Assembly (NCBI GenBank): GCA_964638545.1 | Contig: CAZXAM010000001.1 | Coordinates: 83,330 to 147,329 of the forward strand | Direction of reading: 5' to 3' | Origin: an uncultured Rikenellaceae bacterium | GTDB taxonomy: Bacteria > Bacteroidota > Bacteroidia > Bacteroidales > VadinHA17 | DNA: 64,000 bases | Shown: positions 1 through 64,000 of the stretch, piece by piece | Layout of the letters: each line of letters opens with the position of its first letter | How positions within the stretch are numbered: position 1 is the first letter of the stretch | Notes under the pieces: model-generated | The model's input: the letters and a program-made list of their open reading frames with translations, nothing else | Told to the model about the DNA's origin: nothing | The model's database searches: none | Program-made: the position numbers and the translations under genes

Positions 1-960
1 AACCTCTCAATATCGGACCACCGTTGACCTGTATATGCAGCAAAACAGAATAGATCTCTGACATGGTCAAATGTAGGACGGTCGGAGAAATCATGATTGT
101 AGAACTGTGTTAATTCCTGCAGTGTCAAGGTGACAATTTCCTGAACTGGTTTCTTTCGTTTCCGGTTCGCTGCAGAAAAATTCTTGAATTGTTTGAAGAC
201 TGTATATTTATTATAGTTCCTTTCTTCAGACCACCTGCAGAATGTTTTCAAACATTCAATATATTTTCCTTCGGTATCTATTAAAAGACCGTCTTGATGA
301 TCTTCAGGACGTGATTTCTGTCTTCCTCTTGGTTTTTGATTCCGCAGAAACTTGACATACGCATCTTTAAACTGGTGATCAATTTGACTGAAGGAAAGAT
401 TCTGATATTTCTTGTTTGTACTGCCGAACTTAATGAGACTATTTTTCAGAGTAGTATATTTCTGTGCGGTCCGATATGTAACCTCTCCTTTCAAATAGTC
501 AATGTATTCATCCAGTACCTGAAAGATATTCTTGTTTTGCTCCAAGAATGGAATTTCCTTTGTCTTTCCGAACTCATACATTATCCGGTATATTCCTGAA
601 TAAGTCATATCAGGATGATCTTTGACGGTCTGATTATACTTATCAAGGATGTCTTGTTTCAACTGAAGTAGATCACGATTGAAATCCGCTGCACCTGGAA
701 TATTCTCTTTCTTCAGTTGTTTCTTGAAGTCCCATTGTGCAGGTGAAATGGTGTGAGCAGTCTTGATCTTAATTACTTCATGCATACGAATAATTAACAC
801 TGCATAAAGTCTGACTTCCTTACTTACCAGTGTTTTTTTCTTCTTTTTGCCACCATTCGTGCGATCTGTGACACTTTCTCCGGTAAACTGATCATGCACC
901 TCATTTGAAGGTGTATCCTTCTTGTACGGTCTGTGAAGGATTAATTTTACGGTTGCCATT
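1..960 (-). CDS. Tyrosine-type site-specific recombinase/integrase, N-terminal ~320 aa (3' end runs off the left window edge)
   Basis: Absent from the ORF track because it has no in-window stop. Hand translation of the minus strand from ATG 960-958 gives MATVKLILHRPYKKDTPSNE...TAQKYTTLKNSLIKFGS...HVRDLFCFAAYTGQRWSDIER, open to base 1. The SAM-like core-binding region followed by the A-Y-T-G-x-R-x-S-D box (first catalytic Arg) is typical of Bacteroidota phage-integrase-family proteins. Confidence 0.85.
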
Positions 961-1007
961 TCTACAAGTATTAGCGGAAGATTAATAAAACTGTACAAAT
1001 ATATACA

Positions 1008-1040
1008 TTGTAGAAATATTGTAGAAATAATGTAGTGATA
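1008..1040. repeat. Three tandem 11-bp units (TTGTAGAAATA, TTGTAGAAATA, ATGTAGTGATA) about 50 bp upstream of the integrase start
   Basis: Read directly from cattgtagaaatattgtagaaataatgtagtgatattt. Further TGTTTACA/TGTTACA/TGTACA words lie nearby. Candidate arm-type or operator sites. Confidence 0.6.
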
Positions 1041-1169
1041 TTTATCAACAGTTGTTTACATTATGTTACAACAAAATATTACTAATACCTTATTTATAAC
1101 TGAATACGTGTACACTTCCGTAAATTTCAACTGCAATACTATTTACCTTTGAATAGCACTCCCTCCGCT

Positions 1170-1364
1170 ACACCGAAAAAACCTTGCCGTGAAACGGCAG
1201 GGTTTTTTTATTGACAGCCCGACAACAGCTTGCTGTTGGAAGGGATGGAAATAAAAAACCCGTACCACGCGACAGCGTAAAAAGTTTTTTCGGTGTTAAG
1301 CAGCCCCTGAGGATCATGCGACCGAAGGGAGCATAATCCTCTGATCTCCTGTACTCACCCCCAA
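1170..1364. repeat. Composite ~195-bp intergenic repeat, copy 1 (hairpin-terminator module + TTTTCGGTGTTAAGCA..CCCTGAGGA..GCATAATCCT.TGATCT module)
   Basis: Colinear with 4444..4640 in the same orientation. Shared blocks by eye: ACACC[GA]AAAAA-hairpin-TTTTTTATTG, AATAAAAA.(C)CCGTACC, TTTTCGGTGTTAAGCA[GC]CCCCTGAGGA, GAGCATAATCCT[CA]TGATCT, CCCCCAA. Confidence 0.75.
1175..1209 (-). terminator. Hairpin flanked by an A-run and a T-run (bidirectional intrinsic-terminator shape), downstream of the frameshifted TIR gene
   Basis: aaaaaaaCCTTGCCGtgaaaCGGCAGGGttttttt: 8-bp stem with one G-T pair. Read on the minus strand it is followed by a U-run. Confidence 0.6.
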
Positions 1365-1483
1365 TACTGTATATAATTGTTGAGGTGATTGCCTGACAAG
1401 ACTTTTTCTATGCTAGCTCCCAAAAAAGGATCATAGGTAAAGCGAGTAATCCTTCTATGATAAATGCTATTGGGTATTGGTTA

Positions 1484-4284
1484 TCATTTTACGGGACCCA
1501 GGTAATTATCCATGAAGGTTAAAACCTCCCTGATCATTTCATTTTTGGGGATGTAATGATCTGTTTCATAAATACGGATATGTTTATCCTTTAACGGAGT
1601 TCCCATCAGATCAAAAAAAGGTTTCACCGTTGTTTCATATGGAAATGCCATGTCATATTTTCCGTTTAGCATTAAAACTGGAATCCTTGCATAAGGAAGA
1701 TAATTGAACTCATCAGCTTCGGGAATTCGATCATTTGATTCCAGCCCTCCAACAATTAATACGCTCGCTTTAAGGCGGTCTTCAACTGCCGGGATAATAG
1801 CTCCGAGGCTAGCTCCCCAACTATGCCCGTAATAGCATAATTTCCCGGTGTCAATATCCGGTCGCGTCTGCAGGTAATCAATGGACCTGCTGAAATCTTT
1901 AACCCACTTAATTAACCATTCCTCATACTGACGGCCCTGCCAGGTTATAGTTTCCTGGCCATCTTTTCTCTCGAATGTTCCCTTGTAGACTGGGTATAAA
2001 ACAGCCCGGCCACTCTTAAGAATAAAATCGGTAAACCAGTTTGCCCAGTAATTATCGTTGAAGTCCTTGCTGCCAATCGCATTGCTTCCAGGGAAAAAGA
2101 TAAGGGTTTGGTAGGGAGGAGTTGTATTTCTAGGTAAAAAAAGATAACCGATCATTCTTTCATTGTCATAAGCCGCATTGAATGTAATTTTCTCGATAAT
2201 CCAATCCTGGAAACTGCTGTCACTGCTTTCAATTGCTGTGTTCAACTCCTTATTATCATAAAGAAACCTGTTTTTATAAATTCTGAATACAGATTCCGTA
2301 ACTGGCTTTTCTTTGGAATAATCTCTTTTTTCGCTGAATTCATAAGTCTGGAATGCAGTCTGTGGGATTTCCTCTTTATCGATATACTTAACACAACGAA
2401 ACCCGTTTTTTGGTGACCTGTTAAGAGGAGGCAGCTGGCTTATATTGCTGTACATGTAAACAACATCGTCCCATCCGCCACCTCGCACAACCCGTCCATC
2501 AGGTGCCATATTCCAGCACCATTCCCTCACATTCCCAGCCATATCGAAGGCACCAAAACAATTTATCCCCGGATTACTGCCTACCCTTTCCGCGCTAATT
2601 CCTTTAAAGTTGCTGAATGGAAAAAGTCTGGAATAAAAATAGTTACCGAATGCTTCATAGTCAAATCCAGATGCACTTGCCCAATGGCCGATCGTAGGAA
2701 GTTCCTTATCAGAATATTCGGCAAAGGCTGCAGCCTCGTACCAGCAGACTCCTGAAACCGGATAATCATCTTGTCCGTCCGGAAAATCGCCTGCTACCCA
2801 ATTGGAGGGTCCTGGCTGCCCGGTCTTGTCCGTAAATTCAGCCAAAGCTTCCTTAAAGGAAATTGTCTTTCCATCTTTTATGAATGTATTCTTCCAGAAT
2901 TCTGCCTTCCTGTAACCACCATTTTCGATGAATTCTTTGTACTGTCTGTTTGTTACTTCATAACGGTCAATAAAGAATCCATTTTTGGGCCCTAAGTAGT
3001 TACTTGTCAATTCGTTCTTGTAACCGTACACATAGACCATGCCTTCAGGCATTTCACCTAGTTTGAATAATTTGCGATAAACCGTGTCGATTCTTGTCTG
3101 CATTACCCCCAAAACACTTTCGTAACCAGGTTTCTCCATCTTCATCAGATAGAACGAATGTTTTGGTACCTGCAACTGTTCAATAGGTGTTTGGCCTAGA
3201 GCCTTCCATATGCCAGAAGTATCTGAGTATTCTCTGATCAGGACATTCGCTCCGACAGGTTCTGATATTATAGTAATCTTATTTGTAAAAGTTGAGACCA
3301 ATTCTATGAATCTTTCATCGTTTCCAATGTACTTTCCTGCTTTTTGAGATAAAGCAAATGCCTCATCCATTTTGGTTGCATTGGCCAATTGTTCAATCTT
3401 TGGCAAGGCTTCCCGTTTTGCCCAGTTAACCTTGGATTGATGATTAAGCAAAAATGATGTTCCGGTCAAAATTGCCAAAATTACCAGTATCCCAGGTATC
3501 AAAATCCAATGTTTGAACAAAATCCGGGACTTTTGATTATTCCCAGACTTATCTTTCTCTGTTAAGCCTTCAGGTCCTGACCTAATTATTTCGTTTTCAG
3601 ATATCTCTGAAACATTACTCTCCTTTCTCTTCTCGCCTGCTTTTCCCGCGATTTCTTTTTGCTTTGCTTTATCCTCTGGAGTATGATATTTCATACTTTC
3701 AATGATCTCCTTTATTGTCAACGCGACTTTATTTACCTGGTCACGGTAAAGTACCTGCCCCGAGCTTTTTATTATATCATCATCTTTAGCTCTAAGTTGA
3801 CGATTAACACCGGTTTCTTTATATACAAAGTCAATTGATCTCATCACACCTCCGACAACTGACTCAAATAGCCTGGTATCGGCAATTTCAAGGTCATGAA
3901 TCCGAATAGGAAGAACCCTGTTGGCAACATTGCCGCTGGATAGTTTAATTTTAAATCCAAACCTATCCTCTGTTGCCATCTTTATGAATGTTTTTAGCTC
4001 ATTGTCCCAGGCAAACGACCTTGGATCACAGTATGTCCGCGAAATATAGGCACAAAAACCAAGCTTTTCAGTTTATCTTGAAGTGAAGCATTCACATCAT
4101 AGGACTCAAGAAGATAGTCGCTGGGATTAATGTCAAAATATACACTTATTTCATCCTTAAACATTGTCTCAAGTTCTCCCTTCAGGTTATCTACAAACTC
4201 TGTTACCCACCCATCATGCTTGTTGTCCTTCTGGCGGTAGCTGATGAAGATGTCGTAATTATATCCTTCAATTATGCTTGACAT
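1484..4284 (-). pseudogene. Frameshifted paralogue of the TIR-TM-PEGA-FGE-like-alpha/beta-hydrolase receptor
   Basis: ORFs 3994..4287 (97 aa) and 1484..3979 (831 aa) are two halves of one gene. The 97-aa piece matches residues 1-80 of the intact paralogue (11579..14386), then leaves frame. Shifting frame at about 4045-4048 restores ISRTYCDPRSFAWDNELKTFIKMATEDRFGFKIKL, colinear with the paralogue. A 1-nt deletion in CCTAT.ATTTCG explains this. The true start is ATG 4284-4282 (the first M in the track is a TTG). It could also be a sequencing error. Confidence 0.75.
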
Positions 4285-4307
4285 CAATGTATTATTTGGT
4301 TCATTAT

Positions 4308-4339
4308 CAAAGTTAAACCATTGTCAGGCTAAATGCAAA
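4308..4339 (-). promoter_or_regulatory. Putative Bacteroidota sigma-A promoter (TTTGCA ... 20 nt ... TAACTTTG) of the TIR gene
   Basis: Minus-strand reading: TTTGCATTTAGCCTGACAATGGTTTAACTTTG, about 24 nt before the ATG. It fits the -33 TTTG / -7 TAnnTTTG consensus and is conserved upstream of four TIR genes. Confidence 0.5.
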
Positions 4340-4396
4340 ATATTCTTTTTATTTTAGAAAATCAATACAAAACCTCTACCAGTTCAACTAATTCTA

Positions 4397-4446
4397 CTAT
4401 GTCTCTGATTAAACTCAGGTTAGATATTTCAAACCTCTTGTCTACA
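4397..4446 (-). promoter_or_regulatory. Conserved ~50-nt upstream motif (CTATGTCTCTGATTAA.CTCAGGT.AGATATTT.AAACC..TTGT.TACA)
   Basis: Near-identical block at 14496..14545, at the same distance upstream of the other TIR-FGE gene. A 27-nt core, TCAAGGTTAGATATTTCAAACCTCTTG, recurs at 16219..16245. Confidence 0.5.
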
Positions 4447-4640
4447 CCAAAAAAGCCCTGGCGCAAAGCGCCGGGGTTTTTTATTGGAGATCCGTCATCC
4501 CGCCTTGCAGGATGTAAGGATCGAACAATAAAAACTCCGTACCGTGCGAATGCACGGCAGGGCTTTTTCGGTGTTAAGCACCCCCTGAGGAACGCGATCC
4601 GCCGGCTGGCGGAGAGCATAATCCTATGATCTACCCCCAA
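4444..4640. repeat. Composite ~195-bp intergenic repeat, copy 2
   Basis: Direct-orientation partner of 1170..1364. It also contains the small hairpin TCCGCC-GGCT-GGCGGA, which recurs at about 51132-51147. Confidence 0.75.
4449..4482 (-). terminator. Hairpin flanked by an A-run and a T-run, homologous to 1175..1209 but with a different stem sequence
   Basis: aaaaaagCCCTGGCGCaaaGCGCCGGGGtttttt. The structure is kept while the stem sequence differs from copy 1. Confidence 0.55.
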
Positions 4641-4898
4641 ACCCCACCTCGCCTTCGCGTAGCCGCTTCGGCGGAGCAAGGCAAGGGGGGCTTTAATGCT
4701 GAAAATAATTGACTATTTTTTATACAATAAAGCTCTCTAAAAGATTGCGCTGCAAGGCTTTTGACTTGTTAAGCACCCCCAAAAGGATCATGTAATAATC
4801 CTCCCCTTACCTCCCATCCGGATAATTTAACCTCATTCAAATGAATATATCTAATTGAAAATTCATTTATATCTGGCCAAATCTGGCGGAGCATAAAA

Positions 4899-7076
4899 TT
4901 ATTTTTTAGGCAGATTAACCTTTTTCAGAAATTCATCCCAACGGGGATCATCATGAAGAGATGTAAAAACCGGTAGTACGGCTGCCCAGGCTGCATTGCC
5001 TGAATGTGGTTCATAATTAAGCCATTTGAAAGCTTCATCTTTTCTACCCATTGCTGCATAAACCTTCGATCGTTGATATGCACTCATTGGCGTTACTTCT
5101 TTTTTTTCTATCTCGGCCAGGATCTTTTCAGCTTCCTCCTGGTGCCCTGTCGCAATATATGTCAGGCATAGGGGAAATAGATTGCCAGGAGCGACTTCTG
5201 CATGTTTCAAATGTGCTTTAATCGCTTCCTCATTTCTACCCAAACCCAGATACGCATTACCCAGTATCTGATAGCCAAGAGGATAATCCTTTTGAATTTC
5301 AAGGGATCTAAGGGCTTCCTGAATTGCTTCTTCATTCCTGCCCGCATAAATATATAAACCTCCCAGCCAGGCTGTATGGAGCGGATTATACGGATCATAT
5401 TTCTGAGCCAATTTATGTTCTGCAATGGCTTCTTCCATGCGACCCCAAAGGAACAGGCCCCAGGCAAAATGGTAATGGGCCATATCCAGGTTCGGATTTA
5501 ATTCCAGGGCACGCTTAAAATGTTTTTCTGATTTAGCAAAATCCCATGATTTATAGAGGTATACTATAGCCAGAGCAGCATGGACTTCAGCAATAGTAGA
5601 ATCAAGCATAAGTGCTTTATAAGCAAATTCTTCTCCTTTTGCGAGTACATCTCCGGGATCAAGCGGACTATGAGCAATTGACAGATAACCCAGTGCAAGC
5701 CCTGCGTTTGCAAATGCATCTTCAGGAGCGATCCTTACCGCTTCATGAAGGTATTCCAGTCCTTTTGCGTTTCCTTCTTTCGTCGATTTTTCTATTTCAG
5801 CCATTCCCCTGGAATATGCTTCATAAGATTGCGGATTGACCCTGCTTGGCTGAGAAAGTTTTAACAAGTCCTGCGGCAGTAAATCAAGTCCGATCTTCTG
5901 AGTAATCTGCTCTGCAATGTTTTTATGCACTATATGAATATTTGAACGGCTAATTGAATAATTGTTCGCCAGAATAAGTTTTTCTTCGGGAAATATCTGG
6001 ATCAGCCTTATCATAATTTCCTCAAGGTCACCGGATCCTAATACTGAACCTTCAATCAGAAAATCGACCCGGGCATCCTTAGCTATTTTGGCTAATGACA
6101 CTCTATCCCTTTCTAACGCAGCAGTTGTCCGTAAGCCTACAATTCTTAATGGTTTTACCTGGCTTATTCTTCCTAACTCCTGATACGAAGCCTCACGGTG
6201 CATATCAGTCAGATAATCATTTGAAGAATCACCTGTAAGATTTTTAAAAGGCATTAAAGCGACCGACCTTTCAACACCTGGCTCATCTGACTTTCTGAAT
6301 AATTTCGGATAAACAAGTATTGCAGCGATTATTAATATCACCGTGATTAATCCTCCATAAATTACCTTCTGTCTGGATGATTTTGAAATTCCTGCATGCT
6401 TCGATACTTTTTCTTCTCCGACTACTTCTTCGATTGTCCTTTTTTGTTGATCCTTTTCTATCAGTGATTCAGATGGTATTGTGAGTAATCCCATAATAAG
6501 CTCTTTTATTGCAAGAGCGACTTTATTTATCTGATTACGATAATTGGTTTTGTTTAAGTTTTTTTCCTCATTATCTTTTGGTGAAAGTGATCTGTTAACT
6601 CCTGGTTCTTTATAAATGAATTCGACACCACGGAGCACTCCTCCTGTCAGTGATTCACAAAGCTCTATATCCTCATTATCCAGGTCATGAATGCGAACAG
6701 GTAGAACTCTGCTGGCCACATTGCCATTTGGTAATTTTACTTTTAATCCAAACTGGTCCTTAGATGCCTGTTCAACAAACGCCTTAAATTCATGTTCCCA
6801 TGCAAAAGACTTTGGATCACAATAGGTTCGGGAAATAATCGGAATAAAAACCAGGCACCTGAGCTTTTCTTTCAGCGACTCATCCACATCATGTGTTTCA
6901 AGAAGGCCGTCATGAGGATTTATATCGAAGTAAACACTGATTTCTTCCTTAAAAGTGGCTTCGAGCTCTTTCTTCAGGTTTTCAACGAACTCAGTTACCC
7001 ACCCGTCATACTTGTTGTCCTTCTGGCGGTAACTGATAAAGATGTCGTAATTATATCCCTCAATTATACTTGACAT
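4899..7076 (-). CDS. TIR-domain single-pass membrane receptor with TolB-N-like + TPR periplasmic tail (725 aa)
   Basis: The N-terminus MSSIIEGYNYDIFISYRQKDNKYDGWV...VFIPIISRTYCDPKSFAWEHEF gives a TIR_2-like signature. One hydrophobic helix (VIYGGLITVILIIAAILVYP) follows. Next comes VALMPFKNLTGDSSNDYL...LIEGSV, the module seen in CadC/cyclase/kinase-linked TPR sensors. TPR-like repeats run to the C-terminus. Confidence 0.8.
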   Translation of the reverse strand: MSSIIEGYNYDIFISYRQKDNKYDGWVTEFVENLKKELEATFKEEISVYFDINPHDGLLETHDVDESLKEKLRCLVFIPIISRTYCDPKSFAWEHEFKAFVEQASKDQFGLKVKLPNGNVASRVLPVRIHDLDNEDIELCESLTGGVLRGVEFIYKEPGVNRSLSPKDNEEKNLNKTNYRNQINKVALAIKELIMGLLTIPSESLIEKDQQKRTIEEVVGEEKVSKHAGISKSSRQKVIYGGLITVILIIAAILVYPKLFRKSDEPGVERSVALMPFKNLTGDSSNDYLTDMHREASYQELGRISQVKPLRIVGLRTTAALERDRVSLAKIAKDARVDFLIEGSVLGSGDLEEIMIRLIQIFPEEKLILANNYSISRSNIHIVHKNIAEQITQKIGLDLLPQDLLKLSQPSRVNPQSYEAYSRGMAEIEKSTKEGNAKGLEYLHEAVRIAPEDAFANAGLALGYLSIAHSPLDPGDVLAKGEEFAYKALMLDSTIAEVHAALAIVYLYKSWDFAKSEKHFKRALELNPNLDMAHYHFAWGLFLWGRMEEAIAEHKLAQKYDPYNPLHTAWLGGLYIYAGRNEEAIQEALRSLEIQKDYPLGYQILGNAYLGLGRNEEAIKAHLKHAEVAPGNLFPLCLTYIATGHQEEAEKILAEIEKKEVTPMSAYQRSKVYAAMGRKDEAFKWLNYEPHSGNAAWAAVLPVFTSLHDDPRWDEFLKKVNLPKK

Positions 7077-7099
7077 CTGCCTATTAAATGGTTCATTAT

Positions 7100-7131
7100 C
7101 AAAATTAACCCATTATCAGGGTAATTGCAAA
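7100..7131 (-). promoter_or_regulatory. Putative promoter of the 4899..7076 TIR gene (TTTGCA ... TAATTTTG)
   Basis: Minus strand: TTTGCAATTACCCTGATAATGGGTTAATTTTG. Same architecture and near-identical sequence as at 4308..4339, 14409..14440 and 30113..30144. Confidence 0.5.
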
Positions 7132-7309
7132 AATTTTTTCTATGACTGAAGGCAACGGCAATGAAGCACAGCTGATGCGGGATTGCCAATTGATTCTGGC
7201 GTTTAAGGATCAGTTCATCTGGCTTAGACATCAAAATAATCTTCTATCTTGTATTTCATAGGTTTATTTTGTATTTTTGATATAACTGAGAGTAGCTAAA
7301 ACCCAGATA

Positions 7310-9265
7310 ATGAACCTGGCTCACACAAGTGACAGGGAGTTTATTCAAAAGCTGACTGAATTAGTCGAATTAAACCTTGAGGATGAAAAATTCGGAGTGG
7401 ATGTTCTTATACAACTCTCTGGCTTAAGTCCACACATTGTAAGGCAAAGGATTAAAAAAATCTCTCAAAAAACTATAAGCCAGTTCATTAACGAAATCAG
7501 GTTGCGACGGGCAATGGAGATGTTGCAACAGGGCATGATAACAGCCTCAGAAGTCGCCTATAAAGTAGGTTTCGGAAGCGCTACTTATTTTAACAACTGT
7601 TTCCATGATTTCTATGGTTATCCTCCGGGGGAAGTGAAGAAAAGAGGTATGACCGGGATTAAAGAGGACCATGGCGGACATGACCCAGGGAATTTGATGC
7701 CCGTATCAGTAAAGAAAAGACCCTCCCTTAAGCGGAAGATAGTGATCGTTTCATTTGCTCTTTTAGCTGTTCTTCTGTCAGCTCTTATAATTTATTATTT
7801 TCTGTTTAATAAATCGGGAAGAAATTTTAGCAGTCCGGACAAGGAAATCTCTATTGCAGTACTGCCTTTTACAAACCTGAGTGATTCTCCTGAAAACAGA
7901 TATTTCACGGATGGTGTAATGGAAGACATCCTGAGCAACCTGAACCGGATCAGTTCAATAAAGGTTACTTCCAGAACATCGGTTGAAAAGTACCGACAGA
8001 CAACCAGGGGTGCAACAGAAATAGCAAAAGAGCTGAACGTCAGGTATATTCTTGAGGGGAGTGTTCAGAGGAGCAATGATAAGGTAAGAGTCAGGGTGCA
8101 ACTGATCGATGCCAGGCGCGACCAGCATATTCTATCCGAAACATTTGACAGGGAGCTGGATGATATCTTCTATATCCAAAGCAATATTGCAATCCAGATA
8201 GCCAACGAACTGGAAGCTGCACTTTCGCCCGGGGAGACTGAAATGATCGGATATATCCCTACCAGGAATACAGAAGCCTATTCGCTCTATTTAAAAGGCC
8301 GTTATTTCTGGTATAAAAGGACAAGGGAAGGATTCGAAAAAAGTATTGAATTTTTCGAGAAAGCTGTTGAAGCCGATCCCGGTTATGCACTGGCATGGGC
8401 AGGACTGGGTGATGGCTATTTCTATCTTTCATGGTACAATTGGTTTGAACCTGGCCGGGAACAAGGATTTGAAAAAGCAAAAGAAATTGCATTGAAGGCC
8501 ATCAGACTTGATAATGACCTGGCGGAAGCTCATGTTTTGCTGGGAAATGTTTATTTCTGGCATGAATGGAACTGGCAGGAAGCAGAAAAGGAGTTGTCAT
8601 TAGCTGTCAAATTGAATCCGAACTATTACATGGCTCATTGGGTTTATGCAGAACTACTGGATGTTCTGGCCAAAAGAGTGGAAGCCAGAGCCCATTTAAA
8701 CCGCGCACTTGAACTGGACCCGGTTTTTTACCTCCCCTACAGCACCAGTGCATTGCTTTATTACAATGATGGAAATTTTAAGGGTGCGATTAAAGATTGC
8801 CACAAGTGCATTGAGTTAAATCCGGATTATAATTCAGCTTACTATCATGCCTGGTTTAGTTACCTGCAGCTCGACAGTATTCCCCAGGCTATTCACTTCC
8901 TTCAGGAATTGTTATTGGTTGATTATAATACCGGTTATTCAGATTCAAAATACTATGAATCTGTAGATTCCGTCTTCAAAACGGCAGGCATGGAAGGATT
9001 ACTGCAATGGATGCTTCAAAACAGATATGCGCAATCCAGTTTTATAGGAAAAGCCAGATTACTTATGATGATTGGCAACAGGGAGGAAGCGGTCAGGAGC
9101 CTTGAACTGGGATATAAATTGCATGAGCGTGATATGGTCAGAATCATCTCAATATATGATTTAGTTGATCTCCGCTCTGAGCCACGTTATATGGAAATCG
9201 TCAAAAACATGGGGTTGGCGGATTACTTAAATGTAGCCCTGGCTTCAGGACAGTTGCCACAATGA
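7310..9265 (+). CDS. AraC-family HTH single-pass membrane regulator with TolB-N-like + TPR periplasmic tail (651 aa)
   Basis: The N-terminal region FINEIRLRRAMEMLQQGMITASEVAYKVGFGSATYFNNCFHDFYGYPPGEV is a classic AraC/XylS HTH_18 region. It is followed by a TM helix (IVIVSFALLAVLLSALIIYYFLF), then ISIAVLPFTNLSDSPENRYFTDGVMEDIL...YILEGSVQ...VQLIDAR, then TPRs. The tail is roughly half identical by eye to the tail of the TIR protein at 57961..60105. Confidence 0.85.
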   Translation: MNLAHTSDREFIQKLTELVELNLEDEKFGVDVLIQLSGLSPHIVRQRIKKISQKTISQFINEIRLRRAMEMLQQGMITASEVAYKVGFGSATYFNNCFHDFYGYPPGEVKKRGMTGIKEDHGGHDPGNLMPVSVKKRPSLKRKIVIVSFALLAVLLSALIIYYFLFNKSGRNFSSPDKEISIAVLPFTNLSDSPENRYFTDGVMEDILSNLNRISSIKVTSRTSVEKYRQTTRGATEIAKELNVRYILEGSVQRSNDKVRVRVQLIDARRDQHILSETFDRELDDIFYIQSNIAIQIANELEAALSPGETEMIGYIPTRNTEAYSLYLKGRYFWYKRTREGFEKSIEFFEKAVEADPGYALAWAGLGDGYFYLSWYNWFEPGREQGFEKAKEIALKAIRLDNDLAEAHVLLGNVYFWHEWNWQEAEKELSLAVKLNPNYYMAHWVYAELLDVLAKRVEARAHLNRALELDPVFYLPYSTSALLYYNDGNFKGAIKDCHKCIELNPDYNSAYYHAWFSYLQLDSIPQAIHFLQELLLVDYNTGYSDSKYYESVDSVFKTAGMEGLLQWMLQNRYAQSSFIGKARLLMMIGNREEAVRSLELGYKLHERDMVRIISIYDLVDLRSEPRYMEIVKNMGLADYLNVALASGQLPQ

Positions 9266-9504
9266 TTGAATTGAGCAGTTGTATGTCTCGCACCTGCTCA
9301 GTCGCCAGGAATTTATGATATACAGCTGGTTCCGAAAAATCCTATCCTTAAAAAACCTTAAGGTTTTTTGAAAAGTTTCAACAATAGTTTTAAAAACTTC
9401 AACTTTCAGGAAAGAAATTTCTATGCACCCCCTTTCCGTTTTCCCGAAATTTATATAAGGATTGAATGAATAATCCTTCTTGTAAAACTTAAAACTTTTA
9501 TATC

Positions 9505-11007
9505 ATGAAAACACCTGGAAGATTTTTATTCATTGCGGCTTTTATGAGCCTGATCATTGGTTGCAGTGAGAAGGAGACTGGGATAGGCGGATTGGCTGAA
9601 TCAGATCTGAATATAGCATCATTAAATCTGAAAGCAGCAAGCGGTTCAGCCATATTTGTTGTCAATCCGAGCGGAGGTGATGATACCCCTGCTGTTTTAG
9701 AGGCATTTGATAACGCCAAAGCCGCCGGACCTGGCTCGGTGGTCCAACTGGAAGAAGGTACTTATCACCTGAATTTTCTGGAGGTACGTGAATTTAACGG
9801 TAAATTCAATGGAGCCGGCAGGGGTAAAACTATAATCACAACGGTACCTGATCTCGATGTTAACACACTGATCGATTTGAAATTAAATACAATTTTGATC
9901 CGATTTGTAGGAGGCGATGTTTGCATGAGTAACATGACAGTAACGACACCTTACGGCCCATTGAGCACAGGCAAGGAATCTTATATCGACGGACTGGTTG
10001 GATTTTCAGCCCGGACTTATCAGTATACTTCAATGAATGATTATATAAAAGCGGTTGTCGATAATGTCGGATTTAAAGGACACTGGGAAAATACTCTCCA
10101 TGGATTAAAAGCAGAATTCGGTACCAGAGCAAATGCAAGGATTCCCGGAGGATGGCCTCTCTCGTACATGGAGATTTCAGTCAATAACTGCTCTTTTGAT
10201 GGTTTCTATTCTTTTGGTGCACTTTTTCAACATTTCAACGGTGGAAAGATCGTTGCCGGAACCAAAAACCGCGGAAACATTTTTGATAACAATAGCGTAA
10301 GCGGAAATGTCCCATTTGAAACAGGAGGCGGTGGATCACTTGGGATCTGGAGTAATGTCAATGTTGAAATGTCTGTTGAGGGGAATACATTCACTGTCCC
10401 GGAGGGAGTACGTTGGGGTATTGAAATATTCAGTTCACCCGTTCCTGCCCGTCTCGCGCAGGTAACGCAAACAAAAGTTACGGTTTGCAATATTGAAAAA
10501 AATGTTTTCAACATTACCGGGGGTGCAGGAGGTGTGTCTGTCAATGACCGACGCCGATTCTTCTTTCCTGAAGAATTGCCTATGATTGTTCAGGTCAAAA
10601 ACAATATGTTCAATCTAAGTAATGAGACATTTTCGGCTATAAGTTCCTGTAACATGAAGGGTATGGTTATTCGGAATAACAAGTTTGAGGGAAATGGACA
10701 ATATGGAGTCCGGATAATCGGCCCCATTGTTGCCAGTAGTGGTCAGTCTCCCCTGCCGCCTAACGAAAATGGCCTGATGCTTGGTAACAACTATAGCAAT
10801 TCAACTTTTTCAGTAGCTTCAGTCCTTCTTGATGAACGAACAAATAACTGGACAATAGTGGGTGGTAACCTGGGTGAAAGTCTGATCGACATGACCAACG
10901 GGGCAGGAAATCATCTCATCACCGGAATGAATGTAAACACTTCCGATGTTCCTTTAGGCCAGACTATTACAGATAACCTGGAAGAAATAAGAGAAGGAAT
11001 GAAATAG
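9505..11007 (+). CDS. Secreted lipoprotein, probable right-handed parallel beta-helix (pectate-lyase-superfamily-like) protein
   Basis: Lipoprotein signal MKTPGRFLFIAAFMSLIIGC. The motif NPSGGDDTPAVLEAFDNAKAAGPGSVVQLEEGTYHL resembles the N-terminal cap of pectate_lyase_3-type beta-helix proteins. Repetitive N/G-rich turns follow. Confidence 0.5.
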   Translation: MKTPGRFLFIAAFMSLIIGCSEKETGIGGLAESDLNIASLNLKAASGSAIFVVNPSGGDDTPAVLEAFDNAKAAGPGSVVQLEEGTYHLNFLEVREFNGKFNGAGRGKTIITTVPDLDVNTLIDLKLNTILIRFVGGDVCMSNMTVTTPYGPLSTGKESYIDGLVGFSARTYQYTSMNDYIKAVVDNVGFKGHWENTLHGLKAEFGTRANARIPGGWPLSYMEISVNNCSFDGFYSFGALFQHFNGGKIVAGTKNRGNIFDNNSVSGNVPFETGGGGSLGIWSNVNVEMSVEGNTFTVPEGVRWGIEIFSSPVPARLAQVTQTKVTVCNIEKNVFNITGGAGGVSVNDRRRFFFPEELPMIVQVKNNMFNLSNETFSAISSCNMKGMVIRNNKFEGNGQYGVRIIGPIVASSGQSPLPPNENGLMLGNNYSNSTFSVASVLLDERTNNWTIVGGNLGESLIDMTNGAGNHLITGMNVNTSDVPLGQTITDNLEEIREGMK

Positions 11008-11030
11008 AAATTCAACTTATCTTGAATTGC

Positions 11031-11064
11031 CGGATTGCAGTTGGCTTCAGCCAACTGCAATCCG
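11031..11064 (+). terminator. Intrinsic terminator-like hairpin after the lipoprotein gene
   Basis: CGGATTGCAGTTGGC-ttca-GCCAACTGCAATCCG: a perfect 15-bp stem followed by tcgttttctc. A related GGCTTCAGCC core recurs at about 60196-60209. Confidence 0.6.
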
Positions 11065-11230
11065 TCGTTTTCTCAACATATACTAAAGTAGAAAAGCCGG
11101 TGACCTTGACCACTTTAACCTATACTTGATTGACCACCTATTATCAAAACTAATCCTCTGATAAATAAACAAATACTTAATTGATATTATGACCGGCTGA
11201 ATCTGGTCAGGCCTTCCGGCTTAGGCTGGG

Positions 11231-11437
11231 GAAGAAGATCCTTCACTTCGTTCAGGATGACAGTCATTAGTAGAATGTAAGTGGGGATGAAGCGGCGCGT
11301 TTTGTATTATGTTGTTTCTATGAACAGATTTTCTACGAAACGCGCCGCTTCATCCCCTATAACCTGATACCTGCACCTGTCATCCTGAATGCAGCCAATA
11401 CCGAGTGAGCGAGGTATTGGCGAAATGAAGGATCTCC
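11231..11437. repeat. Nested palindromic REP/MITE-like element
   Basis: The outer arms are GAAGAAGATCCTTCACTTCGTTCAGGATGACAG (11231-11263) and CTGTCATCCTGAA[32-nt hairpin GCCAATACC..GGTATTGGC]GAAATGAAGGATCT (11378-11435). The inner part is a perfect 20-bp inverted repeat, GGGGATGAAGCGGCGCGTTT (11283-11302) / AAACGCGCCGCTTCATCCCC (11338-11357), with a 35-nt loop. Confidence 0.8.
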
Positions 11438-11495
11438 TTCCTATTCCGGTTTGCAGGTATAATAATCATAGGTAAAGCCAACACTCCGGGGTTGA
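11384..11495. repeat. 112-bp repeat immediately 3' of a TIR gene, copy 1
   Basis: Aligns without gaps to 27512..27623, with about 9 mismatches by hand count. The aligned sequence is CCTGAATGCAGCCAATACCG.GTGAGCGAGGTATTGGCGAAATGAAGGATCT...AATAATCATAGGTAAAGCCAAC.CTCCGGGGTTGA. Confidence 0.8.
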
Positions 11496-11578
11496 GTGTA
11501 TCCCGGGCATCTCTGACCACGGGTGTGACCGTGGTTATTGGAATTCCAGCGCTGCAAGGCTTTTTCGTTGTTTGGTTT

Positions 11579-14386
11579 TTATTTTACCCTACCAAGATAG
11601 ATGTCAAGGAATTCAAGGACATCCTTTATCATATCATCTTTGCGAATATAATGGTCAGTATCATAAATCTTTAAATGCTTATCTTCTGGCTGCGTTCCCA
11701 AAAGATCATAAAAAGGTTTTACGTTTGTCTCAAATGGAAATGCAAGATCATATTTGCCGTTCAACATTAATACTGGTATCTTTACATAAGGCAGATAATT
11801 TAATTCATCTGCTTCAGGAATGCGTTTTCTCGTAGGTAAGCCCCCGACAATTAAGACACTAACTTTAAGACGGTCTTCAACTGCAGGAATTATCGCTCCA
11901 AGTCTCCCGCCCCAGCTATGACCATAGTAGGCCAGTTTCCCGGTATCAATATCCGATCTGGTAAAAAGATAATCAATCGATCTTTTAAAATCCTTAACCC
12001 ATTTAGTCAACCAATCAGCGTACTGATGGCCCTCATTTGTTACTGGTTTTTCGTTATCTATTCTTTCAAAGGTCCCATCATAAACCGGATATAGGACAGC
12101 ACGTCCGCTCTTCAGAATAAAGTCTGTGAACCAATTTGCCCAGTAATTTTTATTGAAATCCGTGGTACTAAGCGCATTACTGCCGGGGAAAAAAATGAGT
12201 GTCTGATAGGGCGGTGGAGAATTTTTTGGTATGAAGAGATATGCAATCATCTTTTCATTATTATACGCTGCATTGAAGGTGACTTTTTCAAGTATCCAAT
12301 CCTGATAACTGCTGTCCCGGCTTTCTATCAGGGCGTCTAATGGTATATTATCATAAAGAAACCTGCTTTTATAAATCCTGTAGGTAACCTCCGGAACCGG
12401 CCTTTCGATTGCATAGTTTCTGGATTCAGGGAGTATATACGATTGAAAAGCCGATTCAGGAATTTTTTCTTCATTTAAATATTTAACACATCGAAATCCA
12501 TTTTTGGGTGATCTGTCAAATGGAGGCAGCTGACTTATATTACCATACATATAAACAACATCATCCCACCCGCCTCCTCTCATTATCCTGCCATCAGGAC
12601 CCTGGTTCCAGCACCATTCTCTTACATTGCCCGCCATATCAAGCGCCCCGAAGCAGTTAATTGCAAAATTGGTTCCAACAGGTAAAGGGCCTGCTCCTTT
12701 AAAGTTGCTTAAAGGAAATAGTTTTGAATAGAAATAGTTTCCGAATGCTTCAAATTGGAATCCAGCTGCACTTCCCCAGTGATTGACGGTTGGAAGTTTC
12801 TTGCCGGCGTATTCAGCATAGGCTGCAGCCTCATACCAACTTATACCAGATACCGGATAATTTTCATATCCATCAGGGTAGTCGCCGGCAATCCACGTTG
12901 ATGGTCCGGGTTGTCCCGTTTTGTCCTTAAACTCAGTGAATGCCTCACTTAACGTTAATTTTTTCCCATCCTTTATGAAGTCATATTTCCAGTATTCTGG
13001 TTTCCTGTAACCACCTTCATTAACGAATTTTTTAAATTCTTTATTGGTAACTTCACAGCGATCAATCAAAAAACCATTCTTGTTTTTAAGATAATTACCT
13101 AATAATTCATTCTGGTAACCATATACATATATCATCCCGGGTGGAATAGTTCCCTGCTTGAATAACCTTCTGAAAATCGTATCAATCCTTGTCTGCATTA
13201 CAGCATCAATACTCTCATAGCCGGGTTTTTCAATTTTCATAAGGTAGAAGCTATGTTTTGGGACCAGGACTTGTCCTATCGGTGTCTTACCAAGATACTT
13301 CCATTGAGCAGCCGTATCAGAAAAGTCTCTGATCCTTACCTCCGCACCATCAGGATCAGTAATAATTGAAATATTTGTGGTAAAAGAAGATACCAATTCA
13401 TTGTAATTCTTGTTTTTTGAAAGATACTTTGCAACTTCCTGAGACAGCTTAAATGCTTCATCCATATTATTGCTGTTTGCAAGCTGTTCAATTTGAGGTA
13501 GCGCTTTTTCTCTTGCCCATTTGATCTTTGATTGCCGGTTAATTAAAATACCAATCATTAAAACAGAAGATAAAACAAACAGTATTAAAAGGAACATAAA
13601 CCATTTCCTTTTAAATAATAAAATCGCTCTTCTTCTTTCAGGGATTGGTAACTCCATTATTTGATCCTTCCCGATTACTTCTCCATTTTTATATTCAGGT
13701 TTTTCTGACCTAATTCTAATTTCATCTTCCCCCTTATGATCAAAATCTCTGATGTTATTTTCGGTCTTCATGTTCTCAGATGAGAAGGATATCATACTAT
13801 CAACCATCTCCTTGATTGCTAATGCAACCTTATTAATCTGGTCTCGGAAAAGTACCTGGCCCGGATATCTTACTATATCATCATCCTTACTTCTCAGCTG
13901 TCGGTTTACACCTGTTTCCTTATAAACAAAATCAATTGATCTCATAATACCGCCAACAACTGATTCGAATAATTTTATATCCCCTGGATCAAGATCATGA
14001 ATCCGGATTGGCAACACTCTGCACGCCACATTTCCGTTCAGAAGCTTGATTCTTAATCCAAACTTGTCTTCAGATGCCAGCTTCACAAATTCTTTCAACT
14101 CATTGTCCCAGGCAAATGCTTTTGGATCGCAATATGTCCTTGAAACAATCGGAATGAATATCAGACATTTGAGTCTGTCTCTTAAAGAGTCTTTTACGTC
14201 ATATGATTCAAGAAGATAGTCGCTGGGATTTATATCATAATATAGACTTACATCATCTTTAAACATTGAATCAAGTTCTCCTTTGAGATTCTCAACAAAC
14301 TCCGCCACCCAGTTATCGTGTTTGTTATCCTTCTGGCGGTAACTAATAAAGATGTCGTAATTGTAACTTTCAATAATGCTTGACAT
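11579..14386 (-). CDS. TIR-TM-PEGA-FGE/SUMF1-like-alpha/beta-hydrolase receptor (935 aa)
   Basis: TIR head at residues 1-~190 (DIFISYRQKDNKHDNWV...IFIPIVSRTYCDPKAFAWDNEL). TM helix at about 262-282 (WFMFLLILFVLSSVLMIGILI). PEGA-like segment at about 338-395 (ITDPDGAEVRIRD...GKTPIG...KIEKPGYES). FGE-sulfatase-like domain at about 418-636 (IDRCEVTNKEFKKFV...GNVREWCWN...RGGGWDD...GFRCVKY). C-terminal alpha/beta-hydrolase with G-H-S824-W-G, D880 and H912 (DLH / S9-peptidase-like). Confidence 0.85.
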   Translation of the reverse strand: MSSIIESYNYDIFISYRQKDNKHDNWVAEFVENLKGELDSMFKDDVSLYYDINPSDYLLESYDVKDSLRDRLKCLIFIPIVSRTYCDPKAFAWDNELKEFVKLASEDKFGLRIKLLNGNVACRVLPIRIHDLDPGDIKLFESVVGGIMRSIDFVYKETGVNRQLRSKDDDIVRYPGQVLFRDQINKVALAIKEMVDSMISFSSENMKTENNIRDFDHKGEDEIRIRSEKPEYKNGEVIGKDQIMELPIPERRRAILLFKRKWFMFLLILFVLSSVLMIGILINRQSKIKWAREKALPQIEQLANSNNMDEAFKLSQEVAKYLSKNKNYNELVSSFTTNISIITDPDGAEVRIRDFSDTAAQWKYLGKTPIGQVLVPKHSFYLMKIEKPGYESIDAVMQTRIDTIFRRLFKQGTIPPGMIYVYGYQNELLGNYLKNKNGFLIDRCEVTNKEFKKFVNEGGYRKPEYWKYDFIKDGKKLTLSEAFTEFKDKTGQPGPSTWIAGDYPDGYENYPVSGISWYEAAAYAEYAGKKLPTVNHWGSAAGFQFEAFGNYFYSKLFPLSNFKGAGPLPVGTNFAINCFGALDMAGNVREWCWNQGPDGRIMRGGGWDDVVYMYGNISQLPPFDRSPKNGFRCVKYLNEEKIPESAFQSYILPESRNYAIERPVPEVTYRIYKSRFLYDNIPLDALIESRDSSYQDWILEKVTFNAAYNNEKMIAYLFIPKNSPPPYQTLIFFPGSNALSTTDFNKNYWANWFTDFILKSGRAVLYPVYDGTFERIDNEKPVTNEGHQYADWLTKWVKDFKRSIDYLFTRSDIDTGKLAYYGHSWGGRLGAIIPAVEDRLKVSVLIVGGLPTRKRIPEADELNYLPYVKIPVLMLNGKYDLAFPFETNVKPFYDLLGTQPEDKHLKIYDTDHYIRKDDMIKDVLEFLDIYLGRVK

Positions 14387-14408
14387 AAGATTATTAAATA
14401 GTTAATAT

Positions 14409-14440
14409 CAAAATTAAACCATAATCAGGCTAATTGCAAA
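14409..14440 (-). promoter_or_regulatory. Putative promoter of the 11579..14386 TIR gene (TTTGCA ... TAATTTTG)
   Basis: Minus strand: TTTGCAATTAGCCTGATTATGGTTTAATTTTG. There are 20 nt between TTTG and TA, and the -7 box lies about 22 nt before the ATG. Confidence 0.5.
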
Positions 14441-14495
14441 AATTTTTCTTATGCCAGAATATCATTCTAAAAACCTTCCAGTCCAACTAGGGCCA

Positions 14496-14545
14496 CTATG
14501 TCTCTGATTAATCTCAGGTCAGATATTTAAAACCCTTGTTTACAA
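14496..14545 (-). promoter_or_regulatory. Conserved ~50-nt upstream motif, second copy
   Basis: CTATGTCTCTGATTAATCTCAGGTCAGATATTTAAAACCCTTGTTTACA compared with 4397..4446. Confidence 0.5.
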
Positions 14546-14626
14546 AGACATCTTACTGCTCACGACAGTATGCTACAGGTATCCCCGACAATCAGTCGTC
14601 GGCCGGGATGAAAGCAAAAGAGATTA

Positions 14627-15880
14627 TTAAACTCCCAGAGAGGCAAGTGATATAATATTGATACCATCGGGACGAGTGTAACTTACACCTGTTCCGACAA
14701 TGATATTCAGCGACTTTGGCGGGCCAATGTTTCTTATATCGAGTGTCGTTGCTAATTTTTTTAAATTTGAGGCAACTTCAGTAATCATACCCATCCCGAG
14801 TTTAATTTCAAATGCGGCCCAATCACCGTTGCGCTTCTGAACAATGCAGTCGATCTCCAGACCACTTGAATCAGAGTAATGGCTGACGCCGGCATCATTT
14901 GCCTGGGCGTAGACTCGCAGATCATGTGTTGCAAGCGATTCGAACAAAAAGCCTGTAAATTTCACATCTTTCAATAATGATCCTTTATCGGCTCCCAATG
15001 CAGCTACTGATAATGAGACATCTGTAAAATGTATTTTCGGGGATTTCCTAAGCGATGCAGATGAGCGGATATGTGTGCTCCAAGCTGGTTGGTTTTCAAT
15101 AATCATCAGCCGTTCAAGAGCATCGAGATATTCATGAACGGTTGGACGCGAAATATCACCGCTGTCATTCTCCTTTATATCCTTCACGATAGCAGTTTTG
15201 GCTGCCAGCGTTGCCGTATTTCTTGCAATAGACCTGAAAATGTTTTTCACTTTAATCGGGTCACGTTTAATGTTCGAAATACGACTCATATCGATCCCGG
15301 CTATTAAATCGATATACGCTCGATTAATCATTAAGGCTTCATCTGTTGTGGACGTCAGTAAGCCAGGCCAGCCACCTTTGATAATTCTTTCGACGATGGT
15401 TTCCAGATCAACAGATCTGTCTGACAGATCAATTTTCTTATCAGATAATAACTGTTTCATACTGGCCTGACCCGTGGAATAGCCCAATTCCTGCCATGAC
15501 AGGGTACGCATATCAACCGTAGTGAATCTTCCTGCCCCGGAATGAATAGGAATTTTATCATCGGGAGTGGAAGAACCGGTAAGAATAAACTGTGACTTTG
15601 CTTTCCGGGCGTCTATTTCGTGCCGTATGTAGTTCCAGAGTTTTGGCTGTTCCTGCCATTCGTCAATCAGCCGGGGTACCTGCCCTGTTAAAAGTCGTTT
15701 GGGATCGGCATCCATCAGGTAGGGCACCTGCTCATCCTGGTCAACCCGGAGAACGCTTGACGCTGATCGCAAAGCTGTTTCTGTCTTTCCGCATGCCTTT
15801 GGACCTCGAATCAGAACTGCTCCGGAAGCATTCAGCTTGGCATTAATCTCTGCCTCAACAATTCTTTTAATATAACTCAT
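14627..15880 (-). CDS. AAA-type ATPase of the AAA_14 + DUF4143 kind
   Basis: Walker A is LIRGPKACGKTE and Walker-B-like is RLIDEWQ. The overall pattern (…FILTGSS…, …GGWPG…, C-terminal restriction-endonuclease-like DUF4143 region with EIDCIV…FEIK) is typical of this common Bacteroidota family. Confidence 0.75.
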   Translation of the reverse strand: MSYIKRIVEAEINAKLNASGAVLIRGPKACGKTETALRSASSVLRVDQDEQVPYLMDADPKRLLTGQVPRLIDEWQEQPKLWNYIRHEIDARKAKSQFILTGSSTPDDKIPIHSGAGRFTTVDMRTLSWQELGYSTGQASMKQLLSDKKIDLSDRSVDLETIVERIIKGGWPGLLTSTTDEALMINRAYIDLIAGIDMSRISNIKRDPIKVKNIFRSIARNTATLAAKTAIVKDIKENDSGDISRPTVHEYLDALERLMIIENQPAWSTHIRSSASLRKSPKIHFTDVSLSVAALGADKGSLLKDVKFTGFLFESLATHDLRVYAQANDAGVSHYSDSSGLEIDCIVQKRNGDWAAFEIKLGMGMITEVASNLKKLATTLDIRNIGPPKSLNIIVGTGVSYTRPDGINIISLASLGV

Positions 15881-15891
15881 TATGTTTGTAT

Positions 15892-15966
15892 TTTACACAT
15901 TTTGAATGAATCAATTTACATTTTTTGAACAATCTGATTTACATATTTAGAGCAAATCGTTTTACA
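15892..15966. repeat. Four TTTACA words at exactly 23-bp spacing (degenerate 23-bp tandem units) directly upstream of the ATPase start
   Basis: TTTACA occurs at 15892-15897, 15915-15920, 15938-15943 and 15961-15966. The units are cattttgaatgaatcaatttaca / ttttttgaacaatctgatttaca / tatttagagcaaatcgttttaca. Confidence 0.6.
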
Positions 15967-16218
15967 AAAATAAAAATAACAGATCAGATCTGCTAACTTT
16001 TGACCTTTTTTAATCATAAAAAGCACATAGTACAAGGCTAGTTTGCTTTGCAGCGACAATTATCGCGGATTTCAATAAATTGGCTCATATTTTTCTTTTA
16101 TCAGGCCACATCAGTCCTGTTGAACAGGGCTTAAGAAAACATTGAGTCATGGCCCGCTCATTATGGTATAACCAGGACTTACCCAAGTGTAATAATTTTT
16201 CTCATGTATCTTATCAAG

Positions 16219-16245
16219 TCAAGGTTAGATATTTCAAACCTCTTG
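16219..16245. repeat. Third copy of the 27-nt core of the TIR-upstream motif
   Basis: TCAAGGTTAGATATTTCAAACCTCTTG is identical to 4420..4446 apart from the first bases. Here it lies upstream of the acyltransferase gene. Confidence 0.6.
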
Positions 16246-16400
16246 CCCCCAACCCCTTTTTTCTTATGTACCCGATCCCGCATCGCGGGCAATTAATCAC
16301 ACCATACTTGATTTGTCATAAATTCTGTATTTTTATAGCCGATCATACAACTGCCCGTGTAATAATATCTTCATTAAACATTTCACTGTCAGTATATTAA

Positions 16401-17636
16401 ATGATGTTAATGCCAAAGAAGAACGTGCCCCCTGTGCGCAGGCCCAATGCTTTCTTGTATTATAGTGTTCTCTTTCTGGCTGGTTTTTACTTTCGATGGT
16501 TCCTTGGACTCAGGGTTGATCGCTCTGCAATAAAAAATATCAGACCCCCCTTCTTTGTGATAGCCGGACACACCAGCTGGCTCGACTTTCTTACAGTATC
16601 CATTGCGCTTTACCCGCACAGGTTGAATTACATTGCTGCATACAACTTTTTCAGGGATCCTGTGCTGAAATTCCTGCTGGGTCTCATGGGAGCTATCTCC
16701 AAAAATCAATTTACAAATGATAACCAGGCCATACTCAAAACGAAAAATGTGATAGGAAGCGGTGGCATTGTAGCCATATTCCCTCACGGATGCCTGTCCA
16801 ACGAAGGTCGCCCGGGGGGATTCGCTGCTCCAAGCATAGCAAAACTCATTAAGGCATTTAAAATACCGGTAGTGGCAGTGAAGATTTCCGGCGGATATCT
16901 CACAAACCCCCGCTGGACAAAAAGAATTCGTAAAGGGCGCATGGATGCAACTGTTACAGGAATTCTTACCAGCGAGGAGCTTAATAACTTTTCTGTAGAT
17001 GATATTTACCGCAGGGTGTTGAGCGCCATCGACTTTGATGACTACAAATGGCAGAGAGAAAATCAAGTTACTTTTAAAGGAATCCGCCTGGCCGAAGGTG
17101 CCGAACTGGTGCTGTACAAATGCCCCAAATGCCTGGCAGAGTTTACATTACGCTCCAGGGGGAATAAACTGTTTTGCCTTAACTGCGGCAATGAAGCCCT
17201 GGTGAACAACAAACTGTTTTTTGAACCCGGTACGAAGGATAGCATCGTTTTTGACGGCTTTGATAATTGGTATGACTTCCAGAAGGAGTCTCTTTTAACC
17301 GAAATTCAGGATCCGGGATTTAGAATTACAGCAACCACAGCACTCTTATGGAATGAACCAGGAAAGTACGGTTACCAGGAAATGGGGCACGGTAAGCTTA
17401 GTCTAACCCGCGAAGCAGTAACCTACGAAGGGAAAATATTTGACAGAACTGCTGTCCAATCCTTTGAAATGAAAGATATCCTTATGGTACCATTTGCTGC
17501 CGGAGAGTACTTCGAGATAGCCAACGGGTCTGACCTCCGGCGTTTCGTGCTGGACGATGTCAGGATGATGATGAAATGGGTGCTTGCAATCCGGCTTATC
17601 CGTGACACATACTATGAAAATAATCCTGAAACATGA
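16401..17636 (+). CDS. PlsC-family lysophospholipid acyltransferase with an internal Cys4 zinc-ribbon-like motif
   Basis: The HX4D acyltransferase box is present in VIAGHTSWLDF and a second box in FPHGCLSNEGRPG. The motif CPKC...(17 aa)...CLNC follows the catalytic domain. Confidence 0.7.
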   Translation: MMLMPKKNVPPVRRPNAFLYYSVLFLAGFYFRWFLGLRVDRSAIKNIRPPFFVIAGHTSWLDFLTVSIALYPHRLNYIAAYNFFRDPVLKFLLGLMGAISKNQFTNDNQAILKTKNVIGSGGIVAIFPHGCLSNEGRPGGFAAPSIAKLIKAFKIPVVAVKISGGYLTNPRWTKRIRKGRMDATVTGILTSEELNNFSVDDIYRRVLSAIDFDDYKWQRENQVTFKGIRLAEGAELVLYKCPKCLAEFTLRSRGNKLFCLNCGNEALVNNKLFFEPGTKDSIVFDGFDNWYDFQKESLLTEIQDPGFRITATTALLWNEPGKYGYQEMGHGKLSLTREAVTYEGKIFDRTAVQSFEMKDILMVPFAAGEYFEIANGSDLRRFVLDDVRMMMKWVLAIRLIRDTYYENNPET

Positions 17637-19087
17637 AAAACAGAAAAGAACTATTCAGCAAGATTGCCTATGCCTGCGGCGATATCTACGGAGGAGGAGC
17701 CTTTATAATTATAGGCTTACTGCTGCTGGTTTACCTGACAAATGTTGAGGGGTTCTCCGGAACACTTGCCGGCATCATCATTTTCATTGGGAAAACCTGG
17801 GATGCCGTTACCGATCCCTTTATGGGGCAGCTGTCAGACAGAACCAGATCACGCTTTGGTCGCCGCCGCATATATTTTCTGCTGGGCAGCCTTCCTGTCT
17901 TCGCATCATGGGTAATGCTGTGGTACGGTTTTGGTATCACCGGAACCACTGCTAAATTCATATACTATGCACTTTCTTACATCTTCTTTTCCACTGCTTT
18001 CACAATAGTGATGGTTCCCTATAACGCCATTCTGTCCGACATGGTAAGGGACTATAACAGGCGCAGTGCCTTCACCGGTATGCGCCTTGGATTTTCTGCT
18101 GCAGCTGCAATCTTATGTGCCACTGTTCCGGCGCTGATTACAGGAGCCTACCCTGATCCCAAACAGGGTTACCTTATGATGGGGCTTACCTTTGGAATTG
18201 TATTCGCAATAGGCTGGCTGGCAGTATTTTTTGGTACGTGGGAGAATGAGACAAAACCAAACCCTGTAATATCCCTGAAGGACTGGCTGGTAGTGCTCAA
18301 AAACCGTTCATTCAGTGTTTATGTGAGAGTATTCATTCTCTGTCAGATGGCTATTGATACTGTTATGACACTGGCTGTATATTTCCTGACGGTTTCATTG
18401 AAGAAGGCTGAACTTTTCGTTCCGATTATGGGAACTATCCTTGTAACCCAACTCGTCTTTATCGGTATTTTCTCGCAAGTGGCTCAGAAAAAGGGCAAGA
18501 CTGCTCCGGCTTATATTTCCGCCGGCCTGTGGATTGCTGCCAGCATTGCCATAGCGTTCCTGACTCCTGCCACACCTGATATTATTGTAATCTCGATCTG
18601 CTCGCTCATCGGAGTTGGAAGTGCCGGATGCAATCTCTTCTCATGGTCTGTCTTACCCGACATAGCCGATGTTGATGAACTTATTACCGGACGCCGTAGG
18701 GAGGGTCTCTACTCAGGTGTATCCACCTTCCTGCGTAAACTATCCGGAGGTGTTGTAGTCGGTGTACTTGGCATAGCTTTGGATGTGATCGGTTACAGCA
18801 AGGAAGCTGTCAACGCAGGAAACATTTCACCAACAACAGACTGGGGCATACGGATTCTTTTCTGCGCCATACCAATCACATTCCTGATTTTCGCAATTAT
18901 ATACCTCCGTAAATATAAGCTGGGCAGACAGGAATTCGCTATAATGAGCAGCATTCTGAACCGTTTCAGAAATGGTGAACCAAACATAACCCTTGAGGGG
19001 GAGGATCTCAGGGTTTGCCAGCAACTGACAGGATTGAAGGGGACCCGGTTCTTTGGTATCGATCAGGGGCCAGATCATCTGATTTGA
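17633..19087 (+). CDS. MFS transporter of the glycoside-pentoside-hexuronide (GPH/MelB-like) type
   Basis: GPH signature KTWDAVTDPFMGQLSDRTRSRFGRRR, with about 12 hydrophobic segments. The start overlaps the upstream stop (ATGA at 17633-17636), implying co-translation with the acyltransferase. Confidence 0.75.
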   Translation: MKNRKELFSKIAYACGDIYGGGAFIIIGLLLLVYLTNVEGFSGTLAGIIIFIGKTWDAVTDPFMGQLSDRTRSRFGRRRIYFLLGSLPVFASWVMLWYGFGITGTTAKFIYYALSYIFFSTAFTIVMVPYNAILSDMVRDYNRRSAFTGMRLGFSAAAAILCATVPALITGAYPDPKQGYLMMGLTFGIVFAIGWLAVFFGTWENETKPNPVISLKDWLVVLKNRSFSVYVRVFILCQMAIDTVMTLAVYFLTVSLKKAELFVPIMGTILVTQLVFIGIFSQVAQKKGKTAPAYISAGLWIAASIAIAFLTPATPDIIVISICSLIGVGSAGCNLFSWSVLPDIADVDELITGRRREGLYSGVSTFLRKLSGGVVVGVLGIALDVIGYSKEAVNAGNISPTTDWGIRILFCAIPITFLIFAIIYLRKYKLGRQEFAIMSSILNRFRNGEPNITLEGEDLRVCQQLTGLKGTRFFGIDQGPDHLI

Positions 19088-19215
19088 TTTGTGACACTTT
19101 AGTCCTGAATATTTTCACAAATTTTCGCCGGCAGATTATTTTAAATTAAACCTGATTATTGTTTATGGAAAAACGCGTACTTTGAATTGTTACATCATCC
19201 TCAAAATCTCTTTGA

Positions 19216-20886
19216 ATGAGAATTACTGTAAACAACACTTTGCTTGAACTTCACGACGGAGCCAGAGTTAAAGATGCAATTCTGAGTTTCTATATGAACT
19301 CTGGCCGAAGGGTACCTAAAAAATTACCCGTTATTGAAGATCGTTTTGGGAACAGGATAGCCCCTGATGGCGAAATGACAGAAGGTAACACACTTTTCAT
19401 CGTGCCAAAGCGCAAAAAAAAGCCCTCGTCTTTGATACTGATCACCGCTGTGCTGGTCATCGGATCTCTTCCTGCCTGCATCAGCATGAAGCATGCCGGA
19501 ACCGCTGTACTACCTGAACGACAGGCGGTTATTTTCGCCGTGAATGATATGCATGCGGCAATCGATAACTTTCCAAAACTTGCATATCTGGTCGACAGCC
19601 TCAAAACAATCTACCCTGACATGCTGCTTGTTGCCGCCGGTGACAACCAGACCGGCAACCCGGTGAATGACCAGTACCCTGAGAAGGGCTGGCCGGTGAT
19701 AGACCTTATGAATGCCGTCGGTTTCAACCTCAGCGCCCTTGGTAACCACGAGTTCGACACCGGTCCTGAAGGATTCGCTAACCTTACCGCCAGGGCCAGC
19801 TTCAGCTTTATCTGTGCCAATGTGACTGCTGGCGGTCAGAATACACCAAAGATCAGTCCCTATAGAATCTTCACGCTGCCCAACGGACTTAAACTTGCTT
19901 TCCTCGGACTGCTGCAACTTGGTCAGAACGGCATCCCCGACAGCCATCCCGACAATGTAAAAGGATTCTCCTTCCGTTCTCCGTTTGAAACAGCACCCGA
20001 ATACATGCGGCTGAAAGACAGTAGTGATATTTTTATTGCACTTACACATATCGGATTTGAAGAGGACGTAAAACTGGCTGAAACCATGCCGGCAGGTATC
20101 GATCTGATCATTGGAGGACATTCTCATACCAGGGTTGAGAAGGAACAGATCCACAACAGGATCCTGATAACACAGGCTGAAAACAAACTGAAGTACGGCA
20201 CACTGATCAGGATGATAGTCAGCAGCGATGGTACAATCACGAAAAGTATGCAGCTTATCGACATCAGGAATTCAAAGAATGAGAAATCATCCATCCGGGC
20301 AATAGTTGATAAATACAACGATAATCCTGTGTTGAATGAAGTGATTGCTACAGCTGCCGGCGATTTTACATCATATGAAGAACTTGGTTACCTGATGGCC
20401 GATGCGCAGCGTGATGCTGCCGGAGCGGATATTGCCCTGATGAACCCCGGAGGTGTCCGTATGGATCGCCTTGATAAAGGTCCGGTAACGATCAAGAACG
20501 TCTATCAACTCGATCCCTTTGGAAATGAGCTGGTGGTTACAAATCTTACCGGCAGTGAGATTTACTCGCTTATGAGAGCCGCCTGGACTGTTGATGACAA
20601 ATCACCTCTCTATCCTTCTGGGATCAGAACGGAACTGAAAATTGATGCTGAAGGTAACCCGGGTGAAATAACAATCCTGACCGAAAACGGCGTCCCTATC
20701 GATATGAACCACATCTACTCGGTTGCCATGAACAGTTATATCACTCAGGTTTACAGGTATCAGCACAGCGACCCCGGGCATTCACTTTTTATAACAACAG
20801 CTGAAGCACTGATCAGCTACCTGAAAAAACAGAATACCGTAAGAAGTTACCGGAACGAAAAGAGAGTAAAAATCTCTGGTATTTAG
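19216..20886 (+). CDS. Bifunctional metallophosphatase/5'-nucleotidase (UshA-like), membrane-anchored or lipoprotein
   Basis: Calcineurin-like motifs are present (AVNDMH, AAGDNQTGN, GNHEFD, IGGHSH), followed by a 5'-nucleotidase C-terminal region. An alternative start at ATG 19375 would give the lipoprotein signal MTEGNTLFIVPKRKKKPSSLILITAVLVIGSLPAC. Confidence 0.8.
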   Translation: MRITVNNTLLELHDGARVKDAILSFYMNSGRRVPKKLPVIEDRFGNRIAPDGEMTEGNTLFIVPKRKKKPSSLILITAVLVIGSLPACISMKHAGTAVLPERQAVIFAVNDMHAAIDNFPKLAYLVDSLKTIYPDMLLVAAGDNQTGNPVNDQYPEKGWPVIDLMNAVGFNLSALGNHEFDTGPEGFANLTARASFSFICANVTAGGQNTPKISPYRIFTLPNGLKLAFLGLLQLGQNGIPDSHPDNVKGFSFRSPFETAPEYMRLKDSSDIFIALTHIGFEEDVKLAETMPAGIDLIIGGHSHTRVEKEQIHNRILITQAENKLKYGTLIRMIVSSDGTITKSMQLIDIRNSKNEKSSIRAIVDKYNDNPVLNEVIATAAGDFTSYEELGYLMADAQRDAAGADIALMNPGGVRMDRLDKGPVTIKNVYQLDPFGNELVVTNLTGSEIYSLMRAAWTVDDKSPLYPSGIRTELKIDAEGNPGEITILTENGVPIDMNHIYSVAMNSYITQVYRYQHSDPGHSLFITTAEALISYLKKQNTVRSYRNEKRVKISGI

Positions 20887-21032
20887 TTTATCGGCGATTT
20901 AAATTTATGTTACAAGCCCCTTCCCTTGTGATTGCAGTATCATGGGGATTGAACCGCAGGGATCTTCTGGTATCCCGCTCACCGGATCAGATTGCAGATA
21001 AACCTGAAGATCTGATTGAATGTGTAGTGTCG

Positions 21033-24000
21033 CTATTCAACCATTAACCGTTCAATATCAAGACTCTTCTTTTCGCTGTTTCGCCCCTTCCCCGAATGGA
21101 GGATCTTATACATTACAGGCACCACAATCAATGTCAGGAAAGTTGAAAGCAACATCCCTCCGATTATCACCCATGCCAGGCCGTTCCTCAGTTCTGCCCC
21201 GGCTCCTTTTGAAAGGGCAACAGGAAGCATCCCGATGATCGTTGAAAGCGCAGTCATGAGGATCGGTCGGGTACGAATCCGCACCGCCTGAAGAAGAGCT
21301 TCGTTGATCTCTTTTCCTTCCTTTATTGCATCATTGGCGAAATCGACCAGGAGGATAGCATTCTTCCCGACGAGCCCGATAAGCATAACAAGTCCCAGCA
21401 TGCCGTAAACGCTCAGTGCGGTGTTTGTCAGTGCCAGCGCCAGGATAGCCCCCAGGATTGCAAGCGGGATTGAAAACAGAACAACAAACGGATCTGTCCA
21501 GTTATTATAAAGAACAACAAGGGAAAGGTAAATAAGCACAATCGACAGGAGAAGAGCCCCGGTCATGACGGTCATTGAATCTCCCATTGACTGCATATCA
21601 CCCGTTACGACAAGTTTGGTCCCCTGCGGCTTTTGCATCTTCTCAATCCTGTCGCTGAATTCCTGTGAAACCTCTCCCGAAGTAGCGCCGAGAACCTGCG
21701 TACGGATAGTAACGGAACTGTTCCGGTTGAATCTTTCCAGCCGACTTGGACCGGTTCCGAGGGTGACATCAGCAAATTGTGACAGGCGGATTGCCTCGCC
21801 CCTGCTATTCATGAATGTAAGGTTACCGACATCTTCCACCTGTTCCCTGTATGCCTTATCAGCTCTTATATTAATATCATATTCATAGTTGTTTTCAGTA
21901 TACTTAAGAGAGTTGTTTCCCTGGTATGTCATCTGCATTGTAAAGCCGACATTGTCAAGCGTCAGGCCGAGTGAAGACATCTTATCACGGTCTACAGACA
22001 CATTTATCTCGGGCGTTCCGCTTTCGACTGACAACTCCTGCTGCATAGTACCCGGAATGGATCGCATAACCTCAAGAGCCTGGTCAGCGAAGATCATCAC
22101 AGAATCGGCATCATTGCCTGTGATTACGTATTCAACTGCGGCCTTCGCAGCCTGACCTGTCACAGCAACACTGAAGATATTTACATTCGCATCAACAAGG
22201 TAATCGGACAGAGGCTTTTTGATTTTTGCAATATACAGTCTTGTGTTTTCGTCACGTTGTTTTGACGGTACAAGCTTCACGTTAAGCTCTGCAAGAAATG
22301 GTGTCCCCTGTGTACTCTGGGTATTGTCACTTGTAAGACCCACCATTGTGACAACCTTGCTCACCTCTGGTTTGAGCCGGAACCAGTCTTCGGCTTTCCG
22401 GACAAGAGCATTCGATTCTTCAAGCGAGATATCCTTGGGCATCTCAAGCTGTACGATGAACTCACCCCTGTCGACGTCGGGTAAAAACTCAAATCCTATA
22501 AAGCCCAGCGGGAAAAGAGAAAATACTGCAATTGTAATTCCAAGAATGATCAGTGCCAGCCATCGCTTGTGAAAAAGCGCCCACTTTAATAATCGCGATA
22601 TCCAAAGGCCAAATGCCACTATCATTTTTTCAAATCCAATCAAAACCTTCTCAAACAGGTTCTTTCCAGTCAGTACCTGAATGTTGCCAAACCTGGAAGT
22701 AAGGAGAGGAACAAGAGTAAGCGCAGCAAGAAGGCTGACGAGGATTGAGAATATTATCACCCCGCAGAACTGCCGGAGAATGTCTGAAACGAGTGTATTT
22801 GTCAGAGCAATTGGTAAGAAAACAATAACAAGCACAATAGTGATGGAAATTACCGTGAATCCAATTTCCTTCATTGCATCCCATGAGGCACGCACCCGGT
22901 TTTTGCCCATCTCGATATGCCGGTACACGTTTTCTATTACTACAATTGCATCGTCAACAAGCACCCCGATAACAAGTGAGAGGCCAAGCAGTGACATCAG
23001 GTTAAGCGAAAAATTAAAAAGATTCATGCCAATGAATGTCGAGATAAGTGATACGGGCACGACAACCATTACTACTATGGCATTCCTGAAATTATGAAGG
23101 AAAAGCAACATGACAAGTGAGACAAGCAAGACTGCCAGGAGAAGATCTGTCAGCACCGATGAAATTGATTCACGCGTAAAGTCGGTGGAATCCTGGGCAA
23201 TCTCCATTGCCAGACCGTTTTCCGAATATTCATTTTCGAGTGACTTGATTGTCTTCCGGATATTATCACTTACATCAACGGCGTTAGCGTCAGATTGCTT
23301 ATATATGTTGATGAGTATCGCATCTTCCCCGTTTACCCGGGCGAGACTGGCGGGATCTTTAATTGCATCCGTAATTTCCGCTATATCCTGCAACCTTACC
23401 TGTGTGCCGGTTGGAGTTGTCATCAGCACGAGGTTACTGATTTCATCCACGCTGGTGAATTTACCTGAAAGGCGGACTGCGGTCTGGGTCTCCGAATTAC
23501 GAAGGCTGCCTGTCGGGAAATCAAGGTTGGAAGATCTTATTACTCCCTGTATCTGAGCTGGCGTTACGCCTAAAGCCCGCATCCTGGCGGCATCGAGATT
23601 GACCTGAATCTCCCTTTGCAATCCTCCGATAAGTGTCCCCTTTGAGACACCTTTTATACCTGAGAGCTGTGGAAGGATACGTTTGTCCATCAGATCAAAA
23701 AACCGTGTCGGCTCAAGATCTGAAGTTGCAGATAAAATAATTATCGCCTTGTCATCAACAGTAACCTTTGAAATAACCGGCGACAGTACTGATACCGGAA
23801 GCTGGGATCTTTTTGCATCAATGAAATTCTGCGCATCAGTTATTGATTTGTCTACATCAGTACCATATTTGAAGGTGACAAAGAGCATAGACATACTTTC
23901 ATATGAATAGGACTGTATCTTGTCAATGCCCTCCATGCTTGAGAGAGCATCTTCAACCTTGCGGGTCAATGAATTCTCTACCTCCGAAGGAGATGCGCCC

Positions 24001-24155
24001 GGGTAAACTATCTGGACATTTATCACCGGAGGCGTGAATTTTGGCATCAGCTCGGCGCTCAGATCTTTGTAGCTGATAAAACCCAGGATTGCCAGAACCG
24101 AAAACAAAACAATTACATATATCGGTCGCTTTATTGATATCTCTGATATTTTCAT
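21033..24155 (-). CDS. RND efflux pump inner-membrane permease (AcrB/HAE1 family)
   Basis: 1040 aa with a 12-TM, two-large-loop layout. The start MKISEISIKRPIYVIVLF and the motif LVIGVLVDDAIVVIEN are typical of the family. Confidence 0.9.
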   Translation of the reverse strand: MKISEISIKRPIYVIVLFSVLAILGFISYKDLSAELMPKFTPPVINVQIVYPGASPSEVENSLTRKVEDALSSMEGIDKIQSYSYESMSMLFVTFKYGTDVDKSITDAQNFIDAKRSQLPVSVLSPVISKVTVDDKAIIILSATSDLEPTRFFDLMDKRILPQLSGIKGVSKGTLIGGLQREIQVNLDAARMRALGVTPAQIQGVIRSSNLDFPTGSLRNSETQTAVRLSGKFTSVDEISNLVLMTTPTGTQVRLQDIAEITDAIKDPASLARVNGEDAILINIYKQSDANAVDVSDNIRKTIKSLENEYSENGLAMEIAQDSTDFTRESISSVLTDLLLAVLLVSLVMLLFLHNFRNAIVVMVVVPVSLISTFIGMNLFNFSLNLMSLLGLSLVIGVLVDDAIVVIENVYRHIEMGKNRVRASWDAMKEIGFTVISITIVLVIVFLPIALTNTLVSDILRQFCGVIIFSILVSLLAALTLVPLLTSRFGNIQVLTGKNLFEKVLIGFEKMIVAFGLWISRLLKWALFHKRWLALIILGITIAVFSLFPLGFIGFEFLPDVDRGEFIVQLEMPKDISLEESNALVRKAEDWFRLKPEVSKVVTMVGLTSDNTQSTQGTPFLAELNVKLVPSKQRDENTRLYIAKIKKPLSDYLVDANVNIFSVAVTGQAAKAAVEYVITGNDADSVMIFADQALEVMRSIPGTMQQELSVESGTPEINVSVDRDKMSSLGLTLDNVGFTMQMTYQGNNSLKYTENNYEYDINIRADKAYREQVEDVGNLTFMNSRGEAIRLSQFADVTLGTGPSRLERFNRNSSVTIRTQVLGATSGEVSQEFSDRIEKMQKPQGTKLVVTGDMQSMGDSMTVMTGALLLSIVLIYLSLVVLYNNWTDPFVVLFSIPLAILGAILALALTNTALSVYGMLGLVMLIGLVGKNAILLVDFANDAIKEGKEINEALLQAVRIRTRPILMTALSTIIGMLPVALSKGAGAELRNGLAWVIIGGMLLSTFLTLIVVPVMYKILHSGKGRNSEKKSLDIERLMVE

Positions 24156-24218
24156 CTGTATATTTTTAGTCAGGTCAGAACTCTTCTCCTTTACGAAATT
24201 GCCTGAAAGGGTTTCGGT

Positions 24219-25280
24219 TTACCGGTCAGCTTTATTCTTTACAATTATACCGTCCGACACATTTATAAGTCCTGCAACTATTACACTGTCACCAGCCTGG
24301 AGACCATCAAGGATCTCTACCCTGTTTCCGATCATGGAACCCACAATCACTTCTTTTTCTGCGGCTTTGCCATCAGTGACAGTAAAGACCTTCGCATTTT
24401 TCACACTCCCGGTAATAGCGCTTCTGGGGATCATTATTACTTTGTTCCCGGATTCAACATTAAAATATGCCGTTACATACATACCGGCTTTAAGTTTCTT
24501 CTTTTCAGGGCCTGAAACAGAAATCTCAACGGGATAATTAAGTGATCTGTCAGCCTTTGATCCGACAAACGTAATTTTCCCGGTGTATTTTTCTCCGGGA
24601 AATGCATCGCATTCGATTCTTACATTCTGGCCTTCTTTCAGGAGAAGAACCTGCCGTTCCGTAACATTACACAATGCTTTAAGCTGGGAATCATCAATAA
24701 TATCGAAAAGCCTTGCACCCGGATTGAGATAGGCTCCGATCTCCACATATCGCTTGATTACCGTCCCTGAAATTGGCGATTTGATCCTTGCATCGGAGAG
24801 ACGGCGTTTACTGCTTGTATATCTGCTTTCGGCAGCAATATACTGCGTTCTTATTGTTTCAAGCTGCTGATCGGTTACGCCTCCATTAGCATTGGCATTT
24901 GTAAAACGTTCAAGGTCTGTCTTCAATGCATTATATGCTGCCTCGCTGGCTGTAAAATCGGCTTTCAGCATCTCGTCATCGACCTGAACAAGCACCTTCC
25001 CCTTGCTGACATAGGTTCCTTCATCAGCAAACAGTTCAAGCACTCGACCTGATGCATCTGAAACAAAGGAGAGCTCGCGGAACGGTTCAAGAGAACCATT
25101 CGATGAGAAGCTCCGGTCTGCCTGCTCTTCGCTTACCTCAACAATCCCGACAGTTACACTTGTGGATGCCTCTGAAGCAATCTGGGTTTTTTCCATGCTG
25201 CGATTTTTATTGATCACCAGGATTGCAACAATTACAGCTATCAGACCTATTACTGCGATTATGGATAATATTTTTTTCAT
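24219..25280 (-). CDS. RND efflux periplasmic adaptor (membrane fusion protein)
   Basis: N-terminal anchor, coiled-coil hairpin region, lipoyl/beta-barrel pattern (…GTYVSKGKVLVQVD…, …IKSPISGTVIKR…). Sits between the TolC and RND genes. Confidence 0.85.
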   Translation of the reverse strand: MKKILSIIAVIGLIAVIVAILVINKNRSMEKTQIASEASTSVTVGIVEVSEEQADRSFSSNGSLEPFRELSFVSDASGRVLELFADEGTYVSKGKVLVQVDDEMLKADFTASEAAYNALKTDLERFTNANANGGVTDQQLETIRTQYIAAESRYTSSKRRLSDARIKSPISGTVIKRYVEIGAYLNPGARLFDIIDDSQLKALCNVTERQVLLLKEGQNVRIECDAFPGEKYTGKITFVGSKADRSLNYPVEISVSGPEKKKLKAGMYVTAYFNVESGNKVIMIPRSAITGSVKNAKVFTVTDGKAAEKEVIVGSMIGNRVEILDGLQAGDSVIVAGLINVSDGIIVKNKADR

Positions 25281-25379
25281 GATTTTAAAGATTTTGCCTC
25301 CCCTTCCTGTCCCGGTGGAACCTCCCGGCTCAGCATTGTCCGTTTATTTGATTTTTATTATGATTTCATGCATTTTAAA

Positions 25380-26747
25380 TTACCTGACAAGGTCCCTGAT
25401 TGTACCATTGGCCTTAAGCAGCTCAACATAGGCCTTCATGAAGTTGTTGAGTGCATCCGCATAGCTCATCTGCGCCTGTACCAGCGAGGAGTTGGCATTC
25501 AGCACATCTGACATCGAAGCGATGCCCTGCGAATAGTTCTTTTCGGTGATGCGGTACACTTCTTCTGCAAGGGCCATGTTCTCTTCCTGGACATGAATGG
25601 CACTGCGATTATCTTCAAGCTTCAGTGATGCATTCTTGTACGCCATGTTGAGCGACTGTTCAAGAATGACTCCGTCTTCTTTGATCTTGAGGATCTCAAA
25701 GTCAGCCTGCTTTATTTTTGAGCTTCTCGAAAGCCCTCCAAATAAAGGGATACGCAAGTTCAGCCCTGCCATTGATGATCCGTACCAGTAATTCGTTTCT
25801 CCTCTGAAAAACTCATCTGATACACCGTTATAATTATAATTGATCATAGCTGTCAGAACAGGAAAATTCTCATACACGGCGGCCTTCCTTTGCAGCTGCT
25901 GCAGATTCTGCTGTTGAGTCAGCATTTTGAATGATGTATGAAGGTTAGGATTGAAATTTTGAGTATTTCCGGTTTTTGCCTGGTTCTCAAATGTTTTAAG
26001 ATTGATCTTTTCAATTTCCAGGTCACCTGATATATCCATTCCCATCTGCAGCTTCAGCAGATTTTTCTGTACCTCGACGGCATTTCTGACTGATGCTCTT
26101 TGCGTGGCCATGTTCGTCCTTGTAACCTTTAATCTGTCGAGATCGACTTTTCTTATCAGTCCGCTGGCGTAACTTGCCTCCAGTGAAGTCAGTACAGAAT
26201 CAATGATTTCAATGCTCCTGCCAAACATCTCAGCAGCGTAATCCGTCGCCTGGATTGCATAAAAAAGATTGGCGGTCTGACTTATAACATCTTCCTCTTT
26301 GGCCTCGGCGGCCAGTGATGTCAGCTCCTCAGCTGTCCTGGCTATGTCTACGGCATTGAAAAGCGAGAGGTTGACTATCTGCTGGTTCAGGGCAGCTCCT
26401 ATCCCTGCTGAATAGTTGGTCCCCATTTCAATTGTCATATATTTGGCCGCATTGGGATCCTGCATATTCGGAGGAAGGAAATCATTAATGAAATTGGGCA
26501 TGATGAACCTTGGCTTCTGAATGTTATAGTTCAGATTGCCGGAACCTGATATTTGCGGCAACAGGGCGCCAAGTATTTCGTGCCTGGCCTGAATTGATTT
26601 CTCCTTGTCGAACTGAGCCTTGCGAATATTATGGTTGTTTTCCAGCGCAAATTTCAGACAGCTCTCAAGATTGTATGCCTGCTGTGCGCTTACGCTGGCA
26701 CATATGCAGGCTGCTACTGTTAATAAAATAGTTCTGGCTTTATTCAT
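25380..26747 (-). CDS. TolC-family outer-membrane efflux protein
   Basis: Signal peptide followed by two OEP-like repeats (…LESCLKFALENNHNIRKAQ…, …AEEVYRITEKNYSQGIASMSDVLNA…). First structural gene of the efflux operon. Confidence 0.85.
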   Translation of the reverse strand: MNKARTILLTVAACICASVSAQQAYNLESCLKFALENNHNIRKAQFDKEKSIQARHEILGALLPQISGSGNLNYNIQKPRFIMPNFINDFLPPNMQDPNAAKYMTIEMGTNYSAGIGAALNQQIVNLSLFNAVDIARTAEELTSLAAEAKEEDVISQTANLFYAIQATDYAAEMFGRSIEIIDSVLTSLEASYASGLIRKVDLDRLKVTRTNMATQRASVRNAVEVQKNLLKLQMGMDISGDLEIEKINLKTFENQAKTGNTQNFNPNLHTSFKMLTQQQNLQQLQRKAAVYENFPVLTAMINYNYNGVSDEFFRGETNYWYGSSMAGLNLRIPLFGGLSRSSKIKQADFEILKIKEDGVILEQSLNMAYKNASLKLEDNRSAIHVQEENMALAEEVYRITEKNYSQGIASMSDVLNANSSLVQAQMSYADALNNFMKAYVELLKANGTIRDLVR

Positions 26748-26750
26748 TTT

Positions 26751-27368
26751 TTACACTACTTTTTTGTGGTTGTGATTTTCCGTATCAAGCAGTCTCTGCC
26801 CCTTTGCAGTAACAACCGCATGCAGGTGGTAATCGATTATGGATTTGAAATAGTCTCTCGCTGAATACTCACTGCGAGTCAGAACATTACTGATAAAAAA
26901 GCTGACAACAGAGGTTATGAAGAAGCGGCTTATCAGTTCAACCTTAATATCCTGCCTGTACAATCTTTCTTTTTTCCCTTTGATCAGGTTCTTTTTCATG
27001 CCTTCAAGAAAAGCTCCAAACCCTGCTTTATGCTGTGTCCCGGAAAGGGCAGGGAACATCTTCCTAAGGTCCTCAAAAAAAACGGGGCTCAGTGAATGAA
27101 AAACCTCTCCCATTCCATAAACTCCCGATTTAAATCCTGTAATTGCATTGACATCTTCAGCATACATTATGGCTATCTTCTTTTCCATATCATTACTAAG
27201 AGTCAGCATGCAGAATTTTAAAAGCCCTTCCTTTGATTCAAAATGATTGTAAATAGTTTTTTTGGTGACACCAGACTTCTCTGCAATTTCATCTATTGAA
27301 ATATGAAGACCAAACTGTTTGAAGACCTCCATGGCCTTTACCGCATATTTCTCCTTCCTGACCGTCAT
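26751..27368 (-). CDS. TetR/AcrR-family transcriptional regulator
   Basis: HTH region ISIDEIAEKSGVTKKTIYNHFESKEGLL. I place the start at ATG 27368. The track's TTG start (27404) lies inside a TATATTTG -7-like box at 27402-27409, so it is probably promoter rather than coding. Confidence 0.8.
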   Translation of the reverse strand: MTVRKEKYAVKAMEVFKQFGLHISIDEIAEKSGVTKKTIYNHFESKEGLLKFCMLTLSNDMEKKIAIMYAEDVNAITGFKSGVYGMGEVFHSLSPVFFEDLRKMFPALSGTQHKAGFGAFLEGMKKNLIKGKKERLYRQDIKVELISRFFITSVVSFFISNVLTRSEYSARDYFKSIIDYHLHAVVTAKGQRLLDTENHNHKKVV

Positions 27369-27511
27369 TGAAATACTTAATTTTTTCAGCTGAATATTTT
27401 GCAAATATACACTTTTTATATTATATTAGTGTATTTAGTATATTACAGACCGGAAATAATTTTCTGACTTTTGACAACGGGTGAGGCGGGAAGTGGTCAG
27501 ATGCTTCGATA

Positions 27512-27623
27512 CCTGAATGCAGCCAATACCGTGTGAGCGAGGTATTGGCGAAATGAAGGATCTACTACTAATTCCGGCTTGCAAGTACAATAATCATAGG
27601 TAAAGCCAACGCTCCGGGGTTGA
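27512..27623. repeat. 112-bp repeat immediately 3' of a TIR gene, copy 2
   Basis: See 11384..11495. It contains the GCCAATACC-N10-GGTATTGGC hairpin. Confidence 0.8.
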
Positions 27624-27674
27624 AAGACTTCCTGGTATCCCAAACGACGTGTGTCATAATTGTTAAGGGAAATC

Positions 27675-30089
27675 TCAGTTCTGATTATACTTTTCCAAGA
27701 TATTCTTAAACTCAGGCTGATTTTTTAATGGTTCCCATATCGGGTCCGTCTCGAGGATCTTAGTTGAGAGGAATCCCGGCATTGCCAAAAGATATTTTAT
27801 TTGCTCCAATGCTTCAGGGTATTTTCCAATCATCACATAGGTATGTGCAAGATCCTCAACCAGGAAAACTCCCCTCCATGCTTCTTTGCTTACCGGGAGC
27901 ATCTTTACGGCTTTCTCATTTAGGCTGACTGCTGCTTCTTCCATGCCTAATCCGGCATTAGCTATTCCCAGAGAACTGTACAGCCTAGGATCCTGCGGAA
28001 AACGATTGATCATATTTTCAAGCATTATGCGGGCTGAATCGTAATAGGCATGCTCGAGCTCAGGTTTATTAATAAAACCGTAAGCAGCAGCATAGTAAAG
28101 ATATTTTGGCCTGAAATAAAACTGACTCTGAAATGCGGCCGATGAGGTCAACGAAAGATCTGCCAGAGCTTCTTTGTATCTGCCATCATATAAATCTATA
28201 ACGACTTTCAATTCTACAAAAAGGGAATCTGACATAAAAGACCTGTTATTAATTTCTCCGTTTTCCAGTACTGCCCTTGCTTTTTTACTGTCGCCCTGCC
28301 ATCTGAGAAACATCTGAGACATGTAAAGATATGGTTGAATCCATTCCGGCTGAAGCATGATAGACAAATTATAATAATATTCAGCTTTCGGATAGTTTCG
28401 ACGCAGGTCAAATATTTCAGCAGCATCATCTGCATACCGGGAAGATCTAGGGTCAAGTTCAAAAGCCCTGGTTAAACAAGACTCCGCCAATGCCCAGTTC
28501 CCTGACCGCCTGTGTACAGCCCCTGACCAATATATAGCTTCCGTGTTTTTGGGTTGCTCTTTCAGTACTATTTCAAATTGTTTAAGGGCTTCAGGGTAAT
28601 TCAAATAACCCATATAGTAATAAATCCCAAAAACCAGATGGGCCTCGGGAAGGTCGGGATCAATCTCGAAAGCTATGTCAATAGCCTGTTTGCACTTAGG
28701 GATTATATCTTCACTTCTGTCCTGGTTAAACCAGTATCTGATCAATAAGCAATAAGCAGTTCCTGTATAAGCCAGGGCAAATTCAGGATCAAGTTCTATT
28801 GCTTTTCCATATAGTTTGTTGGCGGTTTTCAGGTCTTCAATATCGAAACTTTTCCGATAATAGAAATTCGCCTGAAGATAGTAATTGTAAGCTTCCAGGT
28901 TATTTGTCGGTTTCTTTTCAATTTTTTCTAATTCGTCAGGCGACAGAATCTCTTTAAGTTCGCTCGCAATGTCTTTGGCTATGTCGCTCTGAAGAGAAAA
29001 GATCTGTTGCATTTCCCTAACATATTCATTTGACCAGATATGTTTATCGGATTTTGAATCAATCAATTGAACCCAAATCTTTAATTTATTCCCTTCACGT
29101 CCAACACTCCCTTCAACCAGATAATTTGCATTAAGCTCGTTACCGATTATAGCAATGGATTTTTTTGAATCCCTGTATTGGTCTGAAGATGTTCTGGACC
29201 TTACCGTGAAACTTTTTACTGTCTGAAGATTATTGAGGACCTCCTCCATAAAACCATCACAAAAGTACAACTGGGTTGTATCATTGCTGAGGTTCCGGAA
29301 AGGGAGAACCGCAATAGTTTTTTCAGTCGTTTTGAACGGTTTAATGTATTTAGGAATAAAGAAGTACGCAAGCAGAACAAGAACAAGCAATACGAAAATA
29401 ACCGTAATGATTTTTGGTTTCAGATTTCTTCCCAGTTCAGGCTTTTCTTCTACATATCCTTTTGAAACCTTGCCACCCTCTATACTAAATGCATTCAGGG
29501 CAGAAATAACCTCTTTGATTGCATTACCAACCTTATTTATCTGGTTCCTGTAATTTGTATGATTCAGATTTTCCTGTGGATTTTCCTCCTTCGGCATCAA
29601 TGGCCTGTTTACCCCAGCCGATCTGAAGATAAAGTCAACACCGCGAAGCATTCCGCCCAAAACTGATTCACACGATTTAATATCGGTGGCGTCCAGATCA
29701 TAAATACGAACAGGAAGTACTCTGCTCGCAACATTCCCGTTAGGTAATTTTACCTTCAATCCAAACCTGTCATTGGATGCCTGCTCCACAAATGCCTTAA
29801 ACTCATGCTCCCATGCAAAGGATTTCGGATCGCAGTACGTGCGGGAAATAATCGGAATAAAAACCAGGCACCTGAGCTTTTCTTTCAGCGACTCATCCAC
29901 ATCATGTGTCTCAAGAAGTCCGTCATGAGGATTTTGATCGAAGTAGACACTGATTTCTTCCTTAAAAGTGGCTTCGACCTCTTTCTTAAGGTTTTCAACG
30001 AACTCAGTTACCCATCCGTCATACTTATTGTCTTTCTGTCGGTAACTGATAAAGATGTCGTAATTATATCCTTCGATAATGCTTGACAT
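27675..30089 (-). CDS. TIR-domain single-pass membrane receptor with TolB-N-like + TPR periplasmic tail (804 aa)
   Basis: Head residues 1-129 differ from the 4899..7076 protein at only 4 positions by my count. A TM helix (IITVIFVLLVLVLLAYFFIP) follows, then IAVLPFRNLSNDTTQLYFCDGFMEEVL...YLVEGSV...VQLID, then a long TPR-like region. Confidence 0.8.
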   Translation of the reverse strand: MSSIIEGYNYDIFISYRQKDNKYDGWVTEFVENLKKEVEATFKEEISVYFDQNPHDGLLETHDVDESLKEKLRCLVFIPIISRTYCDPKSFAWEHEFKAFVEQASNDRFGLKVKLPNGNVASRVLPVRIYDLDATDIKSCESVLGGMLRGVDFIFRSAGVNRPLMPKEENPQENLNHTNYRNQINKVGNAIKEVISALNAFSIEGGKVSKGYVEEKPELGRNLKPKIITVIFVLLVLVLLAYFFIPKYIKPFKTTEKTIAVLPFRNLSNDTTQLYFCDGFMEEVLNNLQTVKSFTVRSRTSSDQYRDSKKSIAIIGNELNANYLVEGSVGREGNKLKIWVQLIDSKSDKHIWSNEYVREMQQIFSLQSDIAKDIASELKEILSPDELEKIEKKPTNNLEAYNYYLQANFYYRKSFDIEDLKTANKLYGKAIELDPEFALAYTGTAYCLLIRYWFNQDRSEDIIPKCKQAIDIAFEIDPDLPEAHLVFGIYYYMGYLNYPEALKQFEIVLKEQPKNTEAIYWSGAVHRRSGNWALAESCLTRAFELDPRSSRYADDAAEIFDLRRNYPKAEYYYNLSIMLQPEWIQPYLYMSQMFLRWQGDSKKARAVLENGEINNRSFMSDSLFVELKVVIDLYDGRYKEALADLSLTSSAAFQSQFYFRPKYLYYAAAYGFINKPELEHAYYDSARIMLENMINRFPQDPRLYSSLGIANAGLGMEEAAVSLNEKAVKMLPVSKEAWRGVFLVEDLAHTYVMIGKYPEALEQIKYLLAMPGFLSTKILETDPIWEPLKNQPEFKNILEKYNQN

Positions 30090-30112
30090 TCTGAAACTAA
30101 TTTGTTCATTAT

Positions 30113-30144
30113 CAAAGTTAAACCATTATGATAACAAATGCAAG
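30113..30144 (-). promoter_or_regulatory. Putative promoter of the 27675..30089 TIR gene (cTTGCA ... TAACTTTG)
   Basis: Minus strand: CTTGCATTTGTTATCATAATGGTTTAACTTTG. Homologous to the other three TIR promoters, with a weaker -33. Confidence 0.45.
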
Positions 30145-30170
30145 AAGAAGATCCTTCACTTCGTTCAGGA
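30144..30170. repeat. 27-nt REP arm GAAGAAGATCCTTCACTTCGTTCAGGA
   Basis: Identical to 11231..11257 and inverted relative to the arm at 27512-27562. Confidence 0.8.
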
Positions 30171-30178
30171 AGTGGTAC

Positions 30179-30221
30179 AAAAAAAATGGTGCGATTTAAT
30201 ATGAATCTTAAATCGCACCAT
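30179..30221 (-). terminator. Rho-independent terminator of the esterase gene string
   Basis: The minus strand shows ATGGTGCGATTTAA-8 nt-TTAAATCGCACCAT (14-bp perfect stem) followed by an 8-nt U-run, 20 nt after the stop at 30241. Confidence 0.8.
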
Positions 30222-30240
30222 CAGCTATTATTTGTTGTTC

Positions 30241-31569
<1,329 letters not shown>

Positions 31570-31576
31570 TTATTAG

Positions 31577-32854
<1,278 letters not shown>

Positions 32855-32890
32855 TTAAAGATTCTTAATTTATTGAATTGATACTATTTC

Positions 32891-34207
<1,317 letters not shown>

Positions 34208-34258
34208 TTAAAATATAACAATAACTTTTTCTATCATTTATTCTTATCAGTCAGTTGT

Positions 34259-35560
<1,302 letters not shown>

Positions 35561-35669
35561 TTAAAAAACTGAGAATTGGCAATAGTTAATTAGGGTTTAT
35601 ATTCACAATCACACTTTTAATCTGGTAAATCATGGAATTTATTCGCAGTCACCTTTTTTAAAGGAATAA

Positions 35670-37088
35670 TTATCTTGGTATTCCGCCGCCCTTAAATTCC
35701 GGGGTAGCGCTCATCTTTAAAACAGCCTTTTCCCCTTCCACATTGAATATCATAAATTCAGGACGCTCTGGCGTGTAAGGTGTCCAGATCCCAGCTGCGC
35801 TGCCGTTCGGATCGCCGTATTTGGCGAAATTTGTCCAGAAATCAACCATTTTTTTGCTCAGTTCGTCATCGCCTGCATTGAAAGGACGCCAGCTGTGCCT
35901 GAAAGAATGGAACACATACCAGAGATCAGAAGAGTGGAAAGCTCCGCTGCTGTCGCCGGGCAGAGGTCGTGCAAATAAATATGCATATGCAGAATGGCTG
36001 CTCTTTTCAGCCCTGAGAGCGCAAAAATCACCGACAGGCTTTGTCATGTCGTTCATGTCATTAGCTGTAAAGCCAATCATATAAGGGACATCTGCAATCT
36101 GATTGGCAAGCGCCATTTCACTGAAAGTGCCGGTCAACAGGTAATTATCTGTCACAGGGCTCCACATCACACGTTTTCTGGTTTCTGCGGTATAATCAGC
36201 GGACATCTGGCGCATATCATCAAATGTAAGAGCCCTCATTTGTTCGAGAGTAGTCTTGCCGAAATGGTCCATCATCCTCTTATTGGCAATCTGTGCAGTA
36301 TCGAGTAAAATACCAGGTCTCATGTTGCTAAGGCCGCCTCCGCTCATGATGACAGCCTTGCTTATCAGACCCTTCGACAGCGGTGAGGCGCACAGCGACT
36401 GAACGCTGCCTGCACCGGCACTCTGGCCGAAGATCATTACCTTATCAGGGTCGCCTCCAAACTGGGCAATATTGTTCTTTATCCATTTAAGTGCTGCAAC
36501 CTGGTCCAGTAAACCATAGTTCCCCGACACTCCATTCGGGCTTTCAGCCGACAGTAGGGGGTGTGAAAAGAATCCCATTGAGCCGAGACGGTAAGTTACC
36601 TGAACAAGGATCACTCCACGTGAAGCATAGTCCTCTCCTCCGTCCATTTCAGGTTCAAAGCCAAATCCTTCACGGTAGCCTCCGCCATGGATCCACATGG
36701 CAACAGGCAGTTTCTTCCCAGCTTTGCCTGCAGCAGGAGTCCAGACATTAAGATAGAGACAGTCTTCACTGAAAGGAACAGACCCGCTTGCCCTCCATTC
36801 CCTGCCATAAAAACTCTGTGGGTCCCAAGTCATTTGAGAAGCTGCATCACCATATTTGTCCGCCACCTTCACTCCCTCCCAGGGTACAACGGGTTGAGGC
36901 TCTTTCCAGCGCAGTTCGCCTACCGGAGGAGCTGCAAAAGGAATACCCTTGTATGCAATAACCCCCTTTGTCGGAGTTGGCACGCCGGTGATTTTTCCGC
37001 CCTCAACGGTCAGAACAGGATTTGAATCGCTGCAGGAGACCAATGCCCATCCAGCAATTGCCAGGATAATAAGAATTTTGCTTTTCAT
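35670..37088 (-). CDS. Type-B carboxylesterase (COesterase family)
   Basis: Matches the family in EDCLYLNVWTP, MWIHGGGY, FGGDPDKVMIFGQSAGAGS (G-x-S-x-G) and LWYVF. Lipoprotein-like signal ILAIAGWALVSC. Confidence 0.85.
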   Translation of the reverse strand: MKSKILIILAIAGWALVSCSDSNPVLTVEGGKITGVPTPTKGVIAYKGIPFAAPPVGELRWKEPQPVVPWEGVKVADKYGDAASQMTWDPQSFYGREWRASGSVPFSEDCLYLNVWTPAAGKAGKKLPVAMWIHGGGYREGFGFEPEMDGGEDYASRGVILVQVTYRLGSMGFFSHPLLSAESPNGVSGNYGLLDQVAALKWIKNNIAQFGGDPDKVMIFGQSAGAGSVQSLCASPLSKGLISKAVIMSGGGLSNMRPGILLDTAQIANKRMMDHFGKTTLEQMRALTFDDMRQMSADYTAETRKRVMWSPVTDNYLLTGTFSEMALANQIADVPYMIGFTANDMNDMTKPVGDFCALRAEKSSHSAYAYLFARPLPGDSSGAFHSSDLWYVFHSFRHSWRPFNAGDDELSKKMVDFWTNFAKYGDPNGSAAGIWTPYTPERPEFMIFNVEGEKAVLKMSATPEFKGGGIPR

Positions 37089-37186
37089 AGTATTTACAGG
37101 TTAACTAAATTTTCGGGTTTCTATTAAAAATTTCAACAGTAAGTCCTGATGAGGGTATTAAATACCACTTATTTTTAAACATCCTG

Positions 37187-38104
37187 TCACTTAATGTTCT
37201 TTCTGTCAGTCTTCCAGTTGGGATCTTTCGACAGGCCGCACGGATCTCCCGTAAAGAGAGCGCCGGCTACCTTGTCGCCTTTCAGCTGCCACTGACACCA
37301 GGCTGTTGCCACTTTGGCGAATTCACCTCCGTGAGGCTTGCTGTAGGTCCCTCCGTGTCCGACATCCATGTTAGCGGCAAATACCGGCAGATTGTTTATG
37401 CGGTTGAAATCATCCATGCCGTTTGCATAAGCAATGTCCTTCTCGCCTCCGAGCAAGTAAAGGACCGGTGTATGAAGTTTCAGGAGATGTTCCTTTGTCA
37501 GGCCCGGCATTCCTGCCATTCCGGCTCCCGGATTGGGAAGTATACCGCTGTTACAAACTATAACGGTGGATACTCTCGGATCAGGTCCTGCTTCGAGCGC
37601 CTGCAAACCTCCGCACGACATTCCGCTGACCGCGATCTTCGTTATATCGATTTTATTATAATAGGGACTTGCTTTGTCGTTGTTCTGAGCTATCGCCCAA
37701 TTGATAGCATCGATAATCGTCCCTGATCCCGATCTGCCCATACCGCCTTTTTCACCTTCCTGCGGCATAGGCCCTATGGCAATCACCAGGAAGCCATGGG
37801 AAGCAATCTCCGACAGGAAGTTTATATGTTCCCAGGGCGAATTGGCGCATGCTCCGTTACCCCAGGAAATAACCGGCAGTTTTGTTTTGCTTCCGAATGG
37901 TTTCAGGTCGGCGGGCCTGAAAACAGTATGTGTCGGAAGAGAGCTTTCTGACAGCATTATTGCAGGCCATTGACCTGTACCGCCATCTTCCACTGTCCTT
38001 TGAGTCGGCTTTCCGGGTGAAGATGGTTCTTGTGATCTGCCCTGATACGTTATGCCCAGTCCGGCAGCTAACAGAAGAATAAAAAGTGATTGTGCTTTTT
38101 TCAT
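37187..38104 (-). CDS. Secreted alpha/beta-hydrolase (esterase; family not resolved)
   Basis: Signal peptide, a nucleophile-elbow-like segment AVSGMSCGG, and late D/H candidates (GGEKD, VGHGG). Its context among xylan esterases suggests a carbohydrate esterase. Confidence 0.5.
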   Translation of the reverse strand: MKKAQSLFILLLAAGLGITYQGRSQEPSSPGKPTQRTVEDGGTGQWPAIMLSESSLPTHTVFRPADLKPFGSKTKLPVISWGNGACANSPWEHINFLSEIASHGFLVIAIGPMPQEGEKGGMGRSGSGTIIDAINWAIAQNNDKASPYYNKIDITKIAVSGMSCGGLQALEAGPDPRVSTVIVCNSGILPNPGAGMAGMPGLTKEHLLKLHTPVLYLLGGEKDIAYANGMDDFNRINNLPVFAANMDVGHGGTYSKPHGGEFAKVATAWCQWQLKGDKVAGALFTGDPCGLSKDPNWKTDRKNIK

Positions 38105-38263
38105 GTGTTAATTTTTATTTTATAATGAAAGAAGATCGATCTAAATAGAGTTTTAATTTTAATCAAATTAAGGTTCTTAAAGAATAGAAGAAACAGCAAT
38201 TCCTTTCAATTTTTCGTCACGGATTTTAAATATATGTCAAAAATAATGAAATTGAGATAAAAG

Positions 38264-40654
38264 CTATTCATACCTCAGGGAATCGACAGGATTCTTTGCC
38301 GAAGCCCTGTAGCTTTGGAAAATAACGGATCCTACGGCAATTAAAAATGCAATAATTCCCGTCAATGCAAAGATCAGCCAGCTGACAGTGGTCTGATAGG
38401 CGAATCCCTGAAGCCATCTGCGCATTATTATCCAGGCAACAGGGCAGGCAATAATAAAAGCCGGTATCTCGAACCTTATAAAGTATGACAGCATCAGCAG
38501 GATTATATCTTTTGTTTCTGCTCCGTTGACTTTTCTGTAACCAATCTCCTTTGTACGCTGCTCTGCAATGGAGCTTACCAGTCCGAACAGCCCGAGGGCA
38601 ACTACAAGTATGGCCAGCAGAGCAAATGCCGTCAGGATCCTGCTCAGCCTTTTCTCTTCGTTGTATTGCCTGTCGAAATATTCGGTGCTTAAAAAGTAAT
38701 CAAAAGGATCTCCTGGATAGTGTTTAGGCCATACAGACTGAAGATGGGCCAGCATTTTTTGCTGATCGCCCTGAAACCTGAAAGAATAAAATCCAAATTC
38801 AAAAGGATGCCTGTGAATGAAAACGACTGGTTCCGTTGGCTTTTTAAGTCCCTCGTGGTGAAAATCATTTACAACCCCTTTGATTGTGTATCTGACGTTT
38901 CCGATGAGGAATTGTTTTCCTACAGCAGCCTGTGGTGAGTCATATTCAAGAACTTTTACAAGCGATTCAGATATGATGGCTCTGGCTGTATCCAGTATTA
39001 TCGGTTGTTCGAAGTTCCTGCCTGCCAGCAGCTTTAGTCCATAGGCAGGAATATATCCGTCGTCGATAAGGCCTTGTACTACTTCAAGTTTCAGGTTTCC
39101 CGGCATATCGGATCTTGAAATATTGCTGATCCTGAACCTCATGGGCTGGCCCGGAACATTCATGCTCGCTGTTCCGCTTACAAATCCGGATTGCTGGAGG
39201 ACCTCATCGCGAAATGCAAGAAAATGTTCCCTGCGCAAGGAATCGGTATGTGTTGATGCTGCACCCCTGAGAACTATAACCTGGTTCAGGTCAATGCCAA
39301 GATCAGCTTTCTGCATGAAACGTATCTGCCTGGTCACTGTCAATGAGCAGATCACAAGGAAGCACGACATAAAGAACTGGATTCCCACAAGCCATAGTGA
39401 ACCGCTGTTCTTTGAGATTTTCTTCTGCTGTGCAAGTGAAGGATCGACCTTCAGGGAGGGTACAGATCCTATTAATGCCATCACGATTATCCCTGCCGGG
39501 ATCAGTGCAGCAGTCAGAAGAATGATATTTGAGTAATTGACATAACCATCCGAAATAGGAGTGTTGATCAGCCTGCTGAAAAAGCCCGAAGTGAGAAAAT
39601 ACAATAGCACTGAAATGATCACAGCTGCAGAATTGATGATAATACTTTCAGTAAGTGACATCCCGAACAAGGAGCGCCTGCCTGCTCCAAGCTTCCTGTG
39701 TATTGCAAATACATTCAGTCTTTTACGTGCAATAGCCGTTGACATGTTCACATAGTTCATCCAGATTATAACCAGTATGAGAGCAGCAATGACCGAGAGG
39801 GCATTAATTGTTTTTACCCTCGTACTTGTACCGAATTCTCCGGCCCGGTCCGTACTATAATGCAGGCTTTCGAGAGGCTGCAGGGTAAACTTACCTGTAC
39901 GATTCTGTCTCTCAAGGAAAGTAAGGTACTTCTTTGAGATCTCTTCCAGTGATTTTTCAACATTCAGAGGATCAGCACCTTTTTTAATTTTAATATATGT
40001 CCACCAACCCGCTCCGTTGAAATTCTCCGTTCGTGGGATCCCTCCGTCTTCCACCCATGTCCGGATTGGCATAAAATAGTCGCAATGAATATGGCAGTTT
40101 ACAGGAAGATCTTTAAATATTCCCGTGATTTCGTGACGCATGCCCTGGTTTACCAGAAGGACTTTGCCGATAGGATCCTCATTCCCGAAGATTTCCCTGG
40201 CTTTTGATTCAGAAATAATGCAGAAGAACGGGTCATTTAATCTTGCTGCTCCGCGGATCATTTCCAATTCAAACATTTCAGCAAAATCCCCTTCCACCCA
40301 CAGGTCGCTCTGATCGCTGAAAAGATGTTCGTCGTATTTTACCAGTACATCTTCATAATAGGTTGTGGCGCTCAGTTCGATTTCAGGAATTTCTTCCTTT
40401 ACAACCCTGAAGAGCCTTCGCGGAGTCTTGGCTGAATGAAGAACACTTTCACCGTTCTGGGTAATGTCGTAGTTTATACGATAGATCTGTTTATAGGATT
40501 TGAAATATTTATCATATCCTTTTTCATAACCAATATATATGACAAGCCGGACAAAGAACAGCATTCCAACCGCAAGGCCAAATACGTTCAGCAGTGCATG
40601 AAATTTATTCTTCCGGAGGTGATTCCAGGTAGACCGGAGGTTTATGAGATTCAT
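38264..40654 (-). CDS. FtsX/MacB-like ABC transporter permease (orphan, no adjacent ATPase)
   Basis: 796 aa with two MacB_PCD-like periplasmic regions, each followed by an FtsX 3-4 TM bundle. The start …LRKNKFHALLNVFGLAVGM… is typical of the family. Confidence 0.8.
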   Translation of the reverse strand: MNLINLRSTWNHLRKNKFHALLNVFGLAVGMLFFVRLVIYIGYEKGYDKYFKSYKQIYRINYDITQNGESVLHSAKTPRRLFRVVKEEIPEIELSATTYYEDVLVKYDEHLFSDQSDLWVEGDFAEMFELEMIRGAARLNDPFFCIISESKAREIFGNEDPIGKVLLVNQGMRHEITGIFKDLPVNCHIHCDYFMPIRTWVEDGGIPRTENFNGAGWWTYIKIKKGADPLNVEKSLEEISKKYLTFLERQNRTGKFTLQPLESLHYSTDRAGEFGTSTRVKTINALSVIAALILVIIWMNYVNMSTAIARKRLNVFAIHRKLGAGRRSLFGMSLTESIIINSAAVIISVLLYFLTSGFFSRLINTPISDGYVNYSNIILLTAALIPAGIIVMALIGSVPSLKVDPSLAQQKKISKNSGSLWLVGIQFFMSCFLVICSLTVTRQIRFMQKADLGIDLNQVIVLRGAASTHTDSLRREHFLAFRDEVLQQSGFVSGTASMNVPGQPMRFRISNISRSDMPGNLKLEVVQGLIDDGYIPAYGLKLLAGRNFEQPIILDTARAIISESLVKVLEYDSPQAAVGKQFLIGNVRYTIKGVVNDFHHEGLKKPTEPVVFIHRHPFEFGFYSFRFQGDQQKMLAHLQSVWPKHYPGDPFDYFLSTEYFDRQYNEEKRLSRILTAFALLAILVVALGLFGLVSSIAEQRTKEIGYRKVNGAETKDIILLMLSYFIRFEIPAFIIACPVAWIIMRRWLQGFAYQTTVSWLIFALTGIIAFLIAVGSVIFQSYRASAKNPVDSLRYE

Positions 40655-40708
40655 TGTCTTTTGTAATTTTTGAAAATATTGTTCTCCTTTTAGCTTTTAT
40701 TATTCTTA

Positions 40709-40797
40709 TCCTTTATGTATCCTTTGAGCGCCTTTGTGGTTAATTTTTTTTACCACAAAGTATCTCAAAGGTTATCACAAAGGAACACAAAGGAATA
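40709..40797. repeat. Inverted cluster of CTTTGNG / CNCAAAG heptamer words
   Basis: CCTTTGAGcgcCTTTGTGGTta-attttttttt-aCCACAAAGtatCTCAAAGG forms an imperfect hairpin at 40721-40771. It is followed by tatCACAAAGGaaCACAAAGGaa. Confidence 0.75.
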
Positions 40798-40800
40798 CTT

Positions 40801-42105
40801 TTAATGATCGGTTTTTCTGAAATCTGCTGTTATCTTTCCTTTTGCTTTGGTAAGATCAACTTCTTTTGAGATTCCGTTTACAGTTACCTTGTATTTGCCG
40901 TAAAAGGCCGGAACTGAGAATTTACCTTTTTTGCCTGCAACTCCCGACTCTTTTGTCCACCACTCTTTAAAGATAAGATTTTTGTAAGCTGCTGCTGAGG
41001 GTGTCGGTGTCCAGTCCCGCTTGTAAAGTGATGAAGAAGGGATCCAGTTTGCACCTTCCCAGAAGCCCCACATAATTATGCCTTCGACAGCATGATGCGC
41101 AAAACAGATCCTGTAAAAATCAACTATCTCCTTCGCCTTTGCTTCCTCCTGCTCAGCTGAAAGCTGGCTTTGCTTGTACTTTGAGCGCATTCCCGGGATA
41201 TTAAATTCCGTGATACGAATCGGCAATTTAAAGATTGCCAGAGAATCCAGGCATCTGACGAGTTCCTTACGGTCGAATGTTTCAAGGTAGCTGTGCCCCT
41301 GCACTCCAATCCCGGCAATGGGGACTCCCTGCCTGAGCAATTTCCTTATATGTGCCATATATTCCGGCAGCCCTATACCCAGCGGAGAATCGGAAATCAG
41401 AATATCATAATCATTCACCCATAGTTTTGCACCCGGATCGCCGTTAAGCGCCCATTGCGCCATAAGTTTTGTAATCTCAGGCCCAAGCCGGTCTTCATAG
41501 TAGTTCCCGTGGATCATCTCATTATTGAAGTCGTAATCGGAGAACCGTCCCTTATAGCGCCTTGTGATTGTCTCAGCCCTATCCTGTATTCTTTGCTTTA
41601 GTTCATCATTGCCCATGTCCATAACCCACTGTTGTACATATTGCTGACCGGTGTTTGGCGACTTTACGATCCCCCAGAAGAGGTTATGTCCCCGGAGAGG
41701 CAGATTATTCTTCTCGGTCCAGCTGAGTATTGAATCCACAACTGCGTAATTTACCTTATCCTTCTGCGGTTCCATTATCATCCACTTCAATGCATTTTCG
41801 GTGACAGCTGAATTGAAATTCTCAAGAAATTTCTCCCTGAACATTTTTTGATTGGCTGCCGACATTCCTCCTGCAAAGTTATTTGGTATCGCACACCCGA
41901 ACCAGAATTCATGCCCCAACTGCTCTACAGTTATCCCGGAACCCCTTTTTGCCTTTACTATCAGCTCCCCTTTACGGTATTTCGATATCGAGTCGTTTAT
42001 ACCGGCATATTGGGCTTTTATTTTCTGAGGCCAGGAAAAATATGTCATAAAAATGGCAAGAATGAGAATAAACGCTCTTTTGATTTCCTGGTTATAATTT
42101 TTCAT
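40801..42105 (-). CDS. GH10-like glycoside hydrolase (probable endo-beta-1,4-xylanase) with a C-terminal beta-sandwich-like extension
   Basis: GH10 landmarks are present: ENALKWMIMEP, LRGHNLFWG, the acid/base box DFNNE and the nucleophile box RITEFNI. Confidence 0.65.
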   Translation of the reverse strand: MKNYNQEIKRAFILILAIFMTYFSWPQKIKAQYAGINDSISKYRKGELIVKAKRGSGITVEQLGHEFWFGCAIPNNFAGGMSAANQKMFREKFLENFNSAVTENALKWMIMEPQKDKVNYAVVDSILSWTEKNNLPLRGHNLFWGIVKSPNTGQQYVQQWVMDMGNDELKQRIQDRAETITRRYKGRFSDYDFNNEMIHGNYYEDRLGPEITKLMAQWALNGDPGAKLWVNDYDILISDSPLGIGLPEYMAHIRKLLRQGVPIAGIGVQGHSYLETFDRKELVRCLDSLAIFKLPIRITEFNIPGMRSKYKQSQLSAEQEEAKAKEIVDFYRICFAHHAVEGIIMWGFWEGANWIPSSSLYKRDWTPTPSAAAYKNLIFKEWWTKESGVAGKKGKFSVPAFYGKYKVTVNGISKEVDLTKAKGKITADFRKTDH

Positions 42106-42681
42106 ATTGTCGTTTTTATTCTTTTCCTTTATAAAGATTCCGTAAGTGTCCCTGATGGTCTTTCAAAAATATGTTTTTTATGCCAAAAACTCTCAAACGA
42201 ACTAAACAACCCGTTAACTTTAAATGTAAAAAATACAATTCATTAAAAATTCATCCTTATTTCCTATTAACTACTCATTATGAGGTCTTTAACTAATCAT
42301 TGTAATAAACAGCACCTGCTAATGATCTGAATTTTGACAGAAAAATTGAAGAGAATGACCAATTATTAATAGTTATTTTTTAACGAGGTAAGTATTTTCA
42401 TAGATTATAAATTTTATCAGAGAAGGTTAATTAGTTGGAGATGATCCAACAGGTATTTTCTTTAAATAAATCCGGATTAATCTTTGAAGCTGACGGATAA
42501 GAAAAAGTAAGGAATTAAGATTTGATTTTTCACTGCGAAATATTTTTTTATTAAATAACCCTAAACCTAAAATTTGCATTGCCTATGAAGAGACTTTAAC
42601 ACTGGTAACAGGGGAAAACCTTAATTCCTCTGATCAATTTGAAATTAACTAAAATTTTAACCTAATCTAAACCTTTTAAGT

Positions 42682-45600
42682 ATGGAGAAACATAATTTGT
42701 TATGGCCTTCAAACAGATTCTCAGGAAAACTGATCACTACAATCGCTGTTGTTATGATCTGTTTTTCCGATCTGTTCGCTGTGCCTGGCGATCCTGTGAC
42801 TGCAGGTGCTTATGGTAGCAATCAGCAGCAGCTGACTGTTGCAGGAAAGATCACTGATGCCTCAACCGGTGAAGCATTAGCTGGTGTTAACGTTGTTGTG
42901 GAAGGCACAACAATAGGCACCACATCCGATGTTAACGGGGCATATTCACTGCCCGGCGTTAATCGTAATGCCAGTCTTTCATTCTCATTCATCGGGTATG
43001 TAAAGCAGGTTGTTCAGGTATCAGGCAGAACGGTAATCAATGTAGTTCTTACTGCTGAGATTACCGGGCTCGAAGAAGTAGTTGTAATCGGCTACGGAAC
43101 TCAGAAGAAAGAGACATTAACCGGCTCGGTTGCTGCTATTAAGTCGGATCAGATCCTGTCCACAAAAAGTCTTAGCCTTGCAAGTAACATCCAGGGTAAG
43201 ATACCAGGGGTTCAGATCCGTCAGCAGACTGGTCAGCCCGGAACTTTCAACAGCCGTATCAGTGTTAGGGGATTTGGCGAACCTCTTCTGGTTATCGACG
43301 GCGTCGTACGCGACCAGATGGATGATTTTGAAAGGCTGAATCCGGAAGACATCGAGACCATCTCTGTTCTTAAGGATGCTTCTGCGTCCATATATGGCCT
43401 TGGCGCTGCAAACGGAGTTTTTATCGTAACAACAAAGAAGGGATTTGCAGGAAAAACAGAGTTTTCTCTCAATACAATGTATTCTGTTAAACAACCTACA
43501 AACGACTGGTCTGTCATAAACGTAGACGCCTATACAATGCGCTACATGTGGAATGAAATGAGCAGGAACTCGGAAAGCTCATCCAATATAACCAGTCCTG
43601 AAGAGCTTGCAAAATGGAAAGCCGGCACCGAAAAGTATTATACCGATTATAACTGGTGGGATAACCTTGTAAGGAAAAACGTCAATTCAAGTGAAATTAC
43701 CTTCAATGCCAGGGGAGGTAATGAGCAGATCACCTTCTTCTCAAGCTTTGGTTATAATAATGACGGCGGATACTTCAAGAATAATGAGCTTTTGCAATAT
43801 GACAGGTACACTTTCCGTACAAATGTTGAAGCAAAGCTGGCCAAGGGTTTGAAGATGGGTGTCAATGTTTACGGCAGATATGAAAATACGCTCAGCCCCA
43901 CAAGAGGAACAAGTTGGACATTCAAGCGTATAATTACGAATGACCGAGGTATAGGCCCCTTCACACTCGACGGTAATAACAATTACACACAGGTTCCTTC
44001 GGAAAACACTAACGTTTTTGCTGAGCTTTCGAGAGACGCATCAGGTTATGTACAATCCCTGAAATTACAGTATCAGACTACCGTTAATATCAATTATGAA
44101 CTCCCCTTCCTTAAAGGTTTATCAGTTGGGGCACAGATTGCATACGACGGACAGGTTAACGAAGGCAGGAATCTGAATGTGAATTTCTTATTATACGATT
44201 ATGTTACCGGACTTCCAAAGTCAGCATCAGTAGCTCCCACAAAATTTACAAATTCGTTCGATACCTATACCAGGAAGGATCTTCAGGCAAATATGACCTT
44301 CAGAAGAACTTTTGGTTCGCACAATATCGGAGCAAATTTTGTTTACCAGTTAAGGAGGATCGACAATAACAATCTTTCGGGAGTAAGGCAGTTCGATGAT
44401 CTCTACACCAAGGATATACTAAACCAGGCCAGCCTTACGGGCCAGTCAACAGCCGGGTCACGATCGGAAGCAGCATATATATCCTATATAGGCAGGTTCA
44501 ACTACGACTACAAATCCAAATACCTGCTTGAGTTCAGCTTCAGGGAGGACGGATCGTACAGGTATTCTCCCGCCCAGAGATGGGGATTCTTCCCTTCTGT
44601 TCAGGCAGCATGGAGGATCGGGCAGGAACCATTCATCAAGAACGCTCTCCCCATGGTTTCAGACCTTAAACTAAGAGCGACATGGGGCAAGTCAGGAAAT
44701 GATGCCGGAAGTGCATTCCAGTATTATGAAGGATACACCTGGAGCGGCGTCAGCGGCGGTTTTATATTTGCAGACGGTATCCTTACCAAAGGCATGGTCC
44801 CTCCCGGAATTGTTAATGATAATCTTACCTGGGTCGGTACAACTCAAAAAGACGTGGGTATTGACGTTGAACTGTGGAAAGGAAAACTGGGATTTACATT
44901 CGATTTTTTCAGAAGGAATTTGGTCGGCGAGCTCGGAACCCGCGCCTCCTCTCTGCCCAACACATTCGGTGCAAGCTTCCCGCAGGAGAATCTCAACAGC
45001 AGTTTCAATCAGGGATACGACTTAATGCTTACTCATCGCAATACCATAAAGAAGTTCAATTACGGTTTCAACGCAACATTAGGTTACAGCCGCACGTATC
45101 TTACTCATCGTGAGCGCACTGCGAATCAGAGTACCTGGGATGTCTGGAAGAACGGAAATGATACATATGATGATAAGGGACGTATCCAGGGAAGAGCGTT
45201 TATTAATGAGAGAGATGGTATCTATACAACTCTTGAAGAGATGGAGACAGCTCCTCTCGCTGGCGGAACCCTCGGTAACTATATGATGCTGCCCGGTATG
45301 GACAGGATCAAAGATACTGACGGCGATGGAAGGATAAGCGGTGGCGATGACCAGCTGCCTATATCCTGGTCGGCTCAGGGAACTAACCCTCCGTTGCAGT
45401 TCGGAGCAGGCCTGAATGCCAACTACATGGGTTTTGATGTAGTTATCAATATGGCAGGATCGTCCCTGTTTACAATGGGCAAGAGCAGAGGTGACCAGTG
45501 GGGTTATGGAACTCAATACAGGTTCTTCCTTGCAGAATATATGGACCGCTGGCATACAGCAAATGATACAGACAATCCGCGTGATCCTGCAACAGTATGG

Positions 45601-45915
45601 ATACCCGGCAAATGGGAAGCTCTTACAATTAACGGGAACAATACGACAACCGGAACCACCACTGATAAATGGAGAATGGATGCAACCTATTTAAGGATAA
45701 AGACCGTTGAACTTGGTTACAATGTTCCTTCGAGATTTGTAAAAGTTGTAGGACTTAAAGGTGTAAGGGTTTACGTTAACGGCTATAACCTGGTTACTTT
45801 CTGCAAAGATTTTCTTAAGGACATGGACCCTGAAAGGGATGAAGGATCATACGGTGCAGGAAATACATATCCCATCATGAGATCATTTAACATGGGTCTG
45901 AACATTAAATTCTAA
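42682..45915 (+). CDS. SusC/RagA-family TonB-dependent outer-membrane transporter
   Basis: Carboxypeptidase-regulatory-like N-domain (VAGKITDASTGEALAGVNVVVEGTTIGTTSDVNGAYSL), plug (VVVIGYGTQKKETLTGSV), a long barrel, and the C-terminal MGLNIKF. Immediately followed by a SusD gene. Confidence 0.92.
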   Translation: MEKHNLLWPSNRFSGKLITTIAVVMICFSDLFAVPGDPVTAGAYGSNQQQLTVAGKITDASTGEALAGVNVVVEGTTIGTTSDVNGAYSLPGVNRNASLSFSFIGYVKQVVQVSGRTVINVVLTAEITGLEEVVVIGYGTQKKETLTGSVAAIKSDQILSTKSLSLASNIQGKIPGVQIRQQTGQPGTFNSRISVRGFGEPLLVIDGVVRDQMDDFERLNPEDIETISVLKDASASIYGLGAANGVFIVTTKKGFAGKTEFSLNTMYSVKQPTNDWSVINVDAYTMRYMWNEMSRNSESSSNITSPEELAKWKAGTEKYYTDYNWWDNLVRKNVNSSEITFNARGGNEQITFFSSFGYNNDGGYFKNNELLQYDRYTFRTNVEAKLAKGLKMGVNVYGRYENTLSPTRGTSWTFKRIITNDRGIGPFTLDGNNNYTQVPSENTNVFAELSRDASGYVQSLKLQYQTTVNINYELPFLKGLSVGAQIAYDGQVNEGRNLNVNFLLYDYVTGLPKSASVAPTKFTNSFDTYTRKDLQANMTFRRTFGSHNIGANFVYQLRRIDNNNLSGVRQFDDLYTKDILNQASLTGQSTAGSRSEAAYISYIGRFNYDYKSKYLLEFSFREDGSYRYSPAQRWGFFPSVQAAWRIGQEPFIKNALPMVSDLKLRATWGKSGNDAGSAFQYYEGYTWSGVSGGFIFADGILTKGMVPPGIVNDNLTWVGTTQKDVGIDVELWKGKLGFTFDFFRRNLVGELGTRASSLPNTFGASFPQENLNSSFNQGYDLMLTHRNTIKKFNYGFNATLGYSRTYLTHRERTANQSTWDVWKNGNDTYDDKGRIQGRAFINERDGIYTTLEEMETAPLAGGTLGNYMMLPGMDRIKDTDGDGRISGGDDQLPISWSAQGTNPPLQFGAGLNANYMGFDVVINMAGSSLFTMGKSRGDQWGYGTQYRFFLAEYMDRWHTANDTDNPRDPATVWIPGKWEALTINGNNTTTGTTTDKWRMDATYLRIKTVELGYNVPSRFVKVVGLKGVRVYVNGYNLVTFCKDFLKDMDPERDEGSYGAGNTYPIMRSFNMGLNIKF

Positions 45916-45926
45916 AAACTACTGAT

Positions 45927-47924
45927 ATGAGAAAAGGTTTAATATATATTGCAGTTACAGCATTTCTCCTTGGCCTGGGCTCATGTAAGGATTTCCTTGC
46001 GCTTGAACCTTTGGATAAGGTGTCTGCTGAAAACCTGTTAGCAACCTCGGCAGGGGTGAAAACCCTGATGGCAACCCTGTACAACCAGATGCCTATGGAA
46101 GATTTTTCCTTCAACCCGGGAAGCGGATTCAACCAGCACCCCGGTGTGGGTAGCGGAGGCGCAGGCGACGGAGGATGGAGCCTGGCTTCAAATACCGATG
46201 AAGCAATTATTTGGGGCCCCAACAATTATAACTCCAGCCCTACGTCAGGAATTACAGGCACCTGGGATTACACAGGGATCAGGTATATAAACCGGTTCCT
46301 GGAGATAATTGAAAGTCTTAAGGCCGCCAACAAGCTTTCCGAAGCTGATTATAAGCAGCTGTTTGGCGAAGCCCATTTTTTAAGGGCTTGGAAATATTAC
46401 TCAATGGTACAGCGCTACGGAGGCGTTCCCATAATTGATGTGGTCCAGCCATTGCCAGCATCCGACGTTACTGAAGTCATGGTTCCCCGCTCTACAGAAA
46501 AGGCAACCTGGGATTTCGTGCTCACCGAACTCGATCTGGCAATCGCAAACCTGCCGGTCGACAGGCCGTCGAACGGAATGTACAGGGCCACAAAATGGGT
46601 AGCACTCTCTCTTAAATCGAGAGTTGCCCTCTATGCAGCTTCGGTAGCCAAACACTGGAACAAGGCTCCTCTGACCGGTGCGGCCGTTGATGCCAAGCTG
46701 GTAGGCGGAATGACGACATCTGATGCCAACGCTTATTACCTGGCATGCATTAATGCTTCGAAAGAGATCATGGATAATACATCTTTCTCCCTTTACCAGC
46801 CTAATCCGGCAAATAAAGCGGCAGCAGCCAAGAATTACCAGGATATGTTCGAATTTGCATCGTTTGCCAATCCTGAAATGATCTACATCAAACCCTATAT
46901 CGACGGTGCATCAAACAGCGGTCAGGGTCACGTTACAGATTTCTGGTTTACCCCGAAACAGCTCTGCTACCATACTCTTTATATGTCGTCAAGATGGAGT
47001 ACTACCCTCGATGCTGTTGATTGGTATGAAGATTACACCGACGACGGTACAGGGGCAAGCGCTCCGGTAAAGACGCGTGTTGATGGTGTTGAGAATTATG
47101 TTATTCCCAATCCAAAATCTATCACCGGTTTTGACCCGGCTAATTACGTACATTATACCACTCAGTATGGACCTTTTGTCGATAAGGATGTAAGGCTGAC
47201 CGCAAGCGTACTGCTTCCGGGATCAACTTTAAAAGGCACTCTTATCAATATGCAGGGTGGTATGGTCAAACCTGACGGATCCTATCTTGTTTATACTGAC
47301 GGCAATGTTGAAAAAGACGGTGTTACATATTACGCATTCGGGTCAGATAACATAAGCGGCTATTCAGCTTTTGGAGCTCTTGGCACTGCACAGGATAATT
47401 ACAGCAATACGGGATTCGCGCTCAGAAAATACCTTCAGGATTCCAAGACTGTCACAAACCTCGGTCTGTACGGCTCAACTCAGCCATGGGTTGAAATGCG
47501 TCTTGCCGAGATCTATCTCAACTATGCTGAAGCCGTTGCTGAAAGCGGCCAGGGTGATGCCACACTTGCTGCCACATGCCTGAATGCGATCCGCAAAAGG
47601 GCTGCCCATACAGACAATATCCCTCTTACACTTGAAAACGTACTGAAAGAGAGACGGGTTGAATTGTTATTTGAGGGTAAGCGCTACTGGGATCTCAGAC
47701 GCAGAAGGGACTTCCACGAAAGGTTTAGTGGCAACACATGCAGGTATTCGCTCATCCCGATGATCGACCTCACTGTGACTCCTCCGACATATATTTTCAT
47801 ACGTGCTCAGAACTACTACGACCAGAGAGCAAATGGATTTGAATTCGTGGAGAGAAGTTACTACGAGTCGATTCCGGGAACTGCAGGGAATAAGTTGATT
47901 CAGAACCCTGAATATGCTAAGTAA
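45927..47924 (+). CDS. SusD/RagB-family outer-membrane nutrient-binding lipoprotein
   Basis: Lipoprotein signal LLGLGSC. SusD hallmarks are present: EAHFLRAWKYYSMVQRYGGVPI, …RLAEIYLNYAEA…, ERRVELLFEGKRYWDLRR. Confidence 0.92.
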   Translation: MRKGLIYIAVTAFLLGLGSCKDFLALEPLDKVSAENLLATSAGVKTLMATLYNQMPMEDFSFNPGSGFNQHPGVGSGGAGDGGWSLASNTDEAIIWGPNNYNSSPTSGITGTWDYTGIRYINRFLEIIESLKAANKLSEADYKQLFGEAHFLRAWKYYSMVQRYGGVPIIDVVQPLPASDVTEVMVPRSTEKATWDFVLTELDLAIANLPVDRPSNGMYRATKWVALSLKSRVALYAASVAKHWNKAPLTGAAVDAKLVGGMTTSDANAYYLACINASKEIMDNTSFSLYQPNPANKAAAAKNYQDMFEFASFANPEMIYIKPYIDGASNSGQGHVTDFWFTPKQLCYHTLYMSSRWSTTLDAVDWYEDYTDDGTGASAPVKTRVDGVENYVIPNPKSITGFDPANYVHYTTQYGPFVDKDVRLTASVLLPGSTLKGTLINMQGGMVKPDGSYLVYTDGNVEKDGVTYYAFGSDNISGYSAFGALGTAQDNYSNTGFALRKYLQDSKTVTNLGLYGSTQPWVEMRLAEIYLNYAEAVAESGQGDATLAATCLNAIRKRAAHTDNIPLTLENVLKERRVELLFEGKRYWDLRRRRDFHERFSGNTCRYSLIPMIDLTVTPPTYIFIRAQNYYDQRANGFEFVERSYYESIPGTAGNKLIQNPEYAK

Positions 47925-47948
47925 CATTAATCTGTAAAATATATAGAT

Positions 47949-48722
47949 ATGAAAAAAATATTCTATCTGATTTTCATTGTAGGATCCTTTCTATTCTCCG
48001 CCACTTCGTGCAAGGTAGATAACTATCCGGAACCTGATGCCCAGGTTTACGGGGGGATCCGGGATATTGTTGGAGGAGGCCTTGTTGAGACTGACATGAA
48101 TTCAGGCTCTATGATCGGCGTTCGGGAGCTGGGCCAATACAAAGATAACCCCACGCGTAAGACCTGGTATATAAAACAGAATGGCGAATACCGGAAGAAC
48201 CTTGTCTATTCAAATGAATACCAGTTTGATTTTACAAGCTGTAACTTTTTCCCGTTTGAAGTGCTCAAAACTATTAAACCAGGGGAAAATCTGGTGGACT
48301 TCACAGTTACGCCATTCATCCGCATCAAGAATCTTCAAATTACTCATGATGCAGCAGCGAACAAGGTCAATGCCACTTTCACCATTGAAGGCGGAGCGCC
48401 GGAGGTTAAGGTCCAGTGGGTTACCCTGTACGCCTGGACCGATATGTATGTTGGCGAATATGTTAAAAAGACCCTTGCTGCGGGTACAGGTCAGCCTAAA
48501 AGGAGTTTCTCCGGAGCTGCGCAGACAATCAACACGGCAACAGTTTACAATTTGTCGATTGACCTGGCTGCAAATAATAATGACACAAGGAATGGATTCG
48601 GCATAAAGAGGAATTACTATTTCAGGGTTGGCGCACTGGCAACTGGCCTTACCGGCGTCGGCACGATCAGGCCAAACTATGCTCCTTATGTTGTATTTAA
48701 TATTGATCTTCCTAACCCGTAG
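47949..48722 (+). CDS. PUL-associated surface lipoprotein, DUF3823-like
   Basis: Signal FSATSC followed by KVDNYPEPDAQVYGGIRD, as I recall for DUF3823 proteins encoded after SusD genes. This is a call from memory, not a search. Confidence 0.5.
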   Translation: MKKIFYLIFIVGSFLFSATSCKVDNYPEPDAQVYGGIRDIVGGGLVETDMNSGSMIGVRELGQYKDNPTRKTWYIKQNGEYRKNLVYSNEYQFDFTSCNFFPFEVLKTIKPGENLVDFTVTPFIRIKNLQITHDAAANKVNATFTIEGGAPEVKVQWVTLYAWTDMYVGEYVKKTLAAGTGQPKRSFSGAAQTINTATVYNLSIDLAANNNDTRNGFGIKRNYYFRVGALATGLTGVGTIRPNYAPYVVFNIDLPNP

Positions 48723-48795
48723 GCCATAAGATCAGAGTCTTTAACTGACATCTGATATGTCTTAAACAAACACTGTTAAAGACACGATACCATGA

Positions 48796-48838
48796 ACAGG
48801 CAGTGCAACTATAAATCAACGCACTGCCTGTTTTTTTT
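48796..48838 (+). terminator. Rho-independent terminator after the SusC/SusD/DUF3823 unit
   Basis: ACAGGCAGTGC-14 nt-GCACTGCCTGT followed by TTTTTTTT. Confidence 0.8.
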
Positions 48839-48860
48839 AACAAAATAACCTGAACCAACA

Positions 48861-50984
48861 ATGTGCAAATTGAACTTAAAAACAGTAATTCTGCTTGTTG
48901 CAGTAATGATGATTGCCGGCATTTCATGCAATCAGGTATCCAACAACAAAACAGGCAGTGCGGAGACTTTTTCCGTCAGGATAACGGACAGTCCGACGAC
49001 ATTCTGCAATCCTATCCCTCTGATAGTAGGCTCCGAAAGAGCCCGCAGGGCGGGGGAACCGGTTGTAGTACTCTACAAGGATGATTATTACCTGTTTGTT
49101 ACAGGGGGCAGGGGATACTGGTATTCAGCCAACCTCAGGGACTGGACATATGTCAGCGTCCCTGATTTTGTAAGAGGTGTTCCGGGAGCTGCAACTGACG
49201 GTGAAACCATGTATGCCTGTGGAATGAATGCAAAAGAGGTTTTCGCAAGTACGGATCCTAAAAGCGGTGTATGGAAACAGATTGGCACTTTTGACAGCGA
49301 CAGATATGGAGACGCTGATATCTTTATCGATGACGACGGACGATTCTATATGTATTGGGGCTGGTCACAAATATTGCCATTTCAGGTCGTTGAACTCGAT
49401 CCGAAGAATGGTTTCAAGGAAAAAGGAGAACCTGCAATATGTTTCTTCGGCGATTATGAAAATCACGGATTTGAGCGAAGAAGGGACGAGGATGTTATAT
49501 TTCCGTATTTTACTCACCGGCCTTACTTCCCTGAAGAATCACCATGGATCGAAGGACCATGGATGGTAAAATACAAAGGTAAATACTACCTGCAATATGC
49601 CGCAATAGGTCTCGAGTTTTCTTCATATTCTCACGGAGTGTATGTTTCTGACAGCCCGATGGGGCCTTTTAAATATTCCCAGCATAACCCGCTTACCTTT
49701 AAAACATCCGGATATGTCCTGGGTGCCGGTCATGGAAGCACCTTTCAGGACAAAAACGGGCAGTTCTGGACCATCTGCATGATCCCTGCATTCTATGGAG
49801 GCAGAGGAGGCGGAGAGATGGTGATATTCCCTTCAAATGTTGATGCTGAAGGGGTGATGTACTCCAATACCGCATTCGGCGATTATCCTCAGTATTACCC
49901 CGGCATAAAAGAAAATGCCGTTGACAACAACTTTACAGGCTGGATGCTTTTGTCTCATAAAAAATTTGTGGAAGTTTCGTCCACACTCCAGGGCTTTGGA
50001 CCGGCTGACGCTGTTGATGAAAATTTTATGACCCACTGGTGTGCTGCATCCGGGGATCCGGGCGAATACCTGACGGTGGATCTTGGAAAGGAATGCGACA
50101 TCCGTGCCATGCAGGTAAATTTTGACAGGCAGGATCCAAAAGTTGAAGTTGGCCGCGGCTTTGCCATGCCCGCCCCGATAAGCCGGTATCAGTCATATAC
50201 AGTGGAAGTTTCTGATAACAATGCAGATTGGACCATGCTGATTGATAAAAGCAACAACACAGCCGACAACAGGCATGATTATACTGAACTTTCAAAACCG
50301 GTAAAAGCAAGGTATGTCAAAGTGACCAACGTGTTTACCCACGATGAAGGGAAATTTGCAATTCAGGAGCTGCGCGTTTTCGGAAATCCCGACAAGGCAA
50401 AATTTACGAAAGTGACCGACATGCTGGTTGCACGTAACCCTGAAGACAGGCGCGATGCAACGATCACCTGGAAACCTGTTGAAGGAGCCGATGGTTACGT
50501 TGTCAGGTATGGCATTGAACCAGGAAAACTTTATAATAATTACATGGTTTATGATGATTTTACAATCACCATCCACAGCCTGAACAAGGATCCCGAGTAT
50601 TATTTTGAGGTCGAAGCTTTCGACAGCGGAACAGATTATTACAGGGAGAGGACGGAACAGACAATGGGCAGAGGTGCGGAAATTGAACTTGCCCTGGGCA
50701 GGAATATGATTGAAAGAAAAATGATCAAAGAAGGATTGAACGAGTATGTTTTTGACAGCATAACGCCCGGCGAATATACATTCCGACACACTTTCGGTCC
50801 CGTATTGTGGAGAGGAGAGCTGACAAAGGACAATTTGATAGGGACTGGTGATCAGGCTACAGTAACTGATACGCTAACTGCTCTTGGAGTCGGAACCAAA
50901 GTGACCGGACAGATGGAGATGAAGGTCCTGCCCGGAAAAGAATTCGGGAAGTTTGTTGTGATACTGAACTACTTTAAAAAATAA
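48861..50984 (+). CDS. GH43 glycoside hydrolase (xylosidase/arabinofuranosidase type) + F5/8-type-C (CBM32-like) + FN3-like domains
   Basis: Lipoprotein signal MMIAGISC. GH43 blades are recognisable (EPVVVLYKDDYYLFVTGG, DADIFIDDDGRFYMYWG, IEGPWMVKYKGKYYLQYAA). A discoidin-like region (AVDENFMTHWCAASGDPGEYLTVDLGKECDIRAMQVNF) and an FN3-like region (ITWKPVEGADGYVVRYG) follow. Confidence 0.8.
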   Translation: MCKLNLKTVILLVAVMMIAGISCNQVSNNKTGSAETFSVRITDSPTTFCNPIPLIVGSERARRAGEPVVVLYKDDYYLFVTGGRGYWYSANLRDWTYVSVPDFVRGVPGAATDGETMYACGMNAKEVFASTDPKSGVWKQIGTFDSDRYGDADIFIDDDGRFYMYWGWSQILPFQVVELDPKNGFKEKGEPAICFFGDYENHGFERRRDEDVIFPYFTHRPYFPEESPWIEGPWMVKYKGKYYLQYAAIGLEFSSYSHGVYVSDSPMGPFKYSQHNPLTFKTSGYVLGAGHGSTFQDKNGQFWTICMIPAFYGGRGGGEMVIFPSNVDAEGVMYSNTAFGDYPQYYPGIKENAVDNNFTGWMLLSHKKFVEVSSTLQGFGPADAVDENFMTHWCAASGDPGEYLTVDLGKECDIRAMQVNFDRQDPKVEVGRGFAMPAPISRYQSYTVEVSDNNADWTMLIDKSNNTADNRHDYTELSKPVKARYVKVTNVFTHDEGKFAIQELRVFGNPDKAKFTKVTDMLVARNPEDRRDATITWKPVEGADGYVVRYGIEPGKLYNNYMVYDDFTITIHSLNKDPEYYFEVEAFDSGTDYYRERTEQTMGRGAEIELALGRNMIERKMIKEGLNEYVFDSITPGEYTFRHTFGPVLWRGELTKDNLIGTGDQATVTDTLTALGVGTKVTGQMEMKVLPGKEFGKFVVILNYFKK

Positions 50985-51035
50985 CAGAACTTCTGCTTTT
51001 ATGATTAACGAAGGCGTCTCAAAAGAAAAAATCCA

Positions 51036-51178
51036 TTAACCGCAAAGGTCGCAAAGATCTAACGCAAAGACCGCAAAGTATTATTTACCTACTTCTTAGC
51101 TTTGCGTTCTTTGCGTGGATCTACCCGCCGGATCCGCCAGCCGGCGGAGCAGGCGGGCTTAGCGCACTTTGCGGTTAA
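51036..51178. repeat. Inverted cluster of CGCAAAG / CTTTGCG heptamer words with an embedded GC hairpin
   Basis: The forward words are TTAACCGCAAAGgtCGCAAAGatctaaCGCAAAGacCGCAAAG. The inverted words are CTTTGCGttCTTTGCGtggatc … CTTTGCGGTTAA. The inner hairpin is CCCGCCggaTCCGCC-AGCC-GGCGGAgcaGGCGGG. Lies between the convergent GH43 and GH10 genes. Confidence 0.8.
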
Positions 51179-51294
51179 AATTGGCTTTTAATTCACCTTC
51201 TCTTTCTTCACAACTCATTATTATATCTTTTCCCGAGAACAATCTTATCTCCGGAATCATCAAGCTTATGGATCTCCGCAGCTGCTCCAGGGAG

Positions 51295-52536
51295 TTATTT
51301 CTGATAAACCGACTTCACACTGTAATATGCTTTTTTCGGCTTCATCTCCCTGTCGAAAAGAAGCGGATAATCAGTCCTTCCGCGTACGGGGAATCCGTTA
51401 AGCCAGGTCATCCCGTCGTGCAGGCCCCAGAATGTGACTGAAGTTATCTTTCTGGCATTTTTGTGCATAACCTCAAAGAAAGTCTTATATTTCTCTGCAA
51501 GCAGGTCCTCTACCTCCTTTGAATATGGCTGGGTTTCCTTAACCTGGTTCTTTGCCCCGTCGCCGTGGAAATTGGAATATGTAGTTACATCGAGCTCTGT
51601 CATCTGTACTTCGAGGCCGAGTTTTGCAAAACGCTTAATGGCTGTGTTAAGCATTTTACCAGTCACCTCCTTGCTCCAGTGAGCCTGCATTCCGACACCA
51701 TCGACAGGAACACCTGCATCCTTCATCCCCTTCAGCAGAGTAATGGCACGCTCGAGTTTTGCAGGATCGACAAGATTATAATCGTTATATATCAGTTTTA
51801 CATCAGGGTTAATGCTGTGTGCAATACGGAAAGCTTCAGGAATAAAATCCGGACCGCATATCTGATACCACGTGCTTGTTGTCCTTAAAAGGTTATCGGG
51901 AGAGTCGGAGAGTGCCTCATTGACCACATCCCAGCAAAATATGACATCTTTATAGCGGTTCATCACGGCAGTCATATAAATTCTCAGCCTTTCATAAAGC
52001 TGTTCTTTGGTAAGCTGGTTTCCCTTATCGTCTGTAAAGAATGCGGCGGGAGTCTGGCTGTGCCATACAAGAGTATGTCCGCGTATGGTCATTTTATTCT
52101 GCCTTGCAAAATCTGCAATACGGTCGGCTGATGCCCAGTTGAATATCAGTCCGTTTATGGTATCGAGTTTCAGGGGACCCTGCTGGAATCCGCCAAATCC
52201 CTGCGGCGGCATTCCGCCCTGTGGAGGCTGGCCCTGCTGGCCTGCCTGAGGCGCGCCGGCCGGCCTCTGCTGTGCATTCTGGCCCTGAGGAGCCATGGCA
52301 GGACGAGGAAAATAAAGCAGGTTCTGTGGTTTCATCTCGTTTTCACAGGTGAGTGTGTTGAAGTTGCTTAAAACCATCTTCCCTGCTTCTCCGGTGATTG
52401 TTCGTGCGTTAACGGCCACACCGACTAAAAAATCTTTTTTGAAAAGTTCCTTGAGAGGAACAAAGCCGGGGTCTGACTGAGCCGAAACTGTCAGCCCCAG
52501 CGTTATGGCAATAAATAATCCGGATAGTTTTTTCAT
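51295..52536 (-). CDS. GH10 endo-beta-1,4-xylanase with a low-complexity insert in the catalytic domain
   Basis: Signal peptide plus the GH10 landmarks ENEMKP, IRGHTLVWHSQ, CWDVVNE (acid/base) and QMTELDV (nucleophile). A P/Q/G/A-rich segment of about 55 aa (PRPAMAPQGQNAQQRPAGAPQAGQQGQPPQGGMPPQGFGGFQQGP) lies between ENEMKPQNL and FNW. Confidence 0.85.
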   Translation of the reverse strand: MKKLSGLFIAITLGLTVSAQSDPGFVPLKELFKKDFLVGVAVNARTITGEAGKMVLSNFNTLTCENEMKPQNLLYFPRPAMAPQGQNAQQRPAGAPQAGQQGQPPQGGMPPQGFGGFQQGPLKLDTINGLIFNWASADRIADFARQNKMTIRGHTLVWHSQTPAAFFTDDKGNQLTKEQLYERLRIYMTAVMNRYKDVIFCWDVVNEALSDSPDNLLRTTSTWYQICGPDFIPEAFRIAHSINPDVKLIYNDYNLVDPAKLERAITLLKGMKDAGVPVDGVGMQAHWSKEVTGKMLNTAIKRFAKLGLEVQMTELDVTTYSNFHGDGAKNQVKETQPYSKEVEDLLAEKYKTFFEVMHKNARKITSVTFWGLHDGMTWLNGFPVRGRTDYPLLFDREMKPKKAYYSVKSVYQK

Positions 52537-52600
52537 ATTTTTTATTTTTTAGTTAATAATTTGCTTCAGTCTGACGACATTTCATCAAAGCCTGATTGCC

Positions 52601-53869
52601 TTATCCCCACCAGGTTTCTCCCTCAACCAGGCACTTCATTGCAAAATCCTTATTTATCTCCACTCCCAGTCCTGGTTTGTCGGAAAGCTGGATATATCCA
52701 TCCTGGATGATTTCCCTGTCGTAAACAACCAGGGTTTCCCAGCCTGCATGTCCGTCGCGGGAATCTTGTTTATAATCATAACTCTCGTGACCGATAAAAT
52801 CAAGCATTGTTGCTGCACAGTTTGCCGAGGCAATAGTTGCTACGGGCCCCATAACATTGTGAGTGGCCACAGGCATATAATATGCATTTGCCAGGGTAGC
52901 TATCTTTTTTGCTTCGAGCAGCCCTCCTGCCATTGAGATATCGATCTCCACCATATGAACTGCCTGGTTAATAATAAATGGAAGGAAGTCGTAAAGGGTA
53001 TAGAGATTCTCTCCGCAGAGAATTGCAACCGGTGATGCTGCAGTCAGCTTTGCCCAGGTGTCGACATAGTTGATTGGCATCGGATCCTCTATCCACCATG
53101 GCCTGATGGGTTCCAGGGCTTTGGCAAAGCTCAGTGCGTCGAAAAATCCGAATTCCCAGTGGCAGTGAACTATTATTTCAAATTCCTTGCCTGCTGCCTC
53201 CCTCAGGTTAGTGTATGCCTTGATATTATTATCCATTTCGGTAAAGGAAAGACGGCGGTTCAGGGCTTCGCCTCCCGGGCGCCTTGAAATCCTGAATGGC
53301 TTGGCAGCTGTCCATTTTTGCACAGAGTTGTTGATGTATCCGATCCATTCCTTGCATGCTGCCGGATCGAGCATGTTCCTTGGCTGGCTGGTAAGATAAG
53401 CCCTGACACGGTTGGTGTAGCAACCTCCTCCGAGGATCTTCCTTAGCGGCATGCCGAGAAGTTTGCCGACAAGATCCCACAGGGCAATTTCACAACCTGT
53501 CACGGCATGCATGCCTATTCCGCCATTGCCGCCCAGGTAGGAGACCCGGAATTTCATTTGTTCTGTAAGCCGTGCAATGTCGAATGGATCCTGTTTTACC
53601 AGGATCTGTTTAAATGCATTTATTACAACGTCTTTGGCCCCCAGTCCTGTAACATCGTGATGACACTCTCCTATTCCGTACACACCGGCATCTGTCTCGA
53701 TCTTCACAAGGGGAAGGACATGGCCCCTGCCAATCTGCACCCTCATGCATTTAACATCAGTTATTCTTACCTTTCCCAGCTCGGTTTCCGCTAATCCGCT
53801 GAAAGTTGGAACCACAGCTGCAGCCGGAACGGTTGCAGCCATAGTCTTGACAAATTCATTTCTGTTCAT
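52601..53869 (-). CDS. Enolase-superfamily enzyme (mandelate racemase / muconate-lactonizing / sugar-acid dehydratase-like)
   Basis: Capping-domain start VRITDVKCMRV…IKIETDAGVYGIGE, and barrel residues consistent with MR/MLE-family proteins (…HCHWEF…, WIEDP, GENLY, HN). The N-terminal 27 aa look like a degenerate Tat-type leader. Confidence 0.65.
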   Translation of the reverse strand: MNRNEFVKTMAATVPAAAVVPTFSGLAETELGKVRITDVKCMRVQIGRGHVLPLVKIETDAGVYGIGECHHDVTGLGAKDVVINAFKQILVKQDPFDIARLTEQMKFRVSYLGGNGGIGMHAVTGCEIALWDLVGKLLGMPLRKILGGGCYTNRVRAYLTSQPRNMLDPAACKEWIGYINNSVQKWTAAKPFRISRRPGGEALNRRLSFTEMDNNIKAYTNLREAAGKEFEIIVHCHWEFGFFDALSFAKALEPIRPWWIEDPMPINYVDTWAKLTAASPVAILCGENLYTLYDFLPFIINQAVHMVEIDISMAGGLLEAKKIATLANAYYMPVATHNVMGPVATIASANCAATMLDFIGHESYDYKQDSRDGHAGWETLVVYDREIIQDGYIQLSDKPGLGVEINKDFAMKCLVEGETWWG

Positions 53870-53919
53870 ATCAGGTATAGTTTATAATAGTTATATCCGC
53901 TGCCAGGCAAAGTGAAGCT

Positions 53920-55041
53920 TTACTTATTCCTGACTGAAAACCGGTAAATAGTTCTCGACTTAAAGTTCTTTCCCGGCTCAAGTATTGTCGATGGAAATTC
54001 AGGTTGATTGGGGCTGTCGGGATAATGCTGGGTTTCGAGTGCAAATCCCGACCTGGTATTTACCGGCTTGGTTCCTGACGATGCTGCCTTCTTCCATGCT
54101 GCGCCGCTTCCCGAATAAAACTGCATCCCCGGCTGGTCGGTTATTACCTCCATCACCCGTCCGCTCTCAGGCTCGTAAACCGAAGCATCAACCTTCTTTT
54201 TATTGTCAAGGACATAATTATGGTCATAACCGTCAAAATTTGCATTTTCATATGTTTCCCCGATTTTCTCACCAATCTTCATGGGTAATGTAAAATCGAA
54301 CGGCGTTCCTTTAACGGGTTTGATCTCGCCTGTGGGTATTTTCACGGCATTGAAAGGAGTGAAAGAGGAAGCATTAAGAACCATTATATGGTCGAAAATA
54401 TACCCATTGCCGGCGCCCCTGAGATTGAAATAGGCATGATTTGTTACATTAAGAACGGTCTTTTTATCAGTGGATGCATTATAATCGATCACAATTTCAT
54501 TCTTATCGGTCCAGGTGTATGTAACCTCGATCAGGACATTCCCCGGGAATCCCTCTTCCAGGTCGGGGCTGTTATAAGAAAGCCTGACCGCAGGAAATTT
54601 CCCTTTTTCGATTATTTCAGCATCCCATACTTTTGAGAACCACCCGTTTCTGCCTCCATGAAGCGTATTCGGCCTGTTGTTTACAGGCAGATTGTATTCT
54701 ATGCCATCGAGTGTGAATTTACCGTTGGCGATCCTGTTGGCAAACCTTCCCACTATTGTTCCGCCGTACATGTCTCCCCTGATGATACCATCGAATGTTT
54801 CGGCCCCTAAGGTCACATTTGCCTTTTCACCATTTTTATCGGGAACATCAATCCTTACAATCTTAGCGCCATAATTTGTTACCTTGAGGACATTCCCTTT
54901 CTTGTTGGTCAGGGTAAAAAGATATACTTCTTTCTCATTATGATTGCCGAGGACTTCTTTTTTCACCGGTTCCTTCGAGCCATACGCCTGATTACAAATA
55001 ACAACCATCAGGACAGCAGCAATGAAATTTAAATTCTTCAT
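53920..55041 (-). CDS. Aldose 1-epimerase (galactose mutarotase family), secreted
   Basis: Family motifs are present: GRFANRIANGKFTLDGIEYNLPVNNRPNTLHGG, NVTNHAYFNL, FALETQHYPDSPN. A signal peptide is present. Confidence 0.85.
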   Translation of the reverse strand: MKNLNFIAAVLMVVICNQAYGSKEPVKKEVLGNHNEKEVYLFTLTNKKGNVLKVTNYGAKIVRIDVPDKNGEKANVTLGAETFDGIIRGDMYGGTIVGRFANRIANGKFTLDGIEYNLPVNNRPNTLHGGRNGWFSKVWDAEIIEKGKFPAVRLSYNSPDLEEGFPGNVLIEVTYTWTDKNEIVIDYNASTDKKTVLNVTNHAYFNLRGAGNGYIFDHIMVLNASSFTPFNAVKIPTGEIKPVKGTPFDFTLPMKIGEKIGETYENANFDGYDHNYVLDNKKKVDASVYEPESGRVMEVITDQPGMQFYSGSGAAWKKAASSGTKPVNTRSGFALETQHYPDSPNQPEFPSTILEPGKNFKSRTIYRFSVRNK

Positions 55042-55276
55042 AATAATTATTTTGATAAGTTAACTGTTTCCCAAATATAGAGGATTATTATTCCGGAAAT
55101 GCAGTACCATATTTGATAAATTAAGAATATTTAACGGATTAATAAGAACATCGGGATTCTTTTACAATTTTTAACAGAATAATTAATTATATTGATTGTA
55201 ATTTTGGCCGGGGCAGAATTATCTTGCATATGCATACTTATTGATTTCCAATTTATAAACCTTAAAACTCACCTGA

Positions 55277-56386
55277 ATGAAAGTAAGATCAATTTTCTCA
55301 ACACTGTTTACAATTATTGCAGTGTTATCGTTAGTTTCAGCACTATTGCTGTCGAGCAGCTGCGGCGTAGGTGGTAAAGCCGGAGAAGTTGACTCCACCT
55401 TAGGGCTGAAGGATTTTTATAAGGATTATTTCCCGATGGGAGTTGCAGTTACTCCGTACAATCTTACTGGAGAATCGGGAGAGCTGATCAAAAAGCACTT
55501 CAACAGCCTCACGGCCGAGAATGACATGAAACCACAGCTCATCCAGCCCCAGGAAGGAAACTTCAACTGGGAAGCTGCTGACAAGATCGTTGATTTTGCG
55601 GTGGCAAACGGAATGAAAGTACGCGGACATACACTCTGCTGGGATACACAGACAGGAAAATGGATGTTCGAGGATAAGGACGGCAAACCGGCGTCAAAAG
55701 AACTTGCTCTCAAGAGGCTTGAAGAACACATTAAAGCTGTTGTCACCCGATATAAAGGGAAGATTTATGCATGGGATGTCCTTAATGAGATAATTACTGA
55801 TGACCCCTCTCCTACAAAAATCTACCAGGATAATTGGCCATGGATCGAGATATGCGGAACCGATTTCGTTCCCCTGATCTTCAAATGGGCTCATGAGGCA
55901 GATCCTGACTGCCAGCTGTTCTACAACGATTACAACACCGAGAATCCCATCAAGCGCGAAAAGATCTATAATTTTCTTAAGGAGCTTCTGGATCAGGGTG
56001 TTCCGATTCACGGAGTAGGTCTGCAGGCACACTGGAACATCAATAATCCTTCGGAAGAGAATCTTCGCGCATCGATCGACAGGTTTTCATCGCTTGGCCT
56101 GAAAGTACAGTTCACGGAGCTCGATATTGCAGTCTATGCCGGGAGACGCGACACGATAGGCATAGGATTCACTCCTGAAAGGGAGCAGAAGCAGATTGAC
56201 CAGTATAATATGGTGTTTAAAGTTTTCAGGGAGAAGAAAGATAAGATCACAGGCATAACCTTCTGGAATGTATCAGACAGGGGAAGCTGGCTCGACAGAA
56301 GAAATCCGGGCGGCAAAGCTTATCCTCTTCTTTTCGACACGAACCTGAAACCCAAAAAGGCTTTCTGGGAAGTAGTGAAATTCTGA
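55277..56386 (+). CDS. GH10 endo-beta-1,4-xylanase (lipoprotein)
   Basis: GH10 landmarks are present: LTAENDMKP, VRGHTLCW, AWDVLNE, QFTELDI. The signal ends in LLLSSSC. Confidence 0.88.
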   Translation: MKVRSIFSTLFTIIAVLSLVSALLLSSSCGVGGKAGEVDSTLGLKDFYKDYFPMGVAVTPYNLTGESGELIKKHFNSLTAENDMKPQLIQPQEGNFNWEAADKIVDFAVANGMKVRGHTLCWDTQTGKWMFEDKDGKPASKELALKRLEEHIKAVVTRYKGKIYAWDVLNEIITDDPSPTKIYQDNWPWIEICGTDFVPLIFKWAHEADPDCQLFYNDYNTENPIKREKIYNFLKELLDQGVPIHGVGLQAHWNINNPSEENLRASIDRFSSLGLKVQFTELDIAVYAGRRDTIGIGFTPEREQKQIDQYNMVFKVFREKKDKITGITFWNVSDRGSWLDRRNPGGKAYPLLFDTNLKPKKAFWEVVKF

Positions 56387-56434
56387 TAGTTGTTTCGTAA
56401 GTTATTGAAGAACTTACACGGAGGAGAACCAGAG

Positions 56435-56525
56435 TCCCGATAGTCATCGGGACACAGAGGGACACAGAGTAGTTAAGTTTAATGCCTCTGTGTTTCTCTG
56501 TGACTTCTCTGTGAAACTCTGTGTG
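56435..56525. repeat. Inverted cluster of CACAGAG / CTCTGTG heptamer words preceded by a 7-bp hairpin
   Basis: The sequence reads TCCCGAT-agtc-ATCGGGA CACAGAGgga CACAGAG -16 nt- CTCTGTGttt CTCTGTGactt CTCTGTGaaa CTCTGTGTG. Confidence 0.8.
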
Positions 56526-56703
56526 ATGAAAAAATGTTCTTCACAAATAAAACCAATAATATGGGGGGATTCTCGGCTTCTGAGACATCCCCTTCTTTTT
56601 ACAGTATATTGTTATTTAATTTCGTCGGGCTTCATGTCCAATTAAATTTGAAATGGTCAGGATTATTGTTGAACTTTGAATAGTTAACAATAAAAGGAGA
56701 AGC

Positions 56704-57771
56704 ATGAAAAAAATCCTTCGGATCTTTTTGCGCATTACGGTAATTCTGATAATAGGCTTCCTGAGCCTGATTGTTTACGCTCTGATCTCCGATTACAGGC
56801 CTGCGGAAAAGGAGATAATCTCACAATCCGACAATCCTTCAATACTTAACAATGCACTCACCTTTACACTTTTAACCTGGAACCTCGGTTATGCCGGACT
56901 TGATCAGAACATGGATTTTTTCAAGGATGGCGGTACAAAAGTAATAACACCTAAAGACAAGTGTCTGGATAATATTTCTGCAATTGGGAACTTCCTGAAA
57001 ATGAATGATACAATTGATTTTATTCTCCTTCAGGAAGTTGACAGGAAGAGCAAAAGAAGCTACCGGATCGATGAATACCAGGGTCTGTCAGAGAAACTCG
57101 CCGGTCACTATCCCTTCTTTGCAAAAAACTATGATGTTTTCTTCGTTCCGGTTCCGCCTGCAAAACCTATGGGAAAAGTTCTATCAGGCATAGCCATCTA
57201 TTCGAAATATATCCCGGCATCATCAACAAGATATTCTCTCCCCGGGGATTTCGGATTCCCGACCCGGCTTTTTTACCTCGACAGATGTTTTATGGTGAAC
57301 AGATATAAAATTGAAAATGGAAGGGAACTTGTAATCATCAACACCCATAACGAGGCATTCGATGAGGGTGGAACGATAAGAAAGGCTCAGATGGAGAGTC
57401 TCAGGGAATTTGTTCAGAATGAATATAAAACAGGTAATTACGTAATAACAGGAGGTGACTGGAATCAGTATCCTCCCGATTTTAAGCCTGCTTTCTCCGG
57501 AAATAAGGAATTCACGGGCCAGATAGGAAACTTCAATCTCAAAGGCATAGAATCAGACTTCCTGCCGGGGGATTGGAGATGGAATTATGATCCATCAACA
57601 CCTTCATTCCGTACACTGATGGCAGCGTATGATCCTGCGACTACGCCAACGAGTGTTTGTGATATGTTCCTGGTTTCGCCAAATATAGAATCTGTTTCTG
57701 TAAAATGCCATCATCTCGATTTTAAGAACTCGGATCACAATCCGGTTATCATTCAGGTAAAACTAAGGTAA
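56704..57771 (+). CDS. Endonuclease/exonuclease/phosphatase (EEP) family protein with an N-terminal membrane anchor
   Basis: EEP landmarks are present: LLTWNLGYAG, FILLQEVD, INTHNEAFD, GGDWN, NSDHNPV. N-terminal helix ITVILIIGFLSLIVYALI. Confidence 0.8.
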   Translation: MKKILRIFLRITVILIIGFLSLIVYALISDYRPAEKEIISQSDNPSILNNALTFTLLTWNLGYAGLDQNMDFFKDGGTKVITPKDKCLDNISAIGNFLKMNDTIDFILLQEVDRKSKRSYRIDEYQGLSEKLAGHYPFFAKNYDVFFVPVPPAKPMGKVLSGIAIYSKYIPASSTRYSLPGDFGFPTRLFYLDRCFMVNRYKIENGRELVIINTHNEAFDEGGTIRKAQMESLREFVQNEYKTGNYVITGGDWNQYPPDFKPAFSGNKEFTGQIGNFNLKGIESDFLPGDWRWNYDPSTPSFRTLMAAYDPATTPTSVCDMFLVSPNIESVSVKCHHLDFKNSDHNPVIIQVKLR

Positions 57772-57870
57772 GCAGGGCTTTGGATTAAGGGAATTTTTCA
57801 TGAAGGATTCCCTTTCAAAATTGTGGATCATCAGGGAGATCCCTCATCCCACTGTCGCGGGATGAGGGAT
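57766..57870. repeat. 105-bp perfect direct repeat, copy A (overlaps the last 6 nt of the EEP gene)
   Basis: The sequence AGGTAAGCAGGGCTTTGGATTAAGGGAATTTTTCATGAAGGATTCCCTTTCAAAATTGTGGATCATCAGGGAGATCCCTCATCCCACTGTCGCGGGATGAGGGAT is identical base for base to 60222..60326. It contains the 12-bp-stem hairpin ATCCCTCATCCC-8 nt-GGGATGAGGGAT. Confidence 0.9.
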
Positions 57871-57960
57871 TTCCCGAAATGTGCAGAAAAGAAAATTAAA
57901 GTTTGTCAGCCGGAGCTTAAGCGATAGATGATGCCGTATTCGCTGAAACCGTGTATATTT

Positions 57961-60105
57961 TTACATTTTCACTTTCCCCATGATCTCGGTAAACTCCCGG
58001 GTGGACCTGAGATTTCTGTATGATGTCGTATCCACGTTCATCAATAAAAGGAAGAATTCTTCCCTCTCTTCATATCCCATTCTGAGATAGTTCAGCGCCT
58101 CCTTATTCCGGCCTATCTCTGCCATCAGGGCTCCTATCATGCTCCGGGGAACGAATCCGGTCCTGTTCCTTGCCAATAATGTATCGAGCAATCTGCCGGT
58201 TTCATTCAGGGCGCCTGATCTGCTGTATGCAACGCCCAGATGAGTTATCGACAGCGGAGAGAAGCCTGCCAGTGTTTTCTCCAATTCCTCGATTGATTTT
58301 TTATACTCTCCCTCAAAAAGATAAATTGCCCCCAGATAATAGTGACACACTGGAAATTTCCCGACCATTTTTGTAAGCAGGGATATGGCTGAATCCTTCT
58401 CACCAGCCTTATAGAGATGCACTGCATATAAGCCGTCGTTTATTGAATATGAAGGGTCAAGATCTATGTTCATGGCACGACGATCCCATTCAACTGCCTC
58501 AGCGAATTTCCCCATGAAGAATGACATTTCAGCAAAGTATTTATATACCTCAGGATTATTGGGGGCTAATTCAAGGGCTCGTCTGTAGTTTCGTTCAGCA
58601 GTTTCAAAATTGAAATTATATAAGAGGTCAGCGACACCGATAACAAAGTAGGCGTCAGCAAGCAAACTGTCAAGTTCCAGGGCTTTGTATGCAAGTTCCA
58701 CGGATGGAGGGTACGCTTCAACCGGCCTCAGATTTGCATAAAATGCCAAAGTCCCGTAGCAACGGGCAAGTCCGGTATATGCTTTTGCAAACCCGGGATC
58801 TGCTTCAATGGCTTTCTCAAAAAGCGTTTTGGCTTTCCATAATGATTCCGGTGTGCGCTGTGCACGCAAATGCTCTCCGAGAAGAAAGTAATCATAGGCC
58901 TCCAGGTTTTCAGAAGGGATTTTCTCAATCAGGTTTTTTTCCTCAGGCTCGATGACAGCTTTCAGTTCCCTGGCAACAGTCTGTGCCACCTCACTCTGAA
59001 TGGAAAAGATGTCGGAAATGTCTTTGTCATAGATCTCCGACCATAGATGTGTATCGGTCCGGGCATCAATCAGCTGAACCGAAATACGCACATTATTGCC
59101 CATCTTCCTCACACTCCCTGCAAGGATAGCCCCAACATTCAACTCACGGGCTATCTCCTTTAACGACAGAGTAGTGTTTTTGTATCTCATAGTTGTTGTG
59201 CGGGAAGTTACTTTCAGATCGCCTATTTTAAAAAGGCGGTCAATTATCTCATCCACCATTCCATCGCTGAAATATTCCTGGTTCGGATCGTTGCTCAGGT
59301 TTGCAAACGGCAGGACAGCTATGGATTTATCAATTGCTGATGAACTTCCCGGGGAATGCTTTATTAACGGGGGAATGATAAACAAACCTGCGATCAGAAA
59401 AGTGATGAACAGGGCAGCAGGGAGTGTTATCTTTTTCCATGGAATCTTCCCTTTTTCACTTTTATTCTCTGTTATTAACGATGCCCCTGATTGAGTCTTC
59501 ACATCTGGTTTCTGAATCCCTTCAATGATCTCTTTTATTGCATTGGCAACCTTATTTATCTGATTTTTGTATCTTGTCTTATTCAAATTTTTCTTTTCAT
59601 CATCGACAGGAGTAAGCGGTCTGTTAACTCCGGGCTCTTTATAAATAAACTCGACACCACGCAGCATTCCTCCTGAAACTGATTCATATTCTTTAATATC
59701 TGCAACATCCAGGTCATGAATGCAAACCGGCAGCACCCTGCTTGCTACATTCCCGCCAGAAAGTTTTATTTTCAATCCGAACTGATCTTTCGAAGCCTGT
59801 TCAACAAACGCCCTGAACTCATGTTCCCAGGCAAATGATTTAGGATCGCAATAAGTACGGGAGATGACAGGAATGAATATCAGGCATTTCAGTTTCTCCT
59901 TCAACGATTCATCCACATCATGTGTTTCAAGCAATCCGTCGTGTGGATTGATATCGAAATAAACACTGATCTCCTCCTTGAATGTAGATTCGAGTTCCGT
60001 TTTTAATGAATCTACAAACTCACTTACCCACTGCTCACCTTTATTATCCTTCTGGCGGTAAGAGATGAAGATGTCGTAATTATATCCGGGGATCAGGCTT
60101 GGCAT
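57961..60105 (-). CDS. TIR-domain single-pass membrane receptor with TolB-N-like + TPR periplasmic tail (714 aa)
   Basis: The head is MPSLIPGYNYDIFISYRQKDNKGEQWV...IFIPVISRTYCDPKSFAWEHEF. A TM helix (ITLPAALFITFLIAGLFIIPPLI) follows, then SIAVLPFANLSNDPNQEYFSDGMVDEII...ILAGSV...VQLIDAR, then TPRs. Confidence 0.8.
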   Translation of the reverse strand: MPSLIPGYNYDIFISYRQKDNKGEQWVSEFVDSLKTELESTFKEEISVYFDINPHDGLLETHDVDESLKEKLKCLIFIPVISRTYCDPKSFAWEHEFRAFVEQASKDQFGLKIKLSGGNVASRVLPVCIHDLDVADIKEYESVSGGMLRGVEFIYKEPGVNRPLTPVDDEKKNLNKTRYKNQINKVANAIKEIIEGIQKPDVKTQSGASLITENKSEKGKIPWKKITLPAALFITFLIAGLFIIPPLIKHSPGSSSAIDKSIAVLPFANLSNDPNQEYFSDGMVDEIIDRLFKIGDLKVTSRTTTMRYKNTTLSLKEIARELNVGAILAGSVRKMGNNVRISVQLIDARTDTHLWSEIYDKDISDIFSIQSEVAQTVARELKAVIEPEEKNLIEKIPSENLEAYDYFLLGEHLRAQRTPESLWKAKTLFEKAIEADPGFAKAYTGLARCYGTLAFYANLRPVEAYPPSVELAYKALELDSLLADAYFVIGVADLLYNFNFETAERNYRRALELAPNNPEVYKYFAEMSFFMGKFAEAVEWDRRAMNIDLDPSYSINDGLYAVHLYKAGEKDSAISLLTKMVGKFPVCHYYLGAIYLFEGEYKKSIEELEKTLAGFSPLSITHLGVAYSRSGALNETGRLLDTLLARNRTGFVPRSMIGALMAEIGRNKEALNYLRMGYEEREEFFLLLMNVDTTSYRNLRSTREFTEIMGKVKM

Positions 60106-60221
60106 GGAATGATATAACTATGATAAAGTTATGAAAGAAAGATGTGCAAGTCAAATAAATTATATCATAGCTATTCATGAAATGGAAATTGCCGTCGGCT
60201 TCAGCCGACAGTAAGGGTTTC

Positions 60222-60326
60222 AGGTAAGCAGGGCTTTGGATTAAGGGAATTTTTCATGAAGGATTCCCTTTCAAAATTGTGGATCATCAGGGAGATCCCT
60301 CATCCCACTGTCGCGGGATGAGGGAT
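60222..60326. repeat. 105-bp perfect direct repeat, copy B
   Basis: Identical to 57766..57870. Together the two copies bracket a 2351-bp segment holding only the TIR gene and its upstream region. Confidence 0.9.
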
Positions 60327-60348
60327 GACAAGCTCCTCATTGGAGGTG

Positions 60349-60425
60349 GGGGGAAGAAGAGGCGATTCGCAAAACTAACTGGAAAATTAAAGAGGTTGCT
60401 GGTGCGAATCGCCTCTTCTTCCCCC
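60349..60425. repeat. Long perfect hairpin (23-bp stem, 31-nt loop)
   Basis: GGGGGAAGAAGAGGCGATTCGCA … TGCGAATCGCCTCTTCTTCCCCC, followed by TTTTT. The stem sequence is related to the 20-bp stem at 11283..11357. Confidence 0.8.
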
Positions 60426-60525
60426 TTTTTGCCCCAAAAAAAATGTCATCCCGAGTCCCGTTTTATACGGGACGAGGGATCTCCCTGGTCATGCAGGTAA
60501 CTCTAAAAAAACTCCTCCGCAAAAT

Positions 60526-61662
60526 CTAAATGTCCCTGAAGTAATAATTCTTCAGCCATTCCCTGAATAGGGGATCGAGGATTGAAACCTTTCCGGATTC
60601 AATGTCAATTATTTCTCTTGCCATCAGCGCTTTTTTGATCTTCATGATGTTGCCTGAAGTTCCGAGCCCATAATCAATTATTACTTCCTGAGAACTTAAT
60701 TGCCCTACATTATTCACAACTGCTTTGAGAAAATTTACCTGGGTATCGCTCAGGTCGTTAGCCAGGTTCTGAAATAACAAGCTTAATTGCGATACCAGGC
60801 TGCTGAAAGCTGATTCAACTATTGCATTATTGCATCTCGACCTGCTCCTGAACCAGCATTGCTGGGAAAGCTGCTGCACATAGTACGGATGACAATCCGC
60901 TGACTCAGCGATGCGTCGCGCCACTTTGTTTTCGATAATTTTACCGGTATCGGCAAATCTCTTTTTTATAAAGAGTATCCATTCCTCAACCGGTATTTTC
61001 CTGAGTGGAATAATATTTCCGAATTTAAATAACGGCATTGCCTGTGAAGCAAAAATATCCATCATTACCTGAGGTCTGCTCCCTGAGAGACAGTATGAAA
61101 CCATGGAATGTTTCTGCCAGCGTGCTCTCAGCTTTTTCTGAAAGTCGATACTATTTTCGAAATCCGAAATATTCTGAAACTCATCGATGCAGACTACAAA
61201 TTTAATTTTCTTTTCAGTTGCTATTTTTTCTGCCAGATCCAGGATATCGTCAGGATTCCTTTTTACTTCCTTCAGGTTTAGTTCGAGTTTAATTAACGTA
61301 TCAGGTCCGGGATCTGATGTTACTTCAGGTGCGAACCTTCCAAGGAAACGTCCGGCAATATCCGTAACCTCCCTTATTTTTTTTGAAGAGCCCTGAAGAA
61401 CGGCAGCTGCGAAATTCCGGTAAAATTGTTCCTCGCTCCTGACATTTATAAGATCCGCGAAACAAAACCTGATCCTCTTTCTTTTCCTGAGAAGCGTTTC
61501 AGCAGCATGAGCTGCAAGTGATGATTTTCCCCATTTCGCGGGCGATATAAGGATTGAATTAACGGAAGAAGTGAAATTATGCATCAGGCTTTCCGTCTCC
61601 TGTTTTCTGCCGGTGAAATCGCTGCCGGCAGCAACCTTTCCATAAACAAATGGCGTCTTCAT
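60526..61662 (-). CDS. Arch_ATPase/DUF234-like AAA ATPase with a C-terminal winged-helix-like region
   Basis: The start FVYGKVAAGSDFTGRKQETESL is typical of the family. Walker A is the variant SPAKWGKSSL and Walker B is FVVCIDEFQ. The C-terminus is …DPLFREWL…. Confidence 0.7.
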   Translation of the reverse strand: MKTPFVYGKVAAGSDFTGRKQETESLMHNFTSSVNSILISPAKWGKSSLAAHAAETLLRKRKRIRFCFADLINVRSEEQFYRNFAAAVLQGSSKKIREVTDIAGRFLGRFAPEVTSDPGPDTLIKLELNLKEVKRNPDDILDLAEKIATEKKIKFVVCIDEFQNISDFENSIDFQKKLRARWQKHSMVSYCLSGSRPQVMMDIFASQAMPLFKFGNIIPLRKIPVEEWILFIKKRFADTGKIIENKVARRIAESADCHPYYVQQLSQQCWFRSRSRCNNAIVESAFSSLVSQLSLLFQNLANDLSDTQVNFLKAVVNNVGQLSSQEVIIDYGLGTSGNIMKIKKALMAREIIDIESGKVSILDPLFREWLKNYYFRDI

Positions 61663-61695
61663 TTCTTCTGCAAATATAAGAATTTATTAATAACA

Positions 61696-61741
61696 TACTA
61701 TTTGGTATGTTATCTTTTTATATGTTACTATTTGGTATGTT
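61696..61741. promoter_or_regulatory. Two 16-bp direct repeats (TACTATTTGGTATGTT) 30 bp apart in the ATPase promoter region, the first forming the palindrome AACATAC-N6-GTATGTT
   Basis: The copies lie at 61696-61711 and 61726-61741. A TATATTTG -7-like box (minus strand, about 61669-61676) sits between them and the ATPase ATG at 61662. Confidence 0.5.
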
Positions 61742-61944
61742 CTCAAAATTTCATGTCTTTTCCATCGTGATCTGAACTAATTATTAACACATGACTGTTA
61801 AGTTTTCCACATTCATCAATTTTTACAATCTTTTACTATAGCTTCGTAACAAATCTTATTGCGATTAAAGTAGTAGTACTATACGATCTGAATCCCGCGT
61901 GGGACAACCTCGAAATCAGCACAGCCCGGTGCTCGAACAAGATA

Positions 61945-62868
61945 TTGGCTGAAGCGCTGAAAGAAGAGGGGATTGAAACTTATCTGGAAGAACTCAGAGA
62001 CCCGAACCTGGGAAGAATACTGAAGAAATACAACCCCGACGAAACCATTATTTTCAACATTTGTGAAACTCTTCCGGGAATACCGAACAGCGAAAGAAGA
62101 GTTCTGGAAATTATTGAAAGCAGGGGATTCACCTATACCGGGAACGAACCGGAACTTATTGAGCTGAGCTGCGATAAAAAGAAAACTATGTCAATTGCAG
62201 GTTCACTCGGTGTAAGGGTTCCTTACGGTGCAGTGCTTTCTCCGGAAGAGGCAGATACATGGAGTATCTTTCCTGCTATCGTCAAGCCCTCGCATGACCA
62301 TTGCAGTCTTACATTGAGTGAAAAATCAGTTGTCTACGATACATTTTCCCTTAAGCAGCAAATATTGCTGCTGAACAATGAGCTGAATCAATCCGCCCTG
62401 GTAGAAGATTTTATAGACGGACGTGAATTCCATGTATCAGTGTGGAATAATGATCCTCCTGAAATTCTTCCTCCGGTTGAGATGGATTTTTCCGCTTTCG
62501 ACGAAGCAAGGAAAAGATTATGCACCTATGACTCAAAGTTCATTCCGGGCTCTGAACACTACGAGAAAATCGAAACAATAATACCTGCTCCTCTGGATGA
62601 CAAACTCTTCAGGAAACTGAAAAAGGATACCCTTACAATATGGAGAGGATTCGGTTGTCTCGATTATGCCCGGTTCGATTTCCGGCTTCGTGACGATAAA
62701 TTCTATCTCCTCGATATAAACCCCAATAACGATATCAGCTCTGACGCCAGTTTCGCCGCTGCGGCAGAATCAGTCAATTATTCATACGGCCAGCTGGTAA
62801 AAAGGATCGTCATGATGGCCGCCGAGCGACATCCTGTATTTGGAGAAAAAGTCCTGGTATCAGCATGA
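61945..62868 (+). CDS. ATP-grasp enzyme of the D-alanine--D-alanine-ligase-like family
   Basis: The ATP-grasp pattern is present (…FPAIVKPSHDHCS…, …ALVEDFIDGREFHVSVW…, …ARFDFRLRDDKFYLLDINPN…). The track start is a TTG. Coding-looking sequence (AIKVVVLYDLNPAWDNLEISTARCSNKI) continues in frame upstream to about 61861 without an ATG/GTG/TTG. Confidence 0.7.
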   Translation: MAEALKEEGIETYLEELRDPNLGRILKKYNPDETIIFNICETLPGIPNSERRVLEIIESRGFTYTGNEPELIELSCDKKKTMSIAGSLGVRVPYGAVLSPEEADTWSIFPAIVKPSHDHCSLTLSEKSVVYDTFSLKQQILLLNNELNQSALVEDFIDGREFHVSVWNNDPPEILPPVEMDFSAFDEARKRLCTYDSKFIPGSEHYEKIETIIPAPLDDKLFRKLKKDTLTIWRGFGCLDYARFDFRLRDDKFYLLDINPNNDISSDASFAAAAESVNYSYGQLVKRIVMMAAERHPVFGEKVLVSA

Positions 62869-62924
62869 TCGTTCGCAAAGATCATTTCTCTTAAACACGA
62901 TAATTTATTCTTCCTGCCAGCACC

Positions 62925-64000
62925 TTATTCCTTTATTTTCAAAGCCCAGTCACGAACGCAAGGATTTTCGGAGTCAGGGAAAGCAGGGATTGCCAATGAT
63001 CCCCTGCTGTCGCTTTTAATTGTCAGAGGTTCTTTCCACTCTCCCGTGAGAGGATCATACCATATTAACTTATATGATCTTCCCGGATTGAATCCTTCCA
63101 GAACCGGCAGAACCGATCTGTTTTCAAAATAGAGCAGCGCAAGATCTTTTTCGTTATTCCTCATCATGTATGACCAGCCGTCAAGACCATCCTCAAAGCT
63201 TCCTTCAGCTTTTCTCTGAAGAATGTCAACCTGCGCAGGCTCAAGTTTCTGGTACTTCTTGCCTTCGGATAAGACAAACTTGCTTAAGTATTTCATATAC
63301 TCTGCTGATTCATATTTCAAGGCGTCCCATATATGGGGCCTGAACCCTGCAGGCTCGCCTGTAGTGGTTATATCATAGGCTGCCGTTCCATGAACATGTC
63401 CCGATATGCCTCCTGAAAGCACAGAGACATACATCATAGCCCTCGAAAAGTAATTGTCCCGTTCTGAATCAGCAGCCGGTCTCTCTCCGTGCGGCTTGTT
63501 AAGTGAATGGTCCCACCCTGTGTAATAAGGTTCAAAATTGATTGCAGGGTACGCAGGCTTAAGCATAAACAAAGTGTCAAGCATGGCAGAGACACGATGA
63601 TCGCGCGGGTTGTTGCCAACACTGTGCATGGTGAGCCACGGACAATTTTCGCCGTGACCAAACTGAGTGTAAGTGGAGTTGTTGATGAGAGTAGTATGGG
63701 GCTGTCCGAATGGCATCGGCCCATATTTCTCCAGGTGATATTTCAGGGCTTCATTAAATTCGTCGGCTGTGAGGCTGTATTCTTTTGGTATCCAGTCGAG
63801 ATGTATCCCGCTGAAAAGAATATTGAAGGCTCCATATCTTGAGACAAGATATTGGATGAACCTAGAATATGATTCATTGAAATCGAAGTATGCTTTCCAT
63901 GCAGGACAGTTATCCCGCCTTACACTCTCGAGCAGGGGAACAAATCCCTCCTCAGAGAGATATTGCATCTTCCTGTCAAGACTCTGGAAATAGGCTGGTA
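62925..64000 (-). CDS. DUF4038/GH140-like glycoside hydrolase with a C-terminal beta-sandwich, N-terminally truncated by the window edge
   Basis: The reading frame stays open upstream of the track's Met (…PAYFQSLDRKMQYLSEEGF…) to base 64000. The family call is from memory of DUF4038 proteins (…FEPYYTGWDH…, C-terminal collagen-binding-like domain) and is tentative. Confidence 0.5.
   Translation of the reverse strand, partial: PAYFQSLDRKMQYLSEEGFVPLLESVRRDNCPAWKAYFDFNESYSRFIQYLVSRYGAFNILFSGIHLDWIPKEYSLTADEFNEALKYHLEKYGPMPFGQPHTTLINNSTYTQFGHGENCPWLTMHSVGNNPRDHRVSAMLDTLFMLKPAYPAINFEPYYTGWDHSLNKPHGERPAADSERDNYFSRAMMYVSVLSGGISGHVHGTAAYDITTTGEPAGFRPHIWDALKYESAEYMKYLSKFVLSEGKKYQKLEPAQVDILQRKAEGSFEDGLDGWSYMMRNNEKDLALLYFENRSVLPVLEGFNPGRSYKLIWYDPLTGEWKEPLTIKSDSRGSLAIPAFPDSENPCVRDWALKIKE

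Follow-up and report, generated by a model that had tools for sequence, protein, structure and literature searches.

To our knowledge, nearly all that is understood of bacterial TIR domains at present concerns cytosolic anti-phage NADases and signal generators, or secreted virulence factors. Metazoan Toll-like receptors (TLRs) join a solenoid-repeat (LRR) ectodomain through one transmembrane (TM) helix to a cytoplasmic TIR domain, which is C-terminal, in a type I topology. In membrane one-component regulators of the ToxR/CadC/HilA and AraC types, a single TM helix separates the cytoplasmic output at the N terminus, which is a DNA-binding domain (winged helix or HTH), from a periplasmic sensor. 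A recent survey of TIR systems in E. coli states that bacterial TIR systems seem to lack the transmembrane and repeat-ectodomain features of TLRs (PMC11350192). Kaur, Burroughs, Iyer and Aravind have described TIR-STAND-FGS and TIR-TPR conflict systems, which are cytoplasmic, NTPase-gated and often DGR-diversified or EAD-linked (PMC7159879, PMC8195603).

Our analysis of the window (the whole stretch of DNA that was analysed, 64,000 nt) revealed five minus-strand ORFs with a common N-terminal head of ~200 aa, located where a first-pass annotation had placed them and bearing, in all five copies, the head motifs it had quoted. The motifs DIFISYRQKDNK, SRTYCDP and FAW-[ED]-x-E occur in every copy, and the order of domains is always head, linker, one TM helix and large tail. 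The five genes and a paralogue with a different head are laid out as follows.

4899-7076, minus strand: copy A, whole ORF, 725 aa
6480..7076, minus strand: copy A head, aa 1-199, divergent TIR, with the E96 codon at 6789-6791
6297..6365, minus strand: copy A TM helix, aa 238-260, Kyte-Doolittle maximum 2.66, the sole hydrophobic segment in copy A
4899..6296, minus strand: copy A predicted periplasmic tail and stop codon, a TolB_N/FlgO-like module followed by TPR repeats
11579-14386, minus strand: copy B, whole ORF, 935 aa, with a tail made up of PEGA-like (aa 337-398), FGE-sulfatase-like (aa 434-635) and alpha/beta hydrolase (aa ~700-935, GHSWG) domains
13790-14386, minus strand: copy B head, with the E96 codon at 14099-14101
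13541-13603, minus strand: copy B TM helix, aa 262-282
27675-30089, minus strand: copy C, whole ORF, 804 aa, LpoB/FlgO-like and TPR tail
29493-30089, minus strand: copy C head
29343-29411, minus strand: copy C TM helix, aa 227-249
57961-60105, minus strand: copy D, whole ORF, 714 aa, FlgO-like and TPR tail
59509-60105, minus strand: copy D head
59362-59430, minus strand: copy D TM helix, aa 226-248
1484-4284, minus strand: copy E, whole ORF, frame broken by one T missing at 4042-4044
about 3446-3511, minus strand: copy E TM helix, aa about 259-280
7310..9265, plus strand: AraC-headed paralogue, with HTH_18, one TM helix and a TolB_N/FlgO-like and TPR tail

As had been read from the sequence at first pass, none of the five copies has an N-terminal signal peptide and each has one hydrophobic helix. 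Addition of one T to the T-run at 4042-4044 restores a continuous ORF of 933 aa in copy E, and the frame break may for this reason be a sequencing error rather than the mark of a pseudogene; the restored protein shares 76% identity with copy B in the head and 69% in the tail. FGE-sulfatase and DLH were matched directly in copy E, whose tail corresponds, by this identity, to the PEGA, FGE-sulfatase-like and alpha/beta-hydrolase tail of copy B.

The head is a divergent TIR-superfamily domain, as profile-profile alignment, fold search and domain swaps all indicate. TIR_2 (PF13676; STIR clan) was the only Pfam match to the isolated heads in hmmscan (E=0.003-0.07; copy A E=0.003); the match starts at profile position 1, spans only positions 1-78 of 122 and, with 18.5 bits at best against the required 28, misses the gathering threshold. 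Therefore the initial description of the head as TIR_2-like stands at the level of remote homology only. The TIR-like FxsC_Nterm model of NCBIfam gave E=0.002-0.009. Alignment by hhalign of the head profile to 43 bona fide TIR_2 domains covered the whole domain with P=1e-3 (A1) and 6.4e-4 (A3), and the real score was 32.9, compared with 12.6-13.2 for reversed controls and 27.9 for the best of 60 column shuffles.

Structure prediction pointed the same way, to a TIR fold of alternating flavodoxin-like beta-alpha units (betaA to alphaE). An AF2 model of the head built from a diversified alignment reached pLDDT 84.6 and pTM 0.84; it replaced a first run on a shallow alignment of ~80%-identical sequences, which had given pLDDT 62 and an ambiguous mix of flavodoxin-like and TIR matches. 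Every one of the top 34 Foldseek matches of the diversified-alignment model in the PDB was a TIR domain, including RUN1, SARM1, RPP1, AbTir, PdTIR, BtpA, MyD88 and TLRs, with probabilities of mostly 1.00 (0.85-1.00). The Foldseek E-values (from 1.2e-4) and target-normalised TM-scores (0.5-0.64) are modest because of two family-specific insertions, which the model shows as beta-hairpins at about aa 106-122 and 150-165. Searches of PDB chains with the head sequence and the head profile recovered no solved TIR by sequence alone, and neither Pfam nor Foldseek matched the head to a DNA-binding family or fold.

Residue E96, which the first-pass annotation had put roughly at the catalytic Glu position of TIR NADases, is invariant in 68 of 68 heads and falls on the invariant Glu (E75) when aligned with the canonical TIR_2 profile. 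A loop with residues D51, N53, P54, H55 and D56 is conserved as well. In the model it lies inside a predicted helix (91-105) and would correspond to the conserved Glu at the start of helix C of TIR domains. The concern raised at first pass about the spacing around this residue is resolved, since the interval from S90 to E96 (S+6) is canonical and the Trp alone is displaced by one residue. The head has the fold of the bacterial TIR_2 proteins AbTir, PdTIR, BtpA/TcpB and Thoeris ThsB, together with their betaA motif D-[IV]-F-I-S-Y and their conserved Glu. It differs from them in its sub-threshold Pfam score, the two hairpins, a long C-terminal helix and the displaced Trp, and its conservation far exceeds that of typical bacterial TIRs. 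The receptors as a whole, in contrast to TIR_2 proteins, are membrane-anchored, have a periplasmic domain and lack an adjacent ThsA-type or other effector gene.

The placement of the head on the cytoplasmic side finds its main support in the TM helix and tail that these receptors have in common with AraC-HTH paralogues. The AraC-headed protein in the window matches Pfam HTH_18 (E=1e-14), and its TM helix and tail share 33% identity with copy D across 503 aa (E=5e-75). An HTH domain is necessarily cytoplasmic. In relatives, homologous TM and tail modules are headed by canonical TIR_2 domains (L022, E=3e-20; L034, E=3e-21), and across 713 aa the tail of copy B shares 40% identity (E=1e-166) with a protein that bears such a head. 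To judge from these alignments, the head studied here, canonical TIR_2 heads and AraC-HTH heads are clearly interchangeable on homologous TM and tail modules. Because the same modules bear TIR_2 or AraC heads elsewhere, the head should be a cytoplasmic output and the tail periplasmic, and this supports the ToxR/CadC-type topology predicted at first pass. The families to which the tail domains belong (TolB_N, FlgO, LpoB, PD40, PEGA) are periplasmic, and the positive-inside bias flanking the TM helix is weak. The two relatives with canonical heads (L022:3798-5681, TIR_2-TM-TPR, and L034:3121-5703, TIR_2-TM-FGE-hydrolase), from the same clade of Bacteroidales, have an identical chassis with a TIR-superfamily head in the same position; their heads pass the Pfam TIR_2 threshold (E about 1e-20) and are named TIR by NCBI, whereas the window heads form a separate unannotated subfamily, aligned to them by BLAST in the DxFISY motif only.

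The exchange of the head for an AraC HTH on one chassis is also what might be expected if the TIR likeness were merely ancestral and the domain acted as a nucleotide- or cofactor-binding regulator, or contacted the transcription machinery as AraC heads do. The hairpin insertions and the long C-terminal helix, absent from canonical TIRs, and the missed Pfam threshold fit such a function, as does the position of copies C and D on either side of a xylan-utilisation locus (PUL) without a recognisable regulator. We nevertheless consider it very improbable: the same tails bear canonical TIR_2 heads in precisely this position, promoter specificity could not come from heads that are almost identical in all paralogues, and the structural matches include no DNA-binding fold. 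With a TIR output in the place where ToxR/CadC/HilA- and AraC-type regulators have a DNA-binding domain, the signal cannot reach a promoter directly.

Among the tail domains proposed at first pass, TPR and FGE-sulfatase (E=4e-26) scored strongly, the membrane-proximal TolB_N/FlgO/LpoB-like module and the DLH/PETase-type hydrolase weakly, and PEGA fell just under its threshold (20.3 against 20.8 bits); the hydrolase, its weak score notwithstanding, has a GHSWG nucleophile elbow. The tail of copy A was assigned from Pfam TPR families and from NCBIfam matches resembling the C-terminal parts of HilA and CadC, against which the receptor tails score. A catalytic FGE role for the FGE-sulfatase domain appears unlikely, as no FGE-type Cys pair is evident in its sequence after RGGGW.

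Heads and tails have followed different courses, the heads being under strong purifying selection and the tails divergent. Pairwise identity among the five heads is 60-85% in protein and 62-76% in DNA, with dN/dS of 0.05-0.07 and dS about 1 or saturated; among the TPR-type tails (copies A, C and D) identity is 26-33%, and between tails of unlike type it is 22-26%. Recent gene conversion as a source of the likeness between heads was rejected on the grounds of this low DNA identity and of these dS values.

What had been taken for a five-member family comprises at least 1,138 clusters at 50% identity and at least 566 loci, nearly all from uncultured Bacteroidales, whose genomes hold several copies each; the related genomes are all uncultured MAGs, and the members are labelled "hypothetical" or "TPR" protein in the sources. 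In relatives elsewhere the tail is sometimes a PD40 beta-propeller. Soluble proteins also bear the head, in the arrangements head-STAND-NTPase-TPR, head-DUF6272-SiaC, head-ACT and head-TPR, and the few fusions to STAND NTPases are of the NB-ARC/NACHT kind. The gene for the soluble relative with DUF6272 and SiaC adjoins genes for a response-regulator-PP2C phosphatase, a histidine kinase and a FIST sensor, and in this protein the head occupies the output position of a partner-switch module. The many database proteins of ~200 aa that looked like stand-alone adaptors consisting of the head only were dropped as such, both of the two inspected being frameshift fragments with the tail ORF directly after.

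These soluble proteins bear on the possibility that the head is a non-catalytic scaffold. By analogy with the recruitment of MyD88 by TLRs, or with the 'effector-associated domain' principle, activated heads would recruit putative soluble head-bearing partners through homotypic TIR-TIR assembly, and the output would reside in the partners. In agreement with this, the same head is found joined to signalling or NTPase modules in soluble proteins, and a shared interaction surface predicts the extreme conservation of the head across paralogues with unrelated tails; the BB-loop region is moreover highly conserved, yet flexible in the AF2 model. On the other side, the invariant E96 and many invariant polar residues suggest chemistry and not packing alone, and no adaptor gene linked to the receptor genes was found. 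We therefore regard a pure scaffold as conceivable but rather doubtful.

The genomic surroundings bear on another proposal of the first-pass annotation, that of phage defence. TIR domains which retain the Glu are typically NAD+-consuming defence effectors. The periplasmic domains would here sense an adsorbing phage or a damaged envelope, whereupon the TIR head would deplete NAD+, leading to death or arrest of the cell. The retained Glu and the head-STAND NTPase fusions in a few relatives are in keeping with it; so is the DUF4143/AAA_14 ATPase (PADLOC candidate system PDC-S01), the most frequent neighbour, whose gene adjoins copy B. This ATPase, however, accounts for only 4 of the 109 neighbouring proteins, in which 122 Pfam families were found, each matched by at most 4 of the 109. 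A search of 79 related loci revealed no conserved operon partner outside the family and no defence island; nor did these loci show the hallmark of Thoeris and other TIR-signalling defence systems, a TIR gene linked within a defence island to the gene for its effector (ThsA-like SLOG, Macro etc.). Nothing nearby was recognised as the receptor or the effector of a putative signal made by the TIR. PADLOC matches among the neighbouring proteins were sparse, and for the receptor proteins PADLOC returned nothing at E<=1e-3, the sole match being bSEFIR (E=0.009) in one copy. The gene contexts are those of housekeeping or polysaccharide utilisation, the window itself holding the xylan PUL and RND efflux genes; Rfam gave no match over the window. 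Multiple copies per genome, a near-identical effector and strong purifying selection (dN/dS as above) are unlike known arms-race defence genes, and coupling NAD+ depletion to many periplasmic sensors would be hazardous for the cell. Abortive infection is consequently an unlikely role for these proteins.

We lean instead, if only slightly, towards transmembrane sensors with a TIR output that serve signalling from the environment or the envelope and not abortive-infection immunity. The receptors would be type II (N-in), single-pass proteins of the inner membrane, in which the variable periplasmic domain, either a TolB_N-like module with a TPR solenoid or PEGA with a non-catalytic FGE/C-type-lectin-like domain and an alpha/beta hydrolase, would act as the sensor and the N-terminal ~200 aa, a divergent TIR keeping the catalytic-type Glu and a conserved BB-loop region, as the cytoplasmic output. 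Binding of an extracytoplasmic ligand would alter the oligomeric state of the receptor and bring the cytoplasmic heads together, and their assembly may then lead to NAD+ cleavage or to an NAD-derived signal, as in other TIR proteins. Such NADase or signal-nucleotide chemistry of the head is purely what we infer. Since the paralogues all bear nearly the same head, diverse periplasmic cues would converge on one common cytoplasmic read-out.

In its layout the family follows the logic of TLRs, and both groups are multi-paralogue with variable sensors and a conserved TIR. The TIR of the window family is N-terminal in a type II protein, its ectodomain is TPR, PD40 or FGE-like instead of LRR, and its heads keep the catalytic-type Glu that TLR TIRs lack; no MyD88-like adaptor was identified for the family. 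The resemblance is one of analogy, with no evidence of orthology. With the TIR-STAND-FGS and TIR-TPR conflict systems the family has in common the combination of a TIR with an FGE-sulfatase (C-type-lectin-fold) or TPR sensor, and it is unlike them in having no NTPase, a sensor across a membrane helix and genes that stand alone. A further-reaching reading, which we consider less likely than not, is that environmental Bacteroidales possess in these proteins a large family of TLR counterparts, in which the binding of a ligand to periplasmic solenoid, propeller or lectin-like sensors would be relayed through the inner membrane by assembly of a conserved TIR enzyme making an NAD-derived messenger for routine nutrient or envelope signalling.

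As at first pass, the receptors could be assigned to no described system: the searchable literature, where absence is no proof of absence, yielded no TIR-TM-periplasmic receptor, and a TLR-style layout of a cytoplasmic TIR relative with variable periplasmic sensors was not found described for bacteria. The impression that TLR features are absent from bacterial TIR systems is contradicted by more than 1,000 clusters of multi-copy proteins with a periplasmic repeat sensor, one helix and a predicted cytoplasmic TIR. The unusually strong purifying selection and the location outside defence islands are likewise contrary to the current view of bacterial TIRs. Provided that the heads are active, TIR chemistry would serve bacteria as a general output of transmembrane signalling, with a bearing on the origin of TLR-like architectures. 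Annotation pipelines, in which the members now pass as "hypothetical" or "TPR repeat protein", would gain a new TIR subfamily. Should the reading of these receptors as TLR counterparts be true, they would constitute a new class of transmembrane signalling beside histidine kinases, chemoreceptors, anti-sigma factors and ToxR-like regulators.

ORF listing and translation of the window confirmed five minus-strand genes, copies A to E, that share one N-terminal head of about 200 residues (about 190 in the first-pass annotation), followed by a linker, one transmembrane (TM) helix and a large tail. These genes and the neighbours discussed here are as follows:

1484-4284, minus strand: copy E, interrupted frame
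4899-7076, minus strand: copy A, 725 aa
7310-9265, plus strand: AraC-headed receptor paralogue with HTH_18 head, one TM helix and TolB_N/FlgO-like plus TPR tail
11579-14386, minus strand: copy B, 935 aa
14627-15880, minus strand: AAA_14 plus DUF4143 ATPase, next to copy B on its upstream side
27675-30089, minus strand: copy C, 804 aa
30241-56386: xylan-utilisation locus, with SusC/SusD at 42682-47924 and GH10 genes at 40801, 51295 and 55277
30241-35539: four tandem PF00756 esterase paralogues
57961-60105, minus strand: copy D, 714 aa

Exactly one strong hydrophobic helix was present in each of the five proteins at about residues 226-282 (previously put at 230-285), and no N-terminal signal peptide was found in any of them, as had been proposed. 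The frameshift noted earlier in copy E was traced to a single missing T in the T-run 4042-4044, which separates a head fragment from an ORF of 831 aa; insertion of one T restores a clean frame of 933 aa. This break could be an assembly error, since many "short" relatives in long-read MAGs are frameshift fragments of the same type. Many members of the family are split in this way in these MAG assemblies, and the database relatives P0027 and P0080, considered as stand-alone 200-aa heads, were rejected as such fragments, with tail ORFs directly after them (L080:4001-5952 and L081:4001-5942).

In sequence databases the head is barely visible as a TIR domain. Family members are named "hypothetical protein" or "TPR repeat protein" in their sources, the Pfam scan of the full-length proteins gave no match to any TIR model at E<0.01, and the sole PADLOC match was bSEFIR in one copy (E=0.009). 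The isolated head matched TIR_2 alone in Pfam, from profile position 1 (E=0.003), with a score of 18.5 bits that lies below the family threshold of 28 bits; NCBIfam gave a weak match to the TIR-like FxsC_Nterm, and a search against PDB sequences found nothing. The TIR_2-like assignment of the first-pass annotation thus fails by Pfam score, but is upheld by profile-profile comparison, predicted fold, the catalytic-type residue and domain swaps. Against a profile built from 43 bona fide TIR_2 domains, the first head alignment profile matched the TIR domain end to end (P=1e-3) and the diversified head profile matched from betaA to just past betaD (P=6.4e-4); the profile-profile score was 32.9 versus 12.6-13.2 for reversed controls and 27.9 for the best of 60 column shuffles. 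Canonical TIR_2 heads are, moreover, borne on the same TM and tail modules in related Bacteroidales loci: in L022:3798-5681 the TIR_2 head (E=3e-20) is joined to a TPR tail, and in L034:3121-5703 another (E=3e-21) precedes an FGE-sulfatase plus hydrolase tail that is 40% identical to that of copy B over 713 aa (E=1e-166), the alignment starting at the membrane helix. That canonical TIR_2 sits in this very position on these tails speaks against a non-TIR function of the head.

A first AlphaFold run on a shallow alignment yielded pLDDT 62 and ambiguous flavodoxin-like matches. With a diversified alignment of 68 sequences the model reached pLDDT 84.6 and pTM 0.84, and its 34 top PDB matches were TIR domains in every case, including RUN1, SARM1, RPP1, AbTir, L7, PdTIR, BtpA, MyD88, TLR1/2/10 and ThsB. 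The predicted order of elements is the canonical betaA-alphaE. Peculiar to this family are two inserted beta-hairpins, at about residues 106-122 and 150-165; the model also has a long helix at the C-terminus (179-199) that runs into the linker. The invariant E96, suggested earlier to sit roughly at the place of the catalytic Glu of TIR NADases, starts helix C in the model, pairs with the invariant TIR_2 Glu in the alignment and occupies the canonical S+6 position counted from the conserved S90; the concern over its spacing is met because Trp alone is displaced, by one residue. A more divergent subfamily with the motif SQTYCDPxSYAWQ[YNH]EF keeps E96 and not E94. Taken together, the domain swaps, the profile-profile match and the predicted structure make it very probable that the head represents a divergent, unannotated TIR subfamily.

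The orientation of the receptors is indicated by the AraC-headed paralogue, which lies between copies A and B and whose TM and tail match copy D from the helix onward (33% identity, E=5e-75); more AraC-headed versions are present in related loci. As a DNA-binding head is necessarily cytoplasmic, this homology argues, in agreement with the first-pass annotation, that the shared tail is periplasmic and that the TIR head takes the cytoplasmic output slot. It likewise argues that one chassis carries heads of three kinds: DNA-binding, canonical TIR_2 and divergent TIR. The tail families (TolB_N, FlgO, LpoB and PEGA, the last at 20.3 bits versus a threshold of 20.8, with PD40 propellers in relatives) are typical periplasmic modules and fit this placement. 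A predicted 500-aa lipoprotein (signal ...LIIGC, no Pfam match) is encoded at 9505-11007 on the plus strand, 240 bp beyond the end of the AraC-headed receptor gene and in the same direction; it is a possible target or partner of this regulator.

The family extends beyond the five members first described: exhaustive HMMER search returned at least 1,138 clusters at 50% identity (E<=1e-3), 526 of them at E<=1e-30. The head was N-terminal in the best 150 matches, nearly all at residues 1-197, and one helix near residue 230 was found in 124 of 142 long representatives and none in 18. By likeness to the window tails, 107 of 140 representatives carry a TolB_N-like module, with or without TPR, and 5 of 140 an FGE-type tail; most of the remaining representatives sampled have PD40 propellers. 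Soluble forms join the head to TPR only, NB-ARC/NACHT plus TPR, DUF6272 plus SiaC, or ACT. One of them, P0181 (L082:1464-3035, DUF6272 plus SiaC), adjoins a response-regulator-SpoIIE (PP2C) phosphatase, a histidine kinase and two FIST-domain genes; this is a partner-switching module in which the TIR-like head apparently forms the output. Species-representative genomes contained at least 566 loci, of which the best 80 are almost all from MAGs of uncultured Bacteroidales (or so-called "Rikenellaceae") recovered from fen, soil and sediment, with several loci per genome; in 21 of 79 loci two or three copies are found no more than about 6 kb from the one matched. A few matches (L005, L044, P0078) come from MAGs labelled as archaeal or CPR (Methanofastidiosum, Dojkabacteria, ANME-2). 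As these matches sit on short contigs of 2-4 kb and share about 80-87% identity with the Bacteroidales heads, the contigs are most likely mis-binned.

Among the window copies the heads share 60-85% of protein residues and only 62-76% of DNA positions, while tail identity is 26-33% within the TPR type (A, C, D), 22-26% between tails of unlike type and 69% between copies B and E. Recent gene conversion is ruled out as the source of head likeness by this DNA identity and by dS about 1 or saturated; together with a head dN/dS of 0.05-0.07, these values point to an old similarity maintained by selection.

The window is not a defence island. Copies C and D lie on either side of the xylan-utilisation locus (SusC/SusD, four GH10, one GH43, the four PF00756 esterases, a carboxylesterase and an aldose epimerase), in which no recognisable HTCS, ECF or SusR-type regulator was found; copy C follows the esterase array by 151 bp in the same orientation. 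The window also carries an RND efflux operon with a TetR regulator, together with genes for an MFS transporter, a 5'-nucleotidase and a D-Ala-D-Ala ligase-like protein. In the 79 related loci none of the genes outside the family is conserved: 109 flanking proteins covered 122 Pfam families, each matched by at most four proteins, the commonest being AAA_14/DUF4143 ATPases (4 of 109), which correspond to PADLOC candidate system PDC-S01, as does the ATPase beside copy B. Classical abortive-infection defence, and with it the NAD+ depletion against phage proposed at first, is disfavoured by genomic context, copy number and purifying selection on the head.

In 10 of 79 loci (L039:8808-11678 and nine others) a secreted protein of about 956 aa with YadA_head repeats and a Peptidase_S74 (endosialidase chaperone) domain is encoded close to the family genes. 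GC-rich, structured intergenic elements lie beside receptor genes at 4400-4800 (38-nt direct repeat, 4548-4585 and 4743-4780; 20-nt hairpin, 4444-4463 with 4555-4574) and at 11230-11441 (61-nt imperfect inverted repeat, 11246-11306 with 11334-11394); neither matched Rfam. The 105-aa ORF 4362-4679 is probably spurious.

By homology the closest relatives are bacterial TIR_2 domains, and by logic Toll-like receptors and membrane one-component regulators of the ToxR/CadC type. The likeness to Toll-like receptors is by analogy only, because the orientation is opposite and LRRs are lacking; ToxR differs in output, and the system is not Thoeris-like because the head genes have no effector partner. 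The TIR-STAND-FGS and TIR-TPR conflict systems of the Aravind laboratory are cytoplasmic and NTPase-gated (PMC7159879, PMC8195603), and a 2024 survey of E. coli noted TLR-type transmembrane and repeat features apparently absent from bacterial TIR systems (PMC11350192). As the first-pass annotation had supposed, no description of TIR-TM-periplasmic-sensor receptors was found in the literature searched. Hence, this comparison suggests a TIR subfamily and a receptor architecture that are both new; a putative function is outlined below.

At its output position the one-helix chassis accepts any of three heads (AraC HTH, canonical TIR_2 or the TIR-like head), and the last of these retains a catalytic-type Glu and a conserved BB-loop region, flexible by prediction. 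A periplasmic ligand may alter receptor oligomerisation, upon which the TIR heads would assemble in the cytoplasm and cleave NAD+ or yield an NAD-derived signal. The main rival is a non-catalytic scaffold, in which the heads would recruit soluble head-bearing proteins via homotypic TIR assembly. Under the proposed catalytic signalling, near-identical heads sitting on very different sensors would let many inputs converge on one read-out, a parallel to chemoreceptors, whose conserved cytoplasmic tips and variable sensor domains resemble the conserved TIR heads and variable tails of this family.

Follow-up and report, generated by a model that had tools for sequence, protein, structure and literature searches.

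A probable CadC/ToxR-style membrane regulator with an AraC/XylS head shares its TolB-N-like and TPR tail with TIR-like paralogues

CadC of Escherichia coli and the ToxR-like family (ToxR, TcpP, PsaE) combine an N-terminal cytoplasmic DNA-binding domain of the OmpR/ToxR winged-helix type, one transmembrane (TM) helix and a C-terminal periplasmic sensor in a one-component protein without phosphorelay domains. HilA/EilA of Salmonella and E. coli also place a TPR-containing domain behind a DNA-binding head; HilA is cytoplasmic, with a winged helix-turn-helix (wHTH) head and without a TM helix. TfoS of Vibrio cholerae anchors an AraC-type domain in the inner membrane and links it to a periplasmic sensor; in this protein the periplasmic domain is N-terminal and the AraC domain C-terminal, and the sensor resembles those of hybrid two-component systems.

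The gene at 7310-9265 of the window, by which we mean the 64,000-nt stretch of DNA analysed (all coordinates count from its first letter), probably encodes a CadC/ToxR-style one-component, single-pass inner-membrane transcription regulator with a MarA/SoxS-sized AraC/XylS head. Domain order, the single TM helix and the lack of phosphorelay domains are those of CadC and its relatives, whereas the head differs from their winged helix. The protein comprises the following parts, the juxtamembrane domain being abbreviated to JM.

7310-9265, plus strand: bitopic regulator gene, 651 aa, with AraC head, TM helix, TolB-N-like JM domain and TPRs (intact ORF, orthologues, domain matches)
7421-7645, plus strand: AraC/XylS double helix-turn-helix domain, residues 38-112, predicted cytoplasmic (Pfam HTH_18)
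7736-7807, plus strand: single TM helix, residues ~143-166, after KKRPSLKRK (sole hydropathy peak)
7823-8314, plus strand: JM periplasmic alpha/beta domain of TolB-N/FlgO/LpoB/PelC fold plus first helices, residues 172-335 (Pfam, AF2, Foldseek)
8315-9262, plus strand: periplasmic TPR solenoid, residues 336-651 (multiple Pfam TPR families)

The head assigned in an earlier note, an AraC/XylS helix-turn-helix on a 651-aa protein, scores above the Pfam cut-off for HTH_18 (54.8 bits against 33.6, E 1.2e-14). The whole AraC-type head spans about residues 3-113, and the NCBIfam SoxS, RhaR, RhaS and AraC models align over residues about 3-112. Positions 3-101 of the 107 in the SoxS model align to residues 8-107, and the feature of the AraC/XylS family, a domain of ~100 aa with two helix-turn-helix motifs, is present. 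The usual layout of that family, with the DNA-binding domain C-terminal and behind a cytoplasmic ligand-binding/dimerisation domain, is absent; the domain here lies at the extreme N terminus, and Pfam and hydropathy revealed no cytoplasmic companion domain. Pfam found no Trans_reg_C (OmpR/ToxR-type winged helix), the head being AraC-type instead, and HisKA, HATPase and Response_reg gave zero matches in Pfam and NCBIfam, which leaves the protein without phosphotransfer domains. Its orthologues are 646-651 aa long and 63-89% identical to it.

An HTH protein devoid of a TM segment or of periplasmic exposure had also been envisaged. The head is followed by a basic linker of 30 residues and then by the TM helix, where the 19-residue Kyte-Doolittle mean reaches 2.9; there is no second hydrophobic segment. 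Because of the K/R excess on the N side of this helix (5 K/R and 0 D/E, as against a net charge of +1 on the C side), the protein is predicted to lie N-in, C-out, with its tail exposed to the periplasm. The ToxR/CadC-like arrangement, in which a lone TM helix separates an internal DNA-binding domain from an external sensor, is therefore predicted for it. Compared by description alone, TfoS has the opposite domain order, and its sensor is not of the TolB-N plus TPR type.

Within the tail, the JM domain is the conserved core common to the regulator and the TIR-like paralogues described below. Pfam FlgO and TolB_N both match residues 177-276, FlgO with 23.2 bits in the whole protein and 26.7 in the isolated domain (cut-off 22.6), TolB_N with 21.5 and 24.8 (cut-off 22.4). 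The AF2 model of the domain has a pLDDT of 92, and its best 30 Foldseek matches are to TolB, PelC, GNA1162, FlgT and LpoB (E 1e-7 to 1e-5; TolB N-domain, E 1e-7); the NCBIfam TolB model matches the regulator tail at E 1.3e-7. Foldseek also aligns the model with the periplasmic domain of CadC (3ly7; E 9e-5, TM-score 0.57 on the query), and the NCBIfam CadC model aligns to residues 178-363 (E 5.5e-7) with 28.8 bits against a family cut-off of 400. From these profiles, the relation to CadC is best described as remote homology, not family membership. The NCBIfam HilA/EilA model likewise matches the tail far under its family cut-off, at E 6e-10 for the regulator and E 4.5e-17 for a TIR-like paralogue. 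HilA shares this match yet is cytoplasmic, so a periplasmic location is not intrinsic to the module. The regulator departs from CadC in its helical part, an extended TPR solenoid some 300 aa in length (Pfam TPR matches at residues 340-540), and nothing in the regulator points to pH or lysine as its signal. The solenoid is presumably the variable, specificity-determining part of the protein.

Three paralogues in the window carry the same kind of tail behind a TIR-like head, and one further TIR-like head has another tail.

4899-7076, minus strand: paralogue with TIR-like head and the same TM, JM and TPR tail; most divergent tail
27675-30089, minus strand: paralogue with TIR-like head and the same TM, JM and TPR tail
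57961-60105, minus strand: paralogue with TIR-like head and the same TM, JM and TPR tail; closest JM domain (49%)
11579-14386, minus strand: TIR-like head on another tail (TM helix, FGE-sulfatase and alpha/beta hydrolase)

The common TM, juxtamembrane and TPR architecture proposed for the regulator and the TIR proteins is borne out from the TM helix onward. BLASTP alignments start at that helix and reach the C terminus, with 33% identity over 503 aa to 57961-60105 (E 5e-75), 38% over 343 aa to 27675-30089 (E 1e-58) and 28% over 516 aa to 4899-7076 (E 1e-45). With the JM domain by itself (residues 172-335), identity is 49% (E 1e-48), 47% (E 3e-45) and 31% (E 1e-15), respectively; the first value, over 153 aa, agrees with an estimate by eye of about half identity across ~150 residues. 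The motif string put forward for these proteins, SIAVLPF..(N)LS..P...YF.DG...[DE]I...L......V.SRT[ST]......EGSV......V.VQLIDAR, is present in the alignments. That the tails are alike by generic TPR composition alone agrees with the TPR parts, which are indeed merely 26-32% identical between the regulator and the three paralogues, but is almost certainly wrong: identity at these levels in the JM domain, which is not a TPR and has a confidently modelled TolB-N-like fold, is not TPR compositional noise. Pairwise alignment of the tails thus found a shared juxtamembrane domain and not TPR similarity alone. The same low identity of the TPR parts makes shared ligands unlikely, and the JM domain is common to every head type. 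The expectation that a ligand common to the HTH and TIR versions might activate both is weakened accordingly; judged by these alignments, the regulator and the TIR-like paralogues are unlikely to respond to one ligand.

The module comprises 101,695 clusters at 50% identity, and a cassette with about 100,000 such clusters ranks among the commonest bacterial periplasmic input modules. A census of the best 149 of the 101,695 clusters, with heads confirmed by Pfam on examples, counted 52 kinase, 37 cyclase, 11 BTAD and 4 TIR_2 heads. The heads found on the module are Ser/Thr kinase, class III cyclase, BTAD, OmpR-type wHTH (Trans_reg_C, at locus L008 of a Bryobacteraceae MAG), canonical TIR_2, TIR-like and AraC. 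Class III adenylate/guanylate cyclases and Hanks-type kinases, such as TIGR04510 ('putative peptide modification system cyclase'), share the sensor cassette and the N-in/C-out arrangement with the regulator; their output is enzymatic (cNMP synthesis or phosphorylation), whereas that of the regulator is DNA binding. Their JM domains have a median identity of about 41-42%, and up to 55%, to the window protein, and in many of them the cassette is present in 2-7 tandem copies. The AraC-headed family has >7,700 matches, under the JGI name 'TolB-like protein/AraC-like DNA-binding protein'. Because the module carries many head types, the regulator is one case of a common plug-and-play sensor and not a one-off.

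The head swap on a common TM, JM and TPR tail that the earlier note had described is therefore a real and general phenomenon, extending across seven head types. A cleaner AraC/TIR-like pair than that of the window is P0049 and P0173, which share 50% identity across all 528 aa of the tail (E 6e-170). A recent swap within the genome finds no support: the closest TIR-class tail to the regulator is 44% identical, as against 88% for the regulator's own orthologue. A neighbour-joining phylogeny of 238 tails, with head type mapped on as had been proposed, is star-like, with internal branches of 0.001-0.01, so that swaps can be neither counted nor dated from it; by best match, 236 of the 238 tails are nearest to their own head class and the other 2 are tied across classes. 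Automatic annotation has given the AraC-headed and TIR-like families thousands of members each, and the literature searched yielded no experiments on either family. The same literature, which took in few subscription journals and is thus weak evidence, held no description of the TolB-N-like plus TPR architecture, nor any studies of what the cassette senses or how it signals.

At the locus itself, the regulator gene is transcribed divergently from the TIR-like gene at 4899-7076 and is followed by a lipoprotein gene.

7077-7309, no strand: divergent spacer, 233 bp, with one Bacteroidota-type TAnnTTTG -7 box per gene (motif scan)
9367-9504, plus strand: conserved promoter-proximal region before the beta-helix gene, with two direct-repeat pairs (alignment, repeat and motif scans)
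9505-11007, plus strand: lipoprotein gene with right-handed beta-helix repeats, conserved downstream partner (lipobox, orthologues)
11031-11064, plus strand: strong terminator-like hairpin with a 15-bp stem, closing the HTH/beta-helix unit

The box at 7272 (plus strand) serves the HTH gene and is kept upstream of it in orthologous loci; that at 7107 (minus strand) serves the TIR-like gene. A sigma-70 promoter scan did not rise above shuffled expectation, and TAnnTTTG was used instead as that model is unsuited to Bacteroidota. The divergent pairing with a TIR gene is not conserved, and a meaning for it finds no support, in that the upstream neighbour differs in every orthologous locus. Replacement of an AraC-headed gene by 4899-7076 at the same position was considered and rejected: one orthologous locus (L013) has a divergent AraC-headed paralogue, whose JM domain resembles those usual in the HTH family and not that of 4899-7076.

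The downstream pairing is more constant. Orthologues of the beta-helix protein, 58-74% identical, lie directly 3' of the HTH gene in L001/L002, L006, L007 and L013, so that the pair is kept in five orthologous loci; a metagenome scan with the beta-helix protein gave one further locus and no more. The window protein has a lipobox (IIGC, residues 17-20) and no PDB, Pfam or NCBIfam match; the Pfam Beta_helix cut-off is reached by orthologues alone, for example that of L007. Among more distant AraC-headed family members, the gene immediately downstream also codes for an envelope or secreted protein (Por_Secre_tail, TonB_C), and one distant homologue has an unrelated neighbourhood. No strong terminator was found between the HTH gene and the beta-helix gene, and for this reason the pairing could reflect co-transcription or a sensor-partner relation instead of a regulator and its target.

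The promoter-proximal part of the spacer between the two genes is more conserved than the coding DNA. In an alignment of four orthologous spacers, the last 115 nt are 78-87% identical, whereas identity is 66-73% in coding DNA and 58-61% in the distal part of the spacer. The conserved region contains two direct-repeat pairs, 9367-9382/9388-9403 (21 bp apart) and 9414-9424/9446-9456 (32 bp apart), and the motif GAAATTTMTAT, which in the window is confined to this region (0.12 expected). The motif scan found no TAnnTTTG box in 9367-9504. An Rfam scan of 6900-11200 gave just a sub-threshold chance match to RsaOG, so the conserved spacer is not a known RNA family. The region is a candidate operator for the AraC head, and the beta-helix lipoprotein gene is the likely target of the regulator, judging from the conserved pairing and spacer; the control of this adjacent gene that the earlier note presumed fits the data.

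The regulator may work as follows. Its TPR part would bind a partner in the periplasm; from the general roles of TPR and TolB-N-like domains, a protein or a component of the envelope is likelier here than a small molecule. The JM domain would relay binding across the membrane as changed self-association or orientation, and the tethered AraC head would then occupy the direct repeats at 9367-9456, activating the beta-helix lipoprotein gene, which is without a housekeeping -7 box. Monomeric action is possible for MarA/SoxS-type domains, so this head does not need a dimerisation switch, and regulated proteolytic release of the head is an alternative to dimerisation. Such regulated intramembrane proteolysis, in which a periplasmic degradation sensor frees the MarA-like head as a soluble monomer upon a signal, appears improbable. 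The head is a complete MarA/SoxS-sized domain of a kind known to be monomeric, the 30-residue linker precedes the TM helix, and proteolysis is known for TcpP, ToxR and CadC; the locus, however, has no linked protease gene, the sequence bears no mark of a cleavage site, and the same tail drives kinases and cyclases, which is incompatible with release.

A second departure from the tethered, target-activating regulator concerns the lipoprotein, which could be a periplasmic co-sensor and not (only) the target. It would then bind the TPR or JM part and control the activity or stability of the regulator, whose regulon would lie elsewhere. ToxS for ToxR, TcpH for TcpP and VtrC for VtrA are precedents, an adjacent co-sensor gene being typical of ToxR-like regulators. 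TPR and TolB-N-like domains are protein-binding modules, the partner as a lipoprotein would be exposed to the periplasm or cell surface, and the gene pair is strictly kept in five loci where other neighbours vary. We nevertheless regard this role as somewhat unlikely, given that the distant members with other downstream genes speak against a family-wide partner, and that the spacer has its own conserved repeat-bearing region, as for a regulated promoter. With the lipoprotein gene as target, an AraC-headed member and a compact conserved candidate promoter would offer a simple transcriptional read-out for the module, and lessons on JM signal transmission should extend to versions with kinase, cyclase and TIR heads.

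The identity of the neighbours' heads requires qualification. The label 'TIR' given to them should be softened to TIR-like: fold and profile comparison point to TIR, but TIR_2 in Pfam reaches 18 bits (E 0.004) under a cut-off of 28. None of the 120 relatives listed carries a precomputed TIR annotation, and a head profile run against PDB sequences gave no significant match, with the L6 TIR at no better than E 0.18; a match to Mediator Med11 (E 0.09) was judged spurious. By hhalign, the head matches canonical TIR_2 heads with a probability of 88% (E 2.9e-6) over the first 62 columns alone. The AF2 model, of modest confidence (pLDDT 63), has a beta-alpha-beta-alpha-beta-alpha-beta-alpha order, and 24 of its 25 best Foldseek matches in the PDB are TIR domains, among them PdTIR (E 6e-4), BtpA, BtTir, AbTir, TIR-STING and Roq1. 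At a locus of a related genome (L011), a canonical TIR_2 head (E 2.6e-22) sits on a tail that shares 40% identity with the tail of 11579-14386. The structural matches and this positional equivalence support a flavodoxin-like TIR fold, and the heads are accordingly termed TIR-like by modelled fold and profile, sub-threshold in Pfam. W93 and E96 (57961-60105 numbering) are invariant in a W-x-x-E motif at the start of the predicted third helix, E94 alternates with Q, and E94 and E96 are candidates for a catalytic glutamate, if the head has one.

Characterised bacterial TIR proteins are mostly NADase defence effectors, and the membrane and repeat features of Toll-like receptors seem absent from the bacterial TIR systems studied, according to a 2024 survey (PMC11350192). 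From the architecture and the company that the module keeps, it can reasonably be inferred that the TIR-like heads are sensor-controlled outputs. Other heads borne by the cassette, namely Hanks-type kinases, class III cyclases, ToxR-type wHTH domains and TIR domains, share activation through proximity or dimerisation, and this common property gives the strongest reason to suppose that the TIR-like heads, too, are under periplasmic control. The architecture would fit a toxin too, since a sensor-triggered suicide NADase would look alike.

It is conceivable, though doubtful, that the paralogues are abortive-infection or toxin effectors whose periplasmic module detects damage that is caused by phage or affects the envelope and triggers lethal NAD+ depletion. 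Beyond the precedent of known bacterial TIR proteins (PMC11350192), this is consistent with the invariant W-x-x-E, with several paralogues per genome and with the AAA_14/DUF4143 ATPase genes that adjoin a TIR-head gene in the window and in L011 and match the PADLOC candidate PDC-S01 at E 1e-60. Against it, PADLOC-DB 2.0 models (E <= 0.01) gave zero matches for the HTH protein and the three TIR-like TolB/TPR paralogues; a marginal bSEFIR match (E 0.009) falls on 11579-14386. The TIR-like genes sit among xylan-utilisation genes and not in a defence island, and ordinary signalling heads are driven by this sensor as well. The TIR-like heads are also unusually conserved (median 75% identity, as against about 49% for whole proteins), which sets them apart from fast-evolving defence effectors.

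More speculatively, and rather unlikely in our judgement, the TIR-like paralogues and their AraC sibling may belong to a very large unrecognised class of bacterial transmembrane receptors with Toll-like-receptor logic, in which a periplasmic repeat sensor and one TM helix would govern a cytoplasmic TIR-fold output. Animal Toll-like receptors likewise sense outside the cytoplasm with a solenoid of repeats and have a single TM helix and a self-associating TIR fold in the cytoplasm; the paralogues differ in having the reverse order (TIR N-terminal), TPR instead of LRR repeats and an extra TolB-N-like domain, and the sequences compared here gave no evidence for common descent of the whole architecture. 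In Bacteroidales and Marinilabiliales the paralogues are expanded to many per genome; many envelope cues may converge through them on one head, and conservation of that head may reflect non-lethal signalling, for example by an NAD+-derived messenger or one conserved partner. Judging from the paralogues, extracytoplasmic sensors may govern some bacterial TIR-fold domains, which would broaden the picture beyond cytoplasmic phage-sensing NADases, and natural head-swap controls would make the choice between signal generator and suicide enzyme testable in one organism.

Head-tail recombination may rewire sensors between transcriptional and TIR outputs; its traces are gene conversion among heads and the exchange of AraC and TIR-like heads on tails of 50% identity. 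A head-only homology search returned mostly proteins of 185-320 aa (82 of 120 without a TM helix) and says little on tail diversity, since proteins this short could be fragments or result from frameshifts. JGI names some TIR-like family members 'adenylate cyclase' on account of their tail.

The reading frame at 7310-9265 (+) is intact, and its 651-aa product joins an AraC-type head to a long tail through the only hydrophobic segment of the protein (residues ~143-166). The domains matched by Pfam are:

residues 38-112: AraC-type HTH_18 (E 1.2e-14, above cut-off)
residues 177-276: FlgO/TolB_N-type domain (above cut-off with the domain scanned alone)
residues 340-540: TPRs

The N side of the hydrophobic segment has five basic residues and no acidic ones, a charge distribution that predicts the head to be inside and the tail outside. 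The TIR-like-headed genes discussed below are:

4899-7076 (-): TIR-like-headed paralogue, divergent from the HTH gene
27675-30089 (-): TIR-like-headed paralogue
57961-60105 (-): TIR-like-headed paralogue
11579-14386 (-): TIR-like head with a different tail

BLASTP similarity between the HTH protein and the three paralogues spans the TM helix to the C-terminus (E 5e-75, 1e-58 and 1e-45). The juxtamembrane (JM) domain alone, which is not TPR, is 49, 47 and 31% identical (E 1e-48, 3e-45 and 1e-15), while the TPR part reaches only 26-32%. With homology in this non-TPR domain and a TM segment present, the claim of the earlier note that the AraC and TIR proteins share a tail holds, as do its quoted motif string and its estimate of about half identity to 57961-60105 (49% in the JM domain).

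An AlphaFold model of the JM domain (residues 172-335; 27-sequence input) was confident (pLDDT 92), and Foldseek matched it to the TolB N-terminal domain (E 1e-7), to PelC, GNA1162, FlgT and LpoB, and to the periplasmic sensor domain of E. coli CadC (3ly7, E 9e-5). NCBIfam models for CadC, HilA/EilA, TolB and 'peptide modification system cyclase' also match the tail significantly, all far under family cut-offs. These matches make the tail a distant relative of the C-terminal region of CadC/HilA, in which an alpha/beta domain likewise precedes helical repeats. We read the 7310-9265 product as an AraC-headed one-component membrane regulator of the CadC/ToxR style, in which the conserved JM domain would act as the signal transducer and the variable TPRs as the specificity element.

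The heads of the paralogues score below threshold with Pfam TIR (18 bits, cut-off 28), and none of the 120 relatives listed for this family carries a TIR annotation. Profile-profile comparison with canonical TIR_2 heads of the same module gave a probability of 88% (E 2.9e-6), limited to the first 62 columns. The AF2 head model, of modest confidence (pLDDT 63), has the TIR-type beta-alpha order, and of the 25 PDB entries that match it best, 24 are TIR domains. The best positional evidence is a second kind of head swap: the protein at 7121-9703 of the related locus L011 and that at 11579-14386 have homologous TM, FGE-sulfatase and hydrolase tails (40% identity, E 2e-173), behind a canonical TIR_2 head in the former and a divergent 'YDIFISYRQKDNK' head in the latter. 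Together, the profile comparison, the model and this swap support a divergent TIR fold. The head is much more conserved than the tails (median identity 75%, with whole proteins at ~49%), and W93 and E96 are invariant. In the 57961-60105 product and its paralogues, the core is followed by a strongly conserved stretch (residues ~145-190; GGxLRxxEFIYKEPGVNRPL...NLNKTxYRxQINKV), modelled with very low confidence (pLDDT 32-48), that may bind a partner or have a regulatory role.

The AraC/TIR swap is real, and the same cassette (TolB-N-like domain plus TPRs) carries other heads too. A profile built from the four JM domains of the window matched 101,695 clusters (50% identity) at E <= 1e-3, of which 27,803 also pass E <= 1e-30. 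The 149 best-scoring proteins (P0080 left out) each contain two to seven tandem cassettes.

Heads of the 149 best-scoring JM-profile proteins
Ser/Thr kinase: 52
Class III cyclase: 37
BTAD: 11
canonical TIR_2: 4
short, absent or unclassified: 45

Guanylate_cyc, BTAD and TIR_2 heads were verified by Pfam on example proteins (E 1e-18 to 1e-27), and an OmpR-type wHTH head occurs on the same tail in a Bryobacteraceae MAG. P0241-P0389 are giant proteins in which two to seven cassettes follow a kinase, cyclase, BTAD or TIR_2 head; P0241, for example, has 2837 aa and seven copies. The AraC-headed family has more than 7,700 matches, in Prolixibacteraceae, Draconibacterium, Labilibaculum and other Bacteroidales, and the TIR-like-headed family is of comparable size. 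Given this range of heads, the AraC/TIR-like swap is a single case of a general modularity. Automatic annotation already names both families after their domains, as in the JGI name 'TolB-like protein/AraC-like DNA-binding protein'; we found no literature on the architecture.

Self-association is what activates kinases, class III cyclases, ToxR-type wHTH domains and TIR domains alike, so that signal-controlled proximity of the heads would be the simplest common mechanism. Such a mechanism supports the proposal that the TIR-like heads are sensor-controlled outputs but does not prove it, as sensor-triggered suicide NADases would have the same architecture. A common ligand for the HTH and TIR versions, also proposed, is unlikely, since good conservation is limited to the generic JM domain. 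The earlier observation is thus confirmed and its interpretation partly supported. The 7310-9265 gene offers a tractable way into a very common, unstudied sensor module and into membrane-coupled TIR-fold proteins.

In the sampled set, the nearest tail belongs to the same head class for 236 of 238 tails. The closest cross-class tail to that of 7310-9265 shares 44% identity with it and its orthologue 88%, so the swap in the window genome is not recent. A more recent swap separates P0049 (AraC head) from P0173 (TIR-like head), which are 50% identical across the whole 528-aa tail (E 6e-170), the similarity beginning just N-terminal of the TM helix. A neighbour-joining tail tree was star-like, and swap events could not be counted from it. 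The genes 4899-7076 and 27675-30089 share ~90% DNA identity in their heads, across the first ~390 nt and ~40 nt of upstream promoter (6687-7116 and 29700-30129, both -); identity then falls sharply to tails <30% identical in protein, which looks like gene conversion or a recent head exchange between paralogues.

The genomes nearest to the HTH locus are uncultured Prolixibacteraceae MAGs (65% identity); the orthologous locus closest to it is L013, whose HTH protein is 89% identical. The gene upstream of the HTH gene differs in each orthologous locus, so the divergent TIR gene appears incidental; in L013 this neighbour (1-816, -) is an AraC-headed TM and JM paralogue, not a TIR-headed one. L011 holds four head-bearing genes inside 12 kb, and genes with this module tend to lie close together regardless of head type. 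Downstream, by contrast with the upstream side, the same lipoprotein gene (9505-11007, + in the window) lies 180-250 bp 3' of the HTH gene in five orthologous loci (window, L001/L002, L006, L007 and L013). The lipoproteins are 58-74% identical, that of L007 scoring above the Pfam Beta_helix cut-off. The final 115 nt before the start codon are 78-87% identical across loci, against 66-73% for coding DNA and 58-61% for the distal spacer, and contain two direct-repeat pairs:

pair 1: 16-mers, 21 bp apart
pair 2: GAAATTT(C/A)TAT, 32 bp apart, found nowhere else in the window (0.12 expected)

A motif scan found no Bacteroidota TAnnTTTG -7 box in this stretch, while the HTH gene and TIR gene 4899-7076 have one each; this fits a candidate activator-dependent promoter. 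The lipoprotein gene is thus a likely, predicted target of the HTH protein. In more distant AraC-headed family members the next gene 3' encodes a Por_Secre_tail or TonB_C protein, and one has unrelated surroundings. L006 (CAYOEG010000014.1; HTH and beta-helix locus 65% identical) is labelled 'Candidatus Saccharibacteria', probably a binning error in that MAG; its spacer is almost identical to that of the Prolixibacteraceae locus L007.

ORFs 3994-4287 and 1484-3979 (-) form one gene (TIR-like head, TM, FGE-sulfatase, alpha/beta hydrolase) with a single frameshift near 4040, inside conserved 'IPIISRTYCDP', so either the gene is a pseudogene or the assembly is wrong there. Proteins P0390-P0509, which match the TIR-like head profile best, have 185-320 aa, 82 of 120 without a TM helix and some on contigs >200 kb; they may be genuine proteins made of a head alone, or pieces left by frameshifts like the one that yields 3994-4287. 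No PADLOC model covers the TIR-like-headed proteins. An AAA_14/DUF4143 ATPase gene (14627-15880, -; PADLOC candidate PDC-S01, E 1e-60) sits immediately upstream of 11579-14386, an order repeated in L011 (ATPase 5443-6723), and a second ATPase-like ORF (60526-61662, -; weak AAA_14/ATPase_2 matches) lies upstream of 57961-60105; a functional link to the adjoining genes is possible. An RND efflux operon with a TetR gene occupies 21033-27404. The rest of the window is a xylan-utilisation region (30241-35539, -, and 40801-56386) with four tandem paralogous esterase genes (~430 aa; Pfam Esterase matched in both that were scanned), a carboxylesterase, four GH10 xylanases, one GH43 and a SusC/SusD-sized gene pair.

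What the first reader, a model, noticed from the sequence alone, without database searches (positions are those of the whole stretch)
11579..14386. Unusual five-module architecture: TIR - TM - PEGA - cysteine-less FGE/SUMF1-like domain - intact Ser hydrolase
In the FGE-like domain the conserved R-G-G-G is followed by WDDVVYMYGNISQL (residues about 603-620). Genuine formylglycine-generating enzymes carry their two catalytic cysteines there (…GGSxxCxxxxC…, ending in GFRC). Both cysteines are missing in this copy and in the frameshifted copy, so the domain is probably a binding module rather than an oxidase. FGE-like domains are known as ligand-sensing appendages on bacterial Ser/Thr kinases and other signalling or conflict proteins. 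The C-terminal alpha/beta-hydrolase, in contrast, keeps a plausible Ser-Asp-His triad (GHS824WG, KYD880, DH912Y), so an enzymatic activity may operate in the periplasm. I know of no characterised protein that combines a TIR head with this tail.
Basis: partly seen in the sequence, partly recalled or inferred. Interest (0 to 1): 0.75.

Follow-up and report, generated by a model that had tools for sequence, protein, structure and literature searches.

The report
Membrane receptor with TIR-like head
This gene encodes a single-pass membrane protein with a divergent TIR-like domain inside the cell and, outside it, a non-catalytic FGE-like binding domain plus an apparently active serine esterase; it belongs to a large, uncharacterised, Bacteroidota-only receptor-like family that public annotation misnames.

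Summary
The FGE-like domain is solid (Pfam E=3.5e-26) and has no cysteine at either catalytic position in 119/119 family members. Its C-terminal part is closest to cysteine-less PorK/GldK, TvpA, PvdO and SUMF2. The hydrolase triad S824/D880/H912 is invariant in 119/119, sits on the canonical loops of a confident model, and the fold is closest to CE7 acetyl-xylan esterases. The "TIR" and "PEGA" calls are below Pfam thresholds. They rest on predicted structure, with bacterial TIRs as top fold matches, and on motifs. The architecture is not rare: all 120 listed best hits span the full query. The head is the most conserved module and defines about 1000 protein clusters, all N-terminal, mostly with one TM segment and variable periplasmic tails. 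Five copies lie in this window. An adjacent AraC-HTH protein shares the TM-plus-tail of the TPR-type paralogs, which argues that the head is a swappable cytoplasmic output module. No conserved partner gene, phage copy or characterised member was found. The best reading is a one-component transmembrane receptor with a TIR-like output; the mechanism is inferred.

The parts
11579..14386 (-). Complete 935-aa ORF: TIR-like head, linker, TM, helical stalk, PEGA-like sandwich, FGE-like domain, esterase.
   Evidence: AlphaFold2 mean pLDDT 84.8.
13787..14386 (-). Residues 1-200: divergent TIR-like head with order bA 10-16, aA 25-41, bB 48-52, aB 62-72, bC 74-81, aC 91-105, bD, aD 134-144, long aE 178-208. 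It is the most conserved module.
   Evidence: Mean column conservation is 0.82. Top Foldseek hits are bacterial TIRs BtpA, BtTir, TcpB and PdTIR, at E 1e-3 to 1e-2 and prob 0.93-1.0. TIR_2 is sub-threshold in 15/60 relatives. The motif YDIFISYR fits the TIR Box 1 consensus.
14099..14101 (-). Codon of Glu96, in AW93-D-N-E96-L at the start of helix aC. It is the candidate equivalent of the TIR NADase catalytic glutamate, but at W+3 rather than the canonical W+4.
   Evidence: W93 and E96 are invariant in 119/119 sequences, in 60 head-family members and in the Hymenobacter homologue. The equivalence to the catalytic Glu is inferred.
13631..13786 (-). Residues 201-252: poorly conserved, predicted disordered cytoplasmic linker.
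   Evidence: pLDDT is below 50 for 205-256. Conservation is 0.38.
13532..13600 (-). Residues 263-285: core of the single hydrophobic segment (254-285, the only such segment in the protein).
   Evidence: Hydropathy peak of 2.98. It forms part of a continuous helix 253-304.
13382..13531 (-). Residues 286-335: periplasmic juxtamembrane helical stalk.
   Evidence: Helices 253-304, 308-322 and 326-335 at pLDDT around 90.
13166..13381 (-). Residues 336-407: PEGA-like beta-sandwich.
   Evidence: Pfam PEGA E=0.023, below the cut-off. PF08308 is listed for several orthologues. Seven strands are modelled at pLDDT 84-96.
12479..13135 (-). Residues 418-636: FGE-sulfatase / C-type-lectin-fold domain without the two catalytic cysteines. 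It keeps the GNVxEW and GFRC motifs.
   Evidence: Pfam E=3.5e-26. PDB matches to EgtB, FGE and SUMF2 at about E 1e-9. The C-terminal part is closest to PorK/GldK, TvpA, PvdO and SUMF2. Cysteine is present at the catalytic positions in 0/119 sequences.
11582..12469 (-). Residues about 640-935: alpha/beta-hydrolase with an N-terminal extension, AXE1/CE7-like fold, GHS824WG nucleophile elbow.
   Evidence: Foldseek top hits are CE7 acetyl-xylan esterases and cephalosporin-C deacetylase, at E 3e-13 to 1e-10 and TM 0.64-0.68 over about 320 columns. PDB sequence matches to PETase, cutinase and DLH at E 1e-5.
11915..11917 (-). Codon of Ser824, the nucleophile, located after strand 813-823.
   Evidence: Invariant in 119/119 sequences. 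Canonical position in the model.
11747..11749 (-). Codon of Asp880, the triad acid, located after strand 872-877.
   Evidence: Invariant in 119/119 sequences. Position.
11651..11653 (-). Codon of His912, the triad base, in the loop after strand 903-908.
   Evidence: Invariant in 119/119 sequences. Position.
14409..14440 (-). Bacteroidota-type promoter: -33 TTTG, a 20-nt spacer, then -7 TAATTTTG ending 22 nt before the ATG. It is nearly identical upstream of four of the five head-bearing genes.
   Evidence: Sequence and alignment. The consensus TTTG/TAnnTTTG is from my own knowledge of Bacteroides promoters.
1484..4284 (-). Second PEGA-FGE-esterase-type paralogue, disrupted by a 1-nt deletion at about 4044-4045 in the head.
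4899..7076 (-). Paralogue with the same head, one TM segment and a TPR tail (725 aa).
27675..30089 (-). Paralogue with the same head, one TM segment and a TolB_N/LpoB-like plus TPR tail (804 aa).
57961..60105 (-). Paralogue with the same head, one TM segment and a FlgO-like plus TPR tail (714 aa).
7310..9265 (+). AraC-HTH protein with one TM segment and a FlgO/TolB_N-like plus TPR tail. Its TM and tail are homologous to those of the TPR-type head-bearing paralogues.
   Evidence: Pfam HTH_18 E=1.2e-14. 37% identity over 343 aa, E=2e-58, starting at the TM segment.

Best explanation
The gene encodes a self-contained, single-pass inner-membrane receptor-like protein.

Shown:
- An N-terminal 200-residue domain with a TIR-like flavodoxin fold.
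- A disordered linker, one TM helix and a helical stalk.
- A PEGA-like beta-sandwich.
- A cysteine-less FGE/C-type-lectin-fold domain.
- A C-terminal serine esterase with an invariant Ser-Asp-His triad and a CE7-like fold.

Inferred topology: head in the cytoplasm, tail in the periplasm.

Inferred mechanism: the FGE-like domain binds a periplasmic or envelope ligand, and the esterase binds or de-esterifies it. A glycan or ester-bearing polymer fragment would fit the xylan-degrading neighbourhood. Occupancy changes the oligomeric state of the protein through the TM helix and stalk. That brings the cytoplasmic TIR-like heads together. As in other TIR proteins, the assembled heads then act as the output, either by cleaving or cyclising NAD+ at a pocket containing invariant W93/E96 or by recruiting a partner.

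The protein is one tail variant of a large Bacteroidota family in which this head is the constant output module and the periplasmic domains are the variable sensors.
For: Architecture and fold.

The head is the most conserved module, and its invariant residues lie on the bA-end SYR, the bC-aC loop (S82, T84, C86, D87) and the aC start (W93, E96).

The TIR fold is the top structural match class. TIR_2 is recurrently but weakly hit, and bSEFIR and ThsB are weakly hit.

The head family comprises about 1002 clusters at 50% identity. The head lies at the very N-terminus in nearly all listed hits, and tails are TPR, PD40 or PEGA-FGE-esterase. One TM segment at residues 200-330 is found in 59/70 long ORFs.

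A homologous TM-plus-tail is fused to an AraC DNA-binding head in the adjacent gene. That fixes the tail as periplasmic and the head position as the cytoplasmic output slot.

No conserved neighbouring gene was found in 28 loci, and each paralogue has its own canonical promoter, so the protein is self-contained.

The triad is invariant and correctly placed. The FGE-like domain lacks any known catalytic apparatus, and such domains are described as sensors.
Against: - The TIR assignment is not statistically secure by sequence. No PDB sequence hit was found. hhalign to SARM1 aligns only 11 residues at Prob 22%. Pfam hits are all below the gathering score.
- The head-only model used for the fold search had pLDDT 57.
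- The candidate catalytic Glu is one residue out of register with the canonical WxxxE.
- The positive-inside rule is uninformative for the target (4 K/R on each side).
- No ligand, NADase activity, downstream effector or phenotype is known.
- The xylan link is contextual only, and the CE7 signature motifs are absent.
Confidence: 0.45

Rival explanations
1. It is an envelope-surveillance immune receptor. The variable periplasmic tails detect phage or competitor-derived molecules at the cell surface. The TIR-like head then depletes NAD+ or makes an immune signal, causing abortive infection or growth arrest.
For: - TIR domains are typical defence effectors.
- In Hymenobacter tibetensis the same head (50% identity) is in a soluble protein whose gene overlaps the start of an nSTAND1 NTPase gene.
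- The family is expanded into many paralogues with variable sensors and a constant head.
- About 20% of copies are truncated.
- The gene directly upstream is a strong match to defence candidate PDC-S01, and AAA+ ATPases sit upstream in about 5/28 loci.
Against: - No significant PADLOC match for the protein itself.
- No conserved effector or partner gene.
- No copy on phages, and only one head match on plasmids.
- The window is a xylan-utilisation and efflux neighbourhood, not a defence island.
- The same tail type serves an AraC transcription regulator.
- The head is unusually conserved for an arms-race component.
- The nSTAND1 link was seen once only.
Confidence: 0.2
2. It is simply a membrane-anchored periplasmic carbohydrate or lipid esterase. 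The FGE-like and PEGA domains act as substrate-binding and spacer modules. The cytoplasmic head only anchors, oligomerises or localises the enzyme and transmits no signal.
For: The triad is invariant and the fold is CE7/CE15-like. The surrounding genes are esterases, GH10, GH43 and SusC/D.
Against: The head, not the enzyme, is the most conserved part. It is shared with TPR- and PD40-tailed paralogues that have no enzyme. An anchor would not need about 40 invariant residues. The CE7 motifs are absent.
Confidence: 0.18
3. The head is not a functional TIR. It is another flavodoxin-like domain (receiver-like, or a novel nucleotide- or protein-binding module) that merely shares the bA motif with TIR and SEFIR domains.
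For: All sequence matches to TIR models are sub-threshold and mostly confined to residues 6-48. The Foldseek list also contains CheY-like and lumazine-synthase folds at E around 0.02-0.1. The W-to-E spacing is non-canonical.
Against: The five best fold hits are TIR domains, four of them bacterial, with prob up to 1.0. The TIR_2 alignment extends to profile positions 1-108 of 122 in the Hymenobacter homologue. TIR_2 is the only head-region Pfam family that recurs among the 25 most-matched families. The residue pattern does not resemble the conserved phospho-acceptor Asp/Thr/Lys set of receiver domains (my reading).
Confidence: 0.15
4. It is a genuine SUMF1/EgtB/PvdO-type non-haem-iron or copper oxidase, as the public NCBI name implies.
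For: NCBI names family members 'SUMF1/EgtB/PvdO family nonheme iron enzyme'. There are partial NCBIfam matches to EgtB and SenA.
Against: The EgtB and SenA matches score 57-65 bits against cut-offs of 360-420 and cover only the FGE-like part. No DinB-type iron domain was reported. The FGE cysteines are absent in 0/119 sequences.
Confidence: 0.02

Closest known systems
Bacterial TIR-domain proteins (BtpA/TcpB, PdTIR, BtTir; Thoeris ThsB; SARM1-type NADases)
   Same: Predicted flavodoxin-like TIR fold with these as top structural matches. Box 1-like motif DIFISYR. An invariant Trp and Glu at the start of helix aC.
   Different: No significant sequence match to any TIR model or structure. The Glu is at W+3, not W+4. 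The domain is fused through a TM helix to periplasmic domains. There is no adjacent effector gene as in Thoeris.
Animal Toll-like / IL-1 receptors (ectodomain, single TM, cytoplasmic TIR)
   Same: The overall logic is the same: a variable extracytoplasmic binding domain, one TM helix and a conserved cytoplasmic TIR-type domain, in a multi-paralogue repertoire.
   Different: Domain order is reversed (TIR at the N-terminus). The ectodomains are unrelated (FGE-like, esterase, TPR or PD40 rather than LRR or Ig). This is an analogy only, with no evidence of shared descent or adaptor signalling.
Cysteine-less FGE-fold proteins: PorK/GldK (T9SS ring), SUMF2/pFGE, PvdO, DGR variable protein TvpA, 'FGS' sensor domains of conflict systems
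   Same: The FGE-sulfatase fold, with GNVxEW and RGG(S/G)W...GFRC motifs but no catalytic cysteines. These are the best PDB matches for the C-terminal part. The literature gives them a binding or sensor role.
   Different: The protein is not a lipoprotein and is not in a T9SS cluster. There is no DGR template repeat or hypervariable region. The domain is periplasmic and embedded between a PEGA-like domain and an esterase rather than at the C-terminus of a cytoplasmic STAND/vWA protein.
CE7 acetyl-xylan esterases / cephalosporin-C deacetylases (AXE1)
   Same: Best structural neighbours of residues about 620-935, with about 320 aligned columns and TM 0.64-0.68. Ser-Asp-His triad in the same order.
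   Different: Only 15-20% identity. The CE7 signature motifs RGQ, GxSQG and HE are absent; the target has GHSWG and DHY. CE7 enzymes are soluble hexamers.
Membrane-spanning one-component regulators (ToxR/CadC-like, and the AraC-HTH/TM/TPR protein next door) and eukaryotic-like Ser/Thr kinases with periplasmic sensor tails
   Same: A cytoplasmic output domain, one TM helix and a periplasmic sensor. The TM and tail are directly homologous between the AraC protein and the head-bearing paralogues.
   Different: The output domain is TIR-like rather than DNA-binding or kinase. That kinases carry similar tails is my background knowledge and was not tested here. The JGI label 'eukaryotic-like Ser/Thr kinase' may be only an annotation artefact.

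Membership tests
TIR domain (Pfam TIR_2 PF13676 / STIR superfamily) | Significant match to a curated TIR profile. | tested here: not met
   No hit on the full protein. E=0.09 and 13.7 bits against a cut-off of 28 for the head alone. Best in the family is E=0.0021. The Hymenobacter homologue gives E=0.0084.
TIR domain (Pfam TIR_2 PF13676 / STIR superfamily) | Flavodoxin-like five-stranded parallel beta/alpha fold that superposes on solved TIRs. | tested here: inconclusive
   The top Foldseek hits are TIRs (E 1.2e-3, prob 1.0, TM 0.51-0.54 on the target), but they come from a pLDDT-57 model. The better head in the full-length model (pLDDT 80-90) could not be searched on its own.
TIR domain (Pfam TIR_2 PF13676 / STIR superfamily) | Box 1 motif (D-V-F-I-S-Y) on strand bA. 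| tested here: met
   Y10-DIFISY-R17 is invariant. The consensus is quoted in PMC7075850. It aligns to SARM1 DVFISYR.
TIR NADase subclass | Catalytic glutamate in helix aC (WxxxE) and NAD+ cleavage. | tested here: inconclusive
   An invariant E96 lies at the start of aC, but as W93-x-x-E96. Activity is not testable here.
Thoeris / TIR defence systems | An adjacent effector gene (ThsA-type or other), a defence-island context and a match to defence models. | tested here: not met
   No conserved neighbour in 28 loci. PADLOC gives only weak partial hits. The context is xylan utilisation and efflux.
Formylglycine-generating enzyme (SUMF1/FGE) | FGE-sulfatase fold. | tested here: met
   PF03781 E=3.5e-26, profile positions 33-255 of 255. 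PDB FGE matches at E around 1e-8.
Formylglycine-generating enzyme (SUMF1/FGE) | Two catalytic, Cu(I)-binding cysteines after the GGS motif (human C336 and C341). | tested here: not met
   Positions 608-614 read DDVVYMY. There is no Cys anywhere in 604-632 in 119 sequences. Alignment to the human motif is from my knowledge of the SUMF1 sequence.
EgtB/OvoA/SenA sulfoxide synthases | An N-terminal DinB-type domain with a three-His iron site, and a full-length equivalog score. | tested here: not met
   NCBIfam scores are 65, 57 and 34 bits against cut-offs of 360-420, over the FGE-like part only. No DinB family is among the Pfam hits.
PorK/GldK T9SS lipoproteins | A lipoprotein signal peptide, a full-length GldK match and a T9SS gene cluster. 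| tested here: not met
   GldK scores 35 bits against a cut-off of 350. There is no signal peptide and no T9SS neighbours.
Alpha/beta-hydrolase serine hydrolases | GxSxG nucleophile elbow, Ser-Asp-His in canonical order on the loops after strands b5, b7 and b8, and the alpha/beta-hydrolase fold. | tested here: met
   G822-H-S824-W-G826, D880 and H912 are invariant and lie after strands 813-823, 872-877 and 903-908 at pLDDT above 90. Fold matches reach E 3e-13. Inter-residue distances could not be measured because no coordinates were available.
Carbohydrate esterase family 7 | Signature motifs RGQ, GxSQG and HE. | tested here: not met
   The sequence has GHSWG and DHY, and no RGQ in 640-935. 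The motif definitions are from my background knowledge.
PEGA domain (PF08308) | A match above the gathering score, and a beta-sandwich fold. | tested here: inconclusive
   15.1 bits against a cut-off of 20.8 in the target and in the second copy. PF08308 is listed for several orthologues. A seven-strand sandwich is modelled at 336-407.
DGR-diversified C-type-lectin/FGE variable proteins | A template/variable repeat pair, a reverse transcriptase nearby and a hypervariable C-terminal segment. | tested here: not met
   Only paralogue-level repeats of 69-80% identity were found. The two copies are nearly identical in 598-636. No RT was seen among the scanned ORFs.

The most novel reading that the evidence does not exclude
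The TIR-like head is a catalytically competent signalling TIR. The whole Bacteroidota family, about 1000 clusters with many copies per genome, would then be a bacterial counterpart of Toll-like receptors. These single-pass receptors would convert periplasmic ligand recognition (glycan esters, envelope fragments, peptides) into NAD+-derived second messengers or NAD+ consumption in the cytoplasm. That would be TIR signalling used for routine environmental or envelope sensing rather than only for phage defence.
Probability: 0.25. Interest if true: 0.85.

Novelty: new variant of a known kind. Interest (0 to 1): 0.55.

Why it matters
All bacterial TIR proteins I found described are cytoplasmic defence components or secreted effectors. 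A large, phylum-specific family of single-pass membrane proteins carrying a conserved TIR-like domain on the cytoplasmic side, with swappable periplasmic sensor or enzyme domains, would extend TIR biology in two ways. It would add transmembrane signalling in bacteria, and it would provide a natural set of sensor-swap variants for studying how TIR assembly is triggered.

Practically, the public label 'SUMF1/EgtB/PvdO family nonheme iron enzyme' is misleading. The head is absent from Pfam, NCBIfam and PADLOC, so these genes are currently invisible to TIR surveys and defence-system surveys.

The esterase with a CE7-like fold in a xylan-utilisation region also suggests a testable link between polysaccharide de-esterification and signalling in gut or soil Bacteroidota.

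Tried and rejected
1. Sequence proof of TIR failed. phmmer of the head and hmmsearch of a 59-sequence head profile against PDB found nothing. hhalign against a verified SARM1 TIR aligned only 11 residues. PADLOC and NCBIfam gave only weak or no hits.
2. The head-only AlphaFold model was poor (pLDDT 57). The full-length model folded the head well, but its Foldseek list was saturated by esterases, so the better head could not be searched.
3. Conserved operon partner: none in 28 loci. AAA+ ATPases sit upstream in about 5/28, but they belong to different families.
4. DGR diversification of the FGE-like domain was rejected.
5. RNA leader or riboswitch upstream: no Rfam hit anywhere in the window. 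The conserved upstream block is a promoter.
6. Mobile-element carriage: no phage match. The only plasmid match to the head is in Hymenobacter. The nSTAND1 linkage seen there was not found in any other fetched locus or in the window.
7. Real FGE, EgtB or PorK membership was rejected.
8. Literature: six full-text searches or look-ups found no description of this architecture or of a TM-anchored bacterial TIR family.
9. I could not test whether the PEGA-FGE-esterase tail also occurs behind kinase heads. The large searches list only the best 120 hits, which are all head-bearing.

Full report
**Observation**

The window holds a 935-aa ORF on the minus strand at 11579-14386.
- RGGGW at 603-607, followed by DDVVYMYGNISQL.
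- GFRC at 630-633.
- GHSWG at 822-826 (Ser824), KYD ending at Asp880, and DHY with His912.

Pfam places only one family above its curated threshold: FGE-sulfatase at 434-635, E=3.5e-26. PEGA (337-398, E=0.023) and several alpha/beta-hydrolase families (PETase, DLH, Peptidase_S9; 790-916) are below threshold. No TIR family was reported for the full protein.

NCBIfam gives only partial, far sub-threshold matches of the FGE-like part to EgtB, SenA, GldK and OvoA. PADLOC gives only a weak bSEFIR match at residues 9-35.

**The tail**

Against PDB sequences, residues 418-935 match EgtB, FGE, SUMF2 and OvsA at E around 1e-9 to 1e-8. They match PETase, cutinase and dienelactone-hydrolase-type enzymes at E around 1e-5 to 1e-4.

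I aligned 119 full-length homologues. There is no cysteine anywhere between G604 and R632 in any sequence, so both FGE catalytic cysteines are missing family-wide. The fold motifs GNVxEW (586-591) and GFRC are conserved.

The C-terminal 76 residues of the domain are closest to PorK/GldK, whose sequence reads RGGSWKDVARF...GFRCVR and is also cysteine-less. The next matches include the DGR variable protein TvpA, PvdO and SUMF2/pFGE. These are all non-FGE members of the fold. Two papers treat such 'FGS'/C-type-lectin-fold domains as ligand-binding or sensor modules (PMC7159879, PMC10907252).

S824, D880 and H912 are invariant in 119/119 sequences, as are G822 and G826.

A full-length AlphaFold2 model built on the 119-sequence alignment has mean pLDDT 84.8. 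It places Ser824 at the elbow after strand 813-823, Asp880 after strand 872-877 and His912 after strand 903-908. These are the canonical alpha/beta-hydrolase positions.

Foldseek of this model against PDB returns CE7 acetyl-xylan esterases and cephalosporin-C deacetylases as best hits (E 3e-13 to 1e-10, about 320 aligned columns, TM 0.64-0.68 on the target). CE15 glucuronoyl esterases and small esterases follow. The CE7 signature motifs are not present, so this is a fold relationship, not membership.

Residues 336-407 are a seven-stranded sandwich at high confidence. PF08308 (PEGA) is listed among the precomputed domains of several orthologues.

**The head**

- The head alone gives TIR_2 E=0.09.
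- phmmer and a 59-sequence profile find no TIR in PDB.
- hhalign against the SARM1 TIR aligns only YDIFISYRQKD with PDVFISYRRNS, at Prob 22%.

Support comes from three directions:
- Structure. A low-confidence head-only model (pLDDT 57, pTM 0.57) still returns bacterial TIR domains as its top hits: BtpA 4lzp (E 1.2e-3, prob 1.0), BtTir 7uxr, TcpB 4lqc and PdTIR 3h16. TLR, RRS1, IL-1RAPL, SARM1 and ThsB structures appear further down, mixed with other flavodoxin-like folds.
- Model quality. In the full-length model the head is well folded (pLDDT 80-90 outside loops 54-63 and 163-177). Its order is bA-aA-bB-aB-bC-aC-bD-aD and a long aE.
- Weak recurrent hits. TIR_2 is the only head-region Pfam family that recurs among the 25 most-matched families (15/60 members, best E=0.0021). 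In a Hymenobacter homologue the alignment covers profile positions 1-108 of 122. bSEFIR and ThsB models are also weakly hit.

The bA motif matches the TIR Box 1 consensus quoted in PMC7075850.

W93 and E96 at the start of aC are invariant in every sequence examined. They resemble the WxxxE catalytic motif of TIR NADases, but the spacing is one residue shorter.

I therefore treat the head as a probable, divergent TIR-like domain, at about 0.75-0.8. Its catalytic competence is open.

**Family and context**

This is where the finding changes character. The architecture is not rare:
- The large protein search returned 3545 hits at E<1e-5. All 120 best hits span the full query; 119 of them are 912-954 aa and one is a 736-aa partial sequence. 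Identity is 51-82%.
- Sources name them 'dienelactone hydrolase', 'eukaryotic-like Ser/Thr kinase', 'hypothetical' or (NCBI) 'SUMF1/EgtB/PvdO family nonheme iron enzyme'.
- In one-genome-per-species contigs, more than 583 sites encode the head. All but one of the 78 loci kept are from Bacteroidales (Rikenellaceae, Marinilabiliaceae), Bacteroidia or Cytophagales MAGs. The exception is a 2.7-kb contig binned as Methanofastidiosum. Some MAGs have many copies.

The head is the most conserved module (mean column conservation 0.82, against 0.67-0.73 for the tail domains). On its own it retrieves 1002 clusters at 50% identity, 484 of them below 1e-30. In 148 of the 150 listed hits it lies at the extreme N-terminus. 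Most of these proteins are 650-850 aa. Their tails are mostly FlgO/TolB_N/LpoB-like plus TPR, sometimes PD40 propellers.

Within this 64-kb window there are five head-bearing genes: the target, a second PEGA-FGE-esterase copy, and three TPR-type genes. All four intact genes have a single hydrophobic segment after the head. In 78 genome loci, 59 of 70 long head-bearing ORFs have a single TM segment at residues 200-330.

The gene at 7310-9265 encodes an AraC-type HTH, one TM segment and the same FlgO/TolB_N-like plus TPR tail. It is 37% identical over 343 residues (E=2e-58) to the TPR-type paralogue at 27675-30089, starting at the TM segment. A DNA-binding head must be cytoplasmic. This fixes the tail as periplasmic and shows that the TIR-like head occupies the position of a cytoplasmic output domain on an exchangeable sensor.

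No other gene family recurs next to the PEGA-FGE-esterase type in more than 4 of 28 loci, while paralogues are often tandem.

Four of the five genes have a nearly identical Bacteroidota-type promoter just upstream: TTTG, about 20 nt, then TAATTTTG or TAACTTTG.

The surrounding genes are three GH10, a GH43, SusC/SusD, at least one PF00756 esterase within a run of five similar-sized ORFs, a PETase-like hydrolase, an MFS sugar transporter and an RND pump with TetR. This is a xylan-utilisation neighbourhood rather than a defence island. There is no match on phages, and only one head match on plasmids.

**Points in favour of a conflict role**

- The gene directly upstream (14627-15880, AAA_14+DUF4143) matches PADLOC candidate PDC-S01 at E=1e-60.
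- AAA+ ATPases of two types sit directly upstream in about 5 of 28 loci.
- About 20% of head-bearing ORFs are truncated. Assembly indels cannot be excluded as the cause.
- In Hymenobacter tibetensis KACC 21982 the head is the N-terminus of a soluble 530-aa protein. The stop of that gene overlaps the start of a 1440-aa nSTAND1 NTPase gene. This was a single case, not seen in the other loci.

**Interpretation**

Shown: the domain composition, the loss of FGE catalytic residues, the invariance and placement of the esterase triad, the family size and taxonomic range, head-swapping with an AraC regulator, and the absence of a conserved partner.

Inferred: the topology (strongly supported), the TIR identity of the head (probable), and signalling from tail to head through oligomerisation with an NAD+-dependent or scaffolding output (plausible, untested).

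Rivals, with the weights I give them:
- Envelope-surveillance immunity, 0.2.
- An anchored esterase with a non-signalling head, 0.18.
- A non-TIR head, 0.15.

The public label 'nonheme iron enzyme' is effectively refuted.

**Novelty**

All parts are known kinds of domain, and the general logic (cytoplasmic output, one TM segment, periplasmic sensor) is known. What I found no description of is a large TM-anchored TIR-like family in Bacteroidota, or this particular tail.

I rate it a new variant of a known kind, with interest 0.55. It is not low, because the head family is unannotated, large, and suggests TIR use in transmembrane sensing.

Noticed in passing
window 14627-15880 (-); also L005 4729-5862, L018 4764-5897, L015 4663-5823, L028 3846-5126: An AAA_14+DUF4143 ATPase lies directly upstream of the target on the same strand. 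It matches PADLOC defence candidate PDC-S01 (E=1e-60). AAA+ ATPases of at least two families occupy the same upstream position in about 5/28 loci of the family in other genomes. This could be an abundant mobile or selfish gene, or a loose functional link.
   Followed up: partly
window 7310-9265 (+): An AraC-HTH protein with one TM segment and a FlgO/TolB_N-like plus TPR tail. Its TM and tail are 37% identical to those of a TIR-like-headed paralogue. This is a clear case of head swapping on a shared periplasmic sensor.
   Followed up: yes
window 30241-37088 (-): Five tandem ORFs of 425-472 aa on one strand. The one scanned (30241-31554) is a PF00756 'putative esterase'. A PETase-like hydrolase (37187-38104) and a MacB/FtsX permease (38264-40654) follow. 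The other four ORFs were not scanned and their similarity to each other was not tested.
   Followed up: partly
window 40801-56386: A xylan-utilisation cluster: GH10 at 40801-42105, 51295-52536 and 55277-56386; SusC-like at 42682-45915; SusD-like at 45927-47924; GH43 plus F5/8 type C at 48861-50984.
   Followed up: partly
window 4365-4435 vs 14464-14534, and 4285-4345 / 7077-7137 / 14387-14447: Non-coding sequence upstream of the paralogues is conserved. The promoter block is shared by four genes. A further 71-nt block, 80-150 nt upstream, is 80% identical between the two FGE-type copies. No Rfam family matches, and the function of the distal block is unknown.
   Followed up: partly
window ~4044-4045 (copy at 1484-4284, -): A 1-nt deletion splits the second FGE-type paralogue inside the conserved PI(I/V)SRTYCDP motif. 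About 20% of head-bearing ORFs in other genomes are also truncated (19 of 89). Real decay and assembly indels cannot be told apart here.
   Followed up: partly
L079 737-6651 (Hymenobacter tibetensis KACC 21982 plasmid NZ_CP094670.1): The same head (50% identity) starts a soluble 530-aa protein with no TM segment. Its gene overlaps by one base the start of a 1440-aa nSTAND1 NTPase gene. Both are annotated as hypothetical. This is a cultured strain in which the head could be studied.
   Followed up: partly
window 9505-11007 (+): A 500-aa predicted lipoprotein (signal peptide ending LIIGC) between the AraC-type gene and the target. It has no Pfam or PADLOC match. A strong terminator-like hairpin follows at 11031-11064.
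   Followed up: no
window 11246-11394: An imperfect inverted repeat (61-nt arms, 75% complementary, 27 nt apart) in the intergenic region downstream of the target and the lipoprotein gene.
   Followed up: no
head residues 6-48 of 50/59 family members: A weak but very recurrent match (best E=2.4e-4) to PADLOC candidate PDC-S66, profile positions about 145-185 of 282. I could not determine what PDC-S66 is.
   Followed up: no
L074 (LNGD01000173.1, 2.7-kb contig): One head-bearing locus is binned in a Candidatus Methanofastidiosum (archaeal) MAG. On so short a contig this is probably a binning contaminant from a Bacteroidales genome.
   Followed up: no

Follow-up and report, generated by a model that had tools for sequence, protein, structure and literature searches.

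Receptor-like genes with a TIR-like head

The window, by which we mean the whole stretch of 64,000 nucleotides analysed here, belongs to an uncultured Bacteroidales bacterium with a genome of 3.2 Mb and carries several genes of one family, whose proteins consist of a cytoplasmic TIR-like head of about 200 residues, one transmembrane (TM) helix and a variable outer tail. Two of these genes, lying 23 kb apart on one 183-kb contig, are the main subject of this study: gene A (4899 to 7076, minus strand; TM helix at about residues 238-256) and gene B (27675 to 30089, minus strand; TM helix at about residues 227-245). Both combine a TIR-like head with a TolB-like/TPR tail, and their lengths of 725 and 804 aa are as originally stated. 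Gene D (57961 to 60105, minus strand) has a head of the same family and a TolB-like/TPR tail, and in gene C (11579 to 14386, minus strand) such a head is followed by an FGE-sulfatase-like domain and a hydrolase. Gene E (1484 to 4284, minus strand) is an FGE-type paralog with its head split by a frameshift at about 4045-4063; the two FGE-type genes do have a common head subtype, as had been noted before. The gene next to A, at 7310-9265, encodes an AraC HTH fused to a TM helix and a TolB-like/TPR tail.

The host genome holds at least 12 full-length paralogs of the A/B head family and is a draft MAG of 81 contigs, about 94% complete, so that more paralogs may be missing from it. Relatives within the genus have dozens of family copies each, frequently in tandem arrays. 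For comparison we used tail-orthologs, an operational orthology whose source contigs are unrelated metagenome contigs: P0126-P0134 for A (76-81% identical), and P0007 (83%) and P0008 (79%) for B. Conserved synteny around the tail-orthologs was looked for and none was found. Each of the two genes is preceded by a class-1 promoter-like motif on the minus strand (A, TTTG...TAATTTTG, 7101 to 7132; B, CTTG...TAACTTTG, 30113 to 30144), and across the tail-orthologs the promoter class co-occurs with the N-terminal motif type.

The head is predicted to adopt a TIR fold. The AF2 model of the head has a pLDDT of 76.5 and a pTM of 0.78, and a Foldseek search of the PDB returned TIR domains for all of the top 43 matches (SNC1, SARM1 and RUN1 among them; best E=2.6e-5), with a target-normalised TM of 0.55-0.6 against isolated TIR-domain entries. 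At the sequence level, the Pfam TIR_2 (PF13676) threshold was missed (scores of 18.7 and 14.0 bits, cut-off 28), naming by Pfam, NCBIfam and PADLOC gave sub-threshold matches to TIR_2, FxsC and bSEFIR only, and a profile of 27 heads searched against PDB sequences reached the flax L6 TIR with E=0.17. Bacterial and eukaryotic TIR domains (SARM1, plant TNL TIRs, AbTir, BtpA) resemble the head in predicted fold, in the opening-strand motif xDIFISYR and in an invariant glutamate after a conserved tryptophan; in contrast to them, the head exceeds the core domain by about 60 residues and stays below the TIR_2 threshold. The glutamate, E96, is present in 27/27 heads within the motif A-W-x-x-E, at the start of a predicted helix (residues 91-106). 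TIR NADases have their catalytic glutamate at W+4, whereas E96 of these heads stands at W+3.

Two nearly identical heads in A and B

According to the original prediction, A and B are nearly identical up to residue 129 and diverge sharply thereafter, through ongoing gene conversion between the heads or repeated capture of one head cassette. The protein comparison was confirmed from the translations, codon by codon: the only replacements in residues 1-129 are at positions 38, 52, 106 and 108 (125/129 identical), amino-acid identity decays to about 64-68% over residues 121-200, and beyond the TM helix the tails are distantly related (BLASTP, 26% identity over 264 aa). The underlying DNA (6690-7076 against 29703-30089) is indeed highly similar, with 41 differences in 387 nt (89.4% identity), but these differences are unevenly spread. 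Counted in gene nucleotides, the identity is 78% in nt 1-18, 95.2% in nt 19-248 and 81.3% in nt 249-387, with a sharp edge at nt 248/249, directly after a 68-nt exact run. The breakpoint in the DNA is thus at codon 83, and not at residue 129, the position of the protein cliff. With a probability of roughly 0.8, we attribute the near-identity to a copied 230-bp patch and to purifying selection on codons 83-129, within a family-wide re-assortment of heads and tails.

The patch comprises gene nt 19-248 (codons 7-82) and is located on the minus strand at 6829 to 7058 in A, the probable donor type, and at 29842 to 30071 in B, the probable recipient. Between A and B, pS in these codons is 0.18, pN is 0.016 and dS is about 0.21 (Nei-Gojobori, per segment), values that come from a small patch of 44.5 synonymous sites with 8 synonymous differences; every other comparison over codons 7-82 gave a pS of at least 0.67, and B is saturated against P0007 and P0008 in nt 19-248 (pS 0.93-1.0). 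A gene-conversion test of the kind that the original prediction had proposed was positive for A-B nt 19-248 (global P <0.0005; site permutation over 12 paralog heads, 2000 permutations, in our own implementation of the GENECONV logic and not the GENECONV program), where permuting the site order assumes uniform regional rates and the first ~40 codons have a raised family-wide codon-identity baseline (mean 0.54). Part of this raised baseline comes from two-fold degenerate residues. The other significant tracts were nt 57-129 of the pair C57_10386/C57_13121 (P=0.0015) and nt 9-108 of the pair C57_355/C57_6320 (P=0.0115). In the tree of codons 7-82, A and B are sisters (support 98/94), and the AU test rejects a clade {B, P0007, P0008} for these codons (p=4.5e-4). 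When the patch of B was compared with 151 genus genomes, the best non-self match was A, at 95%, all others being at most 83%. The low pS, backed by the permutation test, the tree incongruence and the AU tests, indicates that codons 7-82 are a real recombination tract. Here the paralogs are closer to each other than to their orthologs and pS is lower inside the tract, and these two features, together with the tree incongruence and the permuted-fragment length, are those of interlocus gene conversion.

These results show that homologous recombination carried a copy of this internal 230-bp patch from one locus to the other, at a dS of about 0.2 and later than the split of B from its nearest known tail-orthologs (tail dS ~0.6). 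Its start would coincide with the block encoding YDIFISYRQKDNK, where the nucleotide sequence of the head is best conserved. The longest exact matches fall within nt 1-60 in 44/65 pairs, and at the YDIFISYRQKDNK block those among paralogs have a median of 17 nt and reach 26-30 nt, so that this block could act as a RecA-type recombination anchor. The exchange itself is not recent (dS ~0.21), and the notion of ongoing conversion found no support in this pair: 11 differences have accumulated in 230 nt since the exchange.

A single crossover, in which the promoter and the head module were joined to the tail of B by unequal or illegitimate recombination, for instance between tandem paralogs, would leave B unlike its tail-orthologs from the promoter class onward, as is the case (class 1 against class 2). 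B is also saturated against P0007 over codons 1 to ~110 and orthologous beyond, tail-ortholog pairs normally have a single breakpoint on the head side, and tandem arrays are frequent. However, the likeness of A and B stops upstream: it is down to 78% in nt 1-18, and in the leader only the promoter motif is common to both. Since the likeness is not continued upstream, the young patch is internal and has two edges, and we regard one crossover as a distinctly unlikely source of it; such a crossover may be an older, separate event in the history of B.

Codons 83-129, which complete the TIR-like core (minus strand; 6690 to 6828 in A and 29703 to 29841 in B), were not recently copied, and for them the proposed conversion between heads does not hold. 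A-B pS is here 0.77, that is, saturated, with pN and dN both at 0.023, and the tree of these codons had no resolution. At conserved residues, A and B use the same codon at 65/73 positions inside the patch, compared with 21/44 positions for codons 83-129 (Fisher p=2e-6). Given the saturated synonymous sites, the protein identity of this segment is due to strong purifying selection and not to recent copying. The comparison of synonymous divergence between head and tail, suggested beforehand as the deciding check, therefore came out divided: divergence is markedly lower in codons 7-82 only, and codons 83-129 are as saturated as the tail. Purifying selection alone, with a TIR-like core that tolerates no change and no DNA exchanged, would suit codons 83-129, and dN/dS of the core is a few percent family-wide; it leaves unexplained, however, the pS of 0.18 in codons 7-82, where all other pairs are saturated, as well as the edge at nt 248/249, the AU rejections and the gap between 95% and at most 83% across the 151 genomes. 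The synonymous-site contrast refutes it as a full explanation, for which it is very improbable, and it survives for codons 83-129 only.

Codons 130-200, the distal head and linker (minus strand; 6477 to 6689 in A and 29490 to 29702 in B), have an A-B pS of 0.90 and a pN of 0.26. The nearest sequences to A in this region are P0128 and P0132 (pN 0.09), and B groups with P0007 and P0008 (support 100/99; B-P0007 pS 0.40); a clade {A,B} is rejected by the AU test (p=4e-7). From codon 130 onward, A and B each go with their own tail lineage.

The draft state of the MAG, with its 81 contigs, and the 68-nt exact run common to A and B could have led the assembler to switch between the two genes in the common repeat and to produce a chimeric head. 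An artefact of this kind is hardly credible, however, given that A and B are on the same 183-kb contig, that the 11 differences are spread through the patch and both flanks differ, where a switched path should leave the sequences 100% identical to one side of the switch point, and that comparable patches occur in two other genomes. The antisense ORFs of 93 aa each reported at 6792 to 7073 in A and at 29805 to 30086 in B (plus strand) are present, and they are regarded as mechanical by-products since most relatives have a disrupted frame, with extra stops in 18/21 family members compared and a frame as open as in A and B in C67 only. Selection at the nucleotide level, in which an antisense gene overlapping the heads or else an RNA element keeps the synonymous sites of A and B alike, is extremely improbable, since the antisense frame, although open over nt 4-285 in both genes, is interrupted in those 18 members and the low synonymous divergence is confined to the A-B pair and not regional.

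Direction of the exchange and re-assortment of heads and tails

In the copying of the patch, A-type sequence probably overwrote that of B. The tail-orthologs of B have the GDRWVSEF head type and a class-2 promoter; B itself has the KYDGWVTEF head type and a class-1 promoter, as do A and several A-orthologs. Within the patch, the pN of B is 0.05-0.06 against the three A-orthologs with the head type of A, 0.08-0.12 against the remaining A-orthologs and 0.105-0.148 against its own orthologs. The A-orthologs P0126, P0128 and P0129 are of the GDRWVSEF type, so the motif types behind the direction call are also shuffled, and the branch of B in the patch is longer than that of A (0.064 against 0.007); a close relative of A that is not in the sample may thus have been the donor. 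A search for an external donor of the patch found no head above 83% besides A among the 151 genus genomes. Bases of the B-orthologs retained inside the patch, sought to set the direction, gave no signal, P0007 agreeing with B at 3/11 differing sites.

Beyond this pair, tail-ortholog pairs have a tail pS of 0.42-0.54 versus a head pS of 0.67-0.98, and a max-chi-square analysis placed a head-side breakpoint at codons 110-255 (permutation P <=0.03 in 9/12 pairs). The heads are not inherently fast-evolving, as the pair P0134/P0130 keeps a codon identity of 0.79 through the whole head. Among 40 proteins of the A-tail clade, identity in head residues 1-129 is uncoupled from that of the tail (rho 0.32) and of region 130-200 (rho 0.12), while identity in region 130-200 follows the tail (rho 0.64). 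On the tail tree, 9 changes are required to account for the 10 members of the GDRWVSEF type, head types being scattered almost at random, and the two N-terminal motifs occur in each of their four combinations. A like patchiness of head similarity was found in paralog pairs of genomes G009 and G007, in partial surveys where 9/40 fetched heads were missed by the motif pattern. Tails of the A/B type are also joined to caspase, DUF4145-like (assigned with E=0.13) and AraC heads.

These observations show that the TIR-like core and the promoter class have repeatedly been re-assorted against linker, TM helix and tail, a process in which, with no syntenic orthologs, the moving part could be the heads or the tails. 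Repeated capture of one head cassette, the second possibility raised in the original prediction, thus persists at the level of the family and in modified form, with heads moving together with their promoter class relative to the tails. Through this re-assortment, the heads behave as interchangeable output modules and the tails as lineage-specific sensors.

Concerted evolution of the whole head was considered and rejected: almost every host paralog pair is at or close to saturation (lowest other dS 1.2), and significant conversion tracts were found in 3/66 host paralog pairs only. In programmed cassette variation, as in pilin variation, promoterless silent partial cassettes feed one expressed locus; here the full-length copies come with a promoter-like motif and an open frame of their own. 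Four short head fragments (C6, C18 twice, C57) are decayed and stop-interrupted.

Known systems and meaning for the receptor family

Taken together, the A-B event and the re-assortment are interlocus gene conversion and domain re-assortment among paralogs, a well-known process. With interlocus (ectopic) conversion between bacterial paralogs the A-B event shares a short, delimited tract (~230 bp) with edges in conserved sequence. It differs from sustained concerted evolution, as described for genes such as those of PMC6053082, in that exchange is sporadic and patchy and concerns a minority of paralog pairs. In the gene conversion of mammalian TLR1/TLR6 (Kruithof et al. 2007, PMC2077338), about 300 aa are converted, including LRRs 16-19 and the TM domain, and conversion recurs at near-same limits in nine species. 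There, too, independent conversions keep paralogous single-pass receptors alike in a signalling region that contains most of the TIR domain, while the ligand-binding parts diverge; in the present family, in contrast, dozens of paralogs are involved, and the tracts are short, have variable limits (codons 110-255) and leave out the TM helix and the tail. The predicted resemblance to immune receptors is apt in this sense, as an analogy only. CadC/ToxR-type one-component transmembrane sensors are alike in placing one TM helix and a TolB-like/TPR tail on varied cytoplasmic or N-terminal modules; here, unlike in that shuffling, the exchange also takes place among near-identical variants of one head type, has been dated from synonymous sites and extends to the promoter.

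For the analysis of this receptor family, it follows that head sequences are unfit for orthology assignment and that protein-level identity cliffs need not correspond to DNA breakpoints. On dated synonymous-site evidence, the present results show that a very large, uncharacterised Bacteroidales receptor family evolves as two modules, a swappable TIR-like core and a lineage-specific unit of linker, TM helix and sensor. Interchangeability of the heads would predict one common biochemical output, and we infer from the sequences that the heads may stay interchangeable through one common biochemical job, which could be an activity of the TIR type, NAD-consuming or signalling, or else a partner common to all. 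A more far-reaching reading, which we offer tentatively and consider unlikely, is that the receptors freely exchange the TIR-like core plus promoter as one output cassette, kept functionally equivalent across dozens of receptors per genome by recurrent conversion and re-assortment because all of them feed one downstream pathway, for example through mixed TIR assemblies or a single common partner. If true, this would parallel in bacteria the TIR compatibility that conversion maintains in TLR1/TLR6.

The receptor family and its TIR-like head

The draft genome of the uncultured Rikenellaceae bacterium (3.23 Mb, 81 contigs) carries at least 12 full-length members of a receptor family, five of them inside the window, and public homologues are labelled as Bacteroidales or Bacteroidia MAGs. 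The proteins have a conserved N-terminal head of ~200 aa, followed by a single transmembrane (TM) helix and by one of two kinds of tail, either TolB-like with TPR or an FGE-sulfatase-like domain with a hydrolase. The family members within the window include A (4899-7076, minus strand, 725 aa), B (27675-30089, minus strand, 804 aa) and the FGE-type paralog E (1484-4284, minus strand), where a frameshift at 4045-4063 splits the head into an N-terminal piece of 96 aa and an 831-aa ORF restarting at an internal Met. Other genomes of the genus hold up to 34 or more matches each, many in tandem arrays. Four decayed head fragments lie outside the window in the same genome (C6:59230, C18:48917, C18:52046 and C57:3187); they keep only the first 22-40 residues before unrelated sequence or stops, and may be relics of past rearrangements. 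The G+C content is 0.38-0.42 at 4001-8000, 12001-14000 and 28001-30000, where family genes lie, vs 0.45-0.50 across much of the window.

The head matches Pfam TIR_2 below threshold. An AlphaFold2 model obtained from an alignment of 27 heads (pLDDT 76.5) gave TIR domains as all of its top Foldseek matches, and E96 is invariant. By its modelled fold the head is TIR-like, with catalysis only putative.

The same tails are also joined to different N-terminal modules. The divergent neighbour of A (7310-9265, plus strand) combines an AraC-type HTH_18 head with the same TM + TolB_N/FlgO + TPR architecture. In other relatives, which in some genomes are the closest to the A tail (L013, at G007:C33:45730-47106, P0214, P0221 and P0231), a caspase domain (Peptidase_C14, E=1e-41) with an N-terminal signal peptide replaces both the TIR-like head and the TM helix. 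A third head of ~160 aa (MAIW...LLYSRRCLE...), with a weak DUF4145 match (E=0.13), occurs on A-type tails (P0170, 81% identity; P0173) and on B-type tails (P0111, 78%; P0113), with tail identities of 78-81% overall.

A conversion patch shared by A and B

As originally noted, the first 129 residues of A and B differ at positions 38, 52, 106 and 108 only, identity decays past the head (~65% over residues 121-200, roughly 25% in the tails) and antisense ORFs are present over both heads; constraint from these ORFs was rejected as the cause of the synonymous likeness. The DNA is also similar, with 89.4% identity over 387 nt, but very unevenly so: counting from the gene start, identity is 95.2% in nt 19-248 and 81.3% from nt 249. 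Of the 41 differences, four lie in nt 1-18 and 11 in nt 19-248, a patch whose last 68 nt match exactly; from nt 249 on, a difference occurs every 3-9 nt.

Nei-Gojobori estimates for A-B show that synonymous divergence is low only in codons 7-82 (pS 0.18, dS 0.21; pN 0.016), being saturated in codons 83-129 (pS 0.77; pN 0.023) and reaching pS 0.90 and pN 0.26 in codons 130-200. Among 21 heads, every other comparison over codons 7-82 gave pS of at least 0.67. Conserved residues use identical codons in 65/73 cases in the patch vs 21/44 in codons 83-129 (Fisher p=2e-6). These contrasts therefore place a sharp DNA cliff at nt 248/249 (window 6829 and 29842), whereas the cliff claimed at residue 129 exists in the protein, where it marks the end of a strongly constrained core.

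In a GENECONV-like test, in which the order of polymorphic sites was permuted over 12 paralog heads, the top fragment was A-B nt 19-248 (global P <0.0005); two further significant tracts were found among contig-57 copies. In maximum-likelihood trees, codons 7-82 make A and B sisters (support 98/94) and codons 130-200 place B with its tail-orthologs P0007 and P0008 (100/99); AU tests rejected the alternative grouping in both segments (p=4.5e-4 and p=4e-7, respectively); codons 83-129 give no resolved placement. When the B patch was searched in 151 species-level genomes of the genus, A matched at 95% and everything else at 83% or less, so the source lies within the genome.

Head/tail re-assortment across the family

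The family-wide pattern is the most informative result of this analysis. In pairs of tail-orthologs, tail pS is 0.42-0.54 vs 0.67-0.98 in the head (codons 1-110), despite heads ~90% identical as proteins, and a max-chi-square test on codon identity placed a head-side breakpoint at codons 110-255 in nine of 12 pairs (permutation P <=0.03). An intrinsically fast synonymous rate in heads is ruled out by the A tail-orthologs P0134/P0130, which keep a codon identity of 0.79 through the head.

Among 40 proteins of the A-tail clade, neither the tail (rho 0.32) nor residues 130-200 (rho 0.12) are coupled to identity over residues 1-129, while residues 130-200 follow the tail (rho 0.64), close to the tail half vs tail half control (0.58). 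The GDRWVSEF type occurs in 10 of the 40 and requires nine changes on the tail tree. The two N-terminal motifs are found in all four possible combinations, and tandem neighbours in two other genomes (G009 and G007) show similar patchy likeness of heads. The exchanged unit is therefore mainly the core, which spans residues ~1-129 and varies at its ends, together with the promoter; it is the N-terminal motif type, not the tail, that goes with promoter class. The A-B patch is one dated case of this recurrent process.

In another species, a B-type ortholog and its tandem neighbour (G009:C30, minus-strand genes starting at 3912 and 1497 of locus L002) have heads alike at codon level to ~codon 200, where the likeness stops abruptly, an independent identity cliff at the head end. 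Outside the window, several family members of the draft genome carry 3-4 tandem units of the 8-mer GCACGATT immediately ahead of their class-2 promoter, as the alignment shows (C17 upstream of 233, C80 upstream of 2520, C57 upstream of 13121). Receptor genes of this type do not keep their genomic position: around genes 76-83% protein-identical to A or B the neighbours, among them aldo-keto reductases, glycoside hydrolases, tannase and a transposase, are entirely different in every contig (L023-L031).

Direction, mechanism and alternatives

The nearest tail-orthologs of B, P0007 (83% identical) and P0008 (79%), have the head type MPSL[IL]PG[YF]EYD...GDRWVSEF and a class-2 promoter, while B shares with A and several A-orthologs the type MSSIIEGYNYD...KYDGWVTEF and a class-1 promoter. 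Patch pN of B is 0.05-0.06 to three A-orthologs with the A head type vs 0.105-0.148 to its own orthologs. Sequence comparison thus points to an A-type sequence having overwritten B, a direction that is not conclusive because A-orthologs shuffle head types too and B has the longer branch. Since dS is ~0.21 in the patch and ~0.6 in the B-P0007 tail, the exchange is younger than the B/P0007 split, yet not recent. An older replacement may also be present at the 5' end of B, since B vs P0007 is saturated to ~codon 110.

Such exchanges would proceed by homology-dependent recombination, with the block encoding YDIFISYRQKDNK as its anchor. Paralog heads are ~75-86% identical in nt 1-60 and ~55-70% past nt 300; in 44 of 65 pairs the longest exact match falls at nt 1-60 (median 17 nt, and as much as 26-30 nt where the pair has no conversion tract), and all three significant tracts start at nt 9-57, both of which fit this anchoring. 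For RecA-dependent recombination to be efficient, roughly 20-30 bp of identity are needed.

Capture of a head cassette by a single crossover may account for the older replacement in B, as well as for many breakpoints in ortholog pairs, but the young A-B patch has two edges, at odds with this route. Purifying selection alone accounts for codons 83-129 and not for codons 7-82. An assembly chimera is unlikely given the 11 scattered differences, the single contig and the same pattern in other genomes. The A/B case is interlocus gene conversion, combined with re-assortment of heads and tails among paralogous receptors. The original observation is borne out, and its interpretation is upheld in part, for the conversion patch and, in modified form, for recurrent re-assortment; the remaining likeness, in codons 83-129, is explained by purifying selection. 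The closest thematic parallel is that of TLR1 and TLR6, whose divergence is limited by gene conversion, TIR domains included (PMC2077338). The A/B exchange illustrates a known evolutionary process cleanly and with good support; it is of moderate interest and has a useful corollary at the level of the family.
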